Positions 1-64,000 of a stretch of DNA of 64,000 bases are shown piece after piece. The DNA comes from a virus. Its lineage: Duplodnaviria > Heunggongvirae > Uroviricota > Caudoviricetes. Positions within the stretch are counted from its first letter, which is position 1. Each line of letters begins with the position of its first letter. The translations under genes were made by a program, and so were the position numbers. The stretch spans positions 13,561-77,560 of the IMG/VR virus record IMGVR_UViG_3300021354_000005; one strand, 5' to 3'. The notes beneath the pieces are model-generated. The model made no database searches. It saw only the letters and a program-made list of their open reading frames with translations, and had not been told where the DNA came from.

Positions 1-152
1 GGTGGCACCTTAATTTCAGGGCCTCCTAAATTAACTATACCACCCTTAAATTGTTCAAAAGTTTCAGGAGCAGTAGTTGCCTGTTCACCAACATTTGGTA
101 AGTCAATGCCTAAAGTTGAAGGAGGAGTATTATCAGAAAGTTGATCAGCCAT
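1..152 (-). CDS. N-terminal part of a further leftward gene, unknown function; continues past the window start
   Basis: ATG at 152-150 on the minus strand, 3 nt beyond the stop of the 908-aa gene. Open frame to the window edge; begins MADQLSDNTPPSTLGIDLPNVGEQ. Confidence 0.4.
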   Translation of the reverse strand, partial: MADQLSDNTPPSTLGIDLPNVGEQATTAPETFEQFKGGIVNLGGPEIKVP

Positions 153-154
153 CT

Positions 155-2881
155 TTATTTTTTATTTTTTACAGGAACCACTTGATTTAATAATGTAGCA
201 TCCATCAATTTTACAAATGTTTCTGCAGCATCTGTATTAACAAAGTTACCATTAAAAGGAATAGGTGTAATTTTACCACTAGCATCTGTTTGATAAAACC
301 AAACAGTTGGTCGTCCAGTACCATGATCTTTAATATCAGCACCAACTATATCTGGTCTTCCTTGATCTGAAAAAGTATTACTAGGATACCAAGCTGTTTT
401 ATATGCATTAGGATTAGTTGGATCAGGATATTGAGAGTTAGTTGATCCATTCCCCCATTTCATTTGTTGTACTGTTTGAGATGGTGTAGGTTGTGCCTCA
501 ATTTTTGAATTTATATAAGTTGCATCAACTTTTGCTATAGGAAGTATTTTCTGTAGTTTACCAGATTCAAATAAACTTAATGTCCATGCTTCTCTAGGAT
601 CTGCTTCAGGATTATAATTAACTTTTAATTTAGTTTTATCTCTATCTGCTTCTGGTCCTGCAAGAGCAGCATCAAAAGGAGTAGTATCCATAACACCATT
701 ATATTTACTTAATACACTTTTTATTCTTTGATTTGTAGATTTTATTTCAGGTTCTTTTGCATTTTCACCATAAATTTCAAATCCTTGAGTACCAGCAGTA
801 ACCATTTTATCTTTTAACACAGCTTCTTTTGCAGCTATGTTTTCTCTATGTGCACCTGAGGTTATCATGCTTGTAGCAGCATTTAATGCAGATATAGTAG
901 CAGGATCTATAGTAGCAGGAGTAATTCCACCATCTTCACTTCTATATCCATAGAACTGTTGTCTTATATGAGAAAAAGGCATTCCAAATTTAGCTTCTAC
1001 TGCTTGTCTAGCATTATCAACTAATTTATTAGCATTCACATCTGTGCCTGCAGGAAGATGTGCTCCTGTGGCAATATTTAATAAATCATTAGGAGTGATG
1101 TTAAAAGTCTTTTTAGTAGGAGTACTAAATGGATTTAATGGTGAAAAGAAACCTTGTGGTTCTTCAATACTAACTGATCTATTACCACCCAACTTTGATT
1201 CAAATTGTTTTATATCACCACTAGTTGCTGCCACTCTAGGATCTTTTTCTAACTCTTCTATTTTATGAGCATTCACTTGTACCTGTCTTTGAGCAGCATT
1301 AAGTGCAGGAAGTTGTTGTACAAGACCTGCATAATATGTACTATTTTGATTTTTAGTAACTGCGTCTTTAGCTATGTCAACTTGTTGATCTAAGAATCTA
1401 GGATTATCTGCAACTTGTTTATTAAATTCTGCTATGATTTTTTTATCATCACCTTCTCCTTGACTATGATGTAATGCTAAATAATAGTTCTGAACAAAGT
1501 TTCTTTTAGTGTCATCATATAGATCACTATCAGTTTTTGTCTTAGTTAAGAATGTAGCATATGCAGGGAATTGTCCAGCAATTGGTTCTAGTTGAGGAAG
1601 AACAGGAGCATCTGAATATTCTTTTTCAAACTTCTTTTCAGCTAAATCTTGAGCTCTTCCAGCTATTTTTAAATGACCTCTAGCAACAAGTAAATTACCT
1701 TGAGCAACAGCAATATCTGCTTGTTTAGCAGTTATATCAAAAGCTTGTTTGATTGTTTGTTGATGAGCTTCATAAGGAGCACTCTTCTCATAAGTTTCAC
1801 TTATAGAAGGATTAAACATATTCAAATAGTTACTTGTAATCTTCTTTTGATATATAGAAGCTTTTAATGCATCTAAATTTCTATCACCATATTGTTTATA
1901 AATATCACGAAGATTAGTTGCTTCTTTATTTATATTATTTATCTTATCATCCATTTTACTAGCTAAAAGCTCATAGGATCCTTTCTCATCTGAGTTACTT
2001 GCAGAATTGGCTTTTTTAAGATAGTCCATTTTCTGTGCATTCAAACTAGTTAAAAGATCTTTGTTTGCTACTAAAGCTTGATTACCTAAATACCCTGCAA
2101 ACTCTTCTGCATTATCATATCCTCTATATTCATACATTCCTCTAACAGCTAATGCTTTCTGTACGTCTGGTCTATCCATAGCAGTTTGAATAGCACTTAT
2201 TACATTTTGAGGAAGTTTACCTTCCCTAATTGTTTTTACAGTGTATTCAGAAAGTTTTGGAACTCCATTTATATCCTTTTGAATAGTACCATCTGAATTT
2301 GTAACAAATATTTGTTCTGCTGTATACTTACCATTCTCAACCAGCTTTAACTGATCTGCTATAATCTTATCAGCATCTACAGTTTTTTCATACTGAGAAT
2401 TAAGCATTATAGGATTTCCCTTTTCATCAGTTAACTTATCATTTGAAAGATAAGTATTACGTTGTTTAGTATATAACCATTCATCTTGAGAAGCCAATTT
2501 ACCTTCTTTTCTATCAGCTTCCATTTGAGCTAGATTCTTTTTATCCAAACTAGCAGAGTATGTAGCAGCTTTAATAATAGGATCTTTAACAATGTTTGTA
2601 GCCATACCCCCCACAGAGTTAACTAATTGCTGATTAGAGAAATCTCCAGCAGCTACACTCTTAAGATTGCTACCTAATTCATTAAGTTTAGATTGCATAT
2701 ATTCTTTATCCTGAGGACGCAATACATCCATTCCAGCTACATTATCAATGTAGCCTTGAACTTTTTGCACACCCTGGTTATATTGAGCCTGCTTTTGCAT
2801 GCCAACTTGCACCATAGCTTCTGTGGGAAGCTGTTGGATGTAAGGATTAAAGGTTGATATCGTATCTGTAAAACTTGCCAT
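155..2881 (-). CDS. large virion or tail-associated protein (908 aa), unknown function
   Basis: Long uninterrupted ORF in the late operon with no recognisable catalytic motif. N-terminal octapeptide MASFTDTI resembles that of the adjacent GIY-YIG ORF. Confidence 0.55.
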   Translation of the reverse strand: MASFTDTISTFNPYIQQLPTEAMVQVGMQKQAQYNQGVQKVQGYIDNVAGMDVLRPQDKEYMQSKLNELGSNLKSVAAGDFSNQQLVNSVGGMATNIVKDPIIKAATYSASLDKKNLAQMEADRKEGKLASQDEWLYTKQRNTYLSNDKLTDEKGNPIMLNSQYEKTVDADKIIADQLKLVENGKYTAEQIFVTNSDGTIQKDINGVPKLSEYTVKTIREGKLPQNVISAIQTAMDRPDVQKALAVRGMYEYRGYDNAEEFAGYLGNQALVANKDLLTSLNAQKMDYLKKANSASNSDEKGSYELLASKMDDKINNINKEATNLRDIYKQYGDRNLDALKASIYQKKITSNYLNMFNPSISETYEKSAPYEAHQQTIKQAFDITAKQADIAVAQGNLLVARGHLKIAGRAQDLAEKKFEKEYSDAPVLPQLEPIAGQFPAYATFLTKTKTDSDLYDDTKRNFVQNYYLALHHSQGEGDDKKIIAEFNKQVADNPRFLDQQVDIAKDAVTKNQNSTYYAGLVQQLPALNAAQRQVQVNAHKIEELEKDPRVAATSGDIKQFESKLGGNRSVSIEEPQGFFSPLNPFSTPTKKTFNITPNDLLNIATGAHLPAGTDVNANKLVDNARQAVEAKFGMPFSHIRQQFYGYRSEDGGITPATIDPATISALNAATSMITSGAHRENIAAKEAVLKDKMVTAGTQGFEIYGENAKEPEIKSTNQRIKSVLSKYNGVMDTTPFDAALAGPEADRDKTKLKVNYNPEADPREAWTLSLFESGKLQKILPIAKVDATYINSKIEAQPTPSQTVQQMKWGNGSTNSQYPDPTNPNAYKTAWYPSNTFSDQGRPDIVGADIKDHGTGRPTVWFYQTDASGKITPIPFNGNFVNTDAAETFVKLMDATLLNQVVPVKNKK

Positions 2882-2882
2882 T

Positions 2883-3500
2883 TTATATTTCTTTATATTT
2901 GAAAACGTATCCTCCAGCAGATTTAGCTAGTCCTGATAGATTGTTTTTAATTCCTGATTTTTTAACTCCAGTAAATTCAGAAGCTTCACTAGAAAAGTTA
3001 CATACATAAACTTTTTTACCGTCTTTTGTATAAACTTCTATTTCTTTTATAAAACCATATTTTGTAGATAACATTCTTAACTTTTCTTCTTTAGATTTAT
3101 GAGTTCCTATTAAACTTTGAGCAGCTAATTTTTGTATCTCTCTGATTCTCAACTTGTTATCTTCTTTATTACTTCTTGTTTTTATTTTACTAATAGATTC
3201 TGGAGTGTGGCTAAAACTAGCATTTTTACCACCAGGTTTAATATTATATCCTATTTTTGGATCTTTAGAATTAAATAAATTGATGTAAAACTCTTCCCAT
3301 TTATTTAATTCTTCTACACAAGATATTTTAGATAATAGAACTATTTTATTAAAATTACATTTTCCATATTTTCTAATAGCTAATTTAATAGCTTTACCAC
3401 TTCCTATATAGAATTTTTTATCAATTCCTGTCTGACCAATATAAATTTTTCCATTTATTTGGTTGATAGTAAGATATATTGTTCCTGTAAATGAAGCCAT
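2883..3500 (-). CDS. GIY-YIG homing endonuclease (free-standing)
   Basis: N-terminus TIYLTINQINGKIYIGQT, then YIGSG and a conserved N. This is the classic GIY-(10-11 aa)-YIG module of I-TevI/Seg-type endonucleases. 205 aa, basic. Confidence 0.8.
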   Translation of the reverse strand: MASFTGTIYLTINQINGKIYIGQTGIDKKFYIGSGKAIKLAIRKYGKCNFNKIVLLSKISCVEELNKWEEFYINLFNSKDPKIGYNIKPGGKNASFSHTPESISKIKTRSNKEDNKLRIREIQKLAAQSLIGTHKSKEEKLRMLSTKYGFIKEIEVYTKDGKKVYVCNFSSEASEFTGVKKSGIKNNLSGLAKSAGGYVFKYKEI

Positions 3501-3586
3501 AATAATAGAATTAGCAAATGTAATTTAAAATATAATATATACCAAGAGCAATAATAGATTTTGTTAATTTGGTATAACTGAATTAG

Positions 3587-6427
3587 TTAGAGAGATTTCA
3601 TAGCTTTTACAATAGCACCATTTCTAGCTTTAAGTTTAGCACCACTCTTAGCAGCTTTTTCTTTCTTCATATCTTCTACATTGCCTGCAGCATCATATAA
3701 GAATTTGAATCCTGCAGGAGCTTGTTGTCTCCCAGAGTTAGAATTACCAGTACCAGCCAAGTTAAATTGATAAGGATCATTAACATTGTAAGCTACACCA
3801 CTTGGAGAGAATCTATAATTGTATAAGTTCTCTTTGATAGCAAGATCACGATTCTCCATTTGATTTTGTAACTTCTTAGCAGCAAGAGATTTAGCAATTT
3901 CAATAGCTTGTTGTTTGGTCTTAGAGCTAGCTTCAGATTGTCTAGTATATTGATTATCAAGGATTTGTAAATTTTTTAACTGAGCATCATTTAATGTAGC
4001 TCTATTAGCTGCATATGTTTGATCAGCTGCTCCTTGATTCATTCTAAACTGTTCTCCTAGCACTCTATTCTTAGCATCAATAGCATTAGCTTGTATTTGA
4101 GCTTGAGCAGCAGGATTTTCTCCCATAGCTCTTATAGCAGCTCTAGACTGAGCATCTATTGTATTAATTTGATCTTGTAAAGAGATTCTAGAAGGTTGGT
4201 CTTTTAACATTGGTTGGAATGTCTGAGCTTTAACAGCTTCAGGTTGATTCAATGCTAATGCCATCATTTCAGGATATGTCTGACTAGGATCTAAAGGTCT
4301 TTGATTTGTAGGTCTTACAAAAGGCATTACATTAGATAATACAGCTGGACCATATTTATCAAATCCTTTTCCAAGAGTTTTACCTACTTTCTTTGTTATG
4401 TCCCATGCTTTTTGACCAAATCCAGGACCACTAGCTGGTTGACTAGTTGGTTGACTAGCTGATGACATATTAAAAGCACTATCAAAAGCATAATTTGGAC
4501 TACGTTGATCTGTTAAATTAGCAAACTCTGGAACACTAGGTCCTCCAATAGAATTAGATGATGTTGCTTCTTGTGAACTTATAGTTGGTAAATTATCATC
4601 AGTATATTTATATGGAATAATATCATCATAATGTTTATAATTAGGTCCTAAAGCTCTTCTTACAATATCGTCTGCTACTACTTTACCATCTGCAGCTTTA
4701 CTTAATTTCTTACCAAACTTAGCTTGTTTGATTTTACCCTTAGCTAAAGAATCAGAATCTAATCCATGTTCTGCTGCTATATCAAGAATTGCACTTTGTT
4801 TACCAGCAAGGTCTTTTAATTTCATAGAGTTTTGTTGTAATTTCATATCTGTTCCAATTGATGTAGCTATAGAACTATTCATTTTAAATTGATCATATGG
4901 TGTATGTCCTTGATATTCAGCTGCTTTAGCTATAGCTTTATCTTTAAGTTTTGTTTGTTTATTATTGTTTTCAGCTATGTCCTTGGCTAACACTTTATAC
5001 TTCTTACCACTTTCATCTTCTATCATATTACCAAATACCACTGCATCTTGTTGATTACCACCATTATCCATTTTAACTATTGGTTCATTTCTTTCAACCT
5101 CTACAGGATTATTACCATATGTAATACCAATACCTGTTCTTCCTTTGCCATCTGATTCCTCATGAGAATTTCCTTTAGGCATAACAATTTCACTAGCATC
5201 ATATGGATTATGAGATATGGTTTCTAATCCACCCCCCCAATGAGATTGTAACTCACCACCTAAAGCCATATTAGGTCTTCCTGTAAACATAGCTTCTGCA
5301 CTAGGAGGTGTATATTCTTTTAAATGTCCACCAGCTCTTAATGAATCCATTCCTTGATGAGCAAAGTTATGTACTTGAGATACATTCATATCACCAAAAT
5401 GTGTAATCACTTGTGGCTGCCAGTCATGACTCATCCATTTGTGTTCACTATCTATATATCCACCATCTTCCATATTTGCTGAATTAGCAGAATGAAGAGC
5501 ATTTGCTCCTGATGCAAATGCAGCTCTTTGTGTATTTTGTTGTGTAGCATCTTGATATCTATGAAGTTTATTCATATCATCAGCACCACCTAATAGATTA
5601 CCAGCAACATTACCTAAAAGCTTTCCTGCCATTCCTCCAAGAGGTCCAAATAATGCTGTGCCTATAGCTTGACCTGCAGCACCACCAATCTCAGCTTGAC
5701 CTGAATCTTGGAAGTAATCACCAAACTCTGCTGTAGGAATATATCCACCTTTTTTATATTTTTTAGTATTACTATCATTTAAAGGTTCATATCCAAGATC
5801 ACCATATAAGTCTCCTGTAGGAGCATATGTATTTTGTATTTGTGTTGGATTACCACCTATCATTGTACCATTAGCTGCACTTAAAAAGTTTGTTCCTACT
5901 CCTGTACCTCCAGAATTTATTATTGGAGCTTCCACATATTTACGTTTCATTTGTTCAGGTCTTGATTCAGCAGCAGATGCTACCACTTGACTAACTTGAG
6001 CAGCTTGATTAGCTTTTTTAATATCATCATTTTGTTGACCTATCTTTTGAGCACCAGCTATAATTCCAGGTAATGCACCAACACCAGCCATAGCTGCACC
6101 TGCATAATCAAATCCACCAGCACCTGGAGCTTTATCAGCAAATCCTAAAGCGTCTGTTTGTGTTTTACTAACTGTACCACTTGCACTATTAATCATTCCT
6201 GTTGATGGATCAGAAGTAGCTCCACCACCTAACCAGCCAACTTGTGCTTTAGGAGGATTACCAAAATCAGTTAGTTGATGTAATTGTGTATTCACCATTT
6301 TACTACCCATTTCAGCTTTTTTAAGTTGCTTACCATATTTAGCTTTAAATGATTCTTCTGTAGGAAACTTGTTATAAAATTCCTTTTCAGATTTAACTCC
6401 AGCCATCTTTAAAATTTGATCTTTCAT
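3587..6427 (-). CDS. Gly/Ala/Gln-rich large virion protein (946 aa); candidate ejected internal protein or tape-measure-like protein
   Basis: Long ORF with glycine-rich GxxxG tracts, a His-rich segment (SHDWQP...HFGD...HNFAHQG) and a C-terminal coiled coil rich in Q/A/N. Confidence 0.45.
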   Translation of the reverse strand: MKDQILKMAGVKSEKEFYNKFPTEESFKAKYGKQLKKAEMGSKMVNTQLHQLTDFGNPPKAQVGWLGGGATSDPSTGMINSASGTVSKTQTDALGFADKAPGAGGFDYAGAAMAGVGALPGIIAGAQKIGQQNDDIKKANQAAQVSQVVASAAESRPEQMKRKYVEAPIINSGGTGVGTNFLSAANGTMIGGNPTQIQNTYAPTGDLYGDLGYEPLNDSNTKKYKKGGYIPTAEFGDYFQDSGQAEIGGAAGQAIGTALFGPLGGMAGKLLGNVAGNLLGGADDMNKLHRYQDATQQNTQRAAFASGANALHSANSANMEDGGYIDSEHKWMSHDWQPQVITHFGDMNVSQVHNFAHQGMDSLRAGGHLKEYTPPSAEAMFTGRPNMALGGELQSHWGGGLETISHNPYDASEIVMPKGNSHEESDGKGRTGIGITYGNNPVEVERNEPIVKMDNGGNQQDAVVFGNMIEDESGKKYKVLAKDIAENNNKQTKLKDKAIAKAAEYQGHTPYDQFKMNSSIATSIGTDMKLQQNSMKLKDLAGKQSAILDIAAEHGLDSDSLAKGKIKQAKFGKKLSKAADGKVVADDIVRRALGPNYKHYDDIIPYKYTDDNLPTISSQEATSSNSIGGPSVPEFANLTDQRSPNYAFDSAFNMSSASQPTSQPASGPGFGQKAWDITKKVGKTLGKGFDKYGPAVLSNVMPFVRPTNQRPLDPSQTYPEMMALALNQPEAVKAQTFQPMLKDQPSRISLQDQINTIDAQSRAAIRAMGENPAAQAQIQANAIDAKNRVLGEQFRMNQGAADQTYAANRATLNDAQLKNLQILDNQYTRQSEASSKTKQQAIEIAKSLAAKKLQNQMENRDLAIKENLYNYRFSPSGVAYNVNDPYQFNLAGTGNSNSGRQQAPAGFKFLYDAAGNVEDMKKEKAAKSGAKLKARNGAIVKAMKSL

Positions 6428-6445
6428 ATCGAACGTTTGTATGAT

Positions 6446-9001
6446 TTATTTGTATTTATTCAGCCAGCCACCATTTTTATTATCTTCAAAATATCTAGGT
6501 TCCATTCCTTTAGGAATATCTCTTGAAGCATTTGGATTACCTACAGGACTATTTGCATATGCCTCAGGATTGAAGTTTGGATTTCTTTTAGCAAATCCAG
6601 GTTCTTCCCAATAGTTAATGGGCCCTCTTGTAACTCGTTGTGTAATAGTTGGTTTAGGAACTTCTTTATATCCTTTTAACCAATCTTGTTTATATATTTT
6701 TAAATTAGGATTGTCTATTCCTATTTTATCTCTAGCTACAAATATATTTGGATCAGGAGCATAATAAGCATGACTATTCTTTGCCATTCTACTCCCTATT
6801 TGATTATTACTTTGCACTTCTAACATGTGAGGACCTTGATATGTACCACCTTCCATAACTGAACTACTATATCTATTATCTATTGGAGTTCCTTTAGAGA
6901 AAAATGGATATCCATCTTTATAAAAACTTTGTTGATTGTTTCTTACAATTCCAGATGTTTGTAAATCTTCTAATCCAGCATCACCTATCATCCTATAATA
7001 ATTTTCAGAATTAGGTGTAAACGCATAAGGGTTTAATTTATAAGCATTCTTTAAAGCTGTCTCTTCTGTAAGATATTTACCTGCAAACTTTCCTGCTGCC
7101 ATCCCACCTTCAACTAATGCTGCAAACTCCATAGCATCTTGCATATTTGCAGCACCTTTACTAGCAGCCATTCTATTTAATGGGGCATTTTGCTCAGCTA
7201 ATCTTTGTTGTTTCTCTCTATCTAATCTTTCAGTTTCTCCTGCTTTAGGAGTGTATTGAGACATTGTAGATCTGTTAGTATTTTGTCTAGCTAAGAACTC
7301 TTCAGCTTGTTTCTTTAAATCTACATTTAATCTTGTACCATCTTGAGCCATTGGGTATTCTGTAACCTTCTTACCATCAAACTTATAGTGTTGATCAGGA
7401 TACATCATTTGCTGATGTCCTGTATCAGATACACCAAGAACAGGATAATCAACTCCTTCCATTGTAATATTATTAGAATTGATTCTTGTTACCTCACCTG
7501 GATGAGCCCATTGACCCATATCATCTTCAATTACAGAACCATTCTTACTTATAGTCTTAGGAGTGAAATCTAATCCATTCTGATAGAAACTCATTTCCTT
7601 GCCATTCTGGGCACTTGCTTTTGTCTTCTTAGTATACTTACCATTAGCAGGAGCTGAGCCAGCTGTGCGTGCGTATGTGAATCCTACAGCACCTGGCATA
7701 CTTCCACCCATTTGCATTTTTGGTTTTCCTGTCTTAGGATCTATTTTACTTAATACATTAGTTCCCATTTTATATCCAGAGGTATTATCTATAGATGAAG
7801 CAAACCATTCAGCTTGTTCAGGTGTCTTAAAATTTATATATTCTCCTGTAGAATCTGCATAATCATATCCTTTATCACCAGGAAGATATTGAAGTTTACC
7901 ATGTATGTTTACCACTTCAGGATAAGCTCTAGTTTTATAATTAGCCATATAGTGTGTACTTCTACCATGTTCGCCAGGTATTTGTATACTTCCTAAACTA
8001 GGATCATATAGTCTATGCACAAAGTCTAGATTCTTATTAGCATTTAATGTACTATCTACAAAAGCTTTTTTATCTGTGTTCCATAAATTACCACCATTCT
8101 GAAACTGTCCACCCCATGCAGGAGACTTCCAATTAGATGCACCATAACCAAGTCCTACAAATCCAGGACCTGTAGAATCTTTAGCATCATTATAGTTACT
8201 CTGTTTACCATAGTTATCATGAATCTTTTCTAATACCATTCCACCTTGCTCATATTTATTTAACCAGCCCCCATTCTCTTTCTTAGGCTCATCTTTAGCA
8301 TTTAAGAACTTTTTGGTAGTCTTATCAGTCCATTGTCCACCTGTGTCATGAAGAGCTTTAAATGCTCTTGTCACCTTACTGTGTGTAACTATGTCATCAT
8401 CTTTAGGAGCATTATCTGCAAATTTAAATGCTTTCTCCATTCTAGCTTTAAAGCTATCAAAAGATTCTCCACCAGGAACAGGAGTGCTAGATTTAGCAGC
8501 CCATTGCTTTTCTTTAAAGCTTCCTTCTGGAGCTCCATCATATTCACCAATATCCCATGTTCTTAACACAGGATTGTTGTACACAGGTAAGTTTGCTGTT
8601 TGTCCAATAACATCTGCTGTTTCTTTAGCTCTTTGTATATCACTTGTAATAACAGCTTTCTTTCCTCTCTTTAGAGCTTCTTCACCAACACTCTTTGCAT
8701 ACTCAACTCCTTTCTTTGTAAGATTTGTTGGATTAACTCCATTCTCTTCTTTATCTGCTGTAGCTGTATCTTCTCCATGTTCAAATACTTCTGTTCCATT
8801 AATTCTTATTGGAGCAGCTTTAGGACCAACAACATCTCCACCATTAGCATATTTATCTAACCATCCTCCATCTTTATATGGTTTAGCACCTCCAGAGATA
8901 GCTCCAAAAAATCTTCTTTGCTTATCTGTAAGAGGATGCCCATGAACAGATTTGTCATGTAGAATTTCTCTAGCTTTATTTGATGTTAAACTCTTTGCCA
9001 T
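6446..9001 (-). CDS. large virion protein (851 aa) with GGWLNKY repeats and a degenerate histidine-phosphatase-like segment
   Basis: GGWL(D/N)KY occurs three times, including the extreme C-terminus. Segment EHGED...LTKKGVEYAKSVGEEAL...AVITSDIQRAKETA resembles the RHGE...SPLxRAxQTA core of the PGAM/SixA histidine phosphatase fold, with the Arg replaced by Glu. Confidence 0.45.
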   Translation of the reverse strand: MAKSLTSNKAREILHDKSVHGHPLTDKQRRFFGAISGGAKPYKDGGWLDKYANGGDVVGPKAAPIRINGTEVFEHGEDTATADKEENGVNPTNLTKKGVEYAKSVGEEALKRGKKAVITSDIQRAKETADVIGQTANLPVYNNPVLRTWDIGEYDGAPEGSFKEKQWAAKSSTPVPGGESFDSFKARMEKAFKFADNAPKDDDIVTHSKVTRAFKALHDTGGQWTDKTTKKFLNAKDEPKKENGGWLNKYEQGGMVLEKIHDNYGKQSNYNDAKDSTGPGFVGLGYGASNWKSPAWGGQFQNGGNLWNTDKKAFVDSTLNANKNLDFVHRLYDPSLGSIQIPGEHGRSTHYMANYKTRAYPEVVNIHGKLQYLPGDKGYDYADSTGEYINFKTPEQAEWFASSIDNTSGYKMGTNVLSKIDPKTGKPKMQMGGSMPGAVGFTYARTAGSAPANGKYTKKTKASAQNGKEMSFYQNGLDFTPKTISKNGSVIEDDMGQWAHPGEVTRINSNNITMEGVDYPVLGVSDTGHQQMMYPDQHYKFDGKKVTEYPMAQDGTRLNVDLKKQAEEFLARQNTNRSTMSQYTPKAGETERLDREKQQRLAEQNAPLNRMAASKGAANMQDAMEFAALVEGGMAAGKFAGKYLTEETALKNAYKLNPYAFTPNSENYYRMIGDAGLEDLQTSGIVRNNQQSFYKDGYPFFSKGTPIDNRYSSSVMEGGTYQGPHMLEVQSNNQIGSRMAKNSHAYYAPDPNIFVARDKIGIDNPNLKIYKQDWLKGYKEVPKPTITQRVTRGPINYWEEPGFAKRNPNFNPEAYANSPVGNPNASRDIPKGMEPRYFEDNKNGGWLNKYK

Positions 9002-9864
9002 TATTTAAATGAAATTTCAGCAGGTGTAACAATGAATCCACTAATTAGATGCAAATCAGATTTGTTATCTAGTATGTGTCTCACCTTCAAGAACTTAGCT
9101 CTTAAAGGTTCTTTCTTATATGAACGTTTACCATAATCCATGTTAGCTTGATTTAACACTTTATCTATTGATAAAGACTCACAACTGGTTAAGAACAAAG
9201 GTACGGTTTTATCTTTAACTAATCCCCAGAATGTATTATATTGATAGAAGCCATCTGACTTAGCATACATGATTGTTTTACTATCAGTGTTGTATATAGG
9301 ATAGCTCATGTATGATTGTAAGTTACGCAATGGTTTAGGAACCAAGTTTAACAAACCAGAACATTGTTGACCATTATATAAAATGGCTTTATTAAAATAA
9401 CCATTAATTTCTATAGATGAGTTATCATTGTATGCTCCACTAGTGCTAGGAAGATACTTAATAGCTCTGGTATAGTCTTTTACATTTTGTAATATTTCAT
9501 CATATGATTGATATGCAAATGGGTATTCTAGAATGAACGGTTCTATATTATCATAATATGTGTTATATATAGTTGAAGAATATAGATGTTTCCATATAGT
9601 AGCTGTATTGGTAGGTATAAATTGTATAGCAGCAATCTGTTCTTGTGTAAGTGCTCCTATAGGAAGTTCTACTAATGTATGACATTTACCAGTGGATTGT
9701 AATATAATTGTAGTAACACTATCAGAAACACTCACTGTATATCCATCAATAAGATCTTCCTTAGATATATCTACACCTAAGACATCACCTAGATTATCTA
9801 GAATAGTGAATGGTCCTGTTCTGTTTCCAGCTGCTGTTAATTTTACTATTACTACTTTAGACAT
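9001..9864 (-). CDS. tail-associated protein carrying the shared ~70-aa N-terminal TGPF domain
   Basis: Track ORF extends to 9906. The paralog domain starts at the internal Met (MSKVVIVKLTAAGNRTGPF), so the start is more likely 9864. Domain is shared with the ORFs at 9870-10088, 10112-10732 and 19182-19763. Confidence 0.5.
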   Translation of the reverse strand: MSKVVIVKLTAAGNRTGPFTILDNLGDVLGVDISKEDLIDGYTVSVSDSVTTIILQSTGKCHTLVELPIGALTQEQIAAIQFIPTNTATIWKHLYSSTIYNTYYDNIEPFILEYPFAYQSYDEILQNVKDYTRAIKYLPSTSGAYNDNSSIEINGYFNKAILYNGQQCSGLLNLVPKPLRNLQSYMSYPIYNTDSKTIMYAKSDGFYQYNTFWGLVKDKTVPLFLTSCESLSIDKVLNQANMDYGKRSYKKEPLRAKFLKVRHILDNKSDLHLISGFIVTPAEISFK

Positions 9865-9869
9865 TTGTA

Positions 9870-10088
9870 TTATGGAATTATAGATAATGTTAATGCATTT
9901 GTACAAGTACCTGTTGATGTAACAATTATTTGAGTAGCAGTATTATCTACTACTACATTAACACCAGGACTTAGTAAATCTGTTAGTGTAGCTGTTGATG
10001 GAGATACTACACCCACATCTGCTGTAAGGTTAAAATTAGGTCCTAAATCAGAACCTAATCCTTGATTTAAAACAACTATTACATTCAT
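9870..10088 (-). CDS. stand-alone copy of the shared TGPF N-terminal domain (72 aa)
   Basis: MNVIVVLNQGLGSDLGPNF...IIVTSTGTCTNALTLSI aligns with the N-terminal ~70 aa of three neighbouring proteins. Confidence 0.45.
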   Translation of the reverse strand: MNVIVVLNQGLGSDLGPNFNLTADVGVVSPSTATLTDLLSPGVNVVVDNTATQIIVTSTGTCTNALTLSIIP

Positions 10089-10111
10089 ATTATTTAATTT
10101 TATATATTAAT

Positions 10112-10732
10112 TTAGCTTGCAGTAAATGAAAAATTGAAGTAGAACATTGCAGTTGAACCTAATCCCCATCCACTACCATCTCCATTGAAAACTAATTTCA
10201 CTGAAGGTGTATTATTATTTACAGTACTTGTTGGACTAATTGCAATACTTCCATTAGGTAATATAGTAGGACTTGCAACATTTATATTTGTACCATTTGT
10301 GGTATTTACTAATATCTCTAACTCATCAGTAGCTGTCCAAGTTGTATTACTTAAATATGCATTTGTACTACTATTTGCACCAACACTTGATGCTGTAACA
10401 TTATTATTATTTTTTCTAATAACAACTACAACATTTTTTGCACCATAATTTGTTAATTTTGAAAATACTTCTGTAAATCCACCATTAAATGTACATGCAT
10501 AAGGATTAACTATAGTCATATCTACATAATTAGTACATAGAGCACTATCAGATTTTACTCTTATTATTGTTGCAGCTGTTGGTACATTTGATGAAGTATA
10601 TCCAGTTAATAAACTTGATCTTGTTACACCTGTAGCAAATGCAGCACCATATGTATCTGCATCAGAATAAAGTTTAAATGGACCAGTGTCTGCTCCTGCA
10701 CTAGCCAATGTAATATCTACAGTTTTTGACAT
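10112..10732 (-). CDS. tail-associated protein with the shared TGPF N-terminal domain and an Asn/Thr-rich C-terminal part
   Basis: N-terminus MSKTVDITLASAGADTGPFKLYSD...TIIRVKSDSALCTNYVDMTI is paralogous to the 193-, 301- and 72-aa ORFs. Confidence 0.5.
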   Translation of the reverse strand: MSKTVDITLASAGADTGPFKLYSDADTYGAAFATGVTRSSLLTGYTSSNVPTAATIIRVKSDSALCTNYVDMTIVNPYACTFNGGFTEVFSKLTNYGAKNVVVVIRKNNNNVTASSVGANSSTNAYLSNTTWTATDELEILVNTTNGTNINVASPTILPNGSIAISPTSTVNNNTPSVKLVFNGDGSGWGLGSTAMFYFNFSFTAS

Positions 10733-10747
10733 ATTTTTATTTTTTAA

Positions 10748-13700
10748 TTATTTAAGAATAGCTGTTCCAGCAATTAATGTACAGTTTATAGGTGATGGTA
10801 ATAATGTAGCACTACCAGCTGTCAATCCACAATTTGTAGATGATACCACAACAGCACTTCCTGGTGTTAATGTACAATCAGACCCTCCACATATATAAGC
10901 ATTAGCTTGATATAGTGCACCTGTTCTTGTTGTATTATATGTAGGAGAATAAGGATTAATATCTATTTGTTGATAATGTTGATCAACTCCAACACAAACC
11001 CAATGTACATTAATATCTTGATTCACCCATTCAGGAGTAACATTTATAGCATCACCACTTAAGTTACAATTCAATATAACTGTTGTAGTGGTTGTAGTAG
11101 TTGGATTAGGAAGCTCTTGTACAGCTATTGCATGTAAGTCACATCCTTCATTCAAACCAGAATAAAATATATTGTTTTCTGCTATATAGAAGTTAGGGAT
11201 ATAGCTATGAAAACTTACCCAACTTTTTGTATTTACATTAAATGATAATGTCCAAGACTTATTACAGAAGTATTTAGGATCTGTAAGATTTACATATTGT
11301 CTAAGTGTTGTTGAACCATAAGTCTTATTTATATAAAACTTCTTAAGAGCACTATCATATTGAATAACTCCTACATAAGCTAACTGAGGAATATAATCTA
11401 ACTTGCTGATAATCACTCTATCATACTTACTATCATATACACCATGTACACCTATACCATTAAAATGATTATCTACATCTGCATTAGCATAATATCTAAG
11501 TATCTCAAATGGTAAGTGATCTGTAATAAATCTGTTCACACCAGAACCAAAGCCAGTGATATCTTCAGGAACATATTTACCATACATACTTAATGATATC
11601 AAAAATATCTGACCTCTCTTAGCATCTATTGTAATTTGTCCTTGAGGAATCTTTAATAAGAACTTATTCTGTGTACCTACATATCCAAGATTTGTTTCAG
11701 CAAAATCTACTGGAGGATTGCCAAACAATGAAGGATTACCCAAATAAGCAGCTTGAGGATTACTTGTATTCATTGTTAACAATGTATTGTATAACAATGA
11801 CTTATTCTCAAATCTAGCTAGAATAGATTTATTCTGAATACCATCTAAAGAAACTAACTTACCAAAGTTTTCTGGAAAGTCAAAGAAAGAAATAGGTGCA
11901 TAGTTTAACCAGCTATTAACTCTTGTACTAGGATTAGATGATTGTTGTTCAGAATATATAACTCTAAATGGATAGTATGTATAACAATTATCAGGTTTCC
12001 AATCTACAGGCAAATGAGAGAAATAGTTTTCTTTATTTTGCTTAGAGAACGTAACATTATATGTATATGTATTATCAAAAGCAATAGGAACAAAAGATTG
12101 TTGTAACCAGTTGTCAGGAATACCAGAGCTTACATGAGGATAGAAGTCTCCTTCTTGATTGTTAAATGCTTGACGTAAATCAGTATTGATAGAAGATTCT
12201 ACATAGAAATATGGTATACCATATGCAAATAAATAGAACTTACCATCATAATAAGCATTTGTTGTACTTACAGTTACAGTTCCAGTCAAATCTTTAGTTG
12301 TACTAGTTGTAGTTGTAGTTGTACTTCCAATTGCTGGATTATTAGGACAGTCAAAGTAATGAGCTTTAACTGATATAATATTTTTAAGACTTGTTTTACC
12401 TGCTTGATAATTACTTAAAATAGACCTAGAAGAATGCCAGTATTGTGGATAAGCCACATTACCTATTTCATCATAATATATATCACTGTCATCAGGAGCT
12501 CCCACTCTATTATCAATAAAGAAAGGAAGTTTGGTTTTTAATGCAAACTTTCCAATAAATGTATCTCCACCAAATATTGTTTCATCTGTACCTGCTGTTG
12601 TAATAAGTCTTTGGAATCCTGTATCAATAGTATTATAAGAATACATTTGTCCCCATTGATTAAGAATTATATTCTTAATAGATCCATAATAGGATACCAC
12701 CTTAATATCTTTTTGATCTTCTGGTGTAGCACAATTGCCATTTTCTGATAAAGTAAATCTTGATATATCAGAAATCTCAGATATTCCATTATTAAGAAGA
12801 TTAGGTGTTCTATTTACATATGGAAGAGGATTAGTTCCTGCTGTCTTTAAATAAACAGAAGATTCTCTTTGATAGTTATTTATTGTAAGATCATCACCAA
12901 CTGATTCTACACCAGGAATAAGATATTGATATATATCAAGTTCTCTTTGTTTAATACCTAAACCATTATCTACAGAAACACCATAATCATAACTAGCTAT
13001 AGAGTTAAATGAATATGCATAGTTTCTTCTAGTGATACCATTTATATAAAGTTGTAAATATGCTTGATAAGCAGTGAACATTGCTGTAGCATCAAGTGTA
13101 CCTGTAGTCATAGCAATATTATAGCTTGAGTTCAAAGCATCTACTTGTGCACTTTCACTTATTAGTTTATATTGAGCATTCTTTTTAACTTGTACAAAAT
13201 GGGCTTTACCAGCACCAAAAATTGCATTCTCTATCTTAAGAACATTACCTAATGTAGGCTGTCCAAAAGAAGTTTCAGGTGAATTGAATACATATCTATA
13301 TTTAGAACCATCATCAGAAAATCCATTCAAATTAGCTGGATAACATATTGTATTCTTATTATTATTATTTATTGTTACACTAGCTTTGTTTGATCCTCCT
13401 ACCACTTTAGGTAATGTAACAGAGTTTACATTTATTGGATTACCTGGATAAACATAAATATTAGTAAGTTGTTGTGTAAGAGCATCTGTATAATTAAACT
13501 CCGTGTAAGTAATATCATAACAGGTTAATACATAAGATGTACCGCTTATATTTGTAATAGTAGCTGTTCCTGTTGTTACAACAGGAAGTGTTACAGAACA
13601 TAAATTAAATATTTCATTACTAGTAAAAGTTCTCACTGCTATTTCGCCTGTATTACAATTAGTATATTGAACTGAACCAGCAATACTTGCTGATATACTA

Positions 13701-15568
13701 TAAGTAACACATTGTGAGTTATAAGCATTATTTTGTGCTAACAAAAATGGATCAGAACTTAAATCATTATAAGGATAATTAGGATAGTAGTAAGAAGTTC
13801 CTTCTCTTGAATATGTACCAACATTTCTTAATATACCTTTTGCTACAACAGATTGATTAGTGCTTCTATCTCCTCTAACCACCTTAAATCCAACAATTTG
13901 ATCTTTTGCATATTGTGTAAGAGAAGATTGACGTATTAATTCAAAAACTTGTTCTGAGTTTATTTTAACACCAATTGGAAATACAGCATCATTTTGCATC
14001 ACTGGTAATATTTGATTACCAGAATATATAATGGTTGGTGTTTCAAAAATAGGACTTACAGATACATCTGGAAACTTATGATGTCTAATAGGAGTATCAG
14101 CAAGATCTCCCCATACATCTGTATTACATGGATAAAGTTCTGTAGATTCCCAATAAGCAAATTCACCATATTGATAAGGTCCTTTATAAGTTGTCTTATC
14201 TACAGCAGCTGCATATTGAGGAGCATAGTCTGTTAGAGCTCCTGTATTGTATATTTTCCAATATGGAGCAACTGTTCCTGATCCAATATAGTCAGCATTA
14301 CTAGCTTTTGTTACATCTGGATGAGCTTCATTACCATTCTTTTTTCTACCAGGAATATGAAAACCATCTGTTTGCTTACCATTTCTAAGTAAGAAAACAA
14401 TCTCAAATGGATATATTTCATCTCTAAGATAACCTCTTAGATTAGCAGCATTTAATGGATCAGCATAGTTTTCTGTAGAAGGAATTCTCCAAGTTTCCCA
14501 TGCAAGATTAATTTGATTAGCAATCTTTTGATAATTCACTCTATCTATAGAAGTAAGATTATCCCATACTAATAAATCTTGAACTGATGTTATATCTTGA
14601 GCAATATCATAATAAGGAAACTTCTCAATTATATCTGCAGTGGAAAGTGGAATAGCTGTTACATCTTGACCTGAATAAACTATTTGTTTAGTAGCACCAT
14701 CAATAAAATATGTTCCTACCAATGAAACAGCACTAGCACCATTTATAGTTTTAATAACAGCCAAGTTATAATATTCAAAATACCCTGTAAGATCTATATT
14801 ACTAATATCTATTGCAATCGATTTACCCACAGGATAGTTAAAATCATTTGTGGTAAGTTGAGGATTAGCAATAGGTGTAGGATTGGTTACTGAATAGTAA
14901 GAAGTGTAAGCATCTCCTAGAGCACTACAGTATTGAATGGCAAACTGATATGTTCCAGCTATTAAAGCTCCACCATTAAGAATACTATTAATTGATAATT
15001 GTGGTATATTAAAATTAGGCTGAATACTTAACTTATTACAATCAATTACAGGAAGTTCAATTGGGTTACAAATAACTCCATCTGGATAAATTGTAGTAAG
15101 TGGAGGATTATTTAAATCTATAAATCTTCTAGGATTAAGACCATCTGTCCAATATACCTCTGTTGTACAGTTTGTAATCTTATGTACAGCTTTATGAATT
15201 GGATATTCTATATTAAAATTAAGACAATCTCCATTAATGTATTTATGATAAACACAATCATTATTAACCATATATCCTATTTCAGAACCTCCTGTTAAAG
15301 GATTTGCTAAAAAGAATATATGTTTACTTTGTTCTTGAATAAAGTGTTGACCAATAAGTTGATAACCATCAGGAAATTGTAGGCAAAAGGTATTTCCCTG
15401 CTCATTCTGATAGTTAACAGAATTAGCATCAAAGTTTTCCAATGCAGCATTTAAGGCATAAGTAAGCTTACCTTTCTCAACCTGATTTACGGTTGAATCC
15501 ATATTTAAACCAATTCTACCAAGATTATACTCTTGTCTAATTGGTCCTTGTTGTTGTTCTTCAGCCAT
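10748..15568 (-). CDS. giant structural protein (1606 aa); likely tail spike, central fibre or host-recognition protein
   Basis: 4.8-kb uninterrupted ORF. Two poly-Thr linkers (STTTTTTSTT and PTTTTTTTV) and a Cys-rich C-terminal region. No catalytic motif recognised. Confidence 0.55.
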   Translation of the reverse strand: MAEEQQQGPIRQEYNLGRIGLNMDSTVNQVEKGKLTYALNAALENFDANSVNYQNEQGNTFCLQFPDGYQLIGQHFIQEQSKHIFFLANPLTGGSEIGYMVNNDCVYHKYINGDCLNFNIEYPIHKAVHKITNCTTEVYWTDGLNPRRFIDLNNPPLTTIYPDGVICNPIELPVIDCNKLSIQPNFNIPQLSINSILNGGALIAGTYQFAIQYCSALGDAYTSYYSVTNPTPIANPQLTTNDFNYPVGKSIAIDISNIDLTGYFEYYNLAVIKTINGASAVSLVGTYFIDGATKQIVYSGQDVTAIPLSTADIIEKFPYYDIAQDITSVQDLLVWDNLTSIDRVNYQKIANQINLAWETWRIPSTENYADPLNAANLRGYLRDEIYPFEIVFLLRNGKQTDGFHIPGRKKNGNEAHPDVTKASNADYIGSGTVAPYWKIYNTGALTDYAPQYAAAVDKTTYKGPYQYGEFAYWESTELYPCNTDVWGDLADTPIRHHKFPDVSVSPIFETPTIIYSGNQILPVMQNDAVFPIGVKINSEQVFELIRQSSLTQYAKDQIVGFKVVRGDRSTNQSVVAKGILRNVGTYSREGTSYYYPNYPYNDLSSDPFLLAQNNAYNSQCVTYSISASIAGSVQYTNCNTGEIAVRTFTSNEIFNLCSVTLPVVTTGTATITNISGTSYVLTCYDITYTEFNYTDALTQQLTNIYVYPGNPINVNSVTLPKVVGGSNKASVTINNNNKNTICYPANLNGFSDDGSKYRYVFNSPETSFGQPTLGNVLKIENAIFGAGKAHFVQVKKNAQYKLISESAQVDALNSSYNIAMTTGTLDATAMFTAYQAYLQLYINGITRRNYAYSFNSIASYDYGVSVDNGLGIKQRELDIYQYLIPGVESVGDDLTINNYQRESSVYLKTAGTNPLPYVNRTPNLLNNGISEISDISRFTLSENGNCATPEDQKDIKVVSYYGSIKNIILNQWGQMYSYNTIDTGFQRLITTAGTDETIFGGDTFIGKFALKTKLPFFIDNRVGAPDDSDIYYDEIGNVAYPQYWHSSRSILSNYQAGKTSLKNIISVKAHYFDCPNNPAIGSTTTTTTSTTKDLTGTVTVSTTNAYYDGKFYLFAYGIPYFYVESSINTDLRQAFNNQEGDFYPHVSSGIPDNWLQQSFVPIAFDNTYTYNVTFSKQNKENYFSHLPVDWKPDNCYTYYPFRVIYSEQQSSNPSTRVNSWLNYAPISFFDFPENFGKLVSLDGIQNKSILARFENKSLLYNTLLTMNTSNPQAAYLGNPSLFGNPPVDFAETNLGYVGTQNKFLLKIPQGQITIDAKRGQIFLISLSMYGKYVPEDITGFGSGVNRFITDHLPFEILRYYANADVDNHFNGIGVHGVYDSKYDRVIISKLDYIPQLAYVGVIQYDSALKKFYINKTYGSTTLRQYVNLTDPKYFCNKSWTLSFNVNTKSWVSFHSYIPNFYIAENNIFYSGLNEGCDLHAIAVQELPNPTTTTTTTVILNCNLSGDAINVTPEWVNQDINVHWVCVGVDQHYQQIDINPYSPTYNTTRTGALYQANAYICGGSDCTLTPGSAVVVSSTNCGLTAGSATLLPSPINCTLIAGTAILK

Positions 15569-15577
15569 AGTTAATTA

Positions 15578-16570
15578 TTAGTTTCTTCCCCAACCGTATG
15601 CGTTATAAGATCTATTAGGTAATTCATACATATTGAATCTATTCAAGTCATTCTTAATCCTTCTTTGTTTAGCCCAAGGATCTTGTTTCTTAATTTCAAT
15701 ATCAGCCATGATGAAAGCCTCATCAGACAAACCTTTATAATATCCTAATTTCTGTTGTAACTGAGCAAAGGTTTCATCTGTTAACTGATTAGTTAATGTT
15801 TCAAACACTTTATACTTAATAAAGTGCTCAACATATTCTCTAATACGATAGTTATCAGGAACTAATTGATTACCTATTTCATCATACTCTGTAGCATAAA
15901 ATATCAAATGAACTGTACCTTCTCTAAAGTTGGTAACAAATTTATTATCTCTAATATCAAATGAGTCATAGCTAGCAGAACCTGGAGTGAACTCATGGAT
16001 TGGTGGAGGTGGAACATAAAACTCCCAAGCATTAGTATATTCTACATCACAGTTCTTTCTTACAGATATATTACCTGGCTTAAGTAAGTATTCATTTCTA
16101 TATCCTCTAGCAACTTGTTGATTAGTTTTATATACAGCTTGTATAAGTTCAGGCATACATTCAGGACATCCTGTAGTACATTTTGGATTAGTACATGGTA
16201 CAGTTCCACTTATATATGGAGACACTTGAATAGTTGTCTGTGAGGATGCTTGAGAATAGAATGAATTAGCTGTTTGATAAGGATAGTTAGATGGTATCTC
16301 TGTACACATCCAAGCTTCTCTTACAGCATAGAAGTTATCAGGAAGTCTAGATTCAAAGTCATTCATATGAAGAATGTCTTCAGAAATGACATAAGTTGCT
16401 CTACCTAACTTCTTTAAACATTTGTCTAAATAAGTAGGAAACAGCAAATCATCCACTGCACCTGTATCAAAATAACTTTTTAACTCTTCCTTAACAGTTG
16501 CATAGATTGGTTGAGGAGAGACAAAGTTGTACTTGTAATAGTATGACATTTTTTTAAGTTTTCCATTCAC
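15578..16570 (-). CDS. hypothetical structural protein (330 aa), Cys-rich segment
   Basis: ORF in the operon immediately upstream of the giant gene. Contains CTNPKCTTGCPEC. Confidence 0.45.
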   Translation of the reverse strand: MNGKLKKMSYYYKYNFVSPQPIYATVKEELKSYFDTGAVDDLLFPTYLDKCLKKLGRATYVISEDILHMNDFESRLPDNFYAVREAWMCTEIPSNYPYQTANSFYSQASSQTTIQVSPYISGTVPCTNPKCTTGCPECMPELIQAVYKTNQQVARGYRNEYLLKPGNISVRKNCDVEYTNAWEFYVPPPPIHEFTPGSASYDSFDIRDNKFVTNFREGTVHLIFYATEYDEIGNQLVPDNYRIREYVEHFIKYKVFETLTNQLTDETFAQLQQKLGYYKGLSDEAFIMADIEIKKQDPWAKQRRIKNDLNRFNMYELPNRSYNAYGWGRN

Positions 16571-17030
16571 AATAAATATGTTGATACTTATTGTCTGTTT
16601 TTATATAATGTGAAAGTAACCTAGATGTTGTACGAGTAGGTTTAAAATACCAAAGATTTATATTCTTTAGTCTAGCTGTTTCTTTGAACCACATCCAGCC
16701 AAAGAAATAACCTTCTGTGTGATAATTAAAGTTGTATATTATTTTACCCTTCTCTTTACTTCTTTTCCAATCAACTGGTAAGTTAATATATTCTTTACCA
16801 TCTACATCTTTTAGTTTCTTTCTTTTCTTTTTATTGATTGAGAACTCCCCAAATCCAAAAGGAAGCTTAGCTTTCTCTCCTGTTTCTAAAATATAATTCT
16901 TGAAAGATTCATTATATAGATATATAATGTTTCTCCACTCATCAAATGTAATTTTAATAGTGGGATTTTTTTTGCAGAAATTATTGTAGTTTTCCTTACT
17001 GGAGCTTCTCCAATCTATCTTTATACGCAT
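16554..17030 (-). CDS. hypothetical protein (158 aa), Lys/Trp-rich
   Basis: ORF tightly packed in the operon (17-nt overlap with the downstream gene). Confidence 0.4.
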   Translation of the reverse strand: MRIKIDWRSSSKENYNNFCKKNPTIKITFDEWRNIIYLYNESFKNYILETGEKAKLPFGFGEFSINKKKRKKLKDVDGKEYINLPVDWKRSKEKGKIIYNFNYHTEGYFFGWMWFKETARLKNINLWYFKPTRTTSRLLSHYIKTDNKYQHIYCEWKT

Positions 17031-17032
17031 GT

Positions 17033-17749
17033 TTACACTTTACTTACTTGATCATCTTTGACATCTGCTGTTTTATCATCGTCAATTTTAAAGTATGTCT
17101 GTAGTAACTTTTGATTGGTCATTGCTAGCACTTGTTGTTCTAAATAACCAGGGCAAGCATATTCTTTATCTAATGGATTTAAGCAATATTCAGTTAAATC
17201 ATATTCAACATTGCCACATCCACATTCTGGATACATTAAATCATTTGGCACATCCTCTTCAAAGAATGCAGCCATTCTAACTGATTTCAAGTTAGGATTA
17301 TTTACATATAGATATTCATTAGCTATCCAATAGTATTCTTGCTTTTTAATAATAGGAAGCTGTAACAAGTTTAAATATCTATTGATTGTAATTTCTTTTA
17401 ATTTCTTACCCTGTCCACCCATTGCATTAATTGACCAAACACCTTGAATAAGATATTGATAATTTCCTTCAGAGATACGTGGTAATTTAAATTTAGTTCT
17501 TGCAACAGTACAAGGATCTGTATATGCACAACATTCAGAGATAGGAACTTCAACAAGCTCTAAGCAAGGAATGGTTGTAAATACAGTGTCAGTAGCCCAA
17601 AGCTTTCTGAGGTTTGCCTCACGTTTTACTAATAATTGTGTGTTAACTCTGATTTCAGAAGCTATCACCCTATCTGTAATAAGGTTATCTGTGGATATGA
17701 GTTTGTTCATACCACGAATATCTGAGACCATTTTTCTTAATGTTGCCAT
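17033..17749 (-). CDS. hypothetical structural protein (238 aa)
   Basis: ORF whose start shares the ATG-containing overlap at 17749 with the upstream gene's stop. Confidence 0.45.
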   Translation of the reverse strand: MATLRKMVSDIRGMNKLISTDNLITDRVIASEIRVNTQLLVKREANLRKLWATDTVFTTIPCLELVEVPISECCAYTDPCTVARTKFKLPRISEGNYQYLIQGVWSINAMGGQGKKLKEITINRYLNLLQLPIIKKQEYYWIANEYLYVNNPNLKSVRMAAFFEEDVPNDLMYPECGCGNVEYDLTEYCLNPLDKEYACPGYLEQQVLAMTNQKLLQTYFKIDDDKTADVKDDQVSKV

Positions 17750-18999
17750 TATAAATACTGTTTGAATATATTTGTCATTCCTGAGGCTTCTTCTATTAAG
17801 AATCCAGTCACCTCAGCTTTAGACATTGTGTGACCATTCTTATCATCCCAAAGACTCTTAGCATTAGAGAATGCTGGAATTTGGTAAAATTTAATACCAT
17901 TAAAATCATGACTTACTTCATGATGTTTATCTCCTGTGAATATATAAAAGTTTTGATGGAAAGACCAACCATCTTTAAACTCCATTGGAAATAATGCTGC
18001 TAACTTAGCAGGCTTAATAGCATCTCCATGGTTAAACATCAATGCTGAATTACCATAACTTATGTACTTTCTATATTTAGGAGAGCAGTCAAAGCTCAAC
18101 CTTTCTATGTTTCTAAAGTAAGTTTGTAACCAATTAACCATATGCCATCCTACAAACTCATCATGATTACCTGCTACATACACTATATTTACATGTTCAG
18201 CATATTGTAATAACATTGTAATCATTAATACCTCATGTCCACAAATGTATTCAAAAGATGTTTGATATGTATGAGTGTTTGTCTGAGGAGTGCCCTTTGT
18301 AGTCATTCCTGTAAACTCACTGTTAAACTCATCAGAACCAAGGATATATGTAATTTGATCTAAGTTATTTGAAAGTGTTGCTTGATTAGCAATCACCTCT
18401 ACCTTGTACATGATATTAGCTAACCTATCAGTCACATCATTATTACCATCAATGTCATATTTGTTCAAATGAGAATCCTGTTTGTTAATAATTAACATAG
18501 CAGGAACCTTATTTCCTTCCCACTTAGGACTCATAACTTCTTGACTTACAGGCTTATATGAAGCTAAAAAGTCTACAAACGCATCTTGAAAAACTTGTTC
18601 TGTAGACTTCTTCCCTAACCAGGCTTTTACTTGCCAATGAGGATAATCTCCATTCCCCCAGTAATTCTGTACATATTTAGTTATCTCCCACTTGTCTGTA
18701 TCTATCTTACACTTCTCAATTAGCTCATCTAGACTCTTAATTTCATCTTTTGTATTTAGGACTAATTCTCCTGTACCCTTAGCTATATCCTCTGTAAACT
18801 TAACCACCTTTTCTTCTAGGTCTGCTATATAGTTTCCAATCTCTGCATCATCTTCAACTGTCTCCCTTTTCCTAATATCTAGCAGTAACTCATCTACTTC
18901 AGCCTCTGTAATTCCTAGCTTTTCAGCATAGTATTTCTTTGATTTCTTCCAATGCAACATTTGCTCAAGCTGTTCTAAAAGCGATTGGTTTTCAGACAT
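17749..18999 (-). CDS. putative calcineurin-like metallophosphoesterase-domain protein (416 aa)
   Basis: GNHDE motif (AGNHDEF) and a downstream GDKHHE. N-terminal coiled coil. First gene after the 19.1-kb terminator. Confidence 0.4.
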   Translation of the reverse strand: MSENQSLLEQLEQMLHWKKSKKYYAEKLGITEAEVDELLLDIRKRETVEDDAEIGNYIADLEEKVVKFTEDIAKGTGELVLNTKDEIKSLDELIEKCKIDTDKWEITKYVQNYWGNGDYPHWQVKAWLGKKSTEQVFQDAFVDFLASYKPVSQEVMSPKWEGNKVPAMLIINKQDSHLNKYDIDGNNDVTDRLANIMYKVEVIANQATLSNNLDQITYILGSDEFNSEFTGMTTKGTPQTNTHTYQTSFEYICGHEVLMITMLLQYAEHVNIVYVAGNHDEFVGWHMVNWLQTYFRNIERLSFDCSPKYRKYISYGNSALMFNHGDAIKPAKLAALFPMEFKDGWSFHQNFYIFTGDKHHEVSHDFNGIKFYQIPAFSNAKSLWDDKNGHTMSKAEVTGFLIEEASGMTNIFKQYL

Positions 19000-19104
19000 A
19001 CGGTTAAGTTTAGTTAAAATTACTGTAAAGATAGGGAATATTTTTGATATTCACCAAATTTAATTAACTAATTTGATTATATAGATTAATCAATCTAATT
19101 AGAG

Positions 19105-19175
19105 CTAAAACAAAAACCCCCAGGGTAGAAACCCCAGGGGACTCCCTGTAAACCAACAAACAGGGTTTTTGATAT
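19105..19175. terminator. bidirectional intrinsic terminator / multi-hairpin element inside the structural module
   Basis: Outer stem CAAAAACCC/GGGTTTTTG (19111-19119 with 19163-19171) encloses the inner hairpin CAGGG-GACT-CCCTG and a CCCCAGGG direct repeat. T/U runs follow on both strands. Confidence 0.55.
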
Positions 19176-19181
19176 TTTATA

Positions 19182-19763
19182 TTAACACTGATTGGAATTA
19201 TATGTAAACCCACCTGATGACAAATGCCAACAAATATTATTATTATCAAACAAGTAATCAGTTATAGGATTACCTAAATGATCTCTAGCTATAGCTGTAC
19301 AGGTTGTAGCACCTCCTCCACCTATTCCTGCAAATGAATTACTATTAGCAATAAATAAGGCATAATCACTAACATCTAAAAATATTCTTAGTATTGTACC
19401 AAGACTACATCCACTTGATGGATTTGCATGAAATGCTATTTCAGCTAATGTCACTGAATAAGGATTTGGTGTTGTTGTACTAGATGTTGTACTAGATGTT
19501 GTACTGGTTGTAGAACTAGTAGAACTAGTGGTAGTTGTGGTGTTTCCTATAATATTAAGATCTATGTGATTTCCACAAACTCCTTCAGAAGTAACTCTTA
19601 TTATAGAAGTACCATCAGGAACTGTTCCTGTTGTAAATCCTCCTGTTAATACACTTTTAGCTATTCCTGTTTGAAAAGCATTTGTATATCCATCTAAATC
19701 TGAATAAAGATTAAAAGGACCTGTATCAGATCCTGCTAGTGTAAGCGTAATTTCTGCTGTCAT
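19182..19763 (-). CDS. tail-associated protein with the shared TGPF N-terminal domain and a Ser/Thr-rich linker (193 aa)
   Basis: MTAEITLTLAGSDTGPFNLYSD...SIIRVTSEGVCGNHIDLNI is paralogous to the N-termini of three other ORFs. Followed by TTTTSSTSSTTSTTSSTTSSTTTP. Confidence 0.5.
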   Translation of the reverse strand: MTAEITLTLAGSDTGPFNLYSDLDGYTNAFQTGIAKSVLTGGFTTGTVPDGTSIIRVTSEGVCGNHIDLNIIGNTTTTTSSTSSTTSTTSSTTSSTTTPNPYSVTLAEIAFHANPSSGCSLGTILRIFLDVSDYALFIANSNSFAGIGGGGATTCTAIARDHLGNPITDYLFDNNNICWHLSSGGFTYNSNQC

Positions 19764-19791
19764 ATTGGTTTATTTATTTATTTTTATTAAT

Positions 19792-20910
19792 TTATTTAAC
19801 AGCTATCCCATTCCAATATCTTGAACCAGCAGATGTCATAGCAACCCAAGATGAACCATAATCAGATGAGCAATAAAGATATCCATTTTGTACTGCTAAA
19901 TATTGATGTTGACCACTTGTTGACATTGCTGAAGCTTTAAAATTTAGAGCACCTAATGAAGATGTTGACCAAGTAATTCCATAATCACTAGATAGATATG
20001 CATTATGTCCATAATCTCCTATAATCCAATATTTTCCAGTTGAAGAAATACACGCTGTTCTCCAAGTACCTGTTCCTCCTATCAAAGTAATTTGTGTCCA
20101 AGTAACTCCATAGTCTGTTGATTTCCACGAGTAACCACCATTTTGACAAACTACCTGATACATTCCATCATTTGATATAGCGCAAGCTTCCCAATCTACA
20201 GCAGAAGAATTAATTGCACCTGATATTCTAGTAAAATCTACACCATAATTAGTAGACATTTGTACAAATCCATAACCTGTTGAACCTCCTCCTCCTGCTG
20301 CTGCTAATGCATATTGTCCATTACCAGAAATAGCTACGCATCCATACCACCATTGCCCTGAAGTACTACTATTACGAAAAGTAACTCCATAATCACTTGA
20401 ATATTTCACATAGCTAAAATCAGGCGCATATATTTGATATTGGCCAGTGCTACTAACACCTAAAGAATATGGGTCTTGATAAGGGTCAGTGTCTGGTGTC
20501 CACGTTGCACCATAATTATTAGAAGTTCTAAGAACAGCAGTAGCCCCACCTGTTGACTGATATTGTCCACCCCTAGACATTCCTATTGAAGTCCAATAAT
20601 TTGAGCCTACTGAAGTTAATGCATTCCAAGAAACTCCACCATCTGTTGAACGATATATGTAACCAGGATTCCCATCTATAGCTGTAATATAGTTAGTTCC
20701 TACATTTGAAACTAAATTTGATTTAACAACAAGTTGATTATTAAGTTTAGCTATATCATTTATATAAACATAATACTCTGCTTCACTTTTATTAATTTGT
20801 TTATTACTAACTGGAATTGTATTTTGTAATGTAAATACACCATTATTAACTGCATCCTGTAAGTTATTACATGATACCGTTTGATTATTTGCTAATGCTG
20901 ACCAACTCAT
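19792..20910 (-). CDS. BNR/Asp-box repeat beta-propeller protein (sialidase-like fold); candidate receptor-binding or glycan-active tail protein
   Basis: Seven S-x-D-x-G-x-(T/S)-(W/F) Asp-box repeats: STDGGVSW, SNNYGATW, SSDYGVTF, STNYGVDF, STDYGVTW, SSDYGITW, SSDYGSSW. Confidence 0.7.
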   Translation of the reverse strand: MSWSALANNQTVSCNNLQDAVNNGVFTLQNTIPVSNKQINKSEAEYYVYINDIAKLNNQLVVKSNLVSNVGTNYITAIDGNPGYIYRSTDGGVSWNALTSVGSNYWTSIGMSRGGQYQSTGGATAVLRTSNNYGATWTPDTDPYQDPYSLGVSSTGQYQIYAPDFSYVKYSSDYGVTFRNSSTSGQWWYGCVAISGNGQYALAAAGGGGSTGYGFVQMSTNYGVDFTRISGAINSSAVDWEACAISNDGMYQVVCQNGGYSWKSTDYGVTWTQITLIGGTGTWRTACISSTGKYWIIGDYGHNAYLSSDYGITWSTSSLGALNFKASAMSTSGQHQYLAVQNGYLYCSSDYGSSWVAMTSAGSRYWNGIAVK

Positions 20911-23216
20911 TATTTATTTAATTTAGCTTCTAATTCTGCAATGCGTTTTTCTAAAGCTGCTATTTTTAATGTGTGAACATCTGAATAGTTTACCGTTAAT
21001 TCATCTTCTCCAATTACTGCCTCAGGAATAATTGTCTGTACTTGTTGAGCTGAATAACCAAATCTAACCTTTTCATTATCTTTTCTTGTAAATTTAATTA
21101 CATCTATACCTAAAACATTAACAGTTGGATTTGTTTCTATAACATTCTTAAATCTTATATCTGAACTCTCATAGAAAGCAGAAGCTGTAAAACTATCTGT
21201 ACAACCAGATGCTCCATACATAGTAACACCTGTACCATCATATCTTATTCTTACTGTACTTCCTCCATTAGTATAAAAATACATATTTCCATCACTAGAA
21301 GATGTAATTTGATTTTGATAAGTATTTTCATTACCACCTAAAAAGAATCTTAAAGAACAAATAGTAGTAGAATCAGCAGAAAAATCCCAATAACCAGCAT
21401 CTTTTGAAGAAATATACATTCCTGTCACTGAATTTTTCAAACCATATCTAACAACAGAATTTATATACCATCCACCAATAGTCATATCACTTCCACTAAT
21501 TGTCATAGTGGTGTTAGCTGTAGCACTATTTGATGTACCATTAGCAGTTAATATAGATCCTGAATTTGTTGGAGATATAGAAGTAAATCCAGGTCCTACT
21601 GGTCCCACTGGTCCCACTGGTCCTACTGGTCCCACTGGTCCTGTTCCTCCATTTGAACCATTAGTACCATTTGTACCACTAGTACCACTAGCTCCATTAA
21701 CTCCACTTGTACCACTAGCTCCATTAACTCCACTTGTACCACTAGCTCCAGTAACTCCTCTAACTCCTGCTATTGATAAAGTCCAAGATGTAGCTGTTGT
21801 TGTTCCTACATTATAATCAGCTGTAATTGCAAATGATGTACTACCTGTGATAGTAACTATTCCTTCAAAATAGTTAGAAACAGTATTAACTGCTCTAACT
21901 CTATCGCCTGTTATGTAAGCTCCCTGTCCATTAGTTGTTAATGTAATTACTCCTGTTGATGCAGGAGTGGCACTTGTTGCTGATGTAATATTTGAATATC
22001 CAACACCAGATGTTCCATTTGTACCACTAGTACCATTAGTTCCACTTGTACCTGATGAACCGTTAGTTCCATTTGTACCACTAGTACCATTAGTTCCACT
22101 TGTACCTGATGAACCGTTAGTTCCATTTGTACCACTAGTACCATTAGTTCCACTTGTACCTGATGAACCATTAGTTCCATGTGTACCTGAAGAAGCTGAT
22201 GTACCACTAGAACCATTTGTTCCATTAGTACCAGTTGTACCACTAGAACCAGTTGAACCACTTGTACCTGATGTACCATTACCACCAGCAGCACCATATA
22301 AATTTACAACCCAAACTGCATATGTTCCTGAACCTGTAATTGTTAATACATTAACAGCCATTATACCTGTACCACTATTATAATTAGTAACAGTTCCTTC
22401 CATTGTATTAGAACCATCATATGCTAAAAGTACTGTTTGAGCCACACTATAAGCAAGTCCTGTTGTAACAGTTAATGTACGACTTCCTGTTCCTATTGTT
22501 AAAGATGTAGTAGAAGTTGTAAGATATTTATCTCCATTTGCACCAGCAGTTCCTGATGAACCATTAGTACCAGAAGTTCCTGATGAACCAGAAGAACCAG
22601 ATGTACCACTTGTTCCAGATGAACCACTACTTGCAGATGTTCCTGCAGAACCAGATGTACCACTTGTAGCAGAACTACCAGATGTACCAGCTGTAGCATC
22701 ACGACCTGAAGTTCCAGATGTACCAGATGTACCAGATGAACCATCTGTACCAGAGAAACCAGTAGAACCAGAAGTTCCAGAGCTTCCACTAGATCCATCA
22801 GAACCACTTGTTCCACCTGATCCATTACGACCAGATGTACCACTTATTCCATTAGTTCCAGAAACACCATTAGTTCCAGACACACCACTAGTTCCATTAT
22901 GACCAGATGTAGCACTTGATCCAGATGTACCAGCACTACCAGTAGCACCAGTAGCACCAGATGTTCCAGAAGAGCCATTATGTCCAGAAGAACCAGAAGT
23001 TCCTGAGGTACCATTATGCCCAACAGGGCCTGAACCAATAGCCTCATCTATCTTCTCTAAGGCAGTAGTTAAACAATCTCCATTGTGAACTCCTGAGTTA
23101 GGTAAGTTAGGTCCAATATATTCTACGTGATTTGAATCAGTTTCGCAAGCATTACAACCAGGATTTTCATTTGGTTGATAAAATGCACTATAGCAAGGAT
23201 CGCCAGGTTGACACAT
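20910..23216 (-). CDS. collagen-like tail fibre with a C-terminal peptidase-S74 intramolecular chaperone domain
   Basis: Hundreds of G-X-Y triplets (GTSGTSGSSG...). C-terminal SSDIRFKNVIE matches the SDxRxK auto-cleavage motif and is followed by the coiled-coil LEKRIAELEAKL. Confidence 0.8.
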   Translation of the reverse strand: MCQPGDPCYSAFYQPNENPGCNACETDSNHVEYIGPNLPNSGVHNGDCLTTALEKIDEAIGSGPVGHNGTSGTSGSSGHNGSSGTSGATGATGSAGTSGSSATSGHNGTSGVSGTNGVSGTNGISGTSGRNGSGGTSGSDGSSGSSGTSGSTGFSGTDGSSGTSGTSGTSGRDATAGTSGSSATSGTSGSAGTSASSGSSGTSGTSGSSGSSGTSGTNGSSGTAGANGDKYLTTSTTSLTIGTGSRTLTVTTGLAYSVAQTVLLAYDGSNTMEGTVTNYNSGTGIMAVNVLTITGSGTYAVWVVNLYGAAGGNGTSGTSGSTGSSGTTGTNGTNGSSGTSASSGTHGTNGSSGTSGTNGTSGTNGTNGSSGTSGTNGTSGTNGTNGSSGTSGTNGTSGTNGTSGVGYSNITSATSATPASTGVITLTTNGQGAYITGDRVRAVNTVSNYFEGIVTITGSTSFAITADYNVGTTTATSWTLSIAGVRGVTGASGTSGVNGASGTSGVNGASGTSGTNGTNGSNGGTGPVGPVGPVGPVGPVGPGFTSISPTNSGSILTANGTSNSATANTTMTISGSDMTIGGWYINSVVRYGLKNSVTGMYISSKDAGYWDFSADSTTICSLRFFLGGNENTYQNQITSSSDGNMYFYTNGGSTVRIRYDGTGVTMYGASGCTDSFTASAFYESSDIRFKNVIETNPTVNVLGIDVIKFTRKDNEKVRFGYSAQQVQTIIPEAVIGEDELTVNYSDVHTLKIAALEKRIAELEAKLNK
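22015..22180. repeat. three near-perfect tandem copies of a 54-bp unit inside the collagen-like fibre gene
   Basis: Unit ...tgtaccactagtaccattagttccacttgtacctgatgaaccgttagttccattt x3. Encodes the 18-aa repeat TNGSSGTSGTNGTSGTNG. Confidence 0.7.
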
Positions 23217-23235
23217 TTATTGTTGATTTATAATA

Positions 23236-24342
23236 TTAAGGAATATACATTATATAGTTACAAGCTAATACAGGTTGTATGTTAGCATGACCTAAACCAT
23301 TTCCTGTTGGTGAAATAGTCATAGTTGTATTTACATCTACAGTTATACCTGTTTTACTAGTAGTTGTAGCTTTATTAGATGAGCCATTTTCACTACCAAA
23401 TACATTTGAACCATCTCCACCACCTTTATTAAGATAGTTAAAATAGTGACTATGTCCAGGATCATTTACTTGAGCACTAGAAATAGCAGATGAATTATGT
23501 GAGTGACTTGGTAATTGTGAAACATTTAATGCCACTGTATTTGCACCACTTACATCATAAACACTATAATTTGGATTACCAGCAAATGTAGGATTTACAG
23601 CAGGGTTCAATGCACCACCAGGAACATTATTTATAGCACCAACTCCCACTCTACCTCTATGATCAGGAGTGCCATTATTTCCATTACATAAATAAACCTT
23701 ATACCAACCTAATGTAGAAATACCAGCACCTGTACCATCAAAATTGGTAAGAGGTCCATAATATTCCATAGCTGTATAAGGAATCATTTTTAAATATTGT
23801 TGATTAGAACTTCCTCCACTTGTACCAGCTATATAAGCAGCAATTAGAGTGTTTAAGTCAGCAAGCTTTACATAGTTTGTACTTACATCAAGTCCTAAAG
23901 CAGTTAATCCTGCAGCAGTTGCACAAAGCTTTGTAATTATAGCTTGTACAATATCATGAGTATCAGAAGAAGCAGTTACACCTGAAAGACAACCAATACT
24001 ATAATCAGCATTCAATGTAGCTAATATAGAATCAATTGCTAACACTTGTGCTTGTAAGTCACACTCTCCTTTAGCAAGAGCTTTAATCCAATCTTGAGAA
24101 TTATGAGTTAATCCTGCTGTAAGATAACCAGTAATTAATGTACATACGTCTGGTGAAGCTAGAGTAATTGCATCTCCTGTACCAGTTAATAATGGTACAA
24201 GTTTATCTGTAATCATTTGCTCTACATGCTTCAATGTATCTCCTGTAGAGATATTTAATGCTGGGATACTTAAACCTGTATACCTAACACATTCATCAGG
24301 AGTAACAGTAACACATCCGTTATAACAACTTGTACAAGACAT
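23236..24342 (-). CDS. tail fibre / receptor-binding protein with a C-terminal phage tail-collar (T4 gp12-type) domain
   Basis: QLPSHSHNS...GHSHYF...GLGHANIQPVLACNYIMYIP matches the collar-domain consensus (ELPxHxH...hxNxQPyl.lNyiI). Confidence 0.6.
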   Translation of the reverse strand: MSCTSCYNGCVTVTPDECVRYTGLSIPALNISTGDTLKHVEQMITDKLVPLLTGTGDAITLASPDVCTLITGYLTAGLTHNSQDWIKALAKGECDLQAQVLAIDSILATLNADYSIGCLSGVTASSDTHDIVQAIITKLCATAAGLTALGLDVSTNYVKLADLNTLIAAYIAGTSGGSSNQQYLKMIPYTAMEYYGPLTNFDGTGAGISTLGWYKVYLCNGNNGTPDHRGRVGVGAINNVPGGALNPAVNPTFAGNPNYSVYDVSGANTVALNVSQLPSHSHNSSAISSAQVNDPGHSHYFNYLNKGGGDGSNVFGSENGSSNKATTTSKTGITVDVNTTMTISPTGNGLGHANIQPVLACNYIMYIP

Positions 24343-24350
24343 TTTTCAGT

Positions 24351-24617
24351 TTATTTATAAATTAACAACTTCACTTTACTAGCAATCATTTGTACTGTAT
24401 AAGGTTCACAGTAAAATGGATTACAAAGTTTATATGTTAATATTTGTTTATAATTTAATAAGTCGCCTATCACTTGTCCTGGGATATAATAGTTTAGTGA
24501 AAATACTAAATTATTATACTGAATATTAGCCCAGTAAGTTAAGCGTTCATCTATATCAGATAATAATGCAGGGATACTGGCACTATCATAACAATCGGTT
24601 AATCTTGGAGATAACAT
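24351..24617 (-). CDS. hypothetical protein (88 aa)
   Basis: ORF from the track. A 49-codon Cys-rich ORF (MANCRNCGLKVGCGCQ...) starts at 24731 in another frame and overlaps its start. Confidence 0.35.
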   Translation of the reverse strand: MLSPRLTDCYDSASIPALLSDIDERLTYWANIQYNNLVFSLNYYIPGQVIGDLLNYKQILTYKLCNPFYCEPYTVQMIASKVKLLIYK

Positions 24618-24730
24618 GTTTAATTCTTTGAGATGCTTGTTTCAACTTGTAATTACATGCTGAACATAAGCCATTAATTAATTGACAACCACAGCCCACT
24701 TTAAGGCCACAGTTTCTACAGTTTGCCATA

Positions 24731-25345
24731 TCAATAGAAGTTATTTATATAGTTGTTACCAGAACAACCACAGTTGTTGGTTAAGAAATAATCTAATTGT
24801 CTATTTGCTTGAACATATAGTTTGTTTGCTGTATCTATAGCACAGTTATTAGCTGCAGCAATAGAACCTTGAATCATGAAATCTATACTACTTAACTGAA
24901 CCTTTGATTGTGTTCTAATAGCTGAATCACATTCCATCATATCCAGTTTCATAAATGCACCATCAAACTTTTCTTGGATCACTTCTGTACGCATGAAGTT
25001 CTTTTCTACAAAATTTGTAGCAGCAGGAGCCACTGAATATTTTAAACCATATATACCATCTGGTAAAGGAGTGGTTGCAGGAAATGGACTTAATCCTAAC
25101 ATAATAGAATTATATACATTAAAATCATTTGGTCTAAATGGAAGAGAGACAGGAGTAGAGAATCCAGGAATACTAATCTGCATAGTAGGAGCAGAAACAT
25201 TAGGAGGAGTAGTGTCATATACTGATATGTCAGCTATACCTAATGTTTTGGTAGAATACGTATTTATTACTAGGAAATCTAAAGTCATCTTATTTAAAAT
25301 AATAATGCCAGAGGATTTGAGATTCATCCTCTCACCCTCTGGCAT
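24731..25345 (-). CDS. hypothetical structural protein (204 aa)
   Basis: ORF in operon. Confidence 0.45.
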   Translation of the reverse strand: MPEGERMNLKSSGIIILNKMTLDFLVINTYSTKTLGIADISVYDTTPPNVSAPTMQISIPGFSTPVSLPFRPNDFNVYNSIMLGLSPFPATTPLPDGIYGLKYSVAPAATNFVEKNFMRTEVIQEKFDGAFMKLDMMECDSAIRTQSKVQLSSIDFMIQGSIAAANNCAIDTANKLYVQANRQLDYFLTNNCGCSGNNYINNFY

Positions 25346-25371
25346 AGGTTAATATGATACTACCCTTTTTC

Positions 25372-26508
25372 TTAAGGAATCAAAGTAGTAGTTGTTGAAG
25401 TACTTGGCCATATAGTAGTTGTAGTACTTGTTGTAGAAGTGATTGGACCACTGTCATCAACTGGAAGTCCTAATGCTGGTGTCAAGATAGCTAAGATATC
25501 TGCAGTTTGACTTTGAGGAATAGCAATAATTACAGTGCTATCTTCAATGATGTAGTCACCCCACTTGTACTCTGATTTGTCAACTGTGTTAAACTTAATA
25601 TACAAAGTATCATAAGTTGTACCACTAGTTACCCAGCTTTCAAAGTTTTCGTTGTAACCAACCATTCTGTATAAATGCTTCAAATATCCAGCTTGATAAC
25701 TATAGAAATTCTTTTCTAATTGTTGAATCTCAGCAGAAGTACCAGAAACATAAGAAGAACGTTGAGTGATTACAGGCTCAGCTACCATGTTACAAGGATC
25801 AGCAACAATAAAGTCAGCAGTTGTAGCAGGACCAGCAAAGATGAAGGTTCTGAACCACATACGATCGTACTCCCAAGGATCAGCAGCAACGTCACAAGGT
25901 TGTCCATAAACAGTTAAAGGCTTACCGCTAATAACTAATTTAGCATTTTGATCGTCACCAACTCTTTGGAATTGATAGAAAGTACTAAAAGAAATGTTGT
26001 CAGGGTTGTTACCTGGGGCTTTCAACTCTAAATGATAAATTAAATTATCAATTAATTGAGGAACATCAACATCTCCACAAGGGTTCTCACCACAAGCTAA
26101 GCAAGGAGCATTAACTGTTACTGAACGAGTGAAACCATTAAAGTACAAAGTATCAATATAAGAAGAATGAGCACGTAAAGTTAAAGTGATGATTTCTCCT
26201 GGTTTAACAGTGAAATTACCTACTTCAGTTACTTGATTAGCAGCTACAGGATTTCCTGTAACACTGTACCATTCACTTACATTAGAAGCAGAGATCTTAT
26301 CAGATCTTTTGCTACCTTGCAAATATGTGTTTACTCTACCTTGAGCGGCATAAAAATAAGGGGCAGCTGCAATATTACCTGCAGTTGCTACAGCATAGGT
26401 ATTGGTAAAGAAACCAAATTGTCCTGCTGTTAAGTCTTGTGTGGATCCAGTGCTAGGTAGAGTGTTTCCTACTGGCACCACAAAGAGCGTGGTTAATGAA
26501 AAATCCAT
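25372..26508 (-). CDS. hypothetical virion protein (378 aa) with a Thr/Ser-rich C-terminal tail
   Basis: ORF ending in ...ITSTTSTTTTIWPSTSTTTTLIP. Candidate tail or neck component. Confidence 0.45.
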   Translation of the reverse strand: MDFSLTTLFVVPVGNTLPSTGSTQDLTAGQFGFFTNTYAVATAGNIAAAPYFYAAQGRVNTYLQGSKRSDKISASNVSEWYSVTGNPVAANQVTEVGNFTVKPGEIITLTLRAHSSYIDTLYFNGFTRSVTVNAPCLACGENPCGDVDVPQLIDNLIYHLELKAPGNNPDNISFSTFYQFQRVGDDQNAKLVISGKPLTVYGQPCDVAADPWEYDRMWFRTFIFAGPATTADFIVADPCNMVAEPVITQRSSYVSGTSAEIQQLEKNFYSYQAGYLKHLYRMVGYNENFESWVTSGTTYDTLYIKFNTVDKSEYKWGDYIIEDSTVIIAIPQSQTADILAILTPALGLPVDDSGPITSTTSTTTTIWPSTSTTTTLIP

Positions 26509-26536
26509 TTTGTTTTATTTAAATTTTGAAAAAAAA

Positions 26537-27268
26537 TTACTCGTTTGTTCTTATTCTAACTTCAGCAGCTTGTACAGCTGGAGCATTCTCTGTGTACATT
26601 GCTAAGTTCTCAACTGTTAAATCTACTAATTCATCTTCTAGATACATAGCAAGTTCACAATCTGTGGTTATAGAATCTGTTCCATCGAAGTGAACATATC
26701 CCACTTTATCTATATATCTTGGATATCTTAAGTAAGATAGATATAATGTCTTTGGAGTGAAGGTACCATCTGAGTAAACCATTATCTGGTTTGTATTGAT
26801 GTTACTAAATGTCTCCTGATATTCAAATGATGGTCTATAGTGAGTGTTGTTTATAATAACAGGAATATCTCCATGTTTTACTAACTCTCTATTAATCCAT
26901 ATAGTTCTGTCTACACATCTACCTTTATCTGCCACAACATATGAATCCATGTAGAACATATATGCTGGTGTAATTCCTGTTAAATCTGCAGTCCACTGAT
27001 GTAACTGAGGGTTAGTTGGTACCAAGGGTAAAGGATGATCCTCATAGTTTTCAATCAGTTTCTGAAGATCTTCATAACGCTTTCTGAAAGCATCCAAACC
27101 AAGTGTACTTGGAGTGGCTGGACCATCAAGCTTTTGCTTGACCATTTTAATTTGGGCCTCATTCAGAGCTAAAATCTTATCTTCTAATTGAATCTGTTGA
27201 TGTTCGTTAGTTGATAGTTTATTTAGTTTCTGATCTATTTTATATAATAAACTATCTACTGGGATCAT
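26537..27268 (-). CDS. hypothetical head/neck protein (243 aa)
   Basis: ORF with a 4-nt ATGA overlap with the upstream gene. Sits in the head-completion region. Confidence 0.45.
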   Translation of the reverse strand: MIPVDSLLYKIDQKLNKLSTNEHQQIQLEDKILALNEAQIKMVKQKLDGPATPSTLGLDAFRKRYEDLQKLIENYEDHPLPLVPTNPQLHQWTADLTGITPAYMFYMDSYVVADKGRCVDRTIWINRELVKHGDIPVIINNTHYRPSFEYQETFSNINTNQIMVYSDGTFTPKTLYLSYLRYPRYIDKVGYVHFDGTDSITTDCELAMYLEDELVDLTVENLAMYTENAPAVQAAEVRIRTNE

Positions 27269-28233
27269 ATCGATGCTAATTTTTTACTTTTCAATTTGCC
27301 TTCTAATGTTAACAACGCATCTTGGTTATCTTCATCTATTAAGAACTTCACCAAATCTTCTTCATCTTTAGCTATTTCATTTTCTCCTTCAGTAATTTTA
27401 CCATTAGGTTTTACACGATATATAGAGTGAGTGATAGCTTGTTTTACTAAATCTTTAATATGGAGTAAGTTTTCCTTCATGTCTGCAAACTGGCCAAATA
27501 CCTGTACAGGATTTAAACCTTGATGTTTACCATTCTTGAATTCTGTTTGTTTTAATAGGTTATCCACTTGATTATATACCATGTCTTCTCTTGAATCTTC
27601 ACTAACTGGTAATCCTAATAATCTAGCCACTTTACGTTTCTTCTCTGCAGACATTGCATCAAATTTAATAATAGCCTTATTGATTAACTGCTTCTTCTTA
27701 AATATTACTGCATTTTCAATTTCATCATCTGCTACATAGAATTGTGTATCTGCTGGATATTCACCACGCTCCCAAGCTTGATAGCTAGAAGCAATTGTTG
27801 GATGAACTCTTAACCAAGCAAAGGCTAATTCTTGAGATGGATTGCTAAAATCAAAATAGTTATCACCATCTAATAATTTAACAGCTTGCACATGTAACAT
27901 GTCATCTGAAGAAGTTGATAAACCATAGTTCCAGAAACTAGAACGAGGACCTAAATCAATATCACCTAAAGCAGCTTCTAATCTTTTACGTAAATTAGTA
28001 ACTCTTTCAATTTCTAACTCTCTTTCAGTTATATCTTGTATTCTTCTGATGTATGCAGCACTAGCATCTAAGCCTGTTCTGTACTGTCCATCAAGTTCTT
28101 TATAAGGATACTTAAAAACTCCTGTACCAGGAATTCTTGTAAAGCCTTTAAGAGCAAGTCCACCTTGCATAGTTTGTAACTGAGAATTGTTATACTCCTT
28201 CTTTAAAGTGGAGATTTTTCCTATCTTACCCAT
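27265..28233 (-). CDS. hypothetical head/neck protein (322 aa)
   Basis: ORF between the HNH and the 243-aa gene. Confidence 0.45.
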   Translation of the reverse strand: MGKIGKISTLKKEYNNSQLQTMQGGLALKGFTRIPGTGVFKYPYKELDGQYRTGLDASAAYIRRIQDITERELEIERVTNLRKRLEAALGDIDLGPRSSFWNYGLSTSSDDMLHVQAVKLLDGDNYFDFSNPSQELAFAWLRVHPTIASSYQAWERGEYPADTQFYVADDEIENAVIFKKKQLINKAIIKFDAMSAEKKRKVARLLGLPVSEDSREDMVYNQVDNLLKQTEFKNGKHQGLNPVQVFGQFADMKENLLHIKDLVKQAITHSIYRVKPNGKITEGENEIAKDEEDLVKFLIDEDNQDALLTLEGKLKSKKLASI

Positions 28234-28236
28234 TTT

Positions 28237-28575
28237 TTATGTAGTTTTTGTTTGGTTTATAAAAAGTTGATTTCTTCTTTCAATTGTTTTAATTCTATGA
28301 CAATTTGCACATCTCACTTCACATTTACTTATCTCACTTGTTAGTCTTTCTAAAGACCATGCATTATTTACTGCATGAGATATGTTTCCTTCTTTATCAT
28401 CATTTATGTGGTCAAATTCTAGAACTCTTATATCTGTGTTTCCACAGTCTACACAAGGATGATTATTTAAGTAATCAGTTACAAATTCTCTGTTTCTCTT
28501 TTTACAAACCTCTCTAGAACTACTTCTATTGAGTTTTATAGATTCTTCTTTATTTACAGATCTGTACCTACCCAT
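28237..28575 (-). CDS. HNH endonuclease
   Basis: CVDCGNTDIRVLEFDHIND...HAVNNAW...CANCHRIKT, i.e. Cys pairs plus His-Asn-His. Track start is 28626. The internal Met at 28575 (MGRYRSV...) is preferred because 28576-28626 forms a perfect hairpin. Confidence 0.7.
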   Translation of the reverse strand: MGRYRSVNKEESIKLNRSSSREVCKKRNREFVTDYLNNHPCVDCGNTDIRVLEFDHINDDKEGNISHAVNNAWSLERLTSEISKCEVRCANCHRIKTIERRNQLFINQTKTT

Positions 28576-28579
28576 ATGT

Positions 28580-28739
28580 AGTTTTATTTGCAGATGGTTC
28601 CCATCGAAGGGAACACTGTACAGCATTTACTTGTACATGTCCATCTGTGATTGTGAGAAGACTCACCCACTTTTGATGAGTGGGGGGCAATTCTTCTCGG
28701 TATTTGTAGAGCATTAGTTCTAACCTTTGCCCTAGATTT
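28580..28739 (-). other. structured intergenic region downstream of the major capsid gene (two stem-loops)
   Basis: GTTCCC-ATCGAA-GGGAAC at 28597-28614 and CCCACT-TTTGATG-AGTGGG at 28666-28684. Locally GC-enriched. Confidence 0.45.
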
Positions 28740-30293
28740 TTAGAATTGTGGTATTTCTTCAATCAAGACTGTACGAGACAAATCTTCAATAAATACATCA
28801 CAACGATCTTTCATCCATAATTCATAACCAGGGAATTTGTTTGCAGAACTCATACCTTGAGACTTAGCAAAGCCTAAGTGGTGACGAGTACCATCAATAT
28901 AACCCCAAGTCATAGAAGGTGCACCCTTCATTCTTACCTCACGGATATTGTTAACCATAGAACCATCAGACATTGGAGATACATCAAACACCATAAATAC
29001 TGGAGTTGATTTCTTGTTTTGTCCAAACTCTAAGTTAGTTTGAGGTAAGTCTAATTCTTTCAAGTGAATAAGTTCAACACGACCAGTCTCACGAGTTACC
29101 ATTGCATCAAATGCAAAGTTGTAAGTGATATGTTGTCCTTCTCCTTGCATGTAACGATTACCAGAATCAGCCATGAAAGTTAAACCAGAATTTAAAGCGT
29201 CATTCTTCAAAGCTTGTTGGAACACGTCAAAACCAGCTTCATTAGTATACATTTTAACTCTACGATCTTTAACATCCACACGTCTGTAGAACAAATCACC
29301 AAACACAGAACGAATCAAGTTTGCAGTGAATTCTCCACGGTTGTACTGAACTAAGTTACCGTTATTTCTCATTCTGTGGTAAACACCAGCAGAAGTTCTC
29401 TTCAATTCTTGCTTAGAACCATTAGTTTTAACGGTACCTGGTTTAGCCCAGATCATACGCTTAACTTTTAATTCTAACATAGATTTACGCATCCAGAACT
29501 CAATAAATGGTTCCCATTTAACATCGTTACGAGTTAAAGGTAATTGGTTACGTCTTTGAGGAGCATAAACCAAAATATCTAAAGGCTTACCAGAAGCATC
29601 TCTCATCATCTTATCATCAGCCCACTCAGTGATTTTGTGCTCATAACCATATGCAGAACCTAAAGATTCAAACATTGTGATTTGCTCACCCAAACGAGGA
29701 AGACCTAATAAATCTTGATCAAACTCACCAATAGCAGCATCAACCAATTCTAATTCGATACCAATTCTTAAGAAGATAGGGCTTACGAAATCAACAACTG
29801 GATTGTCTGTAACCAAAGTGAAAGTGTATAAGTAACCAACGTTCCAAGGTTGAGGATCTTTAGTTACGTAGAAACGAGGACCATACTGACGAGTACCTAC
29901 AGACACAATTGCATTCTTAGAGAATTCGTTAGTGTCAATAATCAATTGAAACTCTTGACCATCAATACCTGGCTTAACCAAGTCTAATGTAGTTTGAGGG
30001 ATGTCAATGATTTTAGGGAATTTGTACGGAACTTGTACTTGCCACTTCCAAGCATCACTATTATTATCAATATAGTAAGGAGTACTCTTGTTAATCATGT
30101 CCAAGAAATCATTACTGTAAAGAGAACTCTGAGTGTAAAGGCTTATGATTTTCTTATCATAATCTGCTGGCTCAGTAGAGTGAAAGCTTTCCAAGTGGTT
30201 AGAATCTGTTAATTTACCTACAGCACGCTTGTCCATAGAAGCGACTCTAGCATAGGTAAAACCAGTTAAACCTGGAATTGTTTGAATTGCCAT
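28740..30293 (-). CDS. major capsid protein (putative)
   Basis: 517-aa ORF immediately downstream of the acidic scaffold-like gene, in terminase-portal-scaffold-capsid order. Followed by structured RNA elements. No motif-level proof. Confidence 0.5.
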   Translation of the reverse strand: MAIQTIPGLTGFTYARVASMDKRAVGKLTDSNHLESFHSTEPADYDKKIISLYTQSSLYSNDFLDMINKSTPYYIDNNSDAWKWQVQVPYKFPKIIDIPQTTLDLVKPGIDGQEFQLIIDTNEFSKNAIVSVGTRQYGPRFYVTKDPQPWNVGYLYTFTLVTDNPVVDFVSPIFLRIGIELELVDAAIGEFDQDLLGLPRLGEQITMFESLGSAYGYEHKITEWADDKMMRDASGKPLDILVYAPQRRNQLPLTRNDVKWEPFIEFWMRKSMLELKVKRMIWAKPGTVKTNGSKQELKRTSAGVYHRMRNNGNLVQYNRGEFTANLIRSVFGDLFYRRVDVKDRRVKMYTNEAGFDVFQQALKNDALNSGLTFMADSGNRYMQGEGQHITYNFAFDAMVTRETGRVELIHLKELDLPQTNLEFGQNKKSTPVFMVFDVSPMSDGSMVNNIREVRMKGAPSMTWGYIDGTRHHLGFAKSQGMSSANKFPGYELWMKDRCDVFIEDLSRTVLIEEIPQF

Positions 30294-30330
30294 TTTTTTA
30301 TTGTTTTAAATTTTTTAATTTATATTTGTA

Positions 30331-31611
30331 TTATACAAACCAAGAAGTGGAGTTTGCTTGTGTTTTACTTCCTGATTTGATTGCACTCTTCTGAGCTTGT
30401 CTAGCCACCTCACCAAATAACTCGTTGGACTTTTTGGTAAGACCTGTCTTTTGAATGGTAGATAATGTAGGATCTTTTTCTAATATTTTTAGTAAAAGCC
30501 CCACCTTAACTTTCTTCTCATGATTCTCAGGTCTCTTTAGGTCTAGGATAGTACGATCAAACTCTGTAAGCATTTCTCCTGTAGGAGTTTTGTATCTATC
30601 TGTAACCAGGAAATCTTGTAGTTCACCAGCAAGTTTTGGGTTCAAAGGAATACCATCAAACTCTTTAGCCTTCAATTTATCTTGAAGAACATTTTGAATA
30701 TTAGCAGTGTATTGTTGCTTATATTGAGCTTGTTGTTGTAATTGTACTTCCCTTTGTTGCTCAAGTTCTTGAAGCTTTGCAGCTTCCCTTTTAACTAAAA
30801 CCTTGTGATGCTTTGTAGCAACTGATTCAAGATCTCCGTAGTTTTTAAGTCTTTCAACTTCTGTTGTAACATCCTCAGGATCAAAGCCTTGATCAGCTAA
30901 AGCTTGTTTTAACACTGCAACTTGATTCGCCTCTTGAGTTAGGTCCATCTCAGTGAATGACTGTATTTTATTAAATGTGCCAAAATAGTCTACAGGTTTA
31001 ACCCCTTTTACAAATATGGCATCAAATGCATTTTGATAATCTTCTCCGTATTGACCAATGAAGTTATTTACTACTTCAATAGCTCCTTTCTTTTTCTCAG
31101 CATTGAAACGCTCAAGGAATTGTTCAGGAGTTGTAATTGGTTCTTCATCTTCATCATCTTCTTTTGAAAAGACTCCTAATTTGAAAAGGTCCTTAGATAA
31201 AGAACTGAAAGTTGATTCAGCAGGAGCATCTCCTTCTTCTTCATCATCCTTGTTTTCCTCGGTAGTTGATTCAGCTTTAGGAGCTTTAGTTTTTGTAGGA
31301 GCAGGAGTTTCATCTTCTTCATCTTCTTTATCATCTCCTAAAAGGAAATCTTGAAGTGATTTAGTTGAATCTTCTTTATCTTTACTATCAGTTTCTGCTG
31401 CAGGAGCATCCTTTTTAGAAGGAGCTTGTTTTGCTGGTGCAGGTTCTGTAGTTTTATCAGGAGTATTAATATCCTGAAGATCATCTGGATTAGTTGTTGA
31501 GGTTTCTGGACCCATTAAGTCGTTCAACAACTCTTGGTTTCCCATTCCCATTTCCATAGTATCTTGAATACTAAAGTTACCAAATGATTGGTTATCTAAA
31601 TTCTCAGCCAT
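30331..31611 (-). CDS. scaffolding protein (putative)
   Basis: Highly acidic low-complexity N-terminal half (D/E/K/T/P-rich) and a coiled-coil C-terminal half (EQQREVQLQQQAQYKQQ). Sits between portal and capsid genes. Confidence 0.5.
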   Translation of the reverse strand: MAENLDNQSFGNFSIQDTMEMGMGNQELLNDLMGPETSTTNPDDLQDINTPDKTTEPAPAKQAPSKKDAPAAETDSKDKEDSTKSLQDFLLGDDKEDEEDETPAPTKTKAPKAESTTEENKDDEEEGDAPAESTFSSLSKDLFKLGVFSKEDDEDEEPITTPEQFLERFNAEKKKGAIEVVNNFIGQYGEDYQNAFDAIFVKGVKPVDYFGTFNKIQSFTEMDLTQEANQVAVLKQALADQGFDPEDVTTEVERLKNYGDLESVATKHHKVLVKREAAKLQELEQQREVQLQQQAQYKQQYTANIQNVLQDKLKAKEFDGIPLNPKLAGELQDFLVTDRYKTPTGEMLTEFDRTILDLKRPENHEKKVKVGLLLKILEKDPTLSTIQKTGLTKKSNELFGEVARQAQKSAIKSGSKTQANSTSWFV

Positions 31612-31730
31612 ATGTAGTTGTATTTATTTGGTTTTCAAGTGTAAAAGTATACTAAGTTAAATTAATAGCAAAGAGATAGAACACTATATCGCTTGATATT
31701 CAGGATAATATAGCATTAATGTTTTTTGCT

Positions 31731-32261
31731 CTAATCTAATTTATTAAGAAAGTTGTCATTTATAAGCCTAATGCTTCTTATTGGAGCAAGATCTGTAAGG
31801 GTAACTTGTTGAACCTCAACTCCCCACTTCCTAGCTTCCACCCTTACTTTTTTAGTTAATGTGTTATCAAGTTCAGAATCTGTACATTCATCTAGCGTCA
31901 TAGACATAATGACATTTTTTATAATACTTGATGACATATCTGACAAAGCATCCTGAGCATCATACACCTCAAGAAGAAATATCTTAACATCAGCTATTCT
32001 ATATTTGACTAATCCCTTAACAACTATATTCTGTTTATCTTTAGTATATAAAGACTGAGCATCAAGACTTAATGTTGTAACAACGACATGCTGATCTATC
32101 ACCTCATCAAACATAGGTATTTTTAGATGTATACCTGGCTTGAGAAGTTTTTTAAACTTCCCAAACCTAAGTAATACAGCTTCTTCGTAATCTCTGATTA
32201 TAACTATTGGCTTTATTTCAATCCACCAATTGGTTAATAGTTCAACCAGTTTATCAAACAT
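31731..32261 (-). CDS. hypothetical protein (176 aa) between portal and scaffold genes
   Basis: ORF. No protease motif recognised. Confidence 0.4.
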   Translation of the reverse strand: MFDKLVELLTNWWIEIKPIVIIRDYEEAVLLRFGKFKKLLKPGIHLKIPMFDEVIDQHVVVTTLSLDAQSLYTKDKQNIVVKGLVKYRIADVKIFLLEVYDAQDALSDMSSSIIKNVIMSMTLDECTDSELDNTLTKKVRVEARKWGVEVQQVTLTDLAPIRSIRLINDNFLNKLD

Positions 32262-32263
32262 AA

Positions 32264-34843
32264 TTATTTAGTTTTACTTCTACCTTTAGCATTAATTTTA
32301 GCTATTTCTATATCGTCTTTATGATTCTTTCTTTCATTATCTAATTTCTCTCTTTCAACCTTAAGCTTTTCCATGGCTACATTATTCTTACTTTGAATAT
32401 CCATCATTTTAGTTCTATAATCATTAGAAGCTTTTGTTTGTTCATTTGCTAATCTGTTAGTTTCTAATATATCAGGAACACCATTTTGATTTACATCTAA
32501 TGGAACATTCTCTCTACCCTCAGCTTGAATAGTAGCAATCTCTTGTTTACTGATTCTATCCAATTCTTTTTGATAGTTATCATTAGCCATTTGCTCTTGT
32601 TGTTGTCTTTGAGCTTCTTGGATTTGAGCATCAGTAGCATATCTCTCTTGATCAATTTGTTGTTGCTTCTGTTGCATTTGTTGTTGTTGAATAGTATCTT
32701 GCTTCTCTTTAAGATCTTTAAATACTTTCTTCATCTGACGTACAGAGTTAGTGCTGTATAACTCAATTATATCATATAAGCTTCCACCATTCTGAATAAC
32801 AGCTTGAGATAATCCTCTGATTTCTTCAAACATCTTCTTATCTTCTGGTCTGTTAGTTAAGAATACTTTTAAGTCTCTGAATTTCAAGTCATTACCATTT
32901 ACAGAAACAAAAGCAGAGTCTCCTCTAGAAGTAACATAAGAAATTGTAGATTGTGGTTTAGAACTTTCTACATATTGAGCAGCATCAATAATAGCTTGAT
33001 AAAGTTGGCCTAATATGTATTCATGAGCTACAAATAAAGGTTCTGTTTGAGAATAACTTTGTTGAATAGCTGTATTGGTTCCTGTAGCTGATTCACTAGC
33101 TGATACAGAACCAAGTCTTTGCTTAGACATACCAATCAATTCCCAACACTCATTTTTTAATTGCATAGCAAGTGTATAACGAGATTGAATCTCCTGAGTA
33201 CGTGTCATGTCAATATCTCTGAACTGATTGAAACTAGAAGGACTCTTCAAATTCTCAGGACTATCATCTATAAATACAACTCCTCTATTACGAGCTTCCA
33301 TTTCCCAAATGTCTAATGCATCTTGAGCATCACCATCTTTAGGAATAGGAATGTGTCTAATAGACATAAGCTGAACCTTACCTACCTCTTTCTCAAGAAG
33401 TTTATAAAGCTGGTTCATACATACATTATATAATACTTGGAAAGGTTTCATAAGATCTACTAAGCTCTTAGCTTCTGTATTCTTCACCTCATGAATCAAT
33501 CCTATAATAGGACAATAGTCTAGTAATTTATATGGTTTGATATTGTAGATGTCTGGACCAATCTTAACTCCTTGATACCATTGGTTAATCCATCCCCATT
33601 CTAATGACACTTGTGTAGGAATAGTTCCTGATTTATAATCTTCATCTACAAGTAATGACTGCTCATTACCCATTTCATCTGTATAGATAAGTTTACCTAT
33701 CTTCTTCTTAGAAATCCAATAAGCTCTTACAGTTACATACTTATAACCAAAACTACTAACGTTTGACGTTAGTCCTAAGAAGTCTTGTAATCCATCATTG
33801 TTCTCTTTCATTTCAGATTCAATAATCATTCTAGTTTGTAGAACTAATGGATCATATGTATCATATTGTACAGAGTCAATACCTGGTGTAGCATTAGGAT
33901 TACCTAAATTAGATTCACGTACATTGATTAATCCATAATCTTGTAGTGAACTTCTTAGGTGATCTATCTCATCTTTAGTTAAGTCAGGGAATGTTTCAAT
34001 AATTTCAGATAGCTCCATAACTTGTACAATACCAGCAGCATATGCTCCTTGTGCTCTACCTGTAGGATCTGAAATCCATTTTCTATCTGGAGTAGTTAAG
34101 AACCAAGTGTTTTTAGGATTGGCTACCTCTACATTAAATCCTAGTTTAGAGTTGTCCTCATAGATATGATAAAACTCTCTAGAAGATATTAATAAATCTC
34201 TGAATGCATCTTCTGATTTTTCCTTCATTACAAACTCAGCTTTCTGAGATGTAAGTATATGATTAGCCCATTTCTCAGCTACAGATGTGTAAGAATCAAG
34301 TTCATCCTTCACCTCATTTAATGTCATCTTTTGAACATCTTCATCACTAAGTTCTTCTCCTTTTAATGCAGCATCTTGTTGAATCTTTTCTCTAGCTTGA
34401 CCAATAACATAATCCTGAAGAATTTTTGTTTTGAATTCTAGCTCCTCTGATTGACTATCAGAATCAAATGCCTTCACTCGAAAAGAATCTGGTCTCTTAC
34501 TAATCTCTCCAACTAATTCATTTAATGGTGTAGTGATGATTGAATACATCTTTACATATGCTGGAAGCTGTAAGTCTGATGTAAGAACATCAGTGAAACT
34601 TCTAACCTGTGGCTCTTGATAAAAGTCTTCCATACGTAGAATACCTTTTACCAAATCATAGTTTTTAACAAATGTATCTCTGTTCTTTACATATTCAGCA
34701 TAAGCTCTATTTGCAAAGTAATCCATTGTATTCTTAACCCAACTCTCGTCTTGCTTCTCCTTATCAGTCTTAAACTGATCAGGGAAGATGTTTAAATATG
34801 CATACCTTATGGTAGCGTCTTTAGTATACCTTATAATTGCCAT
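32264..34843 (-). CDS. portal protein (putative)
   Basis: 859-aa ORF immediately downstream of the large terminase. C-terminal Q/E-rich coiled coil. Position-based call. Confidence 0.5.
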   Translation of the reverse strand: MAIIRYTKDATIRYAYLNIFPDQFKTDKEKQDESWVKNTMDYFANRAYAEYVKNRDTFVKNYDLVKGILRMEDFYQEPQVRSFTDVLTSDLQLPAYVKMYSIITTPLNELVGEISKRPDSFRVKAFDSDSQSEELEFKTKILQDYVIGQAREKIQQDAALKGEELSDEDVQKMTLNEVKDELDSYTSVAEKWANHILTSQKAEFVMKEKSEDAFRDLLISSREFYHIYEDNSKLGFNVEVANPKNTWFLTTPDRKWISDPTGRAQGAYAAGIVQVMELSEIIETFPDLTKDEIDHLRSSLQDYGLINVRESNLGNPNATPGIDSVQYDTYDPLVLQTRMIIESEMKENNDGLQDFLGLTSNVSSFGYKYVTVRAYWISKKKIGKLIYTDEMGNEQSLLVDEDYKSGTIPTQVSLEWGWINQWYQGVKIGPDIYNIKPYKLLDYCPIIGLIHEVKNTEAKSLVDLMKPFQVLYNVCMNQLYKLLEKEVGKVQLMSIRHIPIPKDGDAQDALDIWEMEARNRGVVFIDDSPENLKSPSSFNQFRDIDMTRTQEIQSRYTLAMQLKNECWELIGMSKQRLGSVSASESATGTNTAIQQSYSQTEPLFVAHEYILGQLYQAIIDAAQYVESSKPQSTISYVTSRGDSAFVSVNGNDLKFRDLKVFLTNRPEDKKMFEEIRGLSQAVIQNGGSLYDIIELYSTNSVRQMKKVFKDLKEKQDTIQQQQMQQKQQQIDQERYATDAQIQEAQRQQQEQMANDNYQKELDRISKQEIATIQAEGRENVPLDVNQNGVPDILETNRLANEQTKASNDYRTKMMDIQSKNNVAMEKLKVEREKLDNERKNHKDDIEIAKINAKGRSKTK

Positions 34844-36879
34844 TATGTAAACAATTTATTTTTATGTTTTCTAGGAGTTCTTCCAAACATCCCTCCTCTT
34901 GATTCTGTAAATAATACATTTCCTTTCTTCTTTGTAAACATTGCTTTTACTCTCTCATCACCTGATCCTCCCACCTTTCCAATGATTGGGTCCATCTTAA
35001 CTGCTTGAGCAATAGCAAGTTCTGCAGCAATGATACGGTCAAAGTTACCTGAATCATTGTATTGTATAATCTCTTCTAACAATACAGGATCAAATATCTT
35101 ATTCACTCCCAATGTTTCTCTTATAACTACACCATTATCATCCTTCTCTATATGTATTGCTTCTTCCATATACTTCTTTAAACAAGTGTGAAGATAGTCA
35201 ATTATTTTCTGACTTGAACGATGAATTCCATAATCTCTTTTTACAGTGGTATTTGGAACTATTTCTTTAAGCCAATCAGGTTGTCTCTCTAGATAATGTG
35301 CATCTCCCTTACTCTTCATATATTCAATAAAGGATATATCATCATTCTCACAAAGTGTACGTGCATTATAATATTTAATAAGGAGTCTAGCTTGGTCATT
35401 CCAATGATCCTTATTATCTGGTCTTGCACAATAAGAAGCTACAAACATATCTTGATACTTCTCACCTGTTATATCATGCATTCGTTTATAAACATAAACT
35501 GCTCCTAGAGAGGAGCTATATGCTGATTGTCCTTGTCTGTAAGGATCGACTCCTGCTACATACAATCCATATGCTGGATTTTGTATAGGGAATTCATATA
35601 TAATAACAGGTGCATCTTTATTATCACTATTCTTTAAAGGGAAGTTTGTAATAGGTAATTTGTCTGTAAACTCATGCTTTACACCTTCTTCTTCTAGAAT
35701 TAGAATAACAGGAGTTCCTGTTCTTTCTTGTTGTTGAAGTCTAAACTTCTGTCTCTTAGCTGATTCAATATCAAAGATGTTTGTATCCTCATTCAAGAAT
35801 ATATCATCTACCTCTTGTGGGTAGTACATCTTCTCTTTTAAATAAGCTACTCTATCTCCAGCTTTCTTAAGTCTTTCTAAATTCTTATTAGTAATCTCTG
35901 TAGCTTTTTCTTCATTAGAGACTAACATTTTTATATTATGTAATTGAGAATCAATAGGTTCTTTTAAGAATGCTCCAAGTGTAGATTCCTCCTTTGCCTC
36001 CATTCTATACTTGTGATTGATAAACAATCCATGTATACGTTTATCATCTTTCTCATTATTATATGTAAGGAAATTAAAATTCTCTACATCAAACATTAAG
36101 CTTTTAGCATCCATGAATTTCTTCATATCCCCACCAGTCCCAGTAAGTATGGGGCTACATCCCCAACCATAAGGTGTAGTGAAACCTGGAATAGCAGCTT
36201 GTAAGCCTCGAAGGAAATTTCCTTTACCAATTTCATCTATAATTAATTTACGTGGTTTTGTACCTGCAATTGCTTCTTCATTATTACCTTCATCAAGGTT
36301 ACGAATTAGAATAGAAGAAAATGGAATACGTTCACCACCTTTAGTTTTAATACCTAATGTGATTTGGTTCTTCCAATTATCTTCAATCCTCTGCCATCTC
36401 CAATATTCAGGAATGAAATTCAAACCTTTATCAATCTTATCTGTAATAAGTTTAATATCTGGAGCATTCAAACCAGCAATGATGTTTTGGCTATTCTCAT
36501 CAAATGTGGCTCCCCATGCTATATAACTAGCTTCAATAACGGACTTAGCAAAACGTCTAATACCTAGAATGACTAAGCCCCTCTTATCTTGCTGAGCTCT
36601 GTCAATTTCGTTTGTTACAATCCATTCATTATCACGTAGAAAGGGATTGGCATATTTTTGTGATATTCTTCCACGCTCATCAATCACATCCACTTCTGTA
36701 TGCCATATATTTAGATGCCAATATAAAAAGGGGTTAATATAAACCCCATCCATCATAGCACCATTTAAACATAATTCTTTATGGAAATCAAAGAATGGTT
36801 TACACTCCTGAGAGTCTTTATCAGGAATACGCTTCTGATTAATAAACCAGTCTTTGTAATCTATATTCTGTAGTTCCAT
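34843..36879 (-). CDS. terminase large subunit (putative)
   Basis: 678 aa. Walker-B-like LIIDEIG, deviant Walker-A region GIRRFAKS, and a C-terminal nuclease-like acidic motif (VAGVDPY). First large gene of the late operon, followed by the portal. Confidence 0.55.
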   Translation of the reverse strand: MELQNIDYKDWFINQKRIPDKDSQECKPFFDFHKELCLNGAMMDGVYINPFLYWHLNIWHTEVDVIDERGRISQKYANPFLRDNEWIVTNEIDRAQQDKRGLVILGIRRFAKSVIEASYIAWGATFDENSQNIIAGLNAPDIKLITDKIDKGLNFIPEYWRWQRIEDNWKNQITLGIKTKGGERIPFSSILIRNLDEGNNEEAIAGTKPRKLIIDEIGKGNFLRGLQAAIPGFTTPYGWGCSPILTGTGGDMKKFMDAKSLMFDVENFNFLTYNNEKDDKRIHGLFINHKYRMEAKEESTLGAFLKEPIDSQLHNIKMLVSNEEKATEITNKNLERLKKAGDRVAYLKEKMYYPQEVDDIFLNEDTNIFDIESAKRQKFRLQQQERTGTPVILILEEEGVKHEFTDKLPITNFPLKNSDNKDAPVIIYEFPIQNPAYGLYVAGVDPYRQGQSAYSSSLGAVYVYKRMHDITGEKYQDMFVASYCARPDNKDHWNDQARLLIKYYNARTLCENDDISFIEYMKSKGDAHYLERQPDWLKEIVPNTTVKRDYGIHRSSQKIIDYLHTCLKKYMEEAIHIEKDDNGVVIRETLGVNKIFDPVLLEEIIQYNDSGNFDRIIAAELAIAQAVKMDPIIGKVGGSGDERVKAMFTKKKGNVLFTESRGGMFGRTPRKHKNKLFT

Positions 36880-37211
36880 TATTTTCTGTTCTTTAAGAAC
36901 TCTTCAGCTTGGCCTCCTAGTTCTCCCTTACCTCTAATCTCCACCTTAGCTTCTTCCATACTTCTCAACTTATCAACCACCTCAACTAGAGCTAAATAGT
37001 TTTTCATAGTCTCTTGAACAAATTTACCCTGAGCTTCAATAGAGGCAATTACCATAGGTAACATTCCTCCTTTAGCTGTAGGTTTCCACTCAATCCTATC
37101 CTTCAATTCATGAAGGGGATTAGCATTAACATAAGCTTTCCATGAAACAAGCTGTTGCTCAGCCCATTCAAGCTCAGTGTTTATATATGTAGTTTTCTTA
37201 ATAGTCGCCAT
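36879..37211 (-). CDS. small protein (110 aa); candidate terminase small subunit
   Basis: Immediately upstream of the large terminase with a 1-nt overlap. No motif. Confidence 0.3.
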   Translation of the reverse strand: MATIKKTTYINTELEWAEQQLVSWKAYVNANPLHELKDRIEWKPTAKGGMLPMVIASIEAQGKFVQETMKNYLALVEVVDKLRSMEEAKVEIRGKGELGGQAEEFLKNRK

Positions 37212-37482
37212 CTTCTTCCTCCTCTTTTAATATATTATCAAGATCCATTCCCTCTTTTATAATCTTCTCTAGTTCATTATCATCTGTATGTGGAACATCC
37301 ATTCCAATCTCAGTCTTATATTTCTCTAAAGCAAACGCTATTTCTTTATCTGTTATTCCCCATATATCTCCATAATCACTAAGAGCTGTAGCTAAGTGTC
37401 TTCCCAAGTTGTATGTAGGAAAGTCCTTATGTAGTTCTTGTAATATATGAAGAGCTTGTTGGTAGTTATTCTTCTTACTCAT
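37198..37482 (-). CDS. small acidic protein (94 aa)
   Basis: ORF in operon. Confidence 0.4.
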   Translation of the reverse strand: MSKKNNYQQALHILQELHKDFPTYNLGRHLATALSDYGDIWGITDKEIAFALEKYKTEIGMDVPHTDDNELEKIIKEGMDLDNILKEEEEDGDY

Positions 37483-37739
37483 ATTAGTTGATCTAAGTCT
37501 TCTTCAGACAGTTTTTCATCCTTTAAAGACACAAAGTCCATACTTGGAGCATCTTTAAAATTATCTTCAGCACCCTCCATCATATAATCTGATGTGAATG
37601 TGATGGCCATTCTTTCATCATCCCCTTCTGGCACTGCTATTATATCTATATAATCTACCCCTTTATTATATAAGTCCATAAGTATATCTATGAAGTTATC
37701 TAAGGGGATTTTTTTAATTGATGGTACGTTGCTTTCCAT
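37479..37739 (-). CDS. small acidic protein (86 aa)
   Basis: ORF in operon with a 4-nt overlap. Confidence 0.4.
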   Translation of the reverse strand: MESNVPSIKKIPLDNFIDILMDLYNKGVDYIDIIAVPEGDDERMAITFTSDYMMEGAEDNFKDAPSMDFVSLKDEKLSEEDLDQLI

Positions 37740-38025
37740 GGATTTCTTTTTTTAAAGCATCCTCTTCATCAATGGACATTACTTCCTCCCATTTCTTCAA
37801 AGGACACGAACATGATAAACATTTTGTCTTGGCAGCTAGTGTACATCCACAATTTGTACAATGCACATCTGGTCTAACAGATTTATGTTTTGTAGATATT
37901 AATTCACATTCATTACATATGGCCATTCTTTCCTCACCAATCTTTTTTAGATGAGCTCTCATTTCCTTGGCTGGAAATAGGTTGTTTTTCCAACCCTCAT
38001 AAACTTGGGAGAAATTAATCTTCAT
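37714..38025 (-). CDS. Cys-rich zinc-finger protein (103 aa)
   Basis: CNECELISTKHKSVRPDVHCTNCGCTLAAKTKCLSCSCP. Multiple CxxC pairs. Confidence 0.45.
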   Translation of the reverse strand: MKINFSQVYEGWKNNLFPAKEMRAHLKKIGEERMAICNECELISTKHKSVRPDVHCTNCGCTLAAKTKCLSCSCPLKKWEEVMSIDEEDALKKEIHGKQRTIN

Positions 38026-38371
38026 ATGTAGATGTTCTAGCTTTTAATTCATTTATAGAAACTATTGTCTTCTCTAGAGTGACAATAGAAGATCTTCTTT
38101 TCTGTTCTGAAGTTTCTTCATTTTGTATTATCTTCTCTAGAGCCCCTTTCTTAGCATTCAAAGCTCCTATCCTTTTCACTGCCTTCTTGTTGTTAAAGAA
38201 GAACTTTCCAAATCCACTTATCTCCACACTACTGTTTAAATCCATTGCTTCGTTAGCTGACTGAAACTGATGGTTAATTACAGCTTCAATTAACTTCTCA
38301 CTCTTCAGGATTTTTACAGCCAACGTTCTAACTAGGAAATCCTTGACGGACATTGTTATTGGCTTATCCAT
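38015..38371 (-). CDS. HU/IHF-family DNA-binding protein (histone-like)
   Basis: SVEISGFGKFFFNNKKAVKRIGALNAKKG matches the HU beta-arm signature (VxLxGFGxFxV..R.aR.gRNP). 118 aa, basic. Confidence 0.5.
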   Translation of the reverse strand: MDKPITMSVKDFLVRTLAVKILKSEKLIEAVINHQFQSANEAMDLNSSVEISGFGKFFFNNKKAVKRIGALNAKKGALEKIIQNEETSEQKRRSSIVTLEKTIVSINELKARTSTYED

Positions 38372-38720
38372 GTATCACATTAATTTGTAATGTAATGTCC
38401 TTATCAAAATTCAGGACAATAATTGGATTCACCTTTATCTTACTGCCATCCTTTATAAACACCCCTATACGCTTCAGCTTACTTATCATATTATTAATCG
38501 TAGGGGGCGAGGAGTTGTATTTCTTGCAGAACTCTTCTCTGATGTTGGCATAGGAGATGTTTCCCTTTATAGCTGTAAAGGCTATAAGCTGTATCTCCCT
38601 GGTGGTAAGTTTTAAATCATTAACAGCTGACAGCAAACTATAATACTTCTCAGCAGCAGCATAACTATCTGTCACTTGCTTCTTAAGCTTCTGTACTATT
38701 ATTTTGTTTGTTGGTTCCAT
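38364..38720 (-). CDS. putative HTH transcriptional regulator; first gene of the leftward operon
   Basis: C-terminal segment TTREIQLIAFTAIKGNISYANIREEF...INNMISKLKRIGV resembles sigma region-4/LuxR-type helix-turn-helix. Gene abuts the control region. Confidence 0.4.
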   Translation of the reverse strand: MEPTNKIIVQKLKKQVTDSYAAAEKYYSLLSAVNDLKLTTREIQLIAFTAIKGNISYANIREEFCKKYNSSPPTINNMISKLKRIGVFIKDGSKIKVNPIIVLNFDKDITLQINVIHG

Positions 38721-39731
38721 ATATAATTAGAACAAAGGTAGGTGTATTCCATTGATCTTCAAATAACTATTTTAATTATTCATAAACTTATTGCTATATT
38801 ATCCACTATTTTTCTCATTGGTGTATTTAGAAGAACCTAAGCCCTATTCTCCTTCCCCACCCACACTCCCCAAAGTTAATGGTGTCCTTGTGATATAAAC
38901 AAATTTATTTTTAAAATGTGGATAACTTGAATGACAGGATATTATAATCTAGGTACAGCAAGATATTATAAATGGGAGCAACCTGATAAAAATAGGTGCA
39001 AAAGCATATAATATATTATAAACAGTGCAAACTATATTCAAAAACATATAATGTCCCTTATATAGGACAACCTATAGCTTGACATGTCCCTTATAAGACA
39101 CATTATGTTCACAAATAAAGCTTGTTCACGAATACGTGAACAGAAGAAAAATGTGAACAATATGTAAAGCAATAGCTTGACAAAACGTAAGATGGGTAAA
39201 GCCATAGCTTGACTTTTGGCAGAATATAGACTTGTTATATCTTGCCAAATGATTGATAAATGTCCAGATTTTGATCGATAAAACTGGACAATCTAGGAAG
39301 TGAAAAGCTGCCAAACCAGGAAGTCCTTGTTACCTTTATATATAAATGTGTCACAAATATTTGAAAAAGTGTGACATGCCCTGCATGAAACTTTGGAAAA
39401 ATTCATGCAAACATTTAACATGGGCCCATGGAACAATTAACATTAAACACATCTAACTTATTGGTTGTTAAGCAATTAAGTCCATAGTTCCACAAGGAAC
39501 GTTTTACAAAATTTTTTTTCCAATTTTACAAACCTTTTATATTAAGGTGAGGGGAGTCCACACCACATCACAACCCCCTGTGCAAGTTGGGAGGTTGGGG
39601 GTGCTCCCCATGCTTCGAGTGGTCAAATTGAATTCTTAAAACAGAGTTCAGAAAACAGATTTTTGAGACCATACCCTGTCATAACCCTCAACCAGTCATA
39701 ACCCTTTTTACAATCTAAAATAAATAAAATT
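38721..39731. promoter_or_regulatory. divergent control region between late (leftward) and early (rightward) arms; candidate promoters, operators or origin
   Basis: 1 kb noncoding. Contains ATAGCTTGAC x3, TGTTCAC/GTGAACA x4 (including the perfect palindrome TGTTCACG-AATA-CGTGAACA), a 31-bp near-palindrome TGTCCAG...CTGGACA, TGTGTCACA/GTGTGACA, GATATTATAA x2, TGTCCCTTATA x2, GTCATAACCCT x2, a C-rich tract and a GC island. Confidence 0.6.
39546..39625 (+). other. GC-rich structured island (candidate small RNA, leader structure or protein-binding site)
   Basis: GGGGAG at 39551-56 pairs with CTCCCC at 39604-09. Nested CCCCC/GGGGG and GGGG-TGCT-CCCC stems. Sharp GC spike in an otherwise AT-rich spacer, ~100 nt upstream of the first rightward ORF. 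Confidence 0.35.
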
Positions 39732-39953
39732 ATGAGAAGTACAGAAATTATTGCTTACCAATTAGAGAATGATGGTATATGTAGATTTGTTTACCACAAA
39801 TCAATAGAATCATTAGAAGTAGTATCAGTGGATAACTACTTAGGAATGAGAGACTTTTTAAAACGCTCTGGTGGACAACAACTTCCTAATAACAAAGACA
39901 TTCACAAATGGGCTAAAGAAATGGAGACACAGCTCTCTGTTGCTGTTCATTAG
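39732..39953 (+). CDS. hypothetical early protein (73 aa)
   Basis: First ORF of the rightward arm. A-rich start context. Confidence 0.45.
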   Translation: MRSTEIIAYQLENDGICRFVYHKSIESLEVVSVDNYLGMRDFLKRSGGQQLPNNKDIHKWAKEMETQLSVAVH

Positions 39954-40189
39954 TGATGCTTGAACAACTGTAAAAGGTTCTGCAGGACTCATCTCTCACC
40001 CCATTTAAGTTTAATAAACTTGGGTAATAGAAAGAAGAGGTACAGTTGTTCATTCTTCACCATCATCCAGTCTTAACCCTTTAATCGAATTGGGGTGCAA
40101 TAAAGTGTCATATTGTGAGATGAACATTGAAAGATGTCGTGCTCACAATGGATGGACAGCCCCATTTTTAATCATTAAATAACAATTAT

Positions 40190-40459
40190 ATGAACACAAC
40201 TAAGTACATTGAAGAATTTAGAGTTAATGGTAATGGATTTGAACAGTTTTCTGATGATGCTATTGTTTATGCTATTTTAGAGTATTCTAAATATCCAAGA
40301 CATTTTAGTAAAGAAGAAAGAATTGTTTACTTCTATGATAAATGCTGTGAGTATGAACAAAAACCTCAACACACAATAATTGTTGAGTTCGATGAACAGT
40401 ATGGTTTTTTTACAGTATTAGTGCCTCTTTATTGTACAGACACTAATCACAAGGGCTAA
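40190..40459 (+). CDS. hypothetical early protein (89 aa)
   Basis: ORF followed by the small hairpin AAGGG-CTAACC-CCTT. Confidence 0.45.
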   Translation: MNTTKYIEEFRVNGNGFEQFSDDAIVYAILEYSKYPRHFSKEERIVYFYDKCCEYEQKPQHTIIVEFDEQYGFFTVLVPLYCTDTNHKG

Positions 40460-40472
40460 CCCCTTAAACAAC

Positions 40473-40925
40473 TTGAGAATTTCTATTATTAATAAACAAA
40501 AAACAAAACAAATGGCATTAAATTTCAAAGTACGAGAAGCACGTGCACCAATTGCTTCATTAGGTAAAGTAGTAGACGTATTAGGTAAAGGTGGAAAGAT
40601 TGAGTTCAATCCTCTTAACTATGCTGCTACAGACAGACGATTAGTTGCTTACTTAGTAAAAGCTGACGGTAGTGAAGAACAAATCACTTGTTCTCAACCA
40701 GTTAGTGAAGGTGTAAGAAGCAAAGAGATTTCATTGAACCAGTTAATGGGCTTTGAAATCAAAGAACAAGTTAGTGCAGCAGGTGAGGTTTACAACCAAA
40801 TCAACAAGCCTGACAATGCAACAAGCAGAATCAGCTTTGATGCTGATGACATCACTGTTCAAGAGTACAAAGTAGAAGCTCTTACAGAAGATAAGATTAA
40901 ATCATTAATCGCAGTTAGCTTGTAA
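40473..40925 (+). CDS. hypothetical early protein (150 aa; alternative start at 40512 giving MALNFKV...)
   Basis: ORF bracketed by its own strong intrinsic terminator, suggesting a discrete, highly expressed early transcript. Confidence 0.5.
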   Translation: MRISIINKQKTKQMALNFKVREARAPIASLGKVVDVLGKGGKIEFNPLNYAATDRRLVAYLVKADGSEEQITCSQPVSEGVRSKEISLNQLMGFEIKEQVSAAGEVYNQINKPDNATSRISFDADDITVQEYKVEALTEDKIKSLIAVSL

Positions 40926-40930
40926 TTAAT

Positions 40931-40976
40931 AAGAGGGCAGTGTTCCACAAAGAACATTGCTCTCTTTATATATATT
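40931..40976 (+). terminator. rho-independent terminator
   Basis: 15-bp stem AAGAGGGCAGTGTTC/GAACATTGCTCTCTT (two G-U pairs), loop CACAAA, then TATATATATT. Confidence 0.65.
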
Positions 40977-41144
40977 ATGAGGGTGTAGGGGCCAGGGGTT
41001 GAGGGATAACACACTGATTATCAACAACTTCTCTGTAAGAATGAGAATAGGTGTAGGTACTATAGCTGCTTTCAACCCATTATAACAACATTCATAAACT
41101 ATGCTATCCAATAATAATATATATAGCATTAAATAACAAATAAC

Positions 41145-41333
41145 ATGCATACATTAGTAATTACATTCAAACATGGACAACCTATATTTCCTTATAGTAT
41201 TAGATATGATGGAGAACTTATTCATTATAAGATATATGATAATGATTTAGATCATTCTGTTCACACTGATAATATAGATGAGGTTAAGCTTATATCTATT
41301 AGTCTTCTTAATAGTTATATTAGACATATCTAA
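41145..41333 (+). CDS. hypothetical small protein (62 aa)
   Basis: ORF only. Weak call. Confidence 0.25.
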   Translation: MHTLVITFKHGQPIFPYSIRYDGELIHYKIYDNDLDHSVHTDNIDEVKLISISLLNSYIRHI

Positions 41334-41554
41334 TGTACCATTTCTATTTCCCAAGGATAGACAGATAGTGATCAGGACTATGTAGCAATACATTGTAATT
41401 GCTCTGATTAAATGTACATGAACAGCTATTTGAGTACAGAGGGATTTGTTGCATATGAATACATTAGAATATACAGCTGAGGCAACATTAGGCTATATAT
41501 TCGCCTTTTAAACACAACACACTAAAATGGCTGTATACAGCTAACCAACTTATT

Positions 41555-41797
41555 ATGGAAAATAATTATGTAGTTTACTTAAACAAACGCAATGATGTAT
41601 ATGCAAGAGATGCACATACATGGGCAAAGAATAACAATATACTTGTTAAGGATGAAAACATTATCTCTGAGGTGGTATTCTACAACTTCTTAGATAGAGG
41701 TCTTTTAGATGGTAAAGCCATCTATTTTTGTAAAGATATACAAGATGATAGAATAGCTTGGGAAGATAAATTGAATAACCAATACAAAATCAATTAG
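41555..41797 (+). CDS. hypothetical protein (80 aa)
   Basis: ORF. Its stop lies 3 nt from the next start. Confidence 0.45.
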   Translation: MENNYVVYLNKRNDVYARDAHTWAKNNNILVKDENIISEVVFYNFLDRGLLDGKAIYFCKDIQDDRIAWEDKLNNQYKIN

Positions 41798-41799
41798 TT

Positions 41800-42360
41800 A
41801 TGAACACTAAACTACACCAATTAGACAAATTTACAATGTTGTCTTTATTAGAGGACCAACAAGACATGGCTCATAAACAAATGGGCATATCTCATATTAT
41901 ACATTCTTATTATACAAATAATGGATATGTTGAGAGCGATGACAATCATAGTTCTGTTGAGAATTATGAGATTGAAGATAATAAACACCTATATGATTTA
42001 TTATTATTTATGTGCTATGACTTTAGTGAATTTATTCAGAATTATGCTATGGGATATTATATTGATAATCTTCCATTGAATAGAAATCCAATGCTTTTAG
42101 AAATAGAATATGATAATAATGAGTTAATATTCAAAATAGGAGCAGACACAGCTTACACCATCTTAATAGACAAAGAAGATCGTAGTGTAATAGAAGAGAA
42201 TAGAGAGATTGTACACAATTTCTTTAAATGTTATACATATGAAATCATTAAAATTGAGGATAGATGGCATCATGCATACAGTCAAATAAATGACACTAGA
42301 ATAGAAGAATTCATTCAGAAGCATACACATTTAGTAGATTATGTCCTTGAACTTAACTAA
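41800..42360 (+). CDS. hypothetical protein (186 aa)
   Basis: ORF. Confidence 0.45.
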   Translation: MNTKLHQLDKFTMLSLLEDQQDMAHKQMGISHIIHSYYTNNGYVESDDNHSSVENYEIEDNKHLYDLLLFMCYDFSEFIQNYAMGYYIDNLPLNRNPMLLEIEYDNNELIFKIGADTAYTILIDKEDRSVIEENREIVHNFFKCYTYEIIKIEDRWHHAYSQINDTRIEEFIQKHTHLVDYVLELN

Positions 42361-42451
42361 TATATATCTCTGTTATTAGCCTTTAATATTAACCAAAGGC
42401 GATATATATTATATAACACATTATCAATCAACCATTTAACACACATCACTT

Positions 42452-42691
42452 ATGAAAAAATTTGAATTATATCTTGGCATAGCCATGATAATTGCAGTAA
42501 CGGTATTAATATGCATGTATATGTTTATATTCTCATATACAAGCGAAAGACTTATGTTTGTGTCATTCTTCTCAATAGTAAGTTATATTATAGCCTATTT
42601 ATATATAGATAGTTATATAACTAGACATGAAATGCATCATTATCTAAAAGGATATGATGATGCTAGAAAGGATATTACATCACAGCATTAA
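42452..42691 (+). CDS. small membrane protein (79 aa)
   Basis: Two hydrophobic helices: IAMIIAVTVLICMYMFIF and FVSFFSIVSYIIAYLYI. Confidence 0.45.
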   Translation: MKKFELYLGIAMIIAVTVLICMYMFIFSYTSERLMFVSFFSIVSYIIAYLYIDSYITRHEMHHYLKGYDDARKDITSQH

Positions 42692-42759
42692 TATAGCATT
42701 CACACAGCTATTAAAGATATTGGCTAGGTTAGTAAGTAGACAATGTGTGTTTGGTTAAT

Positions 42760-42797
42760 AGGGCTCAGCTTCCCCCAGCTGGGCTCTATTTTTTTTA
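42760..42797 (+). terminator. rho-independent terminator
   Basis: GGGCTCAGCT-TCCCCC-AGCTGGGCTC stem-loop with G-U pairs, followed by a T8 run. Confidence 0.55.
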
Positions 42798-42820
42798 TTA
42801 ATTATTAAAAACTAACACTT

Positions 42821-43129
42821 ATGTGTATTTTATGTAATGCCTCACAAGAGCAACAAAAAGAATATGGTGTAGCATTTGGCTATCCAGATTGTTGTATTGA
42901 TGAATATATTAATGACTCAGCAAGAATGATGAGAACAAAGATTGATCCTCGTAATAGAAAGCAAATTAAAATAGCTAGAGAGAAATATGGATTTGTTCCA
43001 TGTAAATATCATGCAATGCTAATACATCAGGGTAAAACAACAGCTGAAGAATTAGTAGCTAATAGAAGAAATGCTGAACGATCAGCTGAACTGAATAAAT
43101 TAGCACAAGAAACTGGATGGGAAGATTAA
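42821..43129 (+). CDS. Cys-rich hypothetical protein (102 aa)
   Basis: MCILCNAS...YPDCCIDEY...VPCKYHAM. Confidence 0.45.
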   Translation: MCILCNASQEQQKEYGVAFGYPDCCIDEYINDSARMMRTKIDPRNRKQIKIAREKYGFVPCKYHAMLIHQGKTTAEELVANRRNAERSAELNKLAQETGWED

Positions 43130-43150
43130 TTCATTATTAAAAACAATTAT

Positions 43151-43726
43151 ATGTTTATAGAAGCAAAATTGGTATTTCAATCATATGTACCAAATGAATT
43201 TGAAATAGGCATGTTATTTAAGAGAACAATATCCATGCGTAAGCTTAAAACAACATTTAAGTATGATGAGATATTTGCACTTAAAGATATACCACAAGAT
43301 AGAGAAGCATTTATACTGACCAATGGTTTTCCTGTTAAACCAACAATTGTTAGTATTACAGCTAATCCTGACAGGAATGCTGATGTATTAGCAACATCTG
43401 ACCTAATAGGTTGGTGGGACGATGGTCCAGATACAGACAATCTCAGAGATATAGAGATTAAAGACTTTAACTATATATTAGAGAACTATGATGGTAATGT
43501 AGATATAGAAGTTAAAGATGATATGTTTGACCAAGGAATAGCTGAACCAGTTATATATACAGGTAAGGTTATATTGACTATTCCAACAGTTAAAGGAGGA
43601 GAATATGATGAAGAAGATGATGATTGGGATGTTACATCAGGTGATAGACTAGATGATGAGGAAGACTGGGATGATATGGATGATGATGCTGATGAACATG
43701 AATTTGAAATAGGTGGATCTGAATAA
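43151..43726 (+). CDS. hypothetical protein with a strongly acidic C-terminal tail (191 aa)
   Basis: C-terminus GGEYDEEDDDWDVTSGDRLDDEEDWDDMDDDADEHEFE. Candidate DNA mimic or acidic anti-defence-like protein (speculative). Confidence 0.45.
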   Translation: MFIEAKLVFQSYVPNEFEIGMLFKRTISMRKLKTTFKYDEIFALKDIPQDREAFILTNGFPVKPTIVSITANPDRNADVLATSDLIGWWDDGPDTDNLRDIEIKDFNYILENYDGNVDIEVKDDMFDQGIAEPVIYTGKVILTIPTVKGGEYDEEDDDWDVTSGDRLDDEEDWDDMDDDADEHEFEIGGSE

Positions 43727-43752
43727 TTATTAATATCTAAAAACAAAAAAAC

Positions 43753-43938
43753 ATGCCTTACTCAACATGCTGTGGAGCACACACCACAATGCCAGAAATT
43801 GATATCTGTCCTGATTGCAGAGAACACTGTGATTGGGAAGATGATGATGATGAAACAATTGCTAATCAAGCAATATTAGTTCAGTCTGAATTAATCACTA
43901 TTGAATATAAACCAGATGATTATGACAGAGCTGAATAA
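43753..43938 (+). CDS. small Cys-rich zinc-ribbon protein (61 aa)
   Basis: CCGAHTTMPEIDICPDCREHCDWEDDDDE. Confidence 0.4.
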   Translation: MPYSTCCGAHTTMPEIDICPDCREHCDWEDDDDETIANQAILVQSELITIEYKPDDYDRAE

Positions 43939-44125
43939 CACATTAAAAACCAAAGAGATGAAAGAGCTATTTAAAATTTTATTTGAGGATAAACATCCTG
44001 AAGATCAACCATTAAAGCTTGAAATTAAGCTTAAATCTACTGCTACACCTGATGAGGAGTTAGATCAAAATGAATGGTATCAATATATTAATCAATTAAT
44101 TGAATCAAATGCCAAACGTTCCTAA
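43901..44125 (+). CDS. hypothetical small protein (74 aa)
   Basis: ORF. Start overlaps the previous ORF, so the real start may be internal. Confidence 0.3.
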   Translation: MNINQMIMTELNNTLKTKEMKELFKILFEDKHPEDQPLKLEIKLKSTATPDEELDQNEWYQYINQLIESNAKRS

Positions 44126-44657
44126 ACATACCTATCTAGATGCAACCAATAAGCACATGGTTAGAGAGTTTTTATTCTCTTTCTTTAAATATAGTGCTAT
44201 TGTAGGACTAGCTGGTCCAAACATCAATGAATATATAAAATGGTGTAAATCAAAAGGTTATAAAGATATAGAAATATGGGAGAATACACCTGAAGTAGCA
44301 ATACATCAATTGATGAACATTAATCATCCTGTTAGAATGAGATTTGGTAACATATTAGATGCTGAACCAAATAGAATCAAGACATTATATGACCTTGATT
44401 ATTGTGTAACAGCTCGTTATATGAAAGAACATATGAAGAAATTTAAAGATAACTTCATCATGACATTCTCTAGGAGGATAAAAGATGCTGAGACTATAAA
44501 TACATTCTTTAAAGCTCGTAAAGAGAAAATAGTAGCATCATTAGATTCGTATCACCCATTTCATCATACATATTATGATACAGATAATGGCAGTAGATAT
44601 ATATTTGTTAACTATCATGACACATCTAATATGTGTTGTGTTGCAAAAATTAGATAA
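44100..44657 (+). CDS. hypothetical protein (185 aa)
   Basis: ORF. GLAGPNINEY segment, possibly a Rossmann-like glycine loop. No firm motif. Confidence 0.4.
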   Translation: MNQMPNVPKHTYLDATNKHMVREFLFSFFKYSAIVGLAGPNINEYIKWCKSKGYKDIEIWENTPEVAIHQLMNINHPVRMRFGNILDAEPNRIKTLYDLDYCVTARYMKEHMKKFKDNFIMTFSRRIKDAETINTFFKARKEKIVASLDSYHPFHHTYYDTDNGSRYIFVNYHDTSNMCCVAKIR

Positions 44658-44658
44658 C

Positions 44659-44934
44659 ATGGCAAGAACATCATCATTCTTCTACACAGAAGAACAAACT
44701 AAAGAGTTAAAACAATTAGCATTAACTGATGAAACAGGAATAGCTATTGCTAAAAGATTAGCTAGAAAATGGAAAAGACCTTTTGCAGGTGTATATTGTA
44801 AAATTAGTGCATTACGCAAAACAGGTGGTAAATTAAAGAAAGAGAACAGAATGGCATTACCAGCTGGTTTCTCATTTGATTTCAAGCCTATTAGAGCTGA
44901 AATGTACAAGAATCACGTAAGACTATATTGGTAA
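44659..44934 (+). CDS. small basic protein (91 aa)
   Basis: Track ORF 44575-44934 trimmed to the Met (MARTSSFF...) that follows the upstream stop. Lys/Arg-rich. Confidence 0.4.
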   Translation: MARTSSFFYTEEQTKELKQLALTDETGIAIAKRLARKWKRPFAGVYCKISALRKTGGKLKKENRMALPAGFSFDFKPIRAEMYKNHVRLYW

Positions 44935-44953
44935 CCAAATAAAACACACACAT

Positions 44954-45178
44954 ATGGCAACTCTAATGGATTCTAGCAGAAACTATTCACATTTCGATGT
45001 GCTAACTTACACAGCTGATTCAGCTGCTGATAAGTTTATCGAGGCTGTTTATGCAATAAGCAGACAGCAAGCTCGTAACAGATTGATAATCAAAGATGGT
45101 AGATATATGTATACACCATCAGATGAATTTAATCAAGCTGGACCTAAATTAATCAGGTTTAAAAACTACAAAAGATGA
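44954..45178 (+). CDS. hypothetical protein (74 aa)
   Basis: ORF. Confidence 0.4.
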   Translation: MATLMDSSRNYSHFDVLTYTADSAADKFIEAVYAISRQQARNRLIIKDGRYMYTPSDEFNQAGPKLIRFKNYKR

Positions 45179-45223
45179 TATATTTCATTATCTTTGTGTT
45201 AATCGTCTGGATATGGATGCTCT

Positions 45224-45487
45224 ATGAATTTCGTAGAGCTCCATATATGGATGATGATGGACACACAATCAACAAACATGATTCTTCAACTAAATCCAAT
45301 GATACCAATAATCAGGAAATCTGATGGTATGAAAGGGTATGCCTTTCTAGTAATAGATTATTCACAAGAGCATTATTTATTATTTACATGTGCCATGCAA
45401 AATGGTGACATATGGTCATTAGATAATAGAGAAATATCTCTTCAAAATAATCCTTCATTAGATAGAAAAACAAACACACATGAATAA
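45224..45487 (+). CDS. hypothetical protein (87 aa)
   Basis: ORF. Confidence 0.35.
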   Translation: MNFVELHIWMMMDTQSTNMILQLNPMIPIIRKSDGMKGYAFLVIDYSQEHYLLFTCAMQNGDIWSLDNREISLQNNPSLDRKTNTHE

Positions 45488-45668
45488 TTACGAGGTTAAA
45501 CAGTCAGCCATATTACAAATGGAAATAGATTATTTACGTGAAGAACTAGCTAAACTTAAGCAAGAAAATATAGAGCTTAAGCAAAGAATAGATAAACGCA
45601 AGAGAACAACAGGTAAAAAAGTGTATTCAGTAATTATTAAATCAGAACAAAATGAAAGAATATCTTAG
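45480..45668 (+). CDS. small coiled-coil protein (62 aa)
   Basis: ILQMEIDYLREELAKLKQENIELKQRIDKRKR, a leucine-zipper-like heptad. Confidence 0.4.
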   Translation: MNNYEVKQSAILQMEIDYLREELAKLKQENIELKQRIDKRKRTTGKKVYSVIIKSEQNERIS

Positions 45669-45799
45669 TTTTGTATGGGAATCATTAATACATCCACATG
45701 AATTTATGGATATAGCACCAGCAATCCAGCTTATATTAGCTTTGATATGTTGGTATTATTGTGTTAGAGCATTTATTTCATTATATAAACATTATAAAC

Positions 45800-46099
45800 A
45801 TGGCAAATAGTAAAAAATTAACAGTAAAAGATATCAGAGCTCATTTATTTATTAATGTACGTGGTAATCATGTAGATTTAATATATCATGATGATTATGA
45901 CAATGGTGCAGGACTTGGTGCTGCATTATCTAGCTTATTAGAAGAAGATGATAAACTATTTGATATAATGAGTGCTGCATTACTTACAGCTCTTGAATCA
46001 AAAGCAAAAACTGCTCCTAAAAAGAAAGATAACCCTAAACAAATGAATGGTGTTAAGAGTGATAAACCATTTGTAAAGACTAGAAAAAAGGTAAAATAG
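45800..46099 (+). CDS. small protein with a Lys-rich basic C-terminal tail (candidate DNA-binding)
   Basis: Track ORF starts at 45761. The internal Met at 45800 (MANSKKL) has the typical A-rich context. C-terminus KAKTAPKKKDNPKQ...KTRKKVK. Confidence 0.4.
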   Translation: MANSKKLTVKDIRAHLFINVRGNHVDLIYHDDYDNGAGLGAALSSLLEEDDKLFDIMSAALLTALESKAKTAPKKKDNPKQMNGVKSDKPFVKTRKKVK

Positions 46100-46258
46100 A
46101 AATAAATTTCCAATTTAATGCATTAAATTACACATTATGAATAAGTATTTTACATTTTATGAAGGTTTTAATAGACTAGATAAGAGTGAACAGAGATATT
46201 ATTTATGGGACATGATTAAATGGTGTGTTAAACAATATATTAAAACATACAAGAAATA

Positions 46259-46462
46259 ATGGAAACATATATATCAGAAGCAGAATTAATGATTAGTGCT
46301 AAAAAATTTAGAGATACACTGACATATGATGAGAAGTTTGATTTTGAAATAGAAACTAGTATATTATACTTTGGAGACAAAGGTAAAACTACCACGAATA
46401 GCAAACTTAATGCATCACAAGCAAGAATGAAAAGATATGGTGTACATAAAGATAAAAAATAA
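46259..46462 (+). CDS. hypothetical small protein (67 aa)
   Basis: ORF. Confidence 0.4.
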   Translation: METYISEAELMISAKKFRDTLTYDEKFDFEIETSILYFGDKGKTTTNSKLNASQARMKRYGVHKDKK

Positions 46463-46465
46463 CCT

Positions 46466-46666
46466 ATGAAAACAGCAATGGAAATGGCATTAGCAAGGAT
46501 TGAAATGCTTTATATTGAAAAAGATAATATTCATTGGGAAATGTTTAAGAATGATTGTATGGAAAAAGAAAAAAGTCAGATAATAGATGCAGTTGATTAT
46601 GGATGCTCTGATTGGGGAAGTTCTAAAGATGCAGAAAAATATTACAAACAAACCTATAACAAATAA
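46466..46666 (+). CDS. small protein, paralog A (MKTAM...YYKQTYNK)
   Basis: Shares its N-terminus (MKTAM), the internal EKEK..II.A motif and its C-terminus (YYxQTYN) with the ORF at 46829-47035. Confidence 0.45.
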   Translation: MKTAMEMALARIEMLYIEKDNIHWEMFKNDCMEKEKSQIIDAVDYGCSDWGSSKDAEKYYKQTYNK

Positions 46667-46669
46667 CCT

Positions 46670-46813
46670 ATGAAACTAACTAACAAATACTATATTGATT
46701 ATATAACTTTACCAAAAAAAAATATAAAAAATACGTTTAACAAACTAATTTTTGGTGGATTTATCATTGGAATTTTATTAGGAGGTCTAATGGGGATAAT
46801 ACTATTTTATTAA
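46670..46813 (+). CDS. micro-ORF (47 aa) with a C-terminal transmembrane helix
   Basis: Not in the ORF track. Translated by hand: MKLTNKYYIDYITLPKKNIKNTFNKLIFGGFIIGILLGGLMGIILFY. Lies exactly between the two paralogs. Confidence 0.3.
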   Translation: MKLTNKYYIDYITLPKKNIKNTFNKLIFGGFIIGILLGGLMGIILFY

Positions 46814-46828
46814 CCAAACAAATAACTT

Positions 46829-47035
46829 ATGAAAACAGCAATGCAAGAATGGTTTGATGAATTAAAAGCTAATTATCCTTATATGGCTAATGAAATCTTT
46901 GATAAAGGATTTAATAAATATCTTGAAAAAGAAAAAGAGCATATAATAGAGGCTTATTCTGAAGGATATACTAATTGGGATTCTGAAATGACATCAATTG
47001 AATACTACAACCAAACCTATAACCAAAACAAATAA
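46829..47035 (+). CDS. small protein, paralog B (MKTAM...YYNQTYNQNK)
   Basis: Paralog of 46466-46666. Confidence 0.45.
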   Translation: MKTAMQEWFDELKANYPYMANEIFDKGFNKYLEKEKEHIIEAYSEGYTNWDSEMTSIEYYNQTYNQNK

Positions 47036-47038
47036 CCT

Positions 47039-47281
47039 ATGAAGAAATATATAAACGCTATTCTATTGTTATCATCTGTGGGTGCATTGTTTTATATAAT
47101 ACATGACCAAAGAAAACAATTAGAAATATATCATCTAATGAAAACAGATAGCTTGCAACTTGAGTTGTTTAAAGCTCAGAACGATGTAGGTAGATATGAA
47201 TTAGGATTGGATCATTTAAAAGAAATAGACTCAGTTGACTATAATGAGGTGATGGAATACATAGACCAAGAAACAGAATAA
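47039..47281 (+). CDS. small membrane-anchored protein (80 aa)
   Basis: N-terminal hydrophobic helix AILLLSSVGALFYII. Immediately precedes the polymerase gene. Confidence 0.4.
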   Translation: MKKYINAILLLSSVGALFYIIHDQRKQLEIYHLMKTDSLQLELFKAQNDVGRYELGLDHLKEIDSVDYNEVMEYIDQETE

Positions 47282-47283
47282 TT

Positions 47284-49236
47284 ATGAATGTACTCATCTA
47301 TGATATAGAGACAATGAAAGAGTTGTTTCTTATCTGTATATATAAACCATCTACTGATACTACATATGAATTCAGTGTGAGTAAATGGTCTAATCAATTA
47401 GATGTATTTGCTAGGTTTGCTGAACAGTATGATGAGTATTATTGGGTGGGTTATAACAATTTAAGGTTTGATAGTCAAGTGGTTGAATATATATTACGCA
47501 ACTATCAAAACTGGCATGAGTTGTCTGGATTAGAAATATGTGCACTAATAGCACAAAAAGCTGCAGATACTATTCATGACAGTAATTATGATGTATTCCC
47601 TGAATATAAAGAAGAATGGTTATCATTAAAACAATTAGACTTGTTTAAGATACACCATTTTGATAATAAGAACAGGAGAGTTAGTCTTAAAAGACTAGAG
47701 TTTGAGATGGATCTAGAGAACATTGAAGAGATGCCTATTCATCACAGTAAAGAGAATATGACTCAGGAAGATATAGCTCTAACGAGAGATTATTGTATTA
47801 ATGATATCATGGCTACTTATGAGTTCTATAAGATTACTATTGGTGAAACAGAACATCCATTATATAAAGGAGAGAATAAAATAGAGCTAAGGCAAGATAT
47901 ATATGAAGAGTTTGGCATTCCATGTTTAAACTATTCTGATAGTAAGATAGGTGATGAAATGATTAAGAAGTATTATTGTCAGGAGAAAGGTATATTATAC
48001 AATGATTTACCAAAGAAAGGCTTTTTTAGAAAAGAAATAGCAGTAAAAAATTGTATAGCTGAATATGTTACATTCCAGACACCAGAGCTGCAACAGTTCT
48101 ATAAGCTTGTAAGAAAGCAGAAACTCACAATGGTTGATGATTTTAAAGAATCATTAGAATTCTATGGTAATACATATACATTTGCCAAAGGTGGGTTGCA
48201 TACAGAAAATAAACCTAAAGTATTTGAAGCTGATGATGAAACTAAAATTCTTGATTGGGATGTCTCTAGTTATTATCCTGCTATCATTATTAGCAATGGT
48301 AGATACCCTCAGCACTTGGGTAAGGAATTTCTTCGTGGCTATAAACAAATGTTTGACAAGAGACTAGAGCTCAAGCCATTAGCTAAGAAAGATAAAAAGA
48401 TTAAAGGTATTGTAGGTGCATTAAAGCTAGCTGTCAACTCTGTATATGGTAAGAGTTCTGATATGCAGAACTGGATATATGATAGACAATTAACCATGTT
48501 CACTACTATTACAGGTGAGCTTAGCTTGCTTATGTTAATAGAACAATATGAATTAAATGGTATTAAGGTTATATCAGCTAATACAGATGGAGTGACAATA
48601 CTTGTAAAAAATGCAAGTTTTGATACTATGACTGCTATCAACAAGTGGTGGATGGATATTACTAGTTATGAGCTAGAGCGTACAGACTACCAGAAGATTA
48701 TTTATTCAACAGTTAATGACTATTTAGCAATTAAAACAGATGGAGAAATTAAAAAGAAAGGTGATTTCCTCACGGATTTCGAACTACATAAAAATAAGTC
48801 TGCTCGTATTGTCCCTTTGGCTCTTGAACAGTATTTTGTTCACGATATACCTGTTGCTGACACTATTACCAATCATACTAATATATATGATTTTGCATTA
48901 AGACAAAAAGCTAGTAAAGACTTTCATTATGAAGGCTTAAGCGATGGTAATAGAACAATATATAATAAGCTTATTAGATATTATGTATCTAAAACAGGAG
49001 AGAAACTAATGAAGATTAAAAATCCTGAATGTCAATCTAATGCAGCTGATGCTAGTCAAGTGGAGGCTGGTGAATGGGTAATGACAGTGTGTAATCACTT
49101 GTTACCTGATCATTCATTAGACAATGTAAATCATGCATATTATATAGAGCGTGCTAATCGTATCCTTGAAAAGATACAGTTTGCAGGAAGGAAAAGAAAA
49201 ATTATTGTTAATCCTAATCAAATGACATTATTCTAA
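47284..49236 (+). CDS. family-B DNA polymerase with N-terminal 3'-5' proofreading exonuclease (compact, 650 aa)
   Basis: Exo I at residue 7 (IYDIETM), Exo II (YNNLRFDSQVV), Exo III (YCINDI). Polymerase motif A DWDVSSYYPAIIIS, motif B KLAVNSVYGK, motif C ISANTDGV (NTDG in place of DTDS), KxY region KKKGDF. Confidence 0.8.
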   Translation: MNVLIYDIETMKELFLICIYKPSTDTTYEFSVSKWSNQLDVFARFAEQYDEYYWVGYNNLRFDSQVVEYILRNYQNWHELSGLEICALIAQKAADTIHDSNYDVFPEYKEEWLSLKQLDLFKIHHFDNKNRRVSLKRLEFEMDLENIEEMPIHHSKENMTQEDIALTRDYCINDIMATYEFYKITIGETEHPLYKGENKIELRQDIYEEFGIPCLNYSDSKIGDEMIKKYYCQEKGILYNDLPKKGFFRKEIAVKNCIAEYVTFQTPELQQFYKLVRKQKLTMVDDFKESLEFYGNTYTFAKGGLHTENKPKVFEADDETKILDWDVSSYYPAIIISNGRYPQHLGKEFLRGYKQMFDKRLELKPLAKKDKKIKGIVGALKLAVNSVYGKSSDMQNWIYDRQLTMFTTITGELSLLMLIEQYELNGIKVISANTDGVTILVKNASFDTMTAINKWWMDITSYELERTDYQKIIYSTVNDYLAIKTDGEIKKKGDFLTDFELHKNKSARIVPLALEQYFVHDIPVADTITNHTNIYDFALRQKASKDFHYEGLSDGNRTIYNKLIRYYVSKTGEKLMKIKNPECQSNAADASQVEAGEWVMTVCNHLLPDHSLDNVNHAYYIERANRILEKIQFAGRKRKIIVNPNQMTLF

Positions 49237-49412
49237 TGGGTAAATCACAATTTAAAATAGCAGCAGATCTAGTAATAGATGATTGCATAGCTAATGGACA
49301 TAGATATCCAACAGCATCAGATTACTATTGGGCTTATAAGAAGTTCTTTGAAGCTATTGATAGTAAGTTTGATATAGACAAATTTAATGATTATATAATT
49401 AAAAGAATCTAA
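49236..49412 (+). CDS. micro-ORF (58 aa) translationally coupled to the polymerase gene
   Basis: Not in track. ATG overlaps the polymerase stop (TAATG). MGKSQFKIAADLVIDDCIANGHRYPTASDYYWAYKKFFEAI... Confidence 0.35.
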   Translation: MGKSQFKIAADLVIDDCIANGHRYPTASDYYWAYKKFFEAIDSKFDIDKFNDYIIKRI

Positions 49413-49591
49413 TGGATAATAAGAAAAAAGCAGCAGAATTAGTAATGGCTTTCCTACCAATTGTAGGACAAGATCCATATACAGGTATAACAACAGCTAA
49501 AGAATGTGCTAAAGTGAGTGTAACTTTATTAAAGGAAACACAAACAGATATAAACTGGGAAGAAGTAGTTCAACATATAGATACATTCTAA
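49412..49591 (+). CDS. micro-ORF (59 aa)
   Basis: Not in track. TAATG overlap at both ends. MDNKKKAAELVMAFLPIVGQDPYTGITTAKECAKVSV... Confidence 0.35.
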   Translation: MDNKKKAAELVMAFLPIVGQDPYTGITTAKECAKVSVTLLKETQTDINWEEVVQHIDTF

Positions 49592-49857
49592 TGGCAAAGA
49601 TAAATAGATTAAATATAGCTGAGCATTTACTTGATTATCAATTAGGAATGGTTGGTAAATCTATGCAAGAAGCACATATGACAAAAGAGTGGTATAATAA
49701 ATGGACACTCACTGATGAACAACATATAGAATTTGAGAAATACGCTATTCCTCTTCTTAAAAAAGTATTTAAATTTAACACCAATAAGGCTAAAGAAACA
49801 TTTCAATGGTTTGATTTGCAATTTGGCCTTAGAATAAAAAACGAAACACATGGATAA
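49591..49857 (+). CDS. hypothetical protein (88 aa)
   Basis: ORF. Start is TAATG-coupled to the preceding micro-ORF. Confidence 0.45.
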   Translation: MAKINRLNIAEHLLDYQLGMVGKSMQEAHMTKEWYNKWTLTDEQHIEFEKYAIPLLKKVFKFNTNKAKETFQWFDLQFGLRIKNETHG

Positions 49858-50449
49858 TTCATTCTTGGCAGATCAAAGAAACAATGTTGATCATTTTAAT
49901 TATTACTATTTCAATAATGTATTTAGTAAAGAAGAGTTAGAACAGATACACAAATTTGGAAAAGCTTCAGATATACAACCTGCTTCAATTTTAGCAGACA
50001 CTGATGCTAGTAATCCATCAACAGATTTTAGAAAGAGTAAAGTGGGTTGGATTTTTGGAACATCTGAAAATAACTGGTTATATGATAAAATTTCAGGACT
50101 AGTTAAAACAGCTAACAAAAATACTAATTGGAACTTTGATATATGGGGATATGCTGATGCTTTACAATATACAATATATCATGGAGATGGTGGTCATTAC
50201 AATTGGCATGTTGATATGGGTGCAGGTGCATCTAATAGAAAGATGTCTGTTGTACTACAACTTTCTGATCCTTCTGAATATGAAGGAGGAGAATTGCAAA
50301 TAGACAAAGGTGGTAACATTGTATCAATACCAAGAGAATTAGGATTAATATGTATGTTTCCATCATTTTTATTACACAGAGTAACTCCTGTTACATCAGG
50401 AAAAAGAGTAAGTTTAGTAACATGGATGAGCGGAGCAAATTTTAGATAA
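49850..50449 (+). CDS. 2-oxoglutarate/Fe(II)-dependent oxygenase (prolyl-4-hydroxylase-like)
   Basis: HxD at WHVDMG, distal His in LLHRVTPV, and RxS 2OG-binding motif RVSLVTW. The GGELQI..GG beta-strand pattern matches the double-stranded beta-helix core. Confidence 0.65.
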   Translation: MDNSFLADQRNNVDHFNYYYFNNVFSKEELEQIHKFGKASDIQPASILADTDASNPSTDFRKSKVGWIFGTSENNWLYDKISGLVKTANKNTNWNFDIWGYADALQYTIYHGDGGHYNWHVDMGAGASNRKMSVVLQLSDPSEYEGGELQIDKGGNIVSIPRELGLICMFPSFLLHRVTPVTSGKRVSLVTWMSGANFR

Positions 50450-50470
50450 CATATGAAAAATAATAACAAT

Positions 50471-50500
50471 AAAGCCCTTGGAGAAAGGGCTTTTATATTT
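50471..50500 (+). terminator. rho-independent terminator
   Basis: AAAGCCCT-TGGAGAA-AGGGCTTT followed by TATATTT. Confidence 0.65.
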
Positions 50501-50577
50501 GTAGCAATTATTAGTATAATATTAACAATATTTGTTAGTATTATGCATGAGATTTATTTATATTTAAACAAATAATT

Positions 50578-51135
50578 ATGGGAGCATGTCAATTTAAAGA
50601 AAGAGGCACTGGTAAAACAGCATCAGAAGTATATAGAAAACTTTGTGAAATAGCTGAAGATGAATATGGTCATCAAGAAGGATACAATGGTACAATTAGT
50701 ACCACTGCTGGATTCAGAGATGAAACAGAAGCATATAATAAAAGTAAATTTGATGATGTATATGCTTATATACGTAATAGATTTGAGAGCATGAACAAAC
50801 GTGATTGTTCAGCTATATGCGTTGTACAGCCTGTAGGTAATAAGAACAAGACTAAGTCACAAGTGGAACATGTAGTTACACCTGGTACCAAGCAATGGGT
50901 TCTTAAATATGAGGTGGAGAACTTCTATGAAGATAGAGTGATAGCTTCATGTGTAACCAAGGGTGATGCTGTTAAAATGGCTAGAGCATATACAGAGAAA
51001 ACACAAAGCTCTACAAAGATTATAATGCGTAAGGTTTTAATCAAATCTGATCCTACAGTAGCTAAGATAACATATAAGAAGTCTACAACTGAAAGAGATG
51101 GTGAGTGGATATTCTTTGGTTATGCAGCAGAATAA
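50578..51135 (+). CDS. hypothetical protein (185 aa)
   Basis: ORF. No motif recognised. Confidence 0.45.
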   Translation: MGACQFKERGTGKTASEVYRKLCEIAEDEYGHQEGYNGTISTTAGFRDETEAYNKSKFDDVYAYIRNRFESMNKRDCSAICVVQPVGNKNKTKSQVEHVVTPGTKQWVLKYEVENFYEDRVIASCVTKGDAVKMARAYTEKTQSSTKIIMRKVLIKSDPTVAKITYKKSTTERDGEWIFFGYAAE

Positions 51136-51147
51136 AACAAATAACTT

Positions 51148-51324
51148 ATGACAAATCAAGATTTAATGGACATGATGACCAAATCAATAACAAGATTTGA
51201 GGTTATAGACCACACTTCCAAACAAGGAGGTAGAATAGTAGTTGAATATAATGTTAAAGTTGAATTGTCACTACAAGATGATTGTAAAACTTTAAAAGTA
51301 TTCTTAACAGATCAAAAGAAATAA
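51148..51324 (+). CDS. micro-ORF (58 aa)
   Basis: Not in track. MTNQDLMDMMTKSITRFEVIDHTSKQGGRIVVEYNVKVELSLQDDCKTLKVFLTDQKK. Preceded by the AAATAACTTATG start context. Confidence 0.3.
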   Translation: MTNQDLMDMMTKSITRFEVIDHTSKQGGRIVVEYNVKVELSLQDDCKTLKVFLTDQKK

Positions 51325-51327
51325 CCT

Positions 51328-51594
51328 ATGATAGGTAGTAAATTTCCTTATTTTAAACAAAAACAAAAAATCATGCCAGACATTTCAATGTGTAAAGGTG
51401 GATATTGTCTATTGAAGACAATGTGCCACAGATGTACAGCTACAGCTGAACCACTAGGTCAATCATTTTTCTCCGAACCTCCATATAAACTTACAATAGC
51501 ATCAGAGGCACAAGGTGCTGGTACAGTTGTATTGACATGTGATTATTTCTGGAGTAATAAAGAATATAAAGATGAAAGACCTACAAATAATTGA
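51328..51594 (+). CDS. hypothetical Cys-containing protein (88 aa)
   Basis: ORF. CKGGYC..CHRC cluster. Confidence 0.4.
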   Translation: MIGSKFPYFKQKQKIMPDISMCKGGYCLLKTMCHRCTATAEPLGQSFFSEPPYKLTIASEAQGAGTVVLTCDYFWSNKEYKDERPTNN

Positions 51595-51760
51595 GGATTG
51601 GGAGAGAGAATCTTTAAAAGATTTCATATATTTGTGTGAAGAACAGTTTCTATTAGAGCAGGAGTTTCAAAGAAGTATAAGAAAGCCTGCAGAAATAATA
51701 GTAATAGATATAGACAACGTATTAAATAAGACACATGAACATAACACCCTACCATTTTGA
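51572..51760 (+). CDS. hypothetical small protein (start uncertain; track gives 51539)
   Basis: ORF overlapping the previous gene in another frame. The internal Met (MKDLQIIEDWER) minimises the overlap. Confidence 0.3.
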   Translation: MKDLQIIEDWERESLKDFIYLCEEQFLLEQEFQRSIRKPAEIIVIDIDNVLNKTHEHNTLPF

Positions 51761-52355
51761 GGAGATCTTAAAGGCTGGCTATTCTTTAGATATAATATAC
51801 TTTCTAAAGATAGCTAACGAAGGCTATGATATTGAAAAGCTATGCGATGATCCAAAGCTACGTGTTCTATGTCAGACAGTTAGAAGAAAAGGTTTACTAT
51901 CAGAAAACTTTAAAATTACTGTTATTGGTAAATCTGTATTAGGATTTCTAGATGAGAAAGGTACACCAGAAATGAAATTAGTTAAGAAGAAACAAGTTTC
52001 TAACGATTTTGATGATTGGTGGAAAGCTTATCCAGGCACTGATACATTTACACATAAAGGTAAAGAGTTCTCAGGTACTAGAAGCTTAAGAGCTAAGAAG
52101 GACGATTGTAAAGCTAAACTAAATAGTATTCTTGCTGAAGGAGAATATACAATAGCTGAACTAATTGCTGCTATTCAATATGAGGTGTTACAGAAGAAAG
52201 AGAACTCTGTTAAAACTAAAACTAACAAACTTAGTTATATGCAGAACTCCTTAACTTATTTAAATCAAAGAACATTTGAGCCATTCATTGAATTAATTAG
52301 AGAAGGTAAGATTGTTAAAGAAGAAACACAAGTAGAAGGAGGTACTGACATATAA
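51735..52355 (+). CDS. hypothetical protein (206 aa)
   Basis: ORF. Confidence 0.45.
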   Translation: MNITPYHFEEILKAGYSLDIIYFLKIANEGYDIEKLCDDPKLRVLCQTVRRKGLLSENFKITVIGKSVLGFLDEKGTPEMKLVKKKQVSNDFDDWWKAYPGTDTFTHKGKEFSGTRSLRAKKDDCKAKLNSILAEGEYTIAELIAAIQYEVLQKKENSVKTKTNKLSYMQNSLTYLNQRTFEPFIELIREGKIVKEETQVEGGTDI

Positions 52356-52576
52356 TGACACCGAAAGAAAAAGCAGAAGAATTATATACACATATATTTG
52401 AATGCGTTATAAATCCAGAATTAACGGTATTGGAAATGGAAGCAATGGCTATACATTGTGCATTAATAGCAGTAGATGAGATATTGAATGAATTTCCACA
52501 GGGATTTAAAGGAAATTTTGAAGAAAGGCGAAAGCAATATTGGCAAGAAGTTAAAAAAGAAATAGAAGCATTATGA
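52355..52576 (+). CDS. hypothetical small protein (73 aa)
   Basis: ORF. ATGA overlaps at both ends. Confidence 0.4.
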   Translation: MTPKEKAEELYTHIFECVINPELTVLEMEAMAIHCALIAVDEILNEFPQGFKGNFEERRKQYWQEVKKEIEAL

Positions 52577-53634
52577 GTTTTGAAGACTTAAAACGAGAAG
52601 TGCAAGCAGGTCTTGATGGTAGAAATAACGGTATACCAATGGGATTCAATAGACTAAACAAATATATAGGCATTAGAAAGTCTATGTATACATTAGTTGG
52701 TGGTCTCACTGGATCTGGTAAAACTAGCTTCATTGATGATGCATATGTACTGAATCCATTTGATTGGTATATAAGTAAGGCTAACACAACAAATATAAAG
52801 CTTACTATCATCTACAGATCTATGGAGAGAAGCAAAACATATAAGCTTGCTAAATGGGTGAGTAGAAAGATATTCTTAGACCAGGGTATAATCATTCCTG
52901 TTAACAAACTGTTGGGTTGGACTGAAAAGATGACCAAAGATGAACATGATTTGTTTCTAATGTATGAAGATTACATGGGAAGTATGAAAGAAGTGATGAC
53001 AATCATTGATGGTCCAGAGAACCCAGTGGGTATTGCTAAGGAACTGAAAGACCATGCTTTAAAGAATGGTAGAATAGAACAAGTGGACCAATACAATAAG
53101 GTTTATATTCCCAATAATGAGAATGAAATAACTATTGTTGTATTAGATCATATTGGCCTATTAAAGACTACAACAGCTCAGCCCAATAAGAAATCAGCTA
53201 TCGATAAGATGAGTGATGAGCTCAGATATGCTAGAGATATGTATGGGTATACACCTGTAGTTGTGAGTCAATTCAACCGTGATATATCTAATCCAATTAG
53301 ACAAAAGAATGGTGATGTTGAGCCACAGTTAGAGGATTTTGCTGAGAGTTCACAGACTCAGAATGATGCTGATGTAGTGTTAGGATTATTTGATCCTATG
53401 AGATATAAAATTAGTGACCCTAATTATAACTTAACTAAATTAAAGGACCAATATGGTGCTAAGTACTATAGATCCTTGAGACTAATTAAGAATAGTTATG
53501 GTGAAGATGATATAAGAGTTGGTTTAGGCTTCTTAGGTCAGATAGGTATGTTCAAGGAACTTCCTAGAAAAGATAAAATTACAGATGCTGACTATGAAGC
53601 AATTATTAATAAGACGTATTTCCTAAATAAATAA
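52573..53634 (+). CDS. replicative DNA helicase, DnaB/T7-gp4 C-terminal RecA-like domain only
   Basis: Walker A LVGGLTGSGKTSF. Walker B/H2 IVVLDHIGLL. H3 VVVSQFNRD (DnaB SQLNR). H4 SQTQNDADVVLGLF (DnaB QDAD). Confidence 0.7.
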   Translation: MSFEDLKREVQAGLDGRNNGIPMGFNRLNKYIGIRKSMYTLVGGLTGSGKTSFIDDAYVLNPFDWYISKANTTNIKLTIIYRSMERSKTYKLAKWVSRKIFLDQGIIIPVNKLLGWTEKMTKDEHDLFLMYEDYMGSMKEVMTIIDGPENPVGIAKELKDHALKNGRIEQVDQYNKVYIPNNENEITIVVLDHIGLLKTTTAQPNKKSAIDKMSDELRYARDMYGYTPVVVSQFNRDISNPIRQKNGDVEPQLEDFAESSQTQNDADVVLGLFDPMRYKISDPNYNLTKLKDQYGAKYYRSLRLIKNSYGEDDIRVGLGFLGQIGMFKELPRKDKITDADYEAIINKTYFLNK

Positions 53635-53635
53635 A

Positions 53636-53842
53636 ATGAATATAACAACAAAAGTTTACACCACTTTTCCAAATGAGAAAAGTCATTGGTGGCAAGTGGT
53701 ATTATTACCCACGGTCAGTTTGATGAATAACATCCAAAAGTTTGATCCATATGTAGCCATCAATTTTGAATGGTTATTTTGGTCATTCACAACTATAATA
53801 AGCTATGGCAAAAAACAAGCCCATCCTTACACTACGAGATAA
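53636..53842 (+). CDS. hypothetical small protein (68 aa)
   Basis: ORF filling the gap between the two helicase genes. Its 3' end overlaps the next start. Confidence 0.3.
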   Translation: MNITTKVYTTFPNEKSHWWQVVLLPTVSLMNNIQKFDPYVAINFEWLFWSFTTIISYGKKQAHPYTTR

Positions 53843-54899
53843 GAGACAACAAGAGTTTGCTCAAATATTCTTAGACCATGGAGAATTTGGTATCCTTAAT
53901 CTATGCCCTAGATTTGGTAAAATATTTACGTCCATTAATATATTAGAAAAACTGGACAAAGATATCAATATTCTAATAGCCTATCCTGATTTAAAGATTA
54001 AGGCTGCTTGGGAAGAGGATTTTAAGAAAAGGAAGTATAAGAATCAGAACATCACTTATACCACTCACTTATCTCTTAAAAAGCATACAGCTGGCTTCTA
54101 TGACCTTGTAATACTAGATGAGATACATTTACTCTCTGAAGCACAAATAGAGGCTGTAAAGGAGCTACAATGCGTCAGTGTGCTTGGTTTAACAGGTACC
54201 CTATCTAGCTGGACAGAGAAAACACTTAATAGTGAGCTTCAGTTGTCAGTGTTAGCTAGATATCCTATTGAGCAAGCTATTGATGAGGGTGTTATTACAG
54301 ACTATGAAATCACTGTGGTTAGCACAGCTCTTGATAATACAAGACTAAATGACTACAAAGGTAAACATAGAACAGAAAAGAAGCAGTTTGATAGCTATGG
54401 GTGGGTGATTGATCAACTAGAGAGACAGAATAAACCAACTATGTTCCTCAGGTTAGCTAGAATGAGAATCATTCAAAATAGTATAGCCAAGATGGAACTC
54501 ACTAGAAGGTTATTAGCTAAACATAAAGATGAACGAGTGTTAGTATTCTGTGGACTCACAAAAATAGCTGATGATTTAGGTATTCCTGTCTATCATAGTA
54601 AAGCAGGTGAGAAGGATACATTTGAAGCATTTGCTAATGGTGAGGGTAATCATCTAGCTGTTGTTAAAATAGGCAACACTGGTGTTACATACAAACCACT
54701 CAACCGTGTGATAATCAATTACTTTGATAGCAATGGTGAGAATCTAGCACAAAAGATTAACAGATGTATGGCTATGGAATACAACACACCAGATAAAAAG
54801 GCACACATATACATTGTGTCATCTACTGAAGAAGTAGAAAAGAAATGGCTTAAGAGTGCTCTTGAGTTTTTTGATAAAGATAAAATAAAATACATATGA
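53805..54899 (+). CDS. SF2-type helicase/ATPase (DEAH-like)
   Basis: Motif I-like CPRFGKIF, motif II VILDEIHLL, motif III GLTGTL. Confidence 0.5.
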   Translation: MAKNKPILTLRDKRQQEFAQIFLDHGEFGILNLCPRFGKIFTSINILEKLDKDINILIAYPDLKIKAAWEEDFKKRKYKNQNITYTTHLSLKKHTAGFYDLVILDEIHLLSEAQIEAVKELQCVSVLGLTGTLSSWTEKTLNSELQLSVLARYPIEQAIDEGVITDYEITVVSTALDNTRLNDYKGKHRTEKKQFDSYGWVIDQLERQNKPTMFLRLARMRIIQNSIAKMELTRRLLAKHKDERVLVFCGLTKIADDLGIPVYHSKAGEKDTFEAFANGEGNHLAVVKIGNTGVTYKPLNRVIINYFDSNGENLAQKINRCMAMEYNTPDKKAHIYIVSSTEEVEKKWLKSALEFFDKDKIKYI

Positions 54900-55309
54900 T
54901 AGTTAATCTAGATAAAGAAGAACTTATTATAAAAGCTTTAGGTATTTCAGTTTTGGTTAAAAAAGAGGAAAAACTTATGACTATTGAGATAAAACAAGAA
55001 GGTTTTAAAGATCCTGTTAAAACAATAATTGTACCTGCCTCAATAAAAGGAGCAACTAAAGAAAATATAATAAATATATTAAAAACTCCACTAGAAGATT
55101 TAAATCTTTCAGTACGTTCATATAACTGTATAAAAGCTGCTAGAATTAATACATTAGTAGAATTAGTTAACTATACTGATACAGATTTAATGCGTTTTAG
55201 AAACTTTGGTCAAAAATCCATAGGTGAAATTCAAAATGAATTAGCAACAAGAGGGTTAACTCTTGGCATGAATACAGATGAAATATTTAAATACAATCTA
55301 ACATTTTAA
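54896..55309 (+). CDS. protein with an RNA polymerase alpha-subunit C-terminal domain (alphaCTD)
   Basis: DLNLSVRSYNCIKAARINTLVELVNYTDTDLMRFRNFGQKSIGEIQNELATRGLTLGM aligns near-collinearly with E. coli RpoA 255-320 (DLELTVRSANCLKAE...[22 protein letters not shown]). Confidence 0.7.
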   Translation: MIVNLDKEELIIKALGISVLVKKEEKLMTIEIKQEGFKDPVKTIIVPASIKGATKENIINILKTPLEDLNLSVRSYNCIKAARINTLVELVNYTDTDLMRFRNFGQKSIGEIQNELATRGLTLGMNTDEIFKYNLTF

Positions 55310-55322
55310 AAATCAGTTACAT

Positions 55323-55535
55323 ATGAAAATAGAATTAGTAGAAGAAATCAACCCAGGCACTGGTACAATGTATGCAGTGGCAAAAGATGGTAGTGGTGTT
55401 AAATGGTTTGCTACAAAAGAATTTGCAGAAGCTTACTACAATGAGGTTTTAGCCAATCCAGACATATTAAAACCTAGAAGAAATATTTTGAAATCCGAAG
55501 AGATTGATGTACCTTTGGAGGAACAAAACAATTAA
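55323..55535 (+). CDS. hypothetical small protein (70 aa)
   Basis: ORF. Confidence 0.4.
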   Translation: MKIELVEEINPGTGTMYAVAKDGSGVKWFATKEFAEAYYNEVLANPDILKPRRNILKSEEIDVPLEEQNN

Positions 55536-55539
55536 AACT

Positions 55540-56211
55540 ATGGCAAGTAAACTCATTGGTATTGTTGGTCCTACAGGGACTGGCAAATCAACATCAATCA
55601 AACATTTAGATCCCAAAGAAACTTACATCATTAATGTAGCTAAGAAAGAGCTTCCATTTAAAGGAGCAGAAAAGCTATATAATGCTGAGAATAAGAATTA
55701 CAAGGAAATAGATGATGCAATTGAAGTGACTAGATTATTAAAGAACATTTCTGAGAAAGCACCTCACATTAAGAACATCATTATTGAAGATTCCAATTAT
55801 ATAATGGGATTCAATATTGTTTCTAAAGCTGACCAAGTTGGATTCACTAAGTTTAGCTTAATGGCTAAAGATATTGTGGAACTATTTAGAGAAGCTAGAA
55901 AATTGAGAGATGACTTAAAAGTGTTCTATTTCTCACATCCTGAAACTATTGAAGATAGTGGAGAGATTATAGGATATAAAATCAAGACAGCAGGTAAGTT
56001 AATTGACAATCAAATTGTATTAGAAGGCTTATTTACTATTTGCTTATATACAAATGTTGATGAAGCAAAAGATGGTTCTGCTACCTATGGTTTTGTAACT
56101 AATAGATATAAGAAGTATCCAGCTAAGAGTCCAGATGGAATGTTTGCAGATATAAAGATTCCAAATAACTTACAATTGGTGGTAGATACAATAGATGAGT
56201 ATTATAAATAA
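55540..56211 (+). CDS. P-loop ATPase (AAA_24/Sak4-like RecA-fold candidate)
   Basis: N-terminal Walker A IGIVGPTGTGKSTS immediately after the Met (track start 55504, trimmed to MASKLIG). Hydrophobic strand followed by IIIEDSNY (Walker B-like). ~224 aa. Confidence 0.5.
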   Translation: MASKLIGIVGPTGTGKSTSIKHLDPKETYIINVAKKELPFKGAEKLYNAENKNYKEIDDAIEVTRLLKNISEKAPHIKNIIIEDSNYIMGFNIVSKADQVGFTKFSLMAKDIVELFREARKLRDDLKVFYFSHPETIEDSGEIIGYKIKTAGKLIDNQIVLEGLFTICLYTNVDEAKDGSATYGFVTNRYKKYPAKSPDGMFADIKIPNNLQLVVDTIDEYYK

Positions 56212-56238
56212 ATCACATAAAATCAAAACTTAGAAAAC

Positions 56239-57111
56239 ATGAGTACAATCGGTGGAAAAAAAAGAGAACAAAGTAATTTACCTGCTGACTTTACCAAAAA
56301 GGTAGGGTTATTTGAAGCAGAAGTGGTAGCAATCAATCCTGATGCTGAAGAGTATAAGGATATTTTAGGTATGGAACTTAAAGAAGATAGTAAAGCTACT
56401 GAGTATTTAGGCAAGGGTCAAAGTGGTAATAAAACACTACGTATTGACTTTTGGTTAGAAGAAGTAAAAAGTAAGGAAAAGTTCAAAGTGACATTCTTCT
56501 TAGAAGATGCTGCTAAAGAGAACAAAGATCAAACTAAGAAGCAATATATCAATGCTGTTGGTATGTGTTCTTGGGCTGATGATCCTAATAACTTAGCTAG
56601 TTGGTTTACAACTAGAGAATATCGTCCAGCATTTGTTGGTGAAGAAGATCTTTACAATTTCTTACGCACATGGTTAGGTAACCTAGACTTACGTGATGCT
56701 GAATCAACATTACAATTAGAGTGGAAAAAGCTTATGAATGGTAATGTTAAAGACCTTAAAACATTAATAGGTGGAGAATTTGCTACAAATGTAGTGGCTT
56801 TAGCTACTGTTAAGTCTGTAATCAAAGAAGATGAGACTAAACAATATCAAGCTGTATACAATAAAGCATTCTTACCTGGATATAGTTTAAAGCAATTTAG
56901 ATTGATAGACTATAACAACTCTAGTGTAGTTAATACATTAAAAGCTAAGAAGTCTAAAGATTTGAAACCTGTTGAGCGTTTTGTAATAAATGTAACAGGT
57001 GAATATGGTTGTAAAGACTATTATACATTCAAAGATCTTAGAGAATATAATGCTGATGAGAATTTAGTATCCTCTGATAGAGTGATTGCTGATGACGATA
57101 TGGATTTTTAA
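56239..57111 (+). CDS. hypothetical protein (290 aa); possible ssDNA-binding or annealing partner of the ATPase (speculative)
   Basis: ORF ending at an intrinsic terminator. No motif recognised. Confidence 0.4.
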   Translation: MSTIGGKKREQSNLPADFTKKVGLFEAEVVAINPDAEEYKDILGMELKEDSKATEYLGKGQSGNKTLRIDFWLEEVKSKEKFKVTFFLEDAAKENKDQTKKQYINAVGMCSWADDPNNLASWFTTREYRPAFVGEEDLYNFLRTWLGNLDLRDAESTLQLEWKKLMNGNVKDLKTLIGGEFATNVVALATVKSVIKEDETKQYQAVYNKAFLPGYSLKQFRLIDYNNSSVVNTLKAKKSKDLKPVERFVINVTGEYGCKDYYTFKDLREYNADENLVSSDRVIADDDMDF

Positions 57112-57136
57112 TATTTGTTCCATCCTCCATAAAAAG

Positions 57137-57170
57137 CCCTCATCAGTAAAATGGTGGGGGTTTTAATTTT
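57137..57170 (+). terminator. rho-independent terminator
   Basis: CCCTCATCA-GTAAAA-TGGTGGGGG (9-bp stem with two G-U pairs) followed by TTTTAATTTT. Confidence 0.6.
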
Positions 57171-57175
57171 AACAC

Positions 57176-58180
57176 ATGATTAACGGTAAAAGAAAGACTA
57201 AGTTAACACCAGAAGCTATCCTTGACAAGATTAGTGAGTATGATATTTTTAAATATTATATGCCTAATCATGACTGGAAGCTTAATCAGGTGACTTATTC
57301 CCCCTTTAGAATAGAGAATAATCCTTCATTTGTTATTGGTAATAAGAGAGGATTCTTATCATTCATAGACTTTGCAGATACAAATAAGCGTGGTAATTGT
57401 TTTGATTTTGTCAGAGCATTATATAACCTACGTACATTTGATGATGTATTGAGACTAATTGATAAAGATTTTAACTTAGGTATAGTTACAGGTAAATATA
57501 CAGATGATTATAAAAGAATAACATCTGAGTATAAACAACCTGAGCTTGAGAAGCGTTATGCATTCATTCAGGTGACTACTAGGAAGTTCACAAAAGAAGA
57601 ACTTGCTTATTGGTCCACTTATTACCAGGATATACAAGACCTTAGAGATAATAACATCTATTCAATCAAAAACCTCTACTTAAACAAGTCTAAGTTTGTT
57701 CTCCCAGAGAATGAATTAAGGTTTGGCTATCTATATGAAGGACAGTATTGGAAAATATATAGACCATTTGCTGAAAAGAAACAGAAATGGATGCCCAATA
57801 ATGTTCCTATTACATGTATGGATGGTAAAGAAGATATAATTAATTGTGAGACTGCTTTTATCAATAAAAGTAAGAAGGATTATATGGTAATGAAAAAGGT
57901 ATTTCCTTGCTGCTGTGCAGTTCAGAATGAAGGTATTGGTTGCTTCTCCCATGAGAATGTGGAGTATTTAAAAGCTAACAGTGATAAACAAATCCTAAGT
58001 TTTGATAGTGATGTTACAGGTGTTACCAATTCTCAGCAGATAACTAAGTTATTTGACTTTGGTTATTGTAATGTCCCTAGGAGATATCTCAAAGAGGGAA
58101 TAAAAGATTGGGCTGATTTAGCTAAAGCTCATGGTTTACAAGCTATACAAAATCATTTAATTAACAAAAGAATTCTATAA
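57176..58180 (+). CDS. DNA primase-like protein with a degenerate DnaG-type zinc-binding domain
   Basis: YSPFRIENNPSFVIG...FADTNKRGNCFDFVRAL parallels the DnaG zinc ribbon CPFHxEKTPSFxV...YHCFGCGxxGxxIxFV with the Cys ligands mostly replaced. Sits in the replication cluster near the DnaB-like helicase. Confidence 0.45.
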   Translation: MINGKRKTKLTPEAILDKISEYDIFKYYMPNHDWKLNQVTYSPFRIENNPSFVIGNKRGFLSFIDFADTNKRGNCFDFVRALYNLRTFDDVLRLIDKDFNLGIVTGKYTDDYKRITSEYKQPELEKRYAFIQVTTRKFTKEELAYWSTYYQDIQDLRDNNIYSIKNLYLNKSKFVLPENELRFGYLYEGQYWKIYRPFAEKKQKWMPNNVPITCMDGKEDIINCETAFINKSKKDYMVMKKVFPCCCAVQNEGIGCFSHENVEYLKANSDKQILSFDSDVTGVTNSQQITKLFDFGYCNVPRRYLKEGIKDWADLAKAHGLQAIQNHLINKRIL

Positions 58181-58944
58181 TGGAAAGTCTAAAAACGTAC
58201 AATAGTACATTGGAACTTCTTACAAGTGCACCAGTTCCTGCACAAACAAGAACATATAAACCAGTTAGTCATTCATCTCTAATCGACTTAACAATGAATG
58301 GTATTGAGAAAGCAGGCTTTATATTAGGCAAAGCTAGATATTCATCAGCTAGAGATGGTCAAGTTGCTAATGGTAGATTTACTATCACTAATGTTGCTGA
58401 TAGTGAAATGGAGTTACAAATTGGCTGGCAGAATAGCTATGACAGAAGCATGAGCTTAAAGTTTGCTATTGGTACAAGAATTCTTGTATGCTCTAATGGT
58501 TGTGTATCAGGAGATTATGGTGCATTCAAAAAAAGACATAAAGGTGATATTCAAGACTTTACACCATCTGCTATTACAGACTATATAAAACAAGCAGGTG
58601 ATGCATTTAAACTTATGCAACAGCAAAGAGAAGCTATGAAACAAGTAGAAATCACTAGACGTGTAAAAGCTGAGCTTATTGGTAGAATGATGATTGAAGA
58701 ACAATTTATTAGTTCTACCCAGTTAAACATCATTAGCAAGGAATTAACTAATCCTTCTCATGATTATGGTGCTCCAGATAGCTTATGGGAGTTATATAAT
58801 TACACCACATTTGCTATGAAGGAAATACATCCCACTTTATGGATGCAAAATCATATACAAGCTCACAAATTCTTTAATGAATATAGTGAGAATGTAATTG
58901 ATGTTCAACCTGAAGAAACATTTACACAAATATCAATATTTTAA
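58180..58944 (+). CDS. DUF932-like phage/plasmid protein
   Basis: PVSHSSLIDLTMNGIEKAGF...RDGQVANGRFTITNV...LQIGWQNSYDRSMSLKFAIGTRILVCSNG follows the conserved DUF932 layout as recalled. Not searched. Confidence 0.45.
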   Translation: MESLKTYNSTLELLTSAPVPAQTRTYKPVSHSSLIDLTMNGIEKAGFILGKARYSSARDGQVANGRFTITNVADSEMELQIGWQNSYDRSMSLKFAIGTRILVCSNGCVSGDYGAFKKRHKGDIQDFTPSAITDYIKQAGDAFKLMQQQREAMKQVEITRRVKAELIGRMMIEEQFISSTQLNIISKELTNPSHDYGAPDSLWELYNYTTFAMKEIHPTLWMQNHIQAHKFFNEYSENVIDVQPEETFTQISIF

Positions 58945-58945
58945 T

Positions 58946-59665
58946 ATGAATTGGGAGAAATTTAAAGAATGCTTTCATGAGTCTTGGCATGCAAAAATGC
59001 AACCATTTATTGAAAGTGAGGCTTGTGATAACATCTATAAATATCTCAAATCTGAGAGTCAGAGGGGCAAGAAGATTGCTCCTCTCTCCCAGAATGTATA
59101 TAGATGCTTTCTAGAGACTCCATTAGATGAGTTAAAGGTGGTTATGGTAGGTATGGCTCCATATCACACATTAAGACATGGATCTCCTATAGCAGATGGT
59201 TTATTAATGAGTTGTTCTGTTACTGGTGAGCTACAACCTTCATTAACTCAATTCTACAAAGCTGTAGAACTAGAGGTGTATGATGGATTATGTGCTTATT
59301 GTAACAAAGAGAACCCAGATTTAAAATATCTGGCTCATCAAGGTGTATTGATGTTTAATGCATCTCTCACTGTTGAGATTAATAAAGCAGGCTCACATAT
59401 AGAACTATGGGAACCATTTACTAAATATGTATTTGAGGAGATATTAGCAACCACAGGAGCTCCAGTTATATTCCTGGGTAAAGATGCTGCTCAATATCAA
59501 AAGTATGTACCACCATTTACATGGTCATTTGCTACATCTCACCCAGCTAGTGCTGCATATAGAAACACACAATGGGAATCAGGAGATGTTTTCAGAATGG
59601 TAAACAAGGTACTAAAAGACAACAACAATTTTCAAATCGAATGGTTAGATGGAGCACCATTCTAA
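58946..59665 (+). CDS. family-1 uracil-DNA glycosylase homolog lacking the catalytic Asp
   Basis: LAHQGVLMFNASLTVEINKAGSHIELWEPFTKYV matches E. coli Ung [35 protein letters not shown]. His motif SHPASAAYRN retained. The water-activating motif GQDPYH reads GMAPYH. Confidence 0.7.
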   Translation: MNWEKFKECFHESWHAKMQPFIESEACDNIYKYLKSESQRGKKIAPLSQNVYRCFLETPLDELKVVMVGMAPYHTLRHGSPIADGLLMSCSVTGELQPSLTQFYKAVELEVYDGLCAYCNKENPDLKYLAHQGVLMFNASLTVEINKAGSHIELWEPFTKYVFEEILATTGAPVIFLGKDAAQYQKYVPPFTWSFATSHPASAAYRNTQWESGDVFRMVNKVLKDNNNFQIEWLDGAPF

Positions 59666-59675
59666 AAACACAATT

Positions 59676-60035
59676 ATGTATACAGTTAAAAACGGTGGAG
59701 ATATCCACAAAGGTGATTTAGTTGCAATTAGCAACGGTAATGATTTTAGTGTAGGTATTTATTTTGGTCAGGGAAGAGGTGGTACATTTCAGTATTACTA
59801 TCCTAGTTCTCCTGGACAGTCTAAAACATATTATGAAGATAGACTAAAGCTTAATGGTATTGAAAAGACAGGACCATTTAAACTTGGTAATATATGGAAA
59901 GCCTATGTAAATACACCTAGAGATACTAGAATTATTAAGTTAAATAGAAGCAATATTACAGACCAAGAAACAATAGACAATATAATAGAATCAAAAGAAA
60001 TCCTTAAAGAATTTAATATTACAGTAAACTACTAG
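59676..60035 (+). CDS. hypothetical protein (120 aa)
   Basis: Track ORF trimmed to the Met after the upstream stop (MYTVKNGG...). Confidence 0.4.
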   Translation: MYTVKNGGDIHKGDLVAISNGNDFSVGIYFGQGRGGTFQYYYPSSPGQSKTYYEDRLKLNGIEKTGPFKLGNIWKAYVNTPRDTRIIKLNRSNITDQETIDNIIESKEILKEFNITVNY

Positions 60036-60039
60036 ACAC

Positions 60040-62397
60040 ATGATTTTAGAAAAACAAACCGAATCACACATCCTTGAAGAAGGAAGTACACAGGAAACTG
60101 TGAAAATGTCACTAGACTTAGATTCTGCACAAGTGTTGATGCAGATGTTAAGTAAGAATCTATATTCAGATTCAATAGGCTCTACTATCCGTGAATGTGC
60201 ATCTAATGCATTGGATAGTCATAGAAGAGCTGGATGTGACAAGCCTATCATTGTATCTTTCAAAAGAGCAAAGCAGGCAGATACATATGAATTTGCTGTT
60301 GAAGATTTTGGTATTGGTTTAGATGCAGATGATGTACGTAACATTATCAGTAAGTATGGTAAATCAACCAAGCGTAATAGCAATACAGAATTAGGTATGA
60401 TGGGCTTAGGTTTTAAGGCACCTTTAGCATATAGCTCTAGCTTCTATTTTGTATGTAGAAAAGATGGTATGGAGCGTAAGTATATGATGTATGAAGGAGA
60501 TGATACAAATAGTATTGATCTTCTTTATGAAACATCAACCACAGAAGCAAATGGTGTTAAGGTGATTGTACCAGTGAAGTATCACGATAGATACAATTTT
60601 ACTAATAAGATTAAGGAACAGTTAGCTTATTTTGAGAGTGTGTATTTTGATATAGATAACACAATTGGTCATACTGTAGATAATAACTTTATCATACATA
60701 GAGCTGAACATTATCAGTATTCTAGTCTTGCTAATAACAACTATATGCATTTGTGTTTAGACAATGTATCCTATCCAATTGACTGGGAGAAGCTTGGTAT
60801 TGATAGGATTAGTATGAAAATAGCTTTAAGATTTAGTCTTAGTGATGGATTATTTCCTACACCAAATAGAGAGTCTATTAGATATACACAGGAGGCTAAG
60901 CAAACTATTCTTGATAAGATAGCTATTGTAGCTAATATCTTTATGGAGAAGTTCAATGAGTCTATTACAGATAGTGCTGATATTAAGACTATTATGGAGT
61001 ATTATAGTAATAACGATAAGTCTATTAATGGTGATTTTATAGGACAATCAGGAAGACTTGATATAAACCATTTACTTAAACATGCTACAACCAGTAGTAA
61101 GCAGCCTAAATTAAAAGGTGCAGAATCATTGAACTTAAAGAGAATCGCTGAAATGTGTAAAGATTACATGTTAGCTGAGTATCAAGTTAAGTATAGATAT
61201 AATAGTAATAGATTTAATAAATCTACTAACTATTGGACTACTAACTTAAGAGTGAATGATTTTTCAAATTTTGGTTTTGGTGGTATATATCTATTTAGTG
61301 ATAGACTTAATAAAGGTAAACAAGACTATTTAAGAAGTATATTAGGAGATAATAATAATACATATTATTTTGTTAAAAAAGATAAACAATTTAAGCTTGG
61401 AGCTAAGACCGTTACAGATTGGGAAACTTACCATTCTATGTTAGATTTGAGAAACCATCCAAAGACTCAATGGAGACAAATGATTAAAGAGTTTAGATAT
61501 ATAATAGAAATGTATTCTAAAACCTTTATTGATGCAGATGCTATTGATATACCACAAGCGTTCATAGATGCCCAAAAGGCTAAAAGAATGAAGGTGTTAG
61601 TAAAACCTACCACTGTAAATGGTGTTAAGAAAGTTAGAATGAAAGGTGAGTTCTCTGGTAAAAAAGGTGAATCAACCCAAAACAACCTAACTGACCAATA
61701 TTGTAAGTTTGTCCCTAATACGTATAAAATGGAGGATATCCATAAATTAACAAAGTTACATGTATATGCTAAAGAAACTGATAAGAAGAAAATGGATAAT
61801 GCTTGGTCTTGTTTTAATAAACATGCAGCATTTATATTAGTTGCACAAGCAACCTATGACAACTTACAGAAAGCTGATTTACATAACTGGATAACAATTG
61901 ATAAATTTATGGAAGGTAAAAATAGACCATTTAAGACAGTAGCTACAGAATTTCTAATCAGCGATTTGATTGAAAAATATAGTGCTACATTTAAAAGAAT
62001 AAATACAGTTAAAGAGATATCTGCTGATTTAGCAGATAAATTACAGACATTACATGAGTATCATAATAGTCAATATAGGAGTTATGCTGATGATAACACT
62101 AAAAAAGCAGTTATAGAACATGCTATAGCAAACAATTTATTTGACCAGCCTACATATTTAGTGTACAAGCAGGTTAATGAAGTGTTTACTAAGCTAACGT
62201 TCTTAGATGCTATATTAGATACAATGCATTATAGTAATTCTAAAAAGGATTCTCCTATGATGGTAGCTATAGTTGATTTATTCAAATATCATAAACATAA
62301 AGTTAATCTAGAGCATTATAAAATAAAATTAACAGAAGATGCTCCATTAGATGAAACATTAACAGAAGAAACAATTGACGAATTACAAACAATTTAA
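60040..62397 (+). CDS. Hsp90/HtpG-like GHKL ATPase (785 aa)
   Basis: N-terminal LMQMLSKNLYSDSIGSTIRECASNALDS is similar to the Hsp90 N-terminal signature region. G1 box VEDFGIGLDADD. G2 GMMGLGFKAPLAYS. Middle-domain-like loop LSDGLFPTPNRESIRY resembles the Hsp90 catalytic-Arg loop. Confidence 0.6.
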   Translation: MILEKQTESHILEEGSTQETVKMSLDLDSAQVLMQMLSKNLYSDSIGSTIRECASNALDSHRRAGCDKPIIVSFKRAKQADTYEFAVEDFGIGLDADDVRNIISKYGKSTKRNSNTELGMMGLGFKAPLAYSSSFYFVCRKDGMERKYMMYEGDDTNSIDLLYETSTTEANGVKVIVPVKYHDRYNFTNKIKEQLAYFESVYFDIDNTIGHTVDNNFIIHRAEHYQYSSLANNNYMHLCLDNVSYPIDWEKLGIDRISMKIALRFSLSDGLFPTPNRESIRYTQEAKQTILDKIAIVANIFMEKFNESITDSADIKTIMEYYSNNDKSINGDFIGQSGRLDINHLLKHATTSSKQPKLKGAESLNLKRIAEMCKDYMLAEYQVKYRYNSNRFNKSTNYWTTNLRVNDFSNFGFGGIYLFSDRLNKGKQDYLRSILGDNNNTYYFVKKDKQFKLGAKTVTDWETYHSMLDLRNHPKTQWRQMIKEFRYIIEMYSKTFIDADAIDIPQAFIDAQKAKRMKVLVKPTTVNGVKKVRMKGEFSGKKGESTQNNLTDQYCKFVPNTYKMEDIHKLTKLHVYAKETDKKKMDNAWSCFNKHAAFILVAQATYDNLQKADLHNWITIDKFMEGKNRPFKTVATEFLISDLIEKYSATFKRINTVKEISADLADKLQTLHEYHNSQYRSYADDNTKKAVIEHAIANNLFDQPTYLVYKQVNEVFTKLTFLDAILDTMHYSNSKKDSPMMVAIVDLFKYHKHKVNLEHYKIKLTEDAPLDETLTEETIDELQTI

Positions 62398-62408
62398 AAA
62401 ACAAAAAC

Positions 62409-63971
62409 ATGGGATTATTTAGCCTAAGCTGGTTCAAGAGCCAGAAAGAAAAACAAATTGAAGATTTACGACATGACATTAGAGTTAAAGAATTAGAAAA
62501 AGCATTAGAAAGAATAGATGCTAAACCAGTAGATACTTTTCAAACTGGTTATAATCCTTTTACTGCTGCAACATGGACACCTGCACCAAATTTTAGTACT
62601 GCTGCAGGAGAATATACACCAATCTCTAAGCCATATACAAATATAAAGATGGTGAATGATACATTGACTATTGTATTATTAGATGGTTCTATCATTACTA
62701 AGTCTCCTGCAACTGCAGGGGATTTTAATACTGCTAGAGACTGTAGAACAGAATCTTGTTTATTAAATCTTGTAAGCACACAGGAAGTTAAGGATCAGAG
62801 AAGAAAGGCTGAAGCAGAATATGAGAAGGTAAAAGCTGTAGCAAGAGGTGCTGAGCATTTAGCTACATTAGATGAGTTTGAAATGAAACATGGTAGTTTG
62901 TATCTAAAGGGTATCAACAGAAGCATTCCACCATTAATGGTAGAGGAATTCTTAGAAATTGTTGGTACCAGAGGTGGTACAGATAATGACCAGTTTCAAG
63001 CTTTACACAGATTTTTTATGTGGTGTTGCTTGAATCCTAGAGCTGAGGTAGCTGATAAGTTATATAACTTCTTACAGAAGAATAGCTTTAAGATTACTAA
63101 GCAGGGGTTCTTTGTAGCTCTTCGTAATGTGGTTACACTCCATGGATCTACAGAACTAGTACAATTCATCAGCAATGCTTACAACAAGGTGAAGGCTGTA
63201 TGGAAGAAAAGCCCAGCTGATTACACTGTATTCCTAGAGAATGGTGAGTATAGAATGGTTCATAAAGACTGGTTATTCAAAGTTGAAAAATGTACATGTG
63301 AATATTGTGATGGTACAGGATCTATTCCTGAAGGTGATTATGGTGATGGATGGGAAGATAGTTGTGAGTGTCCAGAGTGTGATGGTGAAGGTATGTATGA
63401 GCACACTGTTAAAATTGAAAATGGTGAAGAGATTGGTGGTTTAACAGATTTATATCTTGATCTTCCTAATAGAGCAGAGAATAGATTTACAGATGCTCAT
63501 ACAAAGACATTTGATATCAGAATTGGTAGACCAGTAAGTATGCCTATGGAGAAATGCAGATGGAATACTGATGATTGTGGTGCTGAAGGTTTACACTTTA
63601 CTAGTGATGAGATTCATTATGTAGGTTGTGGTGATACGAGCGTTCTCGTACTTATTAATCCAATGAAGGTTGTAGGTATTGGTGAGTCTAAGGGTAGATG
63701 TTATGAGTATTTACCAATTATGACTGTTCCTACTGATGAAGCAACAGACATTTTACATGATTTAGACTTTGATACATTAGAGTTGGATGAGTCTTATGCT
63801 GTGCGTGAATTAGAAAACTTGGCTGAGAAAGCTAAAGAAGGATTCACAGCTGAAGCTAAGAAGTATGATTTTAATCTTCCTGCTTTATCTGCTGTAGAAG
63901 TGTATACAATTGTGAAATCTTTAGATGAAATTAAGCAAGAAATATCTAAAAGAATCGTAACAATTGATTAA
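62409..63971 (+). CDS. protein with DnaJ-type CxxCxGxG zinc fingers (520 aa), no J domain
   Basis: CTCEYCDGTGS and CECPECDGEGM (two CxxCxGxG units) in the C-terminal half. N-terminal coiled coil. No HPD motif. Confidence 0.5.
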   Translation: MGLFSLSWFKSQKEKQIEDLRHDIRVKELEKALERIDAKPVDTFQTGYNPFTAATWTPAPNFSTAAGEYTPISKPYTNIKMVNDTLTIVLLDGSIITKSPATAGDFNTARDCRTESCLLNLVSTQEVKDQRRKAEAEYEKVKAVARGAEHLATLDEFEMKHGSLYLKGINRSIPPLMVEEFLEIVGTRGGTDNDQFQALHRFFMWCCLNPRAEVADKLYNFLQKNSFKITKQGFFVALRNVVTLHGSTELVQFISNAYNKVKAVWKKSPADYTVFLENGEYRMVHKDWLFKVEKCTCEYCDGTGSIPEGDYGDGWEDSCECPECDGEGMYEHTVKIENGEEIGGLTDLYLDLPNRAENRFTDAHTKTFDIRIGRPVSMPMEKCRWNTDDCGAEGLHFTSDEIHYVGCGDTSVLVLINPMKVVGIGESKGRCYEYLPIMTVPTDEATDILHDLDFDTLELDESYAVRELENLAEKAKEGFTAEAKKYDFNLPALSAVEVYTIVKSLDEIKQEISKRIVTID

Positions 63972-63974
63972 ATT

Positions 63975-64000
63975 TGTAGTCCCAGGAGTAACATCCTGGG
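63975..64000 (+). terminator. stem-loop immediately after the last ORF (likely terminator; truncated by window end)
   Basis: CCCAGGA-GTAACA-TCCTGGG, a perfect 7-bp stem. The downstream T tract cannot be seen. Confidence 0.4.

Follow-up and report, generated by a model that had tools for sequence, protein, structure and literature searches.

A dense and optional array of palindromes and repeats, possibly operators, at the strand-switch junction of an uncultured distant relative of the crAss-like phages

What occupies the DNA between the two gene arms of an uncultured phage, distant kin of the crAss-like phages, is the question raised by positions 38721–39731 of the window (the whole 64-kb stretch of DNA that was analysed). 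The initial annotation had seen a control region there, and the position agreed with this, the segment being the sole divergent (strand-switch) junction of the window. To the left lie the late and packaging genes, with a leftward operon at the junction that encodes a winged-helix protein, an HU-like protein and, further on, the large terminase and the portal. To the right lie the early and replication genes, and the arm beside the junction encodes a DnaB-like helicase and an SF2 helicase. The phage family is abundant in environmental metagenomes: IMG/VR contains 413 related contigs, and the winged-helix protein beside the junction has more than 2000 homologues. No member has been cultured. A literature search on crAss-like phages found nothing on early promoters, origins or such a junction beyond the crAss001 and phi14:2 reports.

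Comparison of the junctions of 48 dereplicated relatives, to which all the counts out of 48 refer, divided them into a universal core and an optional middle, the flagged array being the optional middle. The core comprises two leftward Bacteroidota-type promoters (P_L1 and P_L2), a conserved upstream box (box G) and, heading the early arm, a GC-rich element present once (Table 1). The gap filled by the array measured 634 nt in the present phage, the longest of the set, and as little as 35 nt in some relatives; in 18/48 relatives merely 35–130 nt separated the core promoters. The junction gave no blastn match among 50,697 phage records, a tRNA scan found none, and an Rfam search of 36000–42000 (E ≤ 1) returned only two chance microRNA matches, both outside the region. 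Small ORFs within the array (55, 62 and 47 aa, minus strand) were rejected because 11- and 22-nt indels separate the sequence from the closest relative, L084.

The region 38930–39400 had been described as packed with iterated and palindromic motifs of at least four families. Every listed motif was present, with coordinates within one or two bases, and at least ten distinct families were found in 470 bp. The sequence ATAGCTTGAC occurred exactly at 39074 (first given as 39073), 39172 and 39204, which are three of only four exact copies in 64 kb, and corresponded to the right half of an 18-bp quasi-palindrome, GTmAAGCnATAGCTTkAC. The four announced copies of TGTTCAC/GTGAACA were located at 39106 and 39123 on the plus strand and at 39136–39142 and 39153–39159 on the minus strand, so that 4 of the 14 copies of the window sit within 54 nt. 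The perfect palindrome TGTTCACG-AATA-CGTGAACA was confirmed at 39123–39142, and GATATTATAA (38938, 38962) and TGTCCCTTATA (39052, 39085) each occurred twice. Two lengths had to be corrected: TGTCCAG-N16-CTGGACA is present at 39261–39290 and measures 30 bp, not 31, and TGTGTCACA (39347–39355) and GTGTGACA (39369–39376), both present, are separated by 13 nt, not 14. Missed at first were the palindromes at 39215–39249, 39382–39409 and 39487–39500, and the direct-repeat pairs at 22–23 bp.

The density of these motifs was compared with 1000 dinucleotide-preserving shuffles of 38930–39400. Seven distinct 10-mers were seen at least twice (shuffles 0.46 ± 0.90; 1/1000 as high) and one was seen three times (shuffles 0.01; 4/1000 as high). 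Perfect inverted repeats (arms of at least 7, spacer of at most 25) formed 7 groups against 0.91 ± 0.94 in the shuffles (0/1000 as high), and four strand-merged 7-mers were seen at least four times (shuffles 0.20; 1/1000 as high). The refuting condition given with the first description, motif counts no higher than expected from a shuffle, did not apply, the density being greater than in 996 to 1000 of the 1000 shuffles, according to the measure. When the 64 kb were scanned in 636 sliding windows of 471 nt, 7 inverted-repeat groups were reached at the array location alone, which is the densest short-range inverted-repeat spot of the 64 kb.

Table 1. Features of the junction, with positions in the window. 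Counts refer to the 48 dereplicated relatives.
Feature	Position	Strand	Composition and occurrence
P_L1, proximal leftward promoter	38733–38763	-	TTTG-N19-TACCTTTG; exact pattern match, -33/-7 type
Box G	38792–38804		TGCTATATTATCC; family consensus TGCTATATTATGCA = TGC-N8-GCA
P_L2, distal leftward promoter	38871–38903	-	TTTG-N21-TAACTTTG, then G-rich start region (GGGGAGTG...)
DnaA-box 9-mer, perfect	38917–38925	-	TTATCCACA on the minus strand
Iterated units	38931–39052	+	(G)ATATTATAA-N3-5-GGTGCAA; starts near 38938, 38962, 38984, 39012; spacing 22–33 bp
Two 18-bp palindromes, TGTCC...GGACA type	39052–39069, 39085–39102		flank a lone ATAGCTTGACA half-site (39074–39084)
Cassette B	39106–39159		four symmetric TGTTCAC half-sites (N10, N6, N10)
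Two 18-bp quasi-palindromes	39164–39181, 39196–39213		GTAAAGCnATAGCTTGAC; 32 bp apart
Palindrome TTTGGCA-N21-TGCCAAA	39215–39249		inner TATA...TATA; 8/48
Palindrome TGTCCAG-N16-CTGGACA	39261–39290		12/48
Direct-repeat pair CYAGGAAGT ... CYAGGAAGT	39293–39324	+	23 bp apart; 5/48 (strict pattern)
Palindrome TGTCACA-N14-TGTGACA	39349–39376		central CAAATATTTG; 6/48
Palindrome TGCATGAA-N12-TTCATGCA	39382–39409		14/48
Direct repeats AACATTTAACAT / AACAATTAACAT	39410–39443	+	22 bp apart, flanking GGGCCCATGG
Palindrome K, 14 bp	39487–39500		GTTCCA-N2-TGGAAC, here GTTCCACAAGGAAC; 26/48
A/T run	39502–39519	+	TTTTACAAAATTTTTTTT; AAAATTTT upstream of the GC-rich element in 41/48
GC-rich element	39537–39608	+	ATGGGAGnGGAGnCTACTCC-N8-AACCCCTCC-N10-GGTTGGGG-N3-CCCCCC; C-rich tract and TTGTrT before

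Primary-sigma promoters of Bacteroides and Flavobacterium have the consensus TTTG at -33 and TAnnTTTG at -7. P_L1 and P_L2 matched this consensus and its spacing exactly (TTTG-N19-21-TAnnTTTG). The ATG of the winged-helix gene follows the G of the P_L1 -7 box at a distance of 12 nt, and the pattern was found at most 70 nt from the start codon in 45/48 relatives. Both halves of P_L2 rank with the best-conserved 8- to 10-mers of the junction (CCCCAAAG in 35/48 and CAAATTTATT in 33/48 relatives). As host-type promoters that serve the packaging and structural genes, P_L1 and P_L2 are also an indication of the host phylum. They lie at 38733–38903, to the left of the flagged coordinates, and the array itself is without such a promoter. 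No canonical host -7 box was found on either strand of 38930–39400, and the array is therefore upstream DNA for both promoters. The TTGACA contained in ATAGCTTGAC could not be maintained as a -35 box: it belongs to the palindromic 18-mer, which is also found reversed in relatives, and the conserved promoters of the junction are of the Bacteroidota -33/-7 type. Sigma-70-like hexamer pairs (16–18 bp apart) numbered 9, which is not above chance (6.3 ± 2.5 in shuffles), and the sole pair using this repeated motif was TTGACA-16-CATTAT at 39079.

The -33 element of P_L1 is preceded, at about 30 nt, by box G, whose core, GCTATATTAT, was kept in 46/48 relatives. A second exact copy of the box at 31703–31715 on the minus strand precedes a late gene of 426 aa, at a position conserved in approximately 57/77 loci. 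On the other side of the array, the GC-rich element gave an nhmmer match in 66/66 relatives, once each, and is found once in the 64-kb window. In the median, about 50 nt separate it from the start of the usual first early gene (orf150 family), and the element is a candidate for the core of the rightward (early) promoter or for a leader. A small ORF was rejected for this element (stop after 8 codons in relative L030, no ATG in the window), as was a structured RNA: RNAalifold found no structure, and hairpin counts and covariation were not above shuffles. The segment 39401–39536, which includes the direct repeats at 39410–39443, was 97.1% identical to the closest relative, compared with 87.4% at fourfold-degenerate sites. 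Palindrome K was centred 44.5–47.5 nt before the ATGGGAG of the GC-rich element in 11/25 relatives.

Two genes directly beside the region encode possible binding proteins. The winged-helix protein showed a MarR/BlaI/MotA-N-like fold in an AlphaFold2 model (pLDDT 77). It had no significant PDB sequence match, and Foldseek returned only generic winged-helix matches, the best being the N-terminal domain of T4 MotA (E = 6e-3). The second protein belongs to the HU/IHF family (Pfam PF00216, 23.4 bits for a cutoff of 22.4). Both genes were kept in 77/80 related loci, and the recognition helix of the winged-helix protein did not vary among 39 aligned homologues, each sharing at least 69% identity with the present protein. 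This does not fit the proposal that the adjacent HTH protein is the main binder of the array, as many relatives with the gene lack the array. A universal site would be expected for this protein, and the TGC-N8-GCA box at 38792 is the best candidate. A Pfam search of 13 early-arm ORFs found no HTH protein, and a comparison of motif families with early ORF families in 45 relatives gave phylogeny-level correlations only, with no clean partner.

The motif families of the array appeared in the same order in about half of the 48 relatives, and essentially all motif copies in 1.44 Mb of related DNA fell in this junction. The sequence TGTCCCTTATA, with at most one mismatch, was present in 21/48 relatives and the 18-bp quasi-palindrome in 23/48. 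Units of the TATAA/GGTGCAA type, two to five per genome, were seen in L001, L012, L018, L036 and L074; in the present phage an extra TATAAT lies at 39047. The CYAGGAAGT pair, with variants, was seen in L004, L010, L011, L012, L013, L018, L030, L031, L032 and L079. Adjacent 18-mers were spaced 32 or 33 bp in 16/16 pairs, with unrelated spacer sequences, and the commonest form, GTAAAGC..GCTTGAC, is intrinsically asymmetric.

Within the sites, arms and spacers behaved differently. Against the closest relative the arms were 91.7% identical and the spacers 75.7% (Fisher p = 3e-4), although in this comparison the arms were not clearly above the fourfold-degenerate sites (87.4%). Among relatives with a terminase protein just 82–89% identical, the arms were nearly unchanged and the spacers scrambled. 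The arms of TGTCCAG-N16-CTGGACA were nearly invariant while its spacer differed at most positions, and TTTGGCA-N21-TGCCAAA likewise had conserved arms and a variable centre. Half-sites mixed freely among relatives without compensatory changes, giving hybrid forms such as TGTCAAG/CTGGACA, TGTCCAG/CTTGACA and TGTCTAG/CTGGACA. The variants of palindrome K altered one arm only (TGAAAC, TGGAAA), and none was compensatory. As a whole, the array was 84.8% identical to the closest relative, with 92 gap columns in addition. This is about neutral, which implies weak constraint on the individual sites or their rapid replacement. The array illustrates phage regulatory DNA that grows and shrinks by whole sites.

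Most sites of the array are dyad-symmetric, some being instead direct-repeat pairs about two or three helical turns apart. Because the arms are conserved, the spacers variable, the half-sites mixed without compensation and the 18-mers paired at 32–33 bp, this pattern would indicate protein-binding sites rather than RNA hairpins, which fits the candidate operators of the initial annotation. We propose, with a confidence just short of even, that the array is an optional, modular set of predicted protein-binding operators between back-to-back core promoters. In this model, dimeric DNA-binding proteins would occupy the palindromes, and pairs of sites on the same face of the helix, for example the 18-mers at 32–33 bp, would be bound cooperatively. 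The phage HU/IHF-like protein may help to bend the DNA, and the resulting complex, upstream of both promoters, would determine when, and how strongly, the early genes are transcribed relative to the late ones. We infer the binding of proteins to the array, together with their identities and the direction of the regulation, from the features described above. The at least ten motif families in 470 bp speak against the model, as they are too many for the two or three recognisable DNA-binding proteins to account for, and so does the dispensability of the array in many relatives. The Pfam and co-occurrence results for the early ORFs, the near-neutral divergence of the array and the arms not clearly above fourfold-degenerate sites also count against it. 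With these elements the central control region can be mapped as Bacteroidota promoters, a box common to two late operons, a universal early element and an optional set of fast-evolving candidate operators.

Such an array would be an ordinary kind of feature with new sequences, and no new kind of system. In Bacillus phage phi29 the early/late switch involves the promoters A2c, A2b and A3, the regulator p4 and the histone-like protein p6. The likeness lies in the short region between divergent early and late genes, in the several inverted-repeat sites with spacers of about 15 bp, and in a dedicated regulator accompanied by a phage-encoded nucleoid-type protein (p4 and p6 in phi29, candidate genes only in the present phage). 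There is no sequence or protein homology with phi29, and the present array differs by its many more motif families, by being optional among relatives, by its Bacteroidota -33/-7 promoters and by binding sites predicted from sequence. Phage Mu carries the operators O1–O3 and an IHF site between the divergent promoters Pe and Pc, and lambda carries OR and OL. Multiple operators, predicted ones in the present junction, between or upstream of divergent promoters are common to all three, and the cooperative binding at a fixed helical phase, with a bender of the IHF/HU type, is proposed likewise for the array. In contrast, Mu and lambda have one repressor and one operator family, whereas at least 10 families are found here, with no sign of lysogeny.

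The palindromes could also belong to a hairpin-rich non-coding RNA. In Cellulophaga phage phi14:2, to which this reading compares the array, long intergenic regions yield abundant early non-coding RNAs. Both strands of 39040–39420 folded far better than shuffles (z = -6.0 and -6.7), and on the minus strand two hairpins are followed by T-rich tails. However, a palindrome folds as well on one strand as on the other, and these z-scores therefore carry no strand information. The sites tolerate changes in one arm and hybrids of different half-sites, no Rfam family was matched, no canonical promoter lies inside or faces the array, and 11- and 22-nt indels distinguish it from that of the closest relative. 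The non-coding early region of phi14:2 is, moreover, without a comparable palindrome array, and we consider such an RNA very unlikely.

Three other readings, as an origin, a packaging site or promoters of a virion polymerase, are weaker than that of an operator array. In an origin of replication comparable to lambda ori and the iteron plasmids, the sites would be iterons, the A/T run would serve for unwinding and the HU/IHF-like protein for bending the DNA. Iteron origins (lambda ori, P1 oriR, R6K, pSC101) hold one sequence three to seven times beside a recognisable initiator gene, and are indispensable. The junction resembles them by a repeat spacing of about 22 bp (22–33 bp over the direct-repeat sets), by the adjacent A/T-rich run at 39502–39519, by the DnaA box and by the link with an IHF/HU-type protein. 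The cumulative GC-skew minimum at 39–40 kb and the replication genes of the adjoining arm, namely the two helicases, point in the same direction, as does a faint Phage_rep_O match of the winged-helix protein (E = 0.005, 17.7 bits for a cutoff of 28.7). Conversely, the skew switch coincides exactly with the switch of gene orientation, and the array is missing from many relatives, such as the 18/48 with a short gap; the role in replication initiation that had been considered possible was not retained on these two grounds. The repeats are heterogeneous, with many families instead of one iteron. When at least three copies are taken to define an iteron, the 18-mer amounts to two full copies and one half copy, the TATAA/GGTGCAA unit to four or five loose copies, and the other families all differ. 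No recognisable initiator is adjacent, the Rep_O match being below threshold and the fold search yielding generic winged-helix matches only. The perfect DnaA box at 38917 constitutes weak evidence: it was seen only in the few relatives inspected there (L015, L074, L079 and L084), and the window contains no excess of DnaA-box-like matches (22 for 26.6 expected). An origin is unlikely.

The location of the array, directly upstream of the operon running from the winged-helix and HU-like genes to the large terminase and portal, recalls the lambda cos-Nu1-A arrangement and the genome ends of N4 and T7. The region could be a genome terminus, with the physical ends or a direct terminal repeat and the terminase sites. 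The linear genome of crAss001 has a terminal repeat of 576 bp and carries its early genes at one end, and in our tally 12/80 related contigs ended inside the intergenic region. These contig ends were nevertheless scattered and not at one position, and they accumulated in the hypervariable early region as well, which strain mosaicism would predict. Two near-full-length contigs starting here had no terminal overlap, one of them missing about 50 nt around a C-run, and the array is optional among relatives. A packaging role appears decidedly unlikely.

The early promoters of phage N4 are DNA hairpins read by a virion RNA polymerase; the three are near-identical, with stems of 5–7 bp and loops of 3 nt. 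The palindromes at the head of the early arm could similarly be extrudable promoters or entry sites for a virion-delivered RNA polymerase, the phage being distantly related to crAss-like phages, within a podophage lineage whose crAss-like members carry such a polymerase. The virion polymerase of phi14:2 was assayed on denatured phage DNA and on M13 DNA, and the early promoters of that phage have no known motif. Unlike in N4, only one element of comparable size is present here (39123–39142, with an 8-bp stem and a 4-nt loop), the palindromes differ in sequence and size, and many relatives lack them. The 64-kb window, out of a genome of about 113 kb, yielded no virion polymerase: none of the large late proteins had a polymerase-type DxDxD motif, and the 1606-aa virion protein gave no sequence match to solved structures. 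The probability of this reading is very small. A related conjecture, to which we give equally little credence, is that the palindromes might be DNA structures and not ordinary operators, extruding as hairpins or cruciforms when the first-entering, supercoiled or partly single-stranded genome end reaches the cell. A virion-delivered polymerase or the replication machinery would use them as launch sites, for early transcription or for priming. The wider crAss-related lineage would then have its own counterpart of the N4 hairpin promoters.

The cassette-like pattern of presence and absence lends itself to yet another explanation, in which the array is largely non-functional palindromic filler. 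Short cassettes would come and go by slippage, by template switching or through a tiny mobile element, at a place that tolerates insertions. The variation of the gap from 35 to 634 nt and the near-neutral overall divergence from the closest relative would both be accounted for. In relative L032 the 12-nt spacer of the palindrome at 39382–39409 is reverse-complemented (1 mismatch when inverted, 5 when not). Cassette B, which occurs in only 4/48 relatives and contains the inner perfect palindrome with 8-bp arms at 39123–39142, is cleanly missing from the closest relative, by a 57-nt indel edged by TATGT on both sides. Yet the arms persist in relatives with the terminase 82–89% identical while the spacers are scrambled, the order and the 32–33 bp spacing are kept, and no cassette was found elsewhere in the genome, unlike a mobile element. 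Filler alone is thus quite unlikely, and the set of predicted operators is preferred. Cassette B as a miniature mobile element was discarded separately, with one copy per genome, always at the same site. The 5-bp TATGT repeat that flanks it is equally explained by slippage.

Every motif listed in the initial annotation for positions 38930-39400 was found in the segment 38500-39900, at positions differing by at most one or two bases. Copies of ATAGCTTGAC were located at 39074, 39172 and 39204, three of the four exact copies in the window, and TGTTCAC/GTGAACA occurred four times inside 54 nt, compared with 14 times in the entire 64 kb. A TGTCACA/TGTGACA pair and two copies each of GATATTATAA and TGTCCCTTATA were also present. 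When the array was compared with 1000 dinucleotide-preserving shuffles, all measures fell at or beyond the extreme tail: seven repeated 10-mers (0.46 in shuffles), four recurrent 7-mers (0.20) and seven groups of short-range perfect inverted repeats (0.91), a number attained by none of the shuffles. Seven inverted-repeat groups were unique to the array among the 471-nt segments of the 64 kb. The shuffle test named in the initial annotation as a refuting condition thus did not refute the observation. The proposed control region was borne out, with non-random motifs at the early/late junction. Repeated 10-mers and 7-mers were by far most concentrated elsewhere in the window, at about 21300-22600, within a 768-aa gene at 20910-23216, with as many as 62 such 10-mers in a 471-nt segment; this cluster presumably corresponds to a tandem-repeat domain of a structural protein.

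The junction (38721-39731) separates two divergent arms. All layout-consistent ORFs of at least 90 aa were on the - strand to the left of 38720 and on the + strand to the right of 39732; a small number of longer ORFs on the opposite strand overlapped these genes, and the sign change of GC and AT skew coincided with the orientation switch. The left arm contained packaging and structural genes (large terminase, PHROG 6681, E = 3e-83; portal; major head protein; a 1606-aa virion protein), with six small genes upstream of the terminase, the first encoding a 118-aa winged-helix protein and the second a 118-aa HU/IHF-family protein. In the right arm, small ORFs of unknown function preceded a DnaB-like helicase, an SF2 helicase, a UDG and a GHKL ATPase. 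The junction DNA had no match in the phage collection and none to an Rfam family. A mir-1175 match inside the terminase gene (36313-36384, + strand, E = 0.001) reached 29 bits against a gathering score of 51 and is almost certainly due to chance.

By terminase, the nearest cultured phage was Leptolyngbya phage Lbo-JY46 (39% identity); other cultured relatives were Cellulophaga phages phi17:2 and phi4:1 (31%) and crAss-like phages (about 26%). Phage phi17:2 shares both the operon and the divergent junction upstream of it, the junction there being only 225 nt long. In Lbo-JY46 the terminase-operon arm reaches the end of the linear record through a tRNA array, the final 990 nt being non-coding. 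The comparison set was made of 80 of 413 related IMG/VR contigs, the longest of about 110-118 kb, with terminases 82-89% identical to that of the window. Junctions extracted in the window orientation gave 66 sequences (65 related loci and the window), dereplicated to 48.

The most conserved junction words among these 48 all lay outside the flagged coordinates (Table). The Bacteroidota primary-sigma promoter consensus is TTTG, 19-21 nt, TAnnTTTG, and two leftward promoters matched it exactly. A reading of the TTGACA motifs as -35 boxes is not supported: within the 18-bp quasi-palindrome GTmAAGCnATAGCTTkAC, ATAGCTTGAC makes up the right half, and the conserved promoters are of the Bacteroidota type and outside the array. 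Box G had a second exact copy in the window, at 31703-31715 (- strand), in the opposite orientation and upstream of another late gene. Both copies preceded the start of a late gene, by about 75-95 nt, and both positions were conserved in relatives; the box is a candidate site for a late-gene regulator. At the other end, the GC-rich element was present once in each of the 66 junctions and once in the entire window, with an A/T run (41 of the 48 relatives carried AAAATTTT), a C-rich tract and TTGTrT ahead of it and, at a median of about 50 nt after it, the start of the orf150 family, the usual first early gene. The element is not an ORF, and it showed no supported RNA structure, no covariation and no Rfam match. 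We read it as a candidate core for the rightward early promoter or as its leader; it may also be an origin core.

Table. Positions of features in and around the junction and occurrence of motif families among the 48 dereplicated relatives
Feature	Position	Strand	Relatives (of 48)	Remark
103-aa protein	37714-38025	-		Three CxxC-type cysteine pairs; PHROG 13558 (function unknown)
Proximal leftward promoter	38733-38763	-	45	Exact consensus match; G of the -7 box 12 nt from ATG
Box G, 13-mer TGCTATATTATCC	38792-38804	+	46 (core)	Family consensus TGC-N8-GCA; about 30 nt upstream of proximal -33 element
DnaA-box 9-mer	38799-38807	+		One mismatch
Distal leftward promoter	38871-38903	-		Exact consensus match
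DnaA-box 9-mer	38917-38925	-		Perfect
Perfect palindrome	39123-39142			
TGTCCAG-N16-CTGGACA palindrome	39261-39290		12	
GC-rich element	39537-39608			72 nt; early-arm end of junction, in an AT-rich genome
GTCWTAACCCT repeats (three copies) and adjoining non-coding stretch	39678-39705, 40070-40080, 40085-40175			
DnaA-box 9-mer	39827-39835	-		One mismatch
GATATTATAA word			12	Of TATAA/GGTGCAA units
TGTCCC palindromes			21	
TGTTCAC cassette			4	
18-mers			23	
TTTGGCA palindrome			8	
CYAGGAAGT pair			5	
TGTCACA palindrome			6	
TGCATGAA palindrome			14	
GTTCCA..TGGAAC			26	

The flagged array is the optional middle of the junction. Between the distal leftward promoter and the GC-rich element, the spacing varied from 35 nt (locus L061) to 634 nt in the window, the longest, and was at most 130 nt in 18 of the 48 relatives. 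Where the array existed, its motif families followed a single fixed order with presence/absence variation, and the patterns were essentially restricted to this junction in 1.44 Mb of related sequence. The closest relative, L084 (98% identity in the winged-helix protein), lacked exactly the 57-nt TGTTCAC cassette, the indel being flanked on both sides by TATGT, as well as an 11-nt and a 22-nt piece. Other phages are well known to have features of this kind; what is new is the sequences and how far the modules have turned over.

The sites seem to be recognised by their sequence and not through base pairing, as several observations indicate. Between the window and L084, arms were 91.7% identical and inter-arm DNA 75.7% (p = 3e-4), with 87.4% identity at fourfold-degenerate sites of neighbouring genes. 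The TGTCCAG palindrome retained its arms in a dozen relatives with its 16-nt spacer scrambled, and hybrids (TGTCAAG/CTGGACA, TGTCCAG/CTTGACA, TGTCTAG/CTGGACA) were seen against a single doubly changed copy. Variants of GTTCCA..TGGAAC were changed in one arm only, and folding of the commonest 18-mer form, GTAAAGC..GCTTGAC, would place A opposite G as a mismatch. Neighbouring 18-mers were spaced by 32-33 bp in 16 of 16 pairs, with unrelated spacers. In locus L032, the spacer of the TGCATGAA palindrome is best explained by an inversion between the arms. Arms starting with TGT accounted for 35 of 323 junction palindromes, TGT being outside the eight commonest starts in coding controls; this bias was limited to the subclade of the window. 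Both strands folded far better than shuffles (z about -6), which is uninformative on RNA because any palindrome array folds in this way. Hairpin promoters for a virion polymerase, of high interest if true, are highly improbable. Assays of the phi14:2 virion polymerase used denatured phage DNA and M13 DNA, and its early promoters have no known motif, but no such polymerase was visible within the window.

Recognition by several DNA-binding proteins at the early/late junction, as initially suggested, is the best available explanation of the array; the neighbouring HTH protein, also put forward, is not supported as the main binder. Homologues of this winged-helix protein numbered more than 2000, JGI assigning some to the MarR family, and it was modelled as a plain winged helix (pLDDT 77) with weak and generic structural matches (T4 MotA N-terminal domain, Zur, MarR, BlaI/MecI). 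The recognition helix did not vary among 39 aligned homologues, each with at least 69% identity to the protein of the window. Since the helix is invariant and the winged-helix gene was kept, like the HU-like gene, in 77 of 80 related loci, and since the array is absent from many relatives, its target should be a universal site. We infer that the TGC-N8-GCA box, common to two late operons, is the best candidate. The HU-like protein narrowly passed the Pfam threshold. The 103-aa protein, whose gene is a conserved member of the operon and separates the HU-like gene from the terminase, is possibly another nucleic-acid-binding candidate. Early ORFs had no recognisable DNA-binding domain, and none of their families co-occurred cleanly with any motif family.

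An origin of replication is unlikely, although the repeats would suit it, as would the A/T run, the skew switch and a single perfect DnaA box. The array is dispensable, its repeats are heterogeneous, transcription direction confounds the skew, and no initiator was recognisable; the perfect box was seen only in the few relatives inspected at that position, and such boxes were not enriched window-wide. The perfect box and two one-mismatch 9-mers lay within about 1 kb of one another around the junction. If an origin does exist there, the universal A/T run and GC-rich element would be better candidates than the array.

We also regard a genome terminus or packaging site as quite improbable. The position upstream of the terminase operon would suit it, as would the analogy with crAss001 (early genes at a genome end and a 576-bp terminal repeat) and, weakly, the unusually frequent contig breaks at the junction or just past it (L003, L014/L109 and others; 12 of 80 end inside). 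However, the break points were scattered, reaching the hypervariable early region as well, and no terminal overlap was seen in two long contigs that start in the junction. The frequent breaks are probably due to strain mosaicism and homopolymer runs. About 43 contig ends in the tally of 80 contigs were within 10 kb of the junction on the early side and about 8 on the other. One 113.9-kb contig both started and ended in the junction, with about 50 nt around a C-run missing.

The start of the early arm differs greatly among relatives and is hypervariable. None of the 80 related loci contained orf73 or orf89, the first ORFs to the right of the junction in the window, and the orf150 family was shifted by about 900 nt (39732-40459, compared with loci L001, L016 and L084); L084 had other small ORFs and a GIY-YIG homing endonuclease at this position. 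The orf73 segment looks like an insertion adjoining the GTCWTAACCCT repeats, which occurred three times at the head of this arm and were confined to the closest relatives. After the third copy came about 90 nt of conserved non-coding sequence that folds into a long hairpin with CCCCATTTTT at its end, with a folding z of only -1.9 and one stem pair changed from G-C to T-A in L084.

What the first reader, a model, noticed from the sequence alone, without database searches (positions are those of the whole stretch)
54896..55309. Free-standing RNA polymerase alpha-subunit C-terminal domain (alphaCTD) encoded by the phage
Residues ~70-137 align almost residue-for-residue with the alphaCTD of bacterial RpoA (..L.VRS.NC.K...I.T...L.......L...N.G.KS..EI...LA.RGL.LGM), preceded by a ~70-aa unrelated N-terminal part. 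A diffusible alphaCTD could compete with host alpha for UP elements and activator contact surfaces. It could equally serve as a DNA or polymerase-docking module. Either way this would be a direct route to redirecting host transcription. It sits in the early/replication arm.
Basis: partly seen in the sequence, partly recalled or inferred. Interest (0 to 1): 0.75.

Follow-up and report, generated by a model that had tools for sequence, protein, structure and literature searches.

The report
Phage-encoded copy of RNA polymerase αCTD
A virus of Bacteroidota bacteria carries a small gene whose back half was copied from the DNA-binding tail domain of the host's RNA polymerase alpha subunit, so the virus probably uses it to interfere with or redirect host transcription, though that remains untested.

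Summary

Residues 1-50 form an orphan four-strand β-domain. It has no detectable relation to the RpoA N-terminal domain or to any known family.

The gene belongs to a tiny family of nine 90%-identity clusters among 5.8 billion proteins. The family occurs only in one clade of uncultured phages that carry a crAss-type muzzle protein. It always sits in the same slot, overlapping the stop codon of an SF2 helicase by 4 nt, inside the replication arm.

The CTD was captured from Bacteroidota (Chitinophagaceae-like) rpoA. It was re-imported or patched by recombination in at least two lineages.

Function is not shown. The best inference is a transcription take-over factor that works by αCTD mimicry at A/T-rich promoter-upstream DNA. 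A role as a DNA-binding accessory of the replication machinery is a serious rival.

αCTD-only phage ORFs have been annotated before but, as far as the searchable literature shows, never characterised.

The parts
54896..55309 (+). Complete CDS of the 137-aa phage aCTD protein, stop codon included
   Evidence: ORF list. It is 100% identical to cluster P0001, which is seen on 8 metagenome contigs from several samples. Eight further diverged clusters of 131-141 aa all start at the same conserved N-terminus, M[IKT][IV][NE]L.
54896..55045 (+). Residues 1-50: orphan N-terminal beta-domain, a four-strand antiparallel meander (strands 9-14, 17-24, 27-34, 42-47)
55046..55066 (+). Residues 51-57: short flexible linker between the two domains
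   Evidence: pLDDT below 50 at residues 51-53. Indels between family members fall here.
55067..55279 (+). Residues 58-128: aCTD (PF03118). DNA-binding residues include R74 (codon 55115-55117), N77, C78, G105, K107 and S108
   Evidence: The DNA is 73% identical over 155 nt to Chitinophagaceae rpoA.
55280..55306 (+). Residues 129-137: family-specific C-terminal tail TDEIFKYNLTF, absent from RpoA
   Evidence: Alignments. The tail is conserved as [DE].[ILFV][KR]..L[TI]F at the C-terminus in 6 of 9 family members. Host RpoA ends differently (...LSKLGLDKEEL).
53805..54899 (+). SF2 helicase (364 aa) whose TGA stop overlaps the aCTD gene's ATG by 4 nt
   Evidence: PHROG 16 'DNA helicase' and precomputed ResIII/Helicase_C hits. 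The same 4-nt overlap is seen in every relative's locus.
55323..55535 (+). Conserved 70-aa ORF of unknown function that follows the aCTD gene directly, or after one small inserted ORF, in the related loci
   Evidence: It is 49% identical between the window and L101. No PHROG hit.
55504..56211 (+). Sak4-like ssDNA-annealing protein. The probable real start is the ATG at 55540, giving the 223 aa called in relatives
   Evidence: PHROG 2872, E = 1.2e-52. A 223-aa gene is called at this position in relatives.

Best explanation
The gene encodes a diffusible mimic of the host RNA polymerase alpha C-terminal domain. A DNA-binding-competent aCTD, captured from the 3' end of a Bacteroidota (Chitinophagaceae-like) rpoA gene, is joined by a ~7-residue linker to a phage-specific four-strand beta-domain and a short conserved C-terminal tail.

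Proposed mechanism. The protein is made with the replication-arm genes. By analogy with crAss-like phage phi14:2, that arm is the early class, transcribed before host RNAP takes over middle and late genes. The beta-domain self-associates or docks on a partner, which makes the protein multivalent. Its aCTD(s) then occupy A/T-rich minor-groove sites of the UP-element type upstream of promoters. This withdraws the aCTD-dependent boost from strong host promoters and biases host RNAP toward phage promoters.

Shown: the domain identity, the fold, intact DNA-contact residues, phage context, conserved synteny, purifying selection, host origin, and recombination with host-like sequence.

Inferred: DNA binding itself, oligomerisation, timing of expression, and any effect on transcription.
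For: - DNA-contact residues: the equivalents of E. coli R265, G296, K298 and S299 are invariant in all 9 family members. N268, C269, K271 and N294 are present in the window protein and in most members.
- It cannot assemble into RNAP: there is no aNTD, so it must act in trans.
- Selection: dN/dS is 0.17-0.23 over the CTD between the window and its 80%-identical relative. The gene is retained at one locus in 9 diverged lineages.
- Host origin and re-import: CTDs are 61-71% identical to Chitinophagaceae RpoA, about as close as to each other. P0144 is 94% identical in protein and 81% in DNA over 236 nt to rpoA, and the tract's GC (0.35) matches rpoA (0.36) rather than the N-terminal part of the same gene (0.25). 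Yet its flanking helicase is 86% identical to the window's.
- Recombination: in the P0043/P0176 pair, pS is 0.35 inside the CTD core, 0.00 in the gene flanks and 0.04 in the helicase. A fast-changing, host-tracking gene between conserved neighbours is what a host-interaction factor would look like.
- Precedent from established knowledge and papers listed: phages repeatedly neutralise aCTD/UP function (T4 Alt/ModA, phage G1 gp67, phiKMV Rac).
- Timing: in crAss-like phi14:2 the replication arm is early and host RNAP transcribes middle and late genes.
Against: - No functional data of any kind.
- A free aCTD competes poorly with one tethered to RNAP unless it is multivalent or very abundant (general biophysics). 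Oligomerisation of the beta-domain is not shown.
- The full UP-element consensus is not enriched in the window: 4 matches against 4.07 expected.
- The 287-determinant surface is not host-like in the window protein: T-D-T-D-L-M against host E-Q-E-D-L-M.
- Every neighbouring gene is a replication or recombination gene, and the start codon is coupled to a helicase. That fits a DNA-metabolism role equally well.
- Whether this phage has a virion RNAP is unknown. No DFDxD motif lies in the 64-kb window, and crAss relatedness rests on a muzzle-protein homolog and 26-31% TerL identity.
Confidence: 0.35

Rival explanations
1. DNA-binding accessory of the phage replication or recombination machinery. 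The beta-domain or C-terminal tail binds the co-translated SF2 helicase (or Sak4, or the replisome). The aCTD, a double helix-hairpin-helix module, provides minor-groove binding to A/T-rich DNA such as the origin. Transcription is not the target.
Against: In L101 the helicase is 86% identical to the window's but the aCTD protein only 39%. A dedicated helicase partner would be expected to co-evolve more closely. Repeated import of host rpoA-like sequence has no obvious benefit for a generic DNA handle. The nearest cultured phage with this helicase, Flavobacterium phage Fpv20, replicates without any aCTD gene.
Confidence: 0.27
2. Positive adaptor for phage middle or late transcription. The protein binds upstream of phage promoters through its aCTD, or binds host RNAP or sigma through the beta-domain or tail, and acts as an extra aCTD that recruits host RNAP. 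This would switch expression from early to middle and late genes, in the manner of replication-linked activators such as T4 gp33/gp55-gp45 or N4 SSB.
For: [quoted passage not shown] The gene lies in the arm expected to be early. Three of the window's four UP-consensus-like matches lie in the 1-kb control region between the arms. A second phage family fuses an aCTD to sigma-70 region 4 and an HTH, so Bacteroidota phages do use the aCTD in promoter-recognition proteins.
Against: No shared promoter motif with an upstream A/T block was found upstream of leftward genes; only 3 Bacteroidota-type TAnnTTTG motifs lie near gene starts. No RNAP-binding domain is recognisable in the N-terminal part. The numbers behind the UP-like clustering are tiny.
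Confidence: 0.2
3. Protein-level decoy. The free aCTD titrates host or defence proteins that normally dock on RNAP aCTD (activators, Spx- or NusA-like factors, or a defence sensor), and DNA binding is not the point.
For: The aCTD is a known hub for regulators; structures 1z3e (Spx) and 2jzb (NusA AR2) appear among the hits. Host-tracking of the CTD sequence fits the need to match a host partner surface.
Against: The surface known to contact activators in E. coli is the least conserved one in the phage family. The DNA-contact residues are kept instead. aCTD ligands in Bacteroidota are unknown.
Confidence: 0.1
4. Functionless passenger: a decaying fragment of host rpoA picked up by illegitimate recombination.
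For: P0144 carries an odd one-residue insertion and a Q-to-P change in the G296 loop (KKSRNFGPKS). P0043 has lost N268 and C269 (QQ).
Against: An intact ORF of constant length occurs in 9 diverged lineages at one locus, with dN/dS below 1, a conserved non-RpoA N-terminal domain and tail, and invariant R/G/K/S DNA-contact residues.
Confidence: 0.03

Closest known systems
C-terminal domain of the bacterial RNA polymerase alpha subunit (RpoA aCTD, Pfam PF03118), especially that of Chitinophagaceae (Bacteroidota)
   Different: There is no aNTD, so it cannot dimerise through RpoA's domain or assemble with beta/beta'. It has an orphan beta-domain at the N-terminus, a much shorter linker and a different C-terminal tail. 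The 287-determinant positions have diverged. It is encoded by a phage.
[quoted passage not shown]
   Same: These are phage ORFs that carry an aCTD without an aNTD. Goe8's lies among small ORFs in the first 5.5 kb of the genome.
   Different: They have different N-terminal parts, lengths, host phyla and genomic positions. Similarity to the window protein is confined to the CTD (47% over 49 aa for Goe8). None matches a PHROG family, and I found no functional study.
HTH_17 + sigma-70 region 4 + coiled coil + aCTD proteins (288-332 aa) of uncultured phages: IMG/VR loci L091-L095 and GenBank MT835636.1
   Same: They have an aCTD at the C-terminus of a phage-borne protein, with the R265, G296 and K298 equivalents kept. 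L091-L095 come from a viral-contig collection, and MT835636.1 is an 'UNVERIFIED' fecal contig.
   Different: They carry two recognisable HTH DNA-binding domains and a coiled coil, so they are evidently sequence-specific regulators. The window protein has none of these.
Phage factors that disable aCTD/UP-element function: T4 Alt/ModA (ADP-ribosylation of alpha R265), Staphylococcus phage G1 gp67 (blocks aCTD-UP contacts at rRNA promoters), phiKMV Rac (alpha cleavage)
   Same: The proposed target process is the same: aCTD-dependent host transcription during take-over (papers listed; established knowledge).
   Different: There is no sequence or domain relationship. Those factors act catalytically or by binding sigma or RNAP, whereas this one would act by domain mimicry. 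The functional parallel is an inference only.
Replication-linked activators of host-RNAP late transcription: T4 gp45 clamp with gp33/gp55, and N4 SSB
   Same: They are encoded among replication genes and act on host RNAP. gp33 and gp55 use short C-terminal tails to dock (established knowledge; review PMC2988020 listed).
   Different: There is no homology. No clamp gene or clamp-binding motif was identified here. This is an analogy only.

Membership tests
Pfam PF03118 RNA_pol_A_CTD (aCTD fold) | Profile HMM score above the curated gathering threshold | tested here: met
   79.6 bits against a 23.8-bit cutoff, E = 1.4e-22, profile positions 7-66 of 67.
Pfam PF03118 RNA_pol_A_CTD (aCTD fold) | Compact helical fold with two helix-hairpin-helix motifs that superposes on solved aCTDs | tested here: met
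Pfam PF03118 RNA_pol_A_CTD (aCTD fold) | DNA-binding '265 determinant' (E. coli L262, R265, N268, C269, K271, N294, G296, K298, S299, E302) | tested here: met
   The window protein has L71, R74, N77, C78, K80, N103, G105, K107, S108 and E111. K297 is Q, as in host Bacteroidota RpoA. Actual DNA binding was not tested.
Pfam PF03118 RNA_pol_A_CTD (aCTD fold) | '261 determinant' acidic patch that contacts sigma region 4 (E. coli D258, D259, E261) | tested here: inconclusive
   E67 and D68 are kept, while E261 is N70 in the window protein (D in most relatives and in host RpoA). The relevance of this patch in Bacteroidota is unknown.
Pfam PF03118 RNA_pol_A_CTD (aCTD fold) | '287 determinant' activator-contact surface (E. 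coli T285-L290, R317, L318) conserved as in host RpoA | tested here: not met
   The window protein has T-D-T-D-L-M and N-T against host E-Q-E-D-L-M and D-L. These positions vary across the phage family and are nearly invariant in Bacteroidota RpoA fragments.
Bacterial RpoA (complete alpha subunit) | N-terminal dimerisation and assembly domain (PF01000/PF01193) | tested here: not met
   Pfam shows only PF03118 at E <= 1. An HMM of 80 Bacteroidota RpoA sequences scores residues 1-57 at -0.5 to -1.3 bits. The apparent MAFFT match was a forced alignment.
Generic helix-hairpin-helix DNA-binding modules (ComEA, RuvA or Pol-beta type) | Best profile match to a non-aCTD HhH family | tested here: not met
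   No HhH family other than PF03118 was reported at E <= 1. All PDB sequence hits are RpoA.
Sigma-r4 + aCTD phage regulators (L091-L095, MT835636.1) | Sigma70_r4 and HTH_17 DNA-binding domains N-terminal to the aCTD | tested here: not met
   These domains are present in that family and absent from the window protein.
Phage anti-aCTD host-shutoff factors (T4 Alt/ModA, G1 gp67, phiKMV Rac) | ADP-ribosyltransferase or GNAT domain, or gp67 fold; demonstrated inhibition of aCTD-dependent transcription | not testable with these tools
   No such domain was found by Pfam or PHROGs, so there is no family membership. Functional equivalence needs biochemistry.
Crassvirales-type phage (context of the gene) | crAss-type muzzle protein, large terminase and portal; virion RNAP with a DFDxD motif | tested here: inconclusive
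   A muzzle-protein homolog hits PF25731 at E = 6e-31. TerL is 26-30% identical to crAss-like phages, 31% to Cellulophaga phi17:2 and phi4:1, and 38.8% to Leptolyngbya phage Lbo-JY46. No DFDxD motif lies within the 64-kb window. The rest of the ~116-kb genome could not be fetched.

The most novel reading that the evidence does not exclude
A clade of phages distantly related to crAss-like phages keeps a diffusible mimic of the host RNA polymerase aCTD and renews it by recurrent recombination with the host's own rpoA gene. The phages use it as a trans-acting 'extra alpha-CTD' to reprogramme host RNAP promoter choice, either shutting off UP- or activator-dependent host promoters or handing host RNAP to phage middle and late promoters. 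That would be a new class of phage transcription take-over factor, based on mimicry of a polymerase subunit domain and not on covalent modification or a tight-binding inhibitor.
Probability: 0.22. Interest if true: 0.8.

Novelty: new variant of a known kind. Interest (0 to 1): 0.55.

Why it matters
Phages are known to attack the aCTD/UP-element route of host transcription by ADP-ribosylation, by blocking it through sigma-bound proteins, and by alpha cleavage. A phage that instead expresses its own host-derived, DNA-binding-competent aCTD would add a mechanistically different strategy, domain mimicry.

It would also give a handle on two poorly known subjects. One is how phages related to crAss-like phages hand transcription over to host RNAP. 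The other is what the aCTD does in Bacteroidota, whose promoters and activator contacts differ from the E. coli paradigm.

The evidence of repeated DNA exchange with host rpoA is a useful host-assignment marker (Chitinophagaceae-like) for an uncultured phage clade. It is also an example of phage-host gene conversion at an essential host gene.

If the rival replication-accessory reading is right, the finding is a more ordinary case of domain recruitment.

Tried and rejected
2. PHROGs finds no family for this protein or for the other phage aCTD proteins.
3. Megablast of 6 kb around the gene against GenBank phages finds nothing. Most tblastn 'phage' hits are bacterial rpoA in mislabelled or contaminated records.
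4. An IMG/VR scan with the 3-sequence family alignment gave no confirmed locus. The broader alignment found only the different sigma-r4 + aCTD family.
5. The first AF2 run on 3 sequences was unusable (pLDDT 47.5).
6. The N-terminal-domain profile against PDB sequences and Pfam gave nothing below E about 1.
7. The UP-element consensus is not enriched. The sigma-70-type promoter scan came in below shuffle expectation and is not suited to Bacteroidota. Only three Bacteroidota -7 motifs (TAnnTTTG) lie near leftward gene starts, so no promoter model could be built.
8. The search for the crAss virion-RNAP DFDxD motif found none in the window. The attempt to extend the contig through the 908-aa ORF failed because that product is not on record.
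9. The donor of the P0043/P0176 recombination tract was not identified. The best rpoA match among 80 Chitinophagaceae-type loci is 81%, and no phage paralog is closer.
10. Rfam gives no hit in the window, and there are no tRNAs.
11. Internal start at M28, which has an SD-like AGAGGA upstream. I rejected it because M28 is not conserved while residues 1-27 are.
12. Fpv20 gp66, the gene downstream of the homologous helicase, shows no similarity to the window protein.
13. The literature searches found no characterised phage aCTD protein. The library is incomplete, so this is absence of evidence only.
Full report
**1. The observation**

The window has an ATG-initiated ORF at 54896..55309 on the + strand, encoding 137 aa. 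Its start codon overlaps the TGA stop of the upstream 364-aa gene by 4 nt (ATGA).

Pfam gives one hit, PF03118 (RNA_pol_A_CTD): E = 1.4e-22 and 79.6 bits against a curated cutoff of 23.8. Residues 58-117 cover profile positions 7-66 of 67. A sequence search of the PDB returns 55 distinct chains, all RNA polymerase alpha subunits, the best at E = 6e-17. BLASTP against the E. coli aCTD gives 32/65 identities without a gap.

The boundaries need slight correction: the aCTD is residues ~58-128, preceded by ~50 aa plus a linker of about 7 aa, and followed by a 9-residue tail.

**2. Context**

The window is a tailed phage with two divergent arms.

- The minus-strand arm (155..38720) encodes the large terminase, portal, major head protein, a homolog of the Crassvirus muzzle protein (PF25731, E = 6e-31), a collagen-repeat tail fibre and large virion-type ORFs.
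- The plus-strand arm encodes DNA polymerase, a DnaB-like helicase, an SF2 helicase, the aCTD protein, a 70-aa ORF, a Sak4-like annealing protein, primase, and rIIA and rIIB.

No terminator-like hairpin lies between ~50.5 and 58.5 kb, so the gene sits inside a long co-directional replication block. No close relative is in GenBank. TerL is 38.8% identical to Leptolyngbya phage Lbo-JY46, 31% to Cellulophaga phages phi17:2 and phi4:1, and 26-30% to crAss-like phages.

In the crAss-like model phage phi14:2, the whole replication arm is the early class. It is transcribed by an injected virion RNAP, while middle and late genes are transcribed by host RNAP (bioRxiv 10.1101/2020.03.07.982082). Whether the present phage has a virion RNAP could not be determined. 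No DFDxD motif lies in the window, and the remainder of the ~116-kb genome could not be fetched.

**3. The family**

The word-indexed search of 5.8 billion proteins, an exhaustive HMM search of 1.84 billion cluster representatives, and a profile re-search together found only nine 90%-identity clusters with the full-length architecture. They are P0001 (identical to the window), P0002, P0003, P0029, P0175, P0043, P0176, P0144 and P0177, at 131-141 aa.

In every locus long enough to show them, the order is the same: DnaB-like helicase, a small ORF, the SF2 helicase, the aCTD gene with a 4-nt overlap, a 70-aa ORF directly or after one small inserted ORF, and then the Sak4-like gene, sometimes after another small ORF. 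The nearest cultured phage with this helicase, Flavobacterium phage Fpv20 (28% identity), has no aCTD gene there.

The aCTD fold itself is very promiscuous. There are 17,372 representatives at E <= 0.001, including multi-repeat and fusion proteins. It is nonetheless rare in genuine phage records: essentially Bacillus phage Goe8, a weak hit in Ruegeria phage V16, and a few fecal contigs among 50,697 records. None of the phage aCTD proteins I tested matches a PHROG family.

**4. Anatomy**

With a 22-sequence alignment (nine family members plus Bacteroidota aCTD fragments), AlphaFold2 gives a mean pLDDT of 80.7.

- Residues 9-47 form four antiparallel beta-strands, within sequence blocks whose mean pLDDT is about 68-86.
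- Residues 51-53 are disordered.
- Residues 55-118 form the helical aCTD, with block means mostly about 90-95.
- A short helix at 127-132 precedes a disordered end.

The N-terminal domain has no detectable relative: an RpoA HMM gives negative scores, and a family profile against PDB sequences and Pfam gives nothing. Its strands show the alternating hydrophobic/polar pattern of a one-sided sheet, for example I-S-V-L-V-K-K and L-M-T-I-E-I-K. This is read directly from the sequence. It suggests, but does not prove, that the hydrophobic face is buried by self-association or by a partner.

The C-terminal tail (TDEIFKYNLTF) is conserved in six of the nine members and differs from the RpoA C-terminus.

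**5. Functional determinants**

Residue n of the phage protein corresponds to residue n+191 of E. coli alpha.

- DNA-binding 265 determinant: L71, R74, N77, C78, K80, N103, G105, K107, S108 and E111 are all as in E. coli. K297 is Q, as in the host Bacteroidota RpoA. The R, G, K and S positions are invariant across the nine family members.
- 261 determinant: E67 and D68 are kept, and E261 is N70.
- 287 determinant (activator contact in E. coli): this surface is variable in the phage family but nearly invariant in host RpoA fragments.

So the surface under the clearest constraint is the DNA-contact surface.

**6. Origin and evolution**

The closest cellular aCTDs are from Chitinophagaceae and related Bacteroidota. 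Named hits include Chitinophagaceae, Ferruginibacter and Sphingobacteriia, and P0008 is identical to Niastella RpoA. Identity over the 66-aa CTD core is as follows:

| Comparison | Identity |
|---|---|
| Phage CTDs against Chitinophagaceae RpoA | 61-71% |
| Phage CTDs against each other, outside the closest pair | 53-68% |
| N-terminal parts against each other | 17-72% |

At the DNA level, the window gene is 73% identical over 155 nt to rpoA.

Two lineages show direct evidence of DNA import.

(a) P0144 (locus L101). Its flanking helicase is 86% identical to the window's and its downstream 70-aa ORF is 49% identical. Its CTD, however, is 94% identical in protein and 81% identical in DNA over 236 nt to Chitinophagaceae rpoA. 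The tract includes part of the RpoA interdomain linker. Its GC is 0.35, against 0.25 for the N-terminal part of the same gene and 0.36 for the rpoA segment. The protein was read on three contigs, from two JGI samples and one NCBI assembly.

(b) P0043 and P0176. They are 98-100% identical in DNA through the upstream 600 nt and both ends of the gene, but differ at 27 positions between nt 183 and 316. Most of those fall in two clusters, nt 214-233 and 268-300, which encode the R265-K271 helix and the 287 loop. Synonymous divergence is 0.35 in the CTD core (codons 61-106), 0.00 in the gene flanks and 0.04 in the helicase. That indicates imported sequence, not point mutation. The donor was not found.

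Between the window and its 80% relative, dN/dS is 0.17-0.23 for the CTD and 0.65-0.67 for the N-terminal part. The whole gene is therefore under purifying selection, and the CTD more strongly.

**7. Mechanism**

Shown: this is a phage-encoded, trans-acting protein (it has no aNTD) with a host-derived aCTD and intact DNA-contact residues. It is conserved at one locus, under selection, and exchanging sequence with host-like rpoA.

Inferred: it binds A/T-rich minor-groove DNA of the UP-element type and thereby alters host RNAP promoter usage. I commit to the mimicry and host-shutoff reading with a confidence of 0.35, for four reasons.

- The domain's only well-established biology is promoter-upstream recognition and regulator contact.
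- Phages repeatedly target exactly this function (T4 Alt/ModA, G1 gp67, phiKMV Rac; papers listed; established knowledge).
- A rapidly remodelled, host-tracking gene between conserved neighbours looks like a host-interaction factor.
- Phages of this kind must manage host RNAP for their later genes.

The weaknesses are real. A free aCTD competes poorly with a tethered one unless it is multivalent. UP-consensus matches are not enriched. The 287 surface is not host-like. The genomic company is entirely replication and recombination genes.

The main rival (0.27) is a DNA-binding accessory of the helicase or replisome. Further rivals are a positive adaptor for phage middle and late promoters (0.20), a protein-level decoy (0.10) and a decaying passenger (0.03).

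**8. Comparison with what is known, and novelty**

By every sequence and fold test the protein is a member of the aCTD domain family. It is not an RpoA, because the aNTD is absent. It is not a member of the sigma-r4 + aCTD phage regulator family found in IMG/VR and MT835636.1.

aCTD-only ORFs have been annotated in cultured phages: Goe8 'RNA polymerase subunit alpha' and Erythrobacter phage vB_EliS-L02 ORF40 (PMC9127768). I found no functional study in the searchable literature.

New here are the specific architecture (orphan beta-domain + aCTD + tail), its restriction to one uncultured clade of Bacteroidota phages carrying a crAss-type muzzle protein, its fixed coupling to an SF2 helicase, and the DNA-level evidence of capture and re-capture from host rpoA. 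I rate it a new variant of a known kind, with interest 0.55. It is a well-supported and testable lead, not a demonstrated new mechanism.

Noticed in passing
window 38721-39731: A 1-kb non-coding region lies between the divergent arms. It holds iteron-like direct repeats (3 x 23 nt at 39062, 39160 and 39192; 2 x 12 nt ATGTCCCTTATA; 2 x 14 nt CC[TA]GTCATAACCCT; 3 x AxATATTATAA) and several palindromes. Three of the window's four UP-consensus-like matches lie here. It is probably an origin or control region.
   Followed up: partly
IMG/VR loci L091 (5365-6228), L092 (5281-6201), L094 (5293-6201), L095 (1377-2258); GenBank MT835636.1 = L109 4449-5447: A second, unrelated family of phage proteins of 288-332 aa combines an excisionase-type HTH, sigma-70 region 4, a coiled coil and a C-terminal aCTD. 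It joins the two upstream-promoter-recognition modules of the holoenzyme in one polypeptide. I found no description of it.
   Followed up: partly
L101 292-717 (P0144), with flanks: This phage's helicase is 86% identical to the window's, yet its aCTD gene has a nearly host-identical CTD (94% in protein, 81% in DNA to Chitinophagaceae rpoA) and a strongly diverged N-terminal part. That points to fresh capture of host rpoA at the same locus, and it is a host-assignment clue.
   Followed up: yes
window 55323-55535 (+): A 70-aa ORF with no family hit follows the aCTD gene directly, or after one small inserted ORF, in the related loci. It may be a functional partner.
   Followed up: partly
window 10748-15568 (-): A 1605-aa protein matches the Crassvirus muzzle protein (PF25731, E = 6e-31). 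This places the phage in or near the crAss-like assemblage, although TerL is closer to Leptolyngbya phage Lbo-JY46 and Cellulophaga phages phi17:2 and phi4:1.
   Followed up: partly
window 6446-9001 (-): An 851-aa protein among the large virion- or cargo-type ORFs carries a histidine-phosphatase domain (His_Phos_1, E = 5e-20). That is unusual for a structural-arm gene.
   Followed up: no
window 20910-23216 (-): A 768-aa protein has collagen triple-helix repeats and a C-terminal Peptidase_S74 intramolecular chaperone domain. It is probably a tail fibre.
   Followed up: no
window 60040-63971 (+) and 49850-50449 (+): rIIA-like and rIIB-like genes, and a 2OG-Fe(II) oxygenase, lie in the replication arm.
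   Followed up: no
proteins P0026, P0069, P0155 (exhaustive search) and P0083, P0104: Some proteins carry up to 12 tandem aCTD repeats (for example P0026, 1031 aa). Others join an Hsp20 domain or a signal-peptide-like N-terminus to a Chitinophagaceae-type linker and aCTD. The aCTD is far more promiscuous than its name suggests, though some of these may be assembly chimeras.
   Followed up: no
window 24343-24730 (-): A stretch listed as intergenic contains a small Cys-rich ORF (MANCRNCGLKVGCGCQLINGLCSACNYK...), possibly a zinc-ribbon protein.
   Followed up: no
window 19100-19160 (-): GC-rich inverted repeats followed by a T-run (CCCTGTTTGTTGGTTTACAGGG ... CCCCTGGGGTTTCTACCCTGGGGGTTTTTGTTTT) lie in an otherwise AT-rich intergenic region. 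They are a likely terminator between structural-gene blocks.
   Followed up: no
L097 (Bacillus phage vB_BmeM-Goe8) 1959-2591: A 210-aa ORF annotated 'RNA polymerase subunit alpha' lies among small hypothetical ORFs in the first 5.5 kb of the genome. The match is present at two places in the record. This is an independent case of a phage aCTD protein in a Firmicutes phage.
   Followed up: partly

What the first reader, a model, noticed from the sequence alone, without database searches (positions are those of the whole stretch)
58946..59665. UDG-fold protein with the catalytic water-activating Asp replaced (GQDPYH to GMAPYH)
The core of the protein is clearly family-1 UDG, with near-identity to E. 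coli Ung over the QGVLLLN..LTV...HS and HP(S/A)..A.R motifs. The Gln-Asp of the catalytic GQDPY motif is Met-Ala. Asp-to-Asn or Ala mutants of Ung bind uracil and abasic DNA tightly but barely cleave. This could be a uracil or modified-base reader, a protector of phage DNA against host base-excision repair, or a glycosylase with an altered mechanism. The same arm also encodes a 2OG-Fe(II) oxygenase.
Basis: partly seen in the sequence, partly recalled or inferred. Interest (0 to 1): 0.65.

Follow-up and report, generated by a model that had tools for sequence, protein, structure and literature searches.

The report
Phage UDG-fold protein lacking catalytic aspartate
A large environmental phage carries, among its DNA-replication genes, a well-conserved copy of the repair enzyme uracil-DNA glycosylase that keeps its uracil pocket but has lost the acidic residue that cuts, and about half of its phage relatives have lost it too, so it probably binds DNA without cutting it.

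Summary
[quoted passage not shown] Every alignment places GMAPYH opposite Ung GQDPYH, so Gln63-Asp64 became Met-Ala.

It is not a one-off or a decaying gene:
- All 120 closest relatives (66-97% identity) lack Asp: Cys in 101, Ala in 19.
- Cys and Ala swapped about five times, and dN/dS is 0.05-0.23.
- Among 135 representative clusters of this phage subfamily, only 61 keep Asp. The rest carry Ser, Cys, Glu, Ala, Asn, Gly and others, with about 20 Asp/non-Asp switches on rough trees.
- The Ung Tyr66, Asn123 and His187-Pro188 equivalents stay invariant or nearly so.

The gene always sits in one replication module: DnaB, SNF2, Sak4, p290, primase, (DUF932), UDG-like, rIIA/rIIB. Asp-bearing relatives occupy the same slot.

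My best reading (confidence about 0.5) is a non-cleaving or very slowly cleaving uracil/abasic-DNA binder working with the phage replisome, as with poxvirus D4. Rivals are a slow Asp-independent glycosylase and a shield against host repair.

The suggested link to the 2OG-Fe(II) oxygenase is not supported. I rate it a new variant of a known kind, of moderate interest.

The parts
58946..59665 (+). UDG-like gene, 239 aa. It has a full-length family-1 UNG fold but lacks the catalytic Asp.
   Evidence: ORF and sequence. Pfam PF03167. PDB Ung hits at E 1e-16. NCBIfam Ung equivalog models hit at E 5e-35 to 1e-23, but all below their cut-offs. AF2 model plus Foldseek. dN/dS 0.05-0.23.
59150..59167 (+). 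Motif A codons GGT ATG GCT CCA TAT CAC = G69 M70 A71 P72 Y73 H74, corresponding to Ung 62-GQDPYH-67. Ala71 (59156-59158) replaces the catalytic Asp.
   Evidence: Sequence, alignments, codons. In the close clade G69, P72, Y73 and H74 are invariant, while positions 70 (M/F) and 71 (C/A) vary.
59207..59209 (+). Met88 at the position of Ung Phe77, the residue that stacks on uracil.
   Evidence: MAFFT alignment. In the family this position is F 77, M 28, L 28 of 138.
59357..59359 (+). Asn138, equivalent to Ung Asn123, which reads the Watson-Crick face of uracil. Conserved.
   Evidence: N in 130 of 138 representatives. Invariant in alignments A1 and A2.
59540..59560 (+). Motif B HPASAAY, corresponding to Ung 187-HPSPLSA-193. 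His199-Pro200 are conserved, and the Leu wedge is replaced by Ala203.
   Evidence: H in 118 of 135 and P in 130 of 134. Invariant in A1 and A2.
57176..58180 (+). DNA primase (Toprim-like), the upstream gene of the same module.
   Evidence: phrog_12622 DNA primase, E 5e-31. Weak Toprim_2 hit. Conserved upstream of the UDG-like gene in all related loci.
58180..58944 (+). DUF932 protein. Its stop lies 1 nt before the UDG-like start codon.
   Evidence: PF06067, E 9.6e-11. Present in relatives with at least 65% identity, not detected in L024-L031.
59676..60035 (+). Small conserved protein, about 119 aa. The ORF can be read from 59649, but homologues start at the second Met. It is an SH3-like beta-barrel plus helices.
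60040..63971 (+). rIIA-like gene (GHKL ATPase fold, 60040-62397) and rIIB-like gene (62409-63971), directly downstream.
   Evidence: phrog_612, E 4e-62, and phrog_609. HATPase_c. Synteny.
47284..57111 (+). The rest of the replication module: DNA polymerase 47284-49236, DnaB-like 52573-53634, SNF2/DEAD helicase 53805-54899, Sak4-like ATPase 55504-56211, conserved 290-aa protein 56239-57111.
   Evidence: phrog_1252, E 2e-142. PF03796, ResIII/Helicase_C and AAA_24. phrog_2872. Same gene order in all 20 IMG/VR relatives, and partly in L029 and L030.

Best explanation
The gene encodes a UNG-derived DNA-binding protein. It has kept the uracil pocket and the DNA-backbone-gripping loops. It has lost the carboxylate that in Ung stabilises the sugar cation and activates the attacking water.

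It most likely works as a non-cleaving, or only very slowly cleaving, binder or scanner of uracil- or abasic-site-containing DNA, acting together with the phage replication machinery. What selection maintains is DNA binding or replisome assembly rather than base excision. [quoted passage not shown]

Shown:
- homology and fold;
- loss of Asp;
- conservation of the pocket and loops;
- purifying selection;
- a fixed position in the replication module;
- repeated loss of Asp across the subfamily.

Inferred:
- that excision is abolished or strongly reduced;
- that uracil or abasic DNA is still the ligand;
- that the partner is the replisome.
For: 1. Asp is absent in all 120 closest relatives. Cys and Ala interchange about 5 times, each swap needing two nucleotide changes, while the neighbouring G, P, Y and H are invariant. 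The side chain at this position is therefore not itself essential.

2. The gene is functional. All ORFs are intact at 233-239 aa and NG86 dN/dS is 0.05-0.23.

3. Of 135 full-length representative clusters, 61 have Asp, 15 have Glu, 11 have an acid only at position 63, and 48 have no acid. Of those 48, 39 keep Tyr66+Asn123+His187. Across 80 diverse members the invariant columns include Tyr73, Asn138 and His199-Pro200.

4. There are about 18-26 Asp/non-Asp switches on bootstrapped NJ trees built without the motif A columns. A shuffled control gives about 45. Catalysis is repeatedly dispensable.

5. Some lineages have eroded further. The group with an acid only at position 63 has lost His187 in 8 of 11 and Ser88 in 11 of 11, yet persists. 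Cellulophaga phage phi14:2 has GKEPYR and Asp in place of His187. This argues for a structural role.

6. The slot is conserved: DnaB, SNF2, Sak4, p290, primase, (DUF932), UDG-like, rIIA. It is found in Ala, Cys and Asp forms alike (L029 Cys, L030 Asp). In FpV4 and crAss001-like phages the Asp form also lies with or near the primase.

7. Precedents. The vaccinia UNG protein is required for replication but its catalytic site is not (PMC2630940; PMC1936997). Human UNG D145N/H268N keeps specific, tight uracil-DNA binding without cutting (PMC4756853). Phage polymerase-UDG fusions place a UDG on the template ahead of the polymerase (bioRxiv 10.1101/2025.03.26.645540).
Against: - There is no biochemical or interaction data, and association with the replisome rests on gene neighbourhood only.
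- UDG families 2, 3 and 5 (motif A GINPG, GMNPG, GLAPA; PMC5449639) excise bases without this Asp. His187 and Asn123 are strictly kept here, so residual or alternative catalysis is possible.
- From my own knowledge, Ung D64N keeps roughly 0.01-0.1% of wild-type activity. That could still matter over a phage cycle.
- Strict conservation of the pocket goes beyond what a purely structural role would need.
- No A20-like bridging partner is identifiable. The adjacent small protein is only a generic SH3-like barrel.
- The NJ trees are rough, so switch counts may be inflated.
Confidence: 0.5

Rival explanations
1. It is still a uracil-DNA glycosylase using an Asp-independent, leaving-group-driven mechanism. 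His199 and Asn138 would activate the uracil and the DNA phosphates would stabilise the cation, as in MUG/TDG, SMUG1 or family-5 UDGb. Such an enzyme would be slow and probably product-bound, but sufficient to clean phage DNA.
For: - The pocket and motif B His-Pro are invariant.
- Motif A GMAPY is a hybrid of family-3 GMNPG and family-5 GLAPA, both from active enzymes (PMC5449639).
- His at the Ung His67 position is retained in Cys, Ser and Ala forms (14/16, 8/16 and 3/5) but is Pro in 43 of 62 Asp forms. This could reflect compensation.
- 15 clusters carry the conservative Glu.
Against: - Frequent swapping among Cys, Ala, Ser, Gly, Pro and Lys at the site, plus further erosion of His187 and Ser88 in some lineages, looks like lost rather than re-engineered catalysis.
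- No new conserved acidic residue appears specifically in the Asp-less forms (mutual-information scan).
- The protein scores below all Ung equivalog cut-offs.
Confidence: 0.25
2. It is a free-standing shield, in effect a dominant-negative Ung. It would occupy uracils or abasic sites in phage DNA, especially single-stranded replication intermediates, so that host Ung and AP endonucleases cannot nick them. This would be a DNA-side equivalent of the Ung inhibitors Ugi and p56.
For: - It has the features of an engineered non-cutting uracil sensor (PMC4756853).
- Phage phi29, which has no uracil DNA, still needs to block host UNG because its single-stranded intermediates are vulnerable (PMC8150378).
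- No dUTPase homologue was found in the window plus 5.7 kb downstream, so uracil incorporation could be appreciable.
- Asp is never seen in the close clade, although GCT to GAT is a single change.
Against: - Stoichiometric masking is costly.
- The dUTPase search used one query and covers only about 70 kb of a 116-kb genome.
- Asp-type orthologues in the same slot do the opposite, since they excise.
- The host and the base composition of the phage DNA are unknown.
Confidence: 0.15
3. The ancestral Cys (and Ser) forms are covalent traps. The thiol, at the place of the attacking water and next to His74, would capture the sugar after base loss, as His does in UdgX or Cys in HMCES. The Ala form in this window would be a derived, non-covalent version.
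For: - Cys is the commonest residue in the clade (101 of 121) and the inferred ancestor.
- Cys co-occurs with His three residues later in 14 of 16 clusters.
- UdgX is a precedent for a UDG-superfamily protein that binds uracil-DNA in a tight complex (PMC4787834 abstract).
Against: - Cys was replaced by Ala about five times with no other change in the motif and with continued purifying selection. Cys therefore cannot be essential.
- The protein in this window has Ala.
- The idea is pure inference, with no structural or chemical test.
Confidence: 0.05
4. It is a decaying or functionless remnant of a UDG gene.
For: The catalytic residue is lost. The Pfam score is weak and the protein scores below the NCBIfam cut-offs.
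Against: - dN/dS is 0.05-0.23.
- Intact ORFs occur in all relatives, with hundreds of clusters.
- 69 columns are invariant across 61 sequences of 66-97% identity.
- The synteny is fixed.
Confidence: 0.02

Closest known systems
[quoted passage not shown]
   Same: - Full-length homology (E 1e-16 to PDB chains; 33% identity to E. coli Ung) and the same fold (TM 0.70-0.75).
- The Pro-Tyr of motif A, the uracil-specificity Asn, the His-Pro of motif B, the Pro-Ser of the Pro-rich loop, and the Gly of the Gly-Ser loop are all kept.
   Different: - Gln-Asp of motif A is Met-Ala.
- The stacking Phe is Met, the Leu wedge is Ala, and the Ser of the Gly-Ser loop is Lys.
- There is a 4-residue insertion after motif A.
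- It scores below every NCBIfam Ung equivalog cut-off.
- No relative was found in 185,579 representative bacterial and archaeal genomes.
UDGs of cultured and reference crAss-like and Flavobacterium phages (cr111_1, DAC17, PhiCrAssBcn9, FpV4, bajarodcaudo virus 1, Dulem virus 41)
   Same: - The same phage-type subfamily, about 30% identical.
- Motif B of the HPA(S/Y)xA(Y/R) type.
- Located in the replication module with or near the primase.
   Different: All six that I checked carry the canonical GQDPYP with Asp. The clade of this window has Cys or Ala. No GenBank phage record is more than 33% identical to this protein.
Poxvirus D4 / mpox E4 UDG, the processivity-factor subunit of the viral DNA polymerase holoenzyme
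   Same: [quoted passage not shown]
- Its essential role in replication is independent of catalysis (PMC2630940).
   Different: - D4 still has Asp68 and is an active glycosylase.
- Its partners are A20 and a B-family polymerase.
- No A20-like partner is recognisable here, and the phage polymerase is a different type (phrog_1252).
- Interaction was not tested.
Engineered human UNG D145N/H268N uracil sensor
   Same: A UNG fold without the catalytic Asp that still binds uracil-DNA specifically and tightly without excising (PMC4756853).
   Different: It is man-made and also lacks the His. The phage protein is natural, keeps the His, and has Ala rather than Asn.
UDG families 2 (MUG/TDG, GINPG), 3 (SMUG1, GMNPG) and 5 (UDGb, GLAPA)
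   Same: No Asp at the equivalent motif A position. GMAPY resembles GMNPG and GLAPA (PMC5449639).
   Different: - These are different families by overall sequence.
- Family 5 has an Fe-S cluster.
- All significant PDB and NCBIfam hits of this protein are family 1.
Cellulophaga phage phi14:2 g042 (annotated uracil-DNA glycosylase)
   Same: A crAss-like phage UDG homologue with non-canonical catalytic residues, from a cultured phage.
   Different: It has GKEPYR (Glu for Asp) and Asp in place of the motif B His. It is only 28% identical to this protein.

Membership tests
Family-1 UDG (Ung/UNG) | UDG alpha/beta fold with full-length sequence homology to Ung | tested here: met
   PDB phmmer E 1.4e-16, covering residues 10-235. 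Foldseek top 50 hits are all family-1 UNG, TM 0.70-0.75. Pfam PF03167 is above its cut-off.
Family-1 UDG (Ung/UNG) | Motif A GQDPY(H) with the catalytic, water-activating Asp | tested here: not met
   The motif is GMAPYH, with Ala71 at the Asp position in every alignment. There is no acid at position 63 or 64.
Family-1 UDG (Ung/UNG) | Motif B HPSPLS: catalytic His plus the Leu intercalation wedge | tested here: inconclusive
   The motif is HPASAAY. His199-Pro200 are present and invariant, but the Leu position is Ala203. Tyr205 or Arg206 might serve as the wedge, as Arg does in vaccinia D4. This was not tested.
Family-1 UDG (Ung/UNG) | Uracil-specificity residues: Asn of LLLN, Tyr of motif A, stacking Phe | tested here: inconclusive
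   Asn138 and Tyr73 are present. Phe is replaced by Met88. In the family this position is F, M or L.
Family-1 UDG (Ung/UNG) | Pro-rich loop (PPS) and Gly-Ser loop that pinch the DNA backbone | tested here: inconclusive
   The Pro-rich loop is Q97-P98-S99, invariant in the close clade. The Gly-Ser loop is G178-K179, so Ser is replaced by Lys.
Family-1 UDG (Ung/UNG) | Score above the curated cut-off of NCBI's Ung equivalog models | tested here: not met
   NF003592 scores 121.4 against a cut-off of 162, TIGR00628 scores 101.6 against 185.75, and three other models are also below. FpV4 UDG passes two models. cr111_1 is just below.
Family-1 UDG (Ung/UNG) | Uracil excision activity, and inhibition by Ugi | not testable with these tools
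   This needs biochemistry.
Poxvirus-type UDG as polymerase processivity subunit | Physical complex with a bridging protein (A20) and the viral DNA polymerase; replication role independent of catalysis | not testable with these tools
   Only gene neighbourhood is available. The adjacent 119-aa protein is a generic SH3-like barrel. No multimer modelling was available.
Family-5 UDG (UDGb) and family-4 UDG | Motif A GLAPA or GE(A/G)PG, a 4Fe-4S cluster, and overall similarity to family 4/5 sequences | tested here: not met
   Only the Ala at the Asp position is shared. All 48 PDB sequence hits carry the generic name uracil-DNA glycosylase, and those I recognise (bacterial, human, herpesvirus, mimivirus and poxvirus enzymes) are family 1. 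All NCBIfam hits are Ung models. Cluster-binding cysteines were not looked for.

The most novel reading that the evidence does not exclude
A widespread lineage of crAss-related environmental phages has repeatedly, about 20 times, converted a DNA-repair enzyme into a natural uracil or abasic-site reader that travels with the replisome. It might act as a read-ahead sensor of template uracil, comparable to the uracil pocket of archaeal B-family polymerases. In the Cys forms it might act as a covalent trap of the UdgX or HMCES kind. Either way, half of the proteins annotated as uracil-DNA glycosylase in this phage subfamily would not be glycosylases.
Probability: 0.25. Interest if true: 0.75.

Novelty: new variant of a known kind. 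Interest (0 to 1): 0.55.

Why it matters
1. Annotation. JGI and GenBank name these proteins uracil-DNA glycosylase. For about half of this phage subfamily that name is probably wrong or at least unproven.

2. Biology. Repeated, selection-maintained loss of the catalytic Asp, with a preserved uracil pocket and a fixed place next to the primase, suggests that phage UDGs, like poxvirus D4, have a replication role that does not need excision. That would be a new component to look for in the replisomes of crAss-like phages.

3. Tools. Naturally evolved, stable, non-cutting uracil-DNA binders could serve as uracil or abasic-site sensors, as the engineered UNG double mutant already does.

4. Enzymology. 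The series Asp/Glu/Asn/Ser/Cys/Ala/Gly on one scaffold, covarying with His or Pro three residues later, is a ready-made natural mutagenesis set for the UNG mechanism.

Tried and rejected
Considered and rejected:
- **Link to the 2OG-Fe(II) oxygenase.** It is a PF13640/phrog_61 type and has no phmmer match in any related locus that spans the polymerase-DnaB interval.
- **Sequencing or assembly artefact.** The identical protein occurs in two assemblies.
- **Pseudogene.** Ruled out by dN/dS and conservation.
- **Specific compensation by the family-wide Asp at the Ung His73 position (Asp84 here).** It is present in 104 of 138 representatives of the subfamily. It did not appear among the columns most associated with Asp64 status. 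Its 3-D position could not be checked because no coordinates were returned.

Searches that came back negative:
- A second, canonical UDG in the window plus L003: only one UDG-like ORF was found.
- A dUTPase: no phmmer hit with the cr111_1 Dut in the window plus L003. No nucleotide-metabolism domain appeared in 10 further ORFs apart from a ribonucleotide reductase. This is a weak negative, because only about 70 kb of the 116-kb contig was seen.
- Near-identical DNA in GenBank phages: none.
- Relatives in GTDB representative genomes: none.
- Literature searches for Asp-less or pseudo-enzyme UDGs in phages found nothing relevant.

Tool calls that failed:
- Walking the contig failed.
- The search for related loci with the diverse alignment A2 failed because it has no sufficiently conserved stretch.

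Uninformative:
- Short contigs gave little context for P0126 and P0133.
- The promoter/terminator scan gave fewer promoter-like sites than the shuffles, and no + strand terminator between the primase and rIIA.
Full report
**What is there.** Window 58946-59665 (+) is an intact 239-aa ORF. The start is the ATG at 58946, one base after the stop of the upstream gene. All homologues begin MNWEKFK. [quoted passage not shown]
- Pfam PF03167 is above its cut-off.
- There are 48 PDB sequences named uracil-DNA glycosylase, best E 1.4e-16.
- It is 33% identical over 177 aa to E. coli Ung, E 8e-20.
- All five NCBIfam Ung equivalog models hit end to end (E 5e-35 to 1e-23), though below their curated cut-offs.
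- An AlphaFold model (pLDDT 87, pTM 0.87) has only family-1 UNG structures among its 50 best Foldseek matches (TM 0.70-0.75).

The register does not depend on them, because HMMER's alignments to PDB chains show the same pairing.

**The observation.** Every alignment places V-G-M-A-P-Y-H opposite L-G-Q-D-P-Y-H. Ala71 (GCT, 59156-59158) replaces the catalytic Asp and Met70 replaces Gln. Other positions compare with Ung as follows:

| Ung feature | Here |
|---|---|
| Tyr66 | Tyr73, kept |
| Asn123 | Asn138, kept |
| His187-Pro188 | His199-Pro200, kept |
| Pro-Ser of the Pro-rich loop | Pro98-Ser99, kept |
| Gly of the Gly-Ser loop | Gly178, kept |
| Phe77 (stacks on uracil) | Met88 |
| Leu191 (wedge) | Ala203 |
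| Ser of the Gly-Ser loop | Lys179 |

The motif definitions come from PMC5538708, PMC1936997 and PMC5449639. The identical protein occurs in two independent assemblies, so this is not an assembly error.

**It is a clade-wide state.** The word-indexed search found 1,191 homologues. The best 120 are 66-97% identical and none has Asp: GMCPYH in 95, GMAPYH in 19, GFCPYH in 6. In an alignment of 61 of them, 69 columns are invariant. These include G69, P72, Y73, H74, the Q-P-S-L loop, N138, G178-K179 and H199-P200-A201. Inside motif A the only variable positions are the two that are Gln-Asp in Ung.

On an NJ tree the clade is monophyletic. Cys is inferred as ancestral, with about five Cys/Ala changes, each needing two nucleotide substitutions (TGY to GCN). 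Twenty IMG/VR loci carry intact orthologues. Nei-Gojobori dN/dS for unsaturated pairs is 0.05-0.23. The gene is therefore under purifying selection, and the side chain at the former Asp position is not itself essential.

**It is a subfamily-wide tendency.** An exhaustive HMMER search of 1.84 billion cluster representatives gave 6,271 hits, 132 of them at E of 1e-30 or better. Of the best 150, 135 are full length:

| Residue at Ung 63/64 | Clusters | Keep Tyr66+Asn123+His187 |
|---|---|---|
| Asp64 | 61 | 60 |
| Glu64 | 15 | 11 |
| Acid only at position 63 | 11 | 3 |
| No acid (Ser 17, Cys 16, Ala 4, Asn 3, Gly 3, Thr 2, Pro 2, Lys 1) | 48 | 39 |

- The group with an acid only at position 63 is more eroded. 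His187 is lost in 8 of 11 and Ser88 in all 11.
- In 80 diverse members the invariant columns are P46, Y73, G85, L100, N138, W155, G178, H199 and P200.
- NJ trees built without the motif A columns give 19 Asp/non-Asp switches, 18-26 over 25 bootstraps. Shuffled states give about 45 (one search gave a similar result). These trees are rough and may overcount, but many independent changes are needed under any topology.
- The column that covaries most with the Asp state is Ung His67. Asp forms have Pro there in 43 of 62, and Cys forms have His in 14 of 16. I cannot separate shared ancestry from compensation.

**Genomic setting.**
- The window is part of a 116,167-bp metagenomic contig with the two-arm layout of crAss-like phages.
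- Its large terminase is closest to Leptolyngbya phage Lbo-JY46 (39%) and to Cellulophaga phages phi17:2 and phi4:1 (31%).
- No GenBank phage shares near-identical DNA.
- No relative of the protein was found in 185,579 representative bacterial and archaeal genomes.
- The gene lies in a co-directional, tightly packed replication module: DNA polymerase, DnaB-like helicase, SNF2-like helicase, an RNA polymerase alpha-CTD-like protein, a Sak4-like ATPase, a 290-aa protein, primase, DUF932, the UDG-like gene, a 119-aa protein, rIIA-like and rIIB-like.
- The order from DnaB to rIIB is conserved in the IMG/VR relatives as far as each locus extends. Most of it is also seen in a 49%-identical Cys-type locus (L029), and its primase-proximal part in a 48%-identical Asp-type locus (L030).
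- In FpV4 the Asp-type gene directly follows the primase. In crAss001-like phages it lies a few genes downstream.
- Asp and non-Asp forms are therefore positional orthologues.

**Known phages.** The six GenBank phage UDGs of this subfamily that I checked all have GQDPYP: cr111_1, DAC17, PhiCrAssBcn9, FpV4, bajarodcaudo virus 1 and Dulem virus 41. Cellulophaga phage phi14:2, a cultured crAss-like phage, has GKEPYR and Asp in place of the motif B His. The crAss literature lists UDG simply as a nucleotide-metabolism enzyme (PMC7886860). My searches found no description of Asp-less phage UDGs.

**Interpretation.** In Ung, Asp64 and His187 are the residues essential for catalysis (PMC5449639). From my own knowledge, Asp64 stabilises the oxocarbenium-like transition state and positions the water, and His187 stabilises the uracil anion.

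The pattern here is a labile Asp position. With it go an invariant pocket and invariant DNA-gripping loops, purifying selection, a fixed place beside the primase, and further erosion in some lineages. The pattern is best explained if the selected function is DNA binding or scanning within the replication apparatus, with excision dispensable. Three precedents support this:
[quoted passage not shown] It forms the polymerase processivity factor with A20 (PMC2630940; PMC1936997).
- Human UNG D145N/H268N binds uracil-DNA specifically without cutting (PMC4756853).
- Some phage A-family polymerases carry a fused UDG that scans the template ahead of the active site (bioRxiv 10.1101/2025.03.26.645540).

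Retention of Tyr73 argues that the ligand is still uracil (or an abasic site) rather than a 5-substituted base. I give this reading about 0.5.

**Rivals.**
1. A slow, Asp-independent glycosylase, as in UDG families 2, 3 and 5, whose motif A (GINPG, GMNPG, GLAPA) also lacks Asp. This is plausible because His and Asn are strictly kept. It is weakened by the free exchange of Cys, Ala, Ser and Gly and by the absence of a new conserved acid. Confidence about 0.25.
2. A shield that masks uracil or abasic sites from host Ung and AP endonucleases, by analogy with the need of phi29 for p56 (PMC8150378). No dUTPase was found in the roughly 70 kb examined. Confidence about 0.15.
3. Covalent trapping by the Cys forms. 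This is contradicted, as an essential function, by the repeated Cys-to-Ala changes, and it does not apply to the Ala protein in this window. Confidence about 0.05.
4. A dead gene. This is refuted.

The 2OG-Fe(II) oxygenase (49850-50449) is real. It is of the PF13640/phrog_61 type and has no match in any related locus spanning that interval. It is an accessory gene, not a partner.

**Verdict.** The protein is a family-1 UNG homologue, but it fails the family's defining motif A and the curated equivalog thresholds. It should be called UDG-like, not uracil-DNA glycosylase. It is a new variant of a known kind. Interest is moderate (0.55), because function rests on inference and non-catalytic viral UDG roles have precedent.

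Noticed in passing
window 54896-55309 (+): A 137-aa ORF with a clear RNA polymerase alpha-subunit C-terminal domain (PF03118, E 1.4e-22) sits inside the phage replication module. The 78%-identical relative L001 has only a 70-aa ORF at that place, and no related locus gave a phmmer match to it.
   Followed up: partly
window 49850-50449 (+): The 2OG-Fe(II) oxygenase is of the PF13640/phrog_61 type. It is present in this phage only, with no match in related loci that cover the polymerase-DnaB interval. L001 has thioredoxin and an SPL-domain gene in that interval instead.
   Followed up: partly
L033 280-990 (Cellulophaga phage phi14:2, NC_021806 27660-28370, g042): This cultured crAss-like phage's annotated uracil-DNA glycosylase has GKEPYR (Glu for Asp) and EDPIQAV in place of HPSPLSA (Asp for the catalytic His). 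Both Ung catalytic residues are changed.
   Followed up: partly
proteins P0135, P0139, P0258: - P0135 (385 aa) joins a NADAR domain (PF08719, E 1.3e-14) to a Ser-type UDG-like domain (GLSPYH).
- P0139 joins a GIY-YIG nuclease domain to a Cys-type UDG-like domain.
- P0258 has two tandem UDG domains with GQDPAP.

Whether these are true fusions or merged gene calls was not checked.
   Followed up: partly
window 59649-60035 (+), probable start 59676: A small protein conserved only in this phage group: 196 homologues, mostly 119 aa, no Pfam, PHROG or NCBIfam family. The confident model is an SH3-like barrel plus helices with no specific structural match. It was not detected in relatives L024-L028.
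   Followed up: yes
window 58180-58944 (+): A DUF932 protein lies between the primase and the UDG-like gene, with its stop 1 nt before the UDG-like ATG. It is present in relatives with at least 65% identity, but phmmer did not detect it in L024-L031, where other short ORFs fill the gap.
   Followed up: partly
window 47284-49236 (+): The 650-aa DNA polymerase has no Pfam hit at E of 0.01 or better but matches phrog_1252 at E 2e-142. It is a polymerase family that Pfam does not yet capture.
   Followed up: no
UDG-like subfamily alignment: - The residue at Ung His67 covaries with the Asp state. Asp forms have Pro (43 of 62), Cys forms have His (14 of 16), and Glu forms have Ala or Ser.
- Ung His73 is Asp in 104 of 138 members.
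- Ung Val79 is Cys in 96 of 138 members.

None of this is explained.
   Followed up: partly
window 60040-63971 (+): An rIIA-like (GHKL ATPase) and rIIB-like gene pair immediately follows the replication genes. It is syntenic with the UDG-like gene in all close relatives.
   Followed up: no
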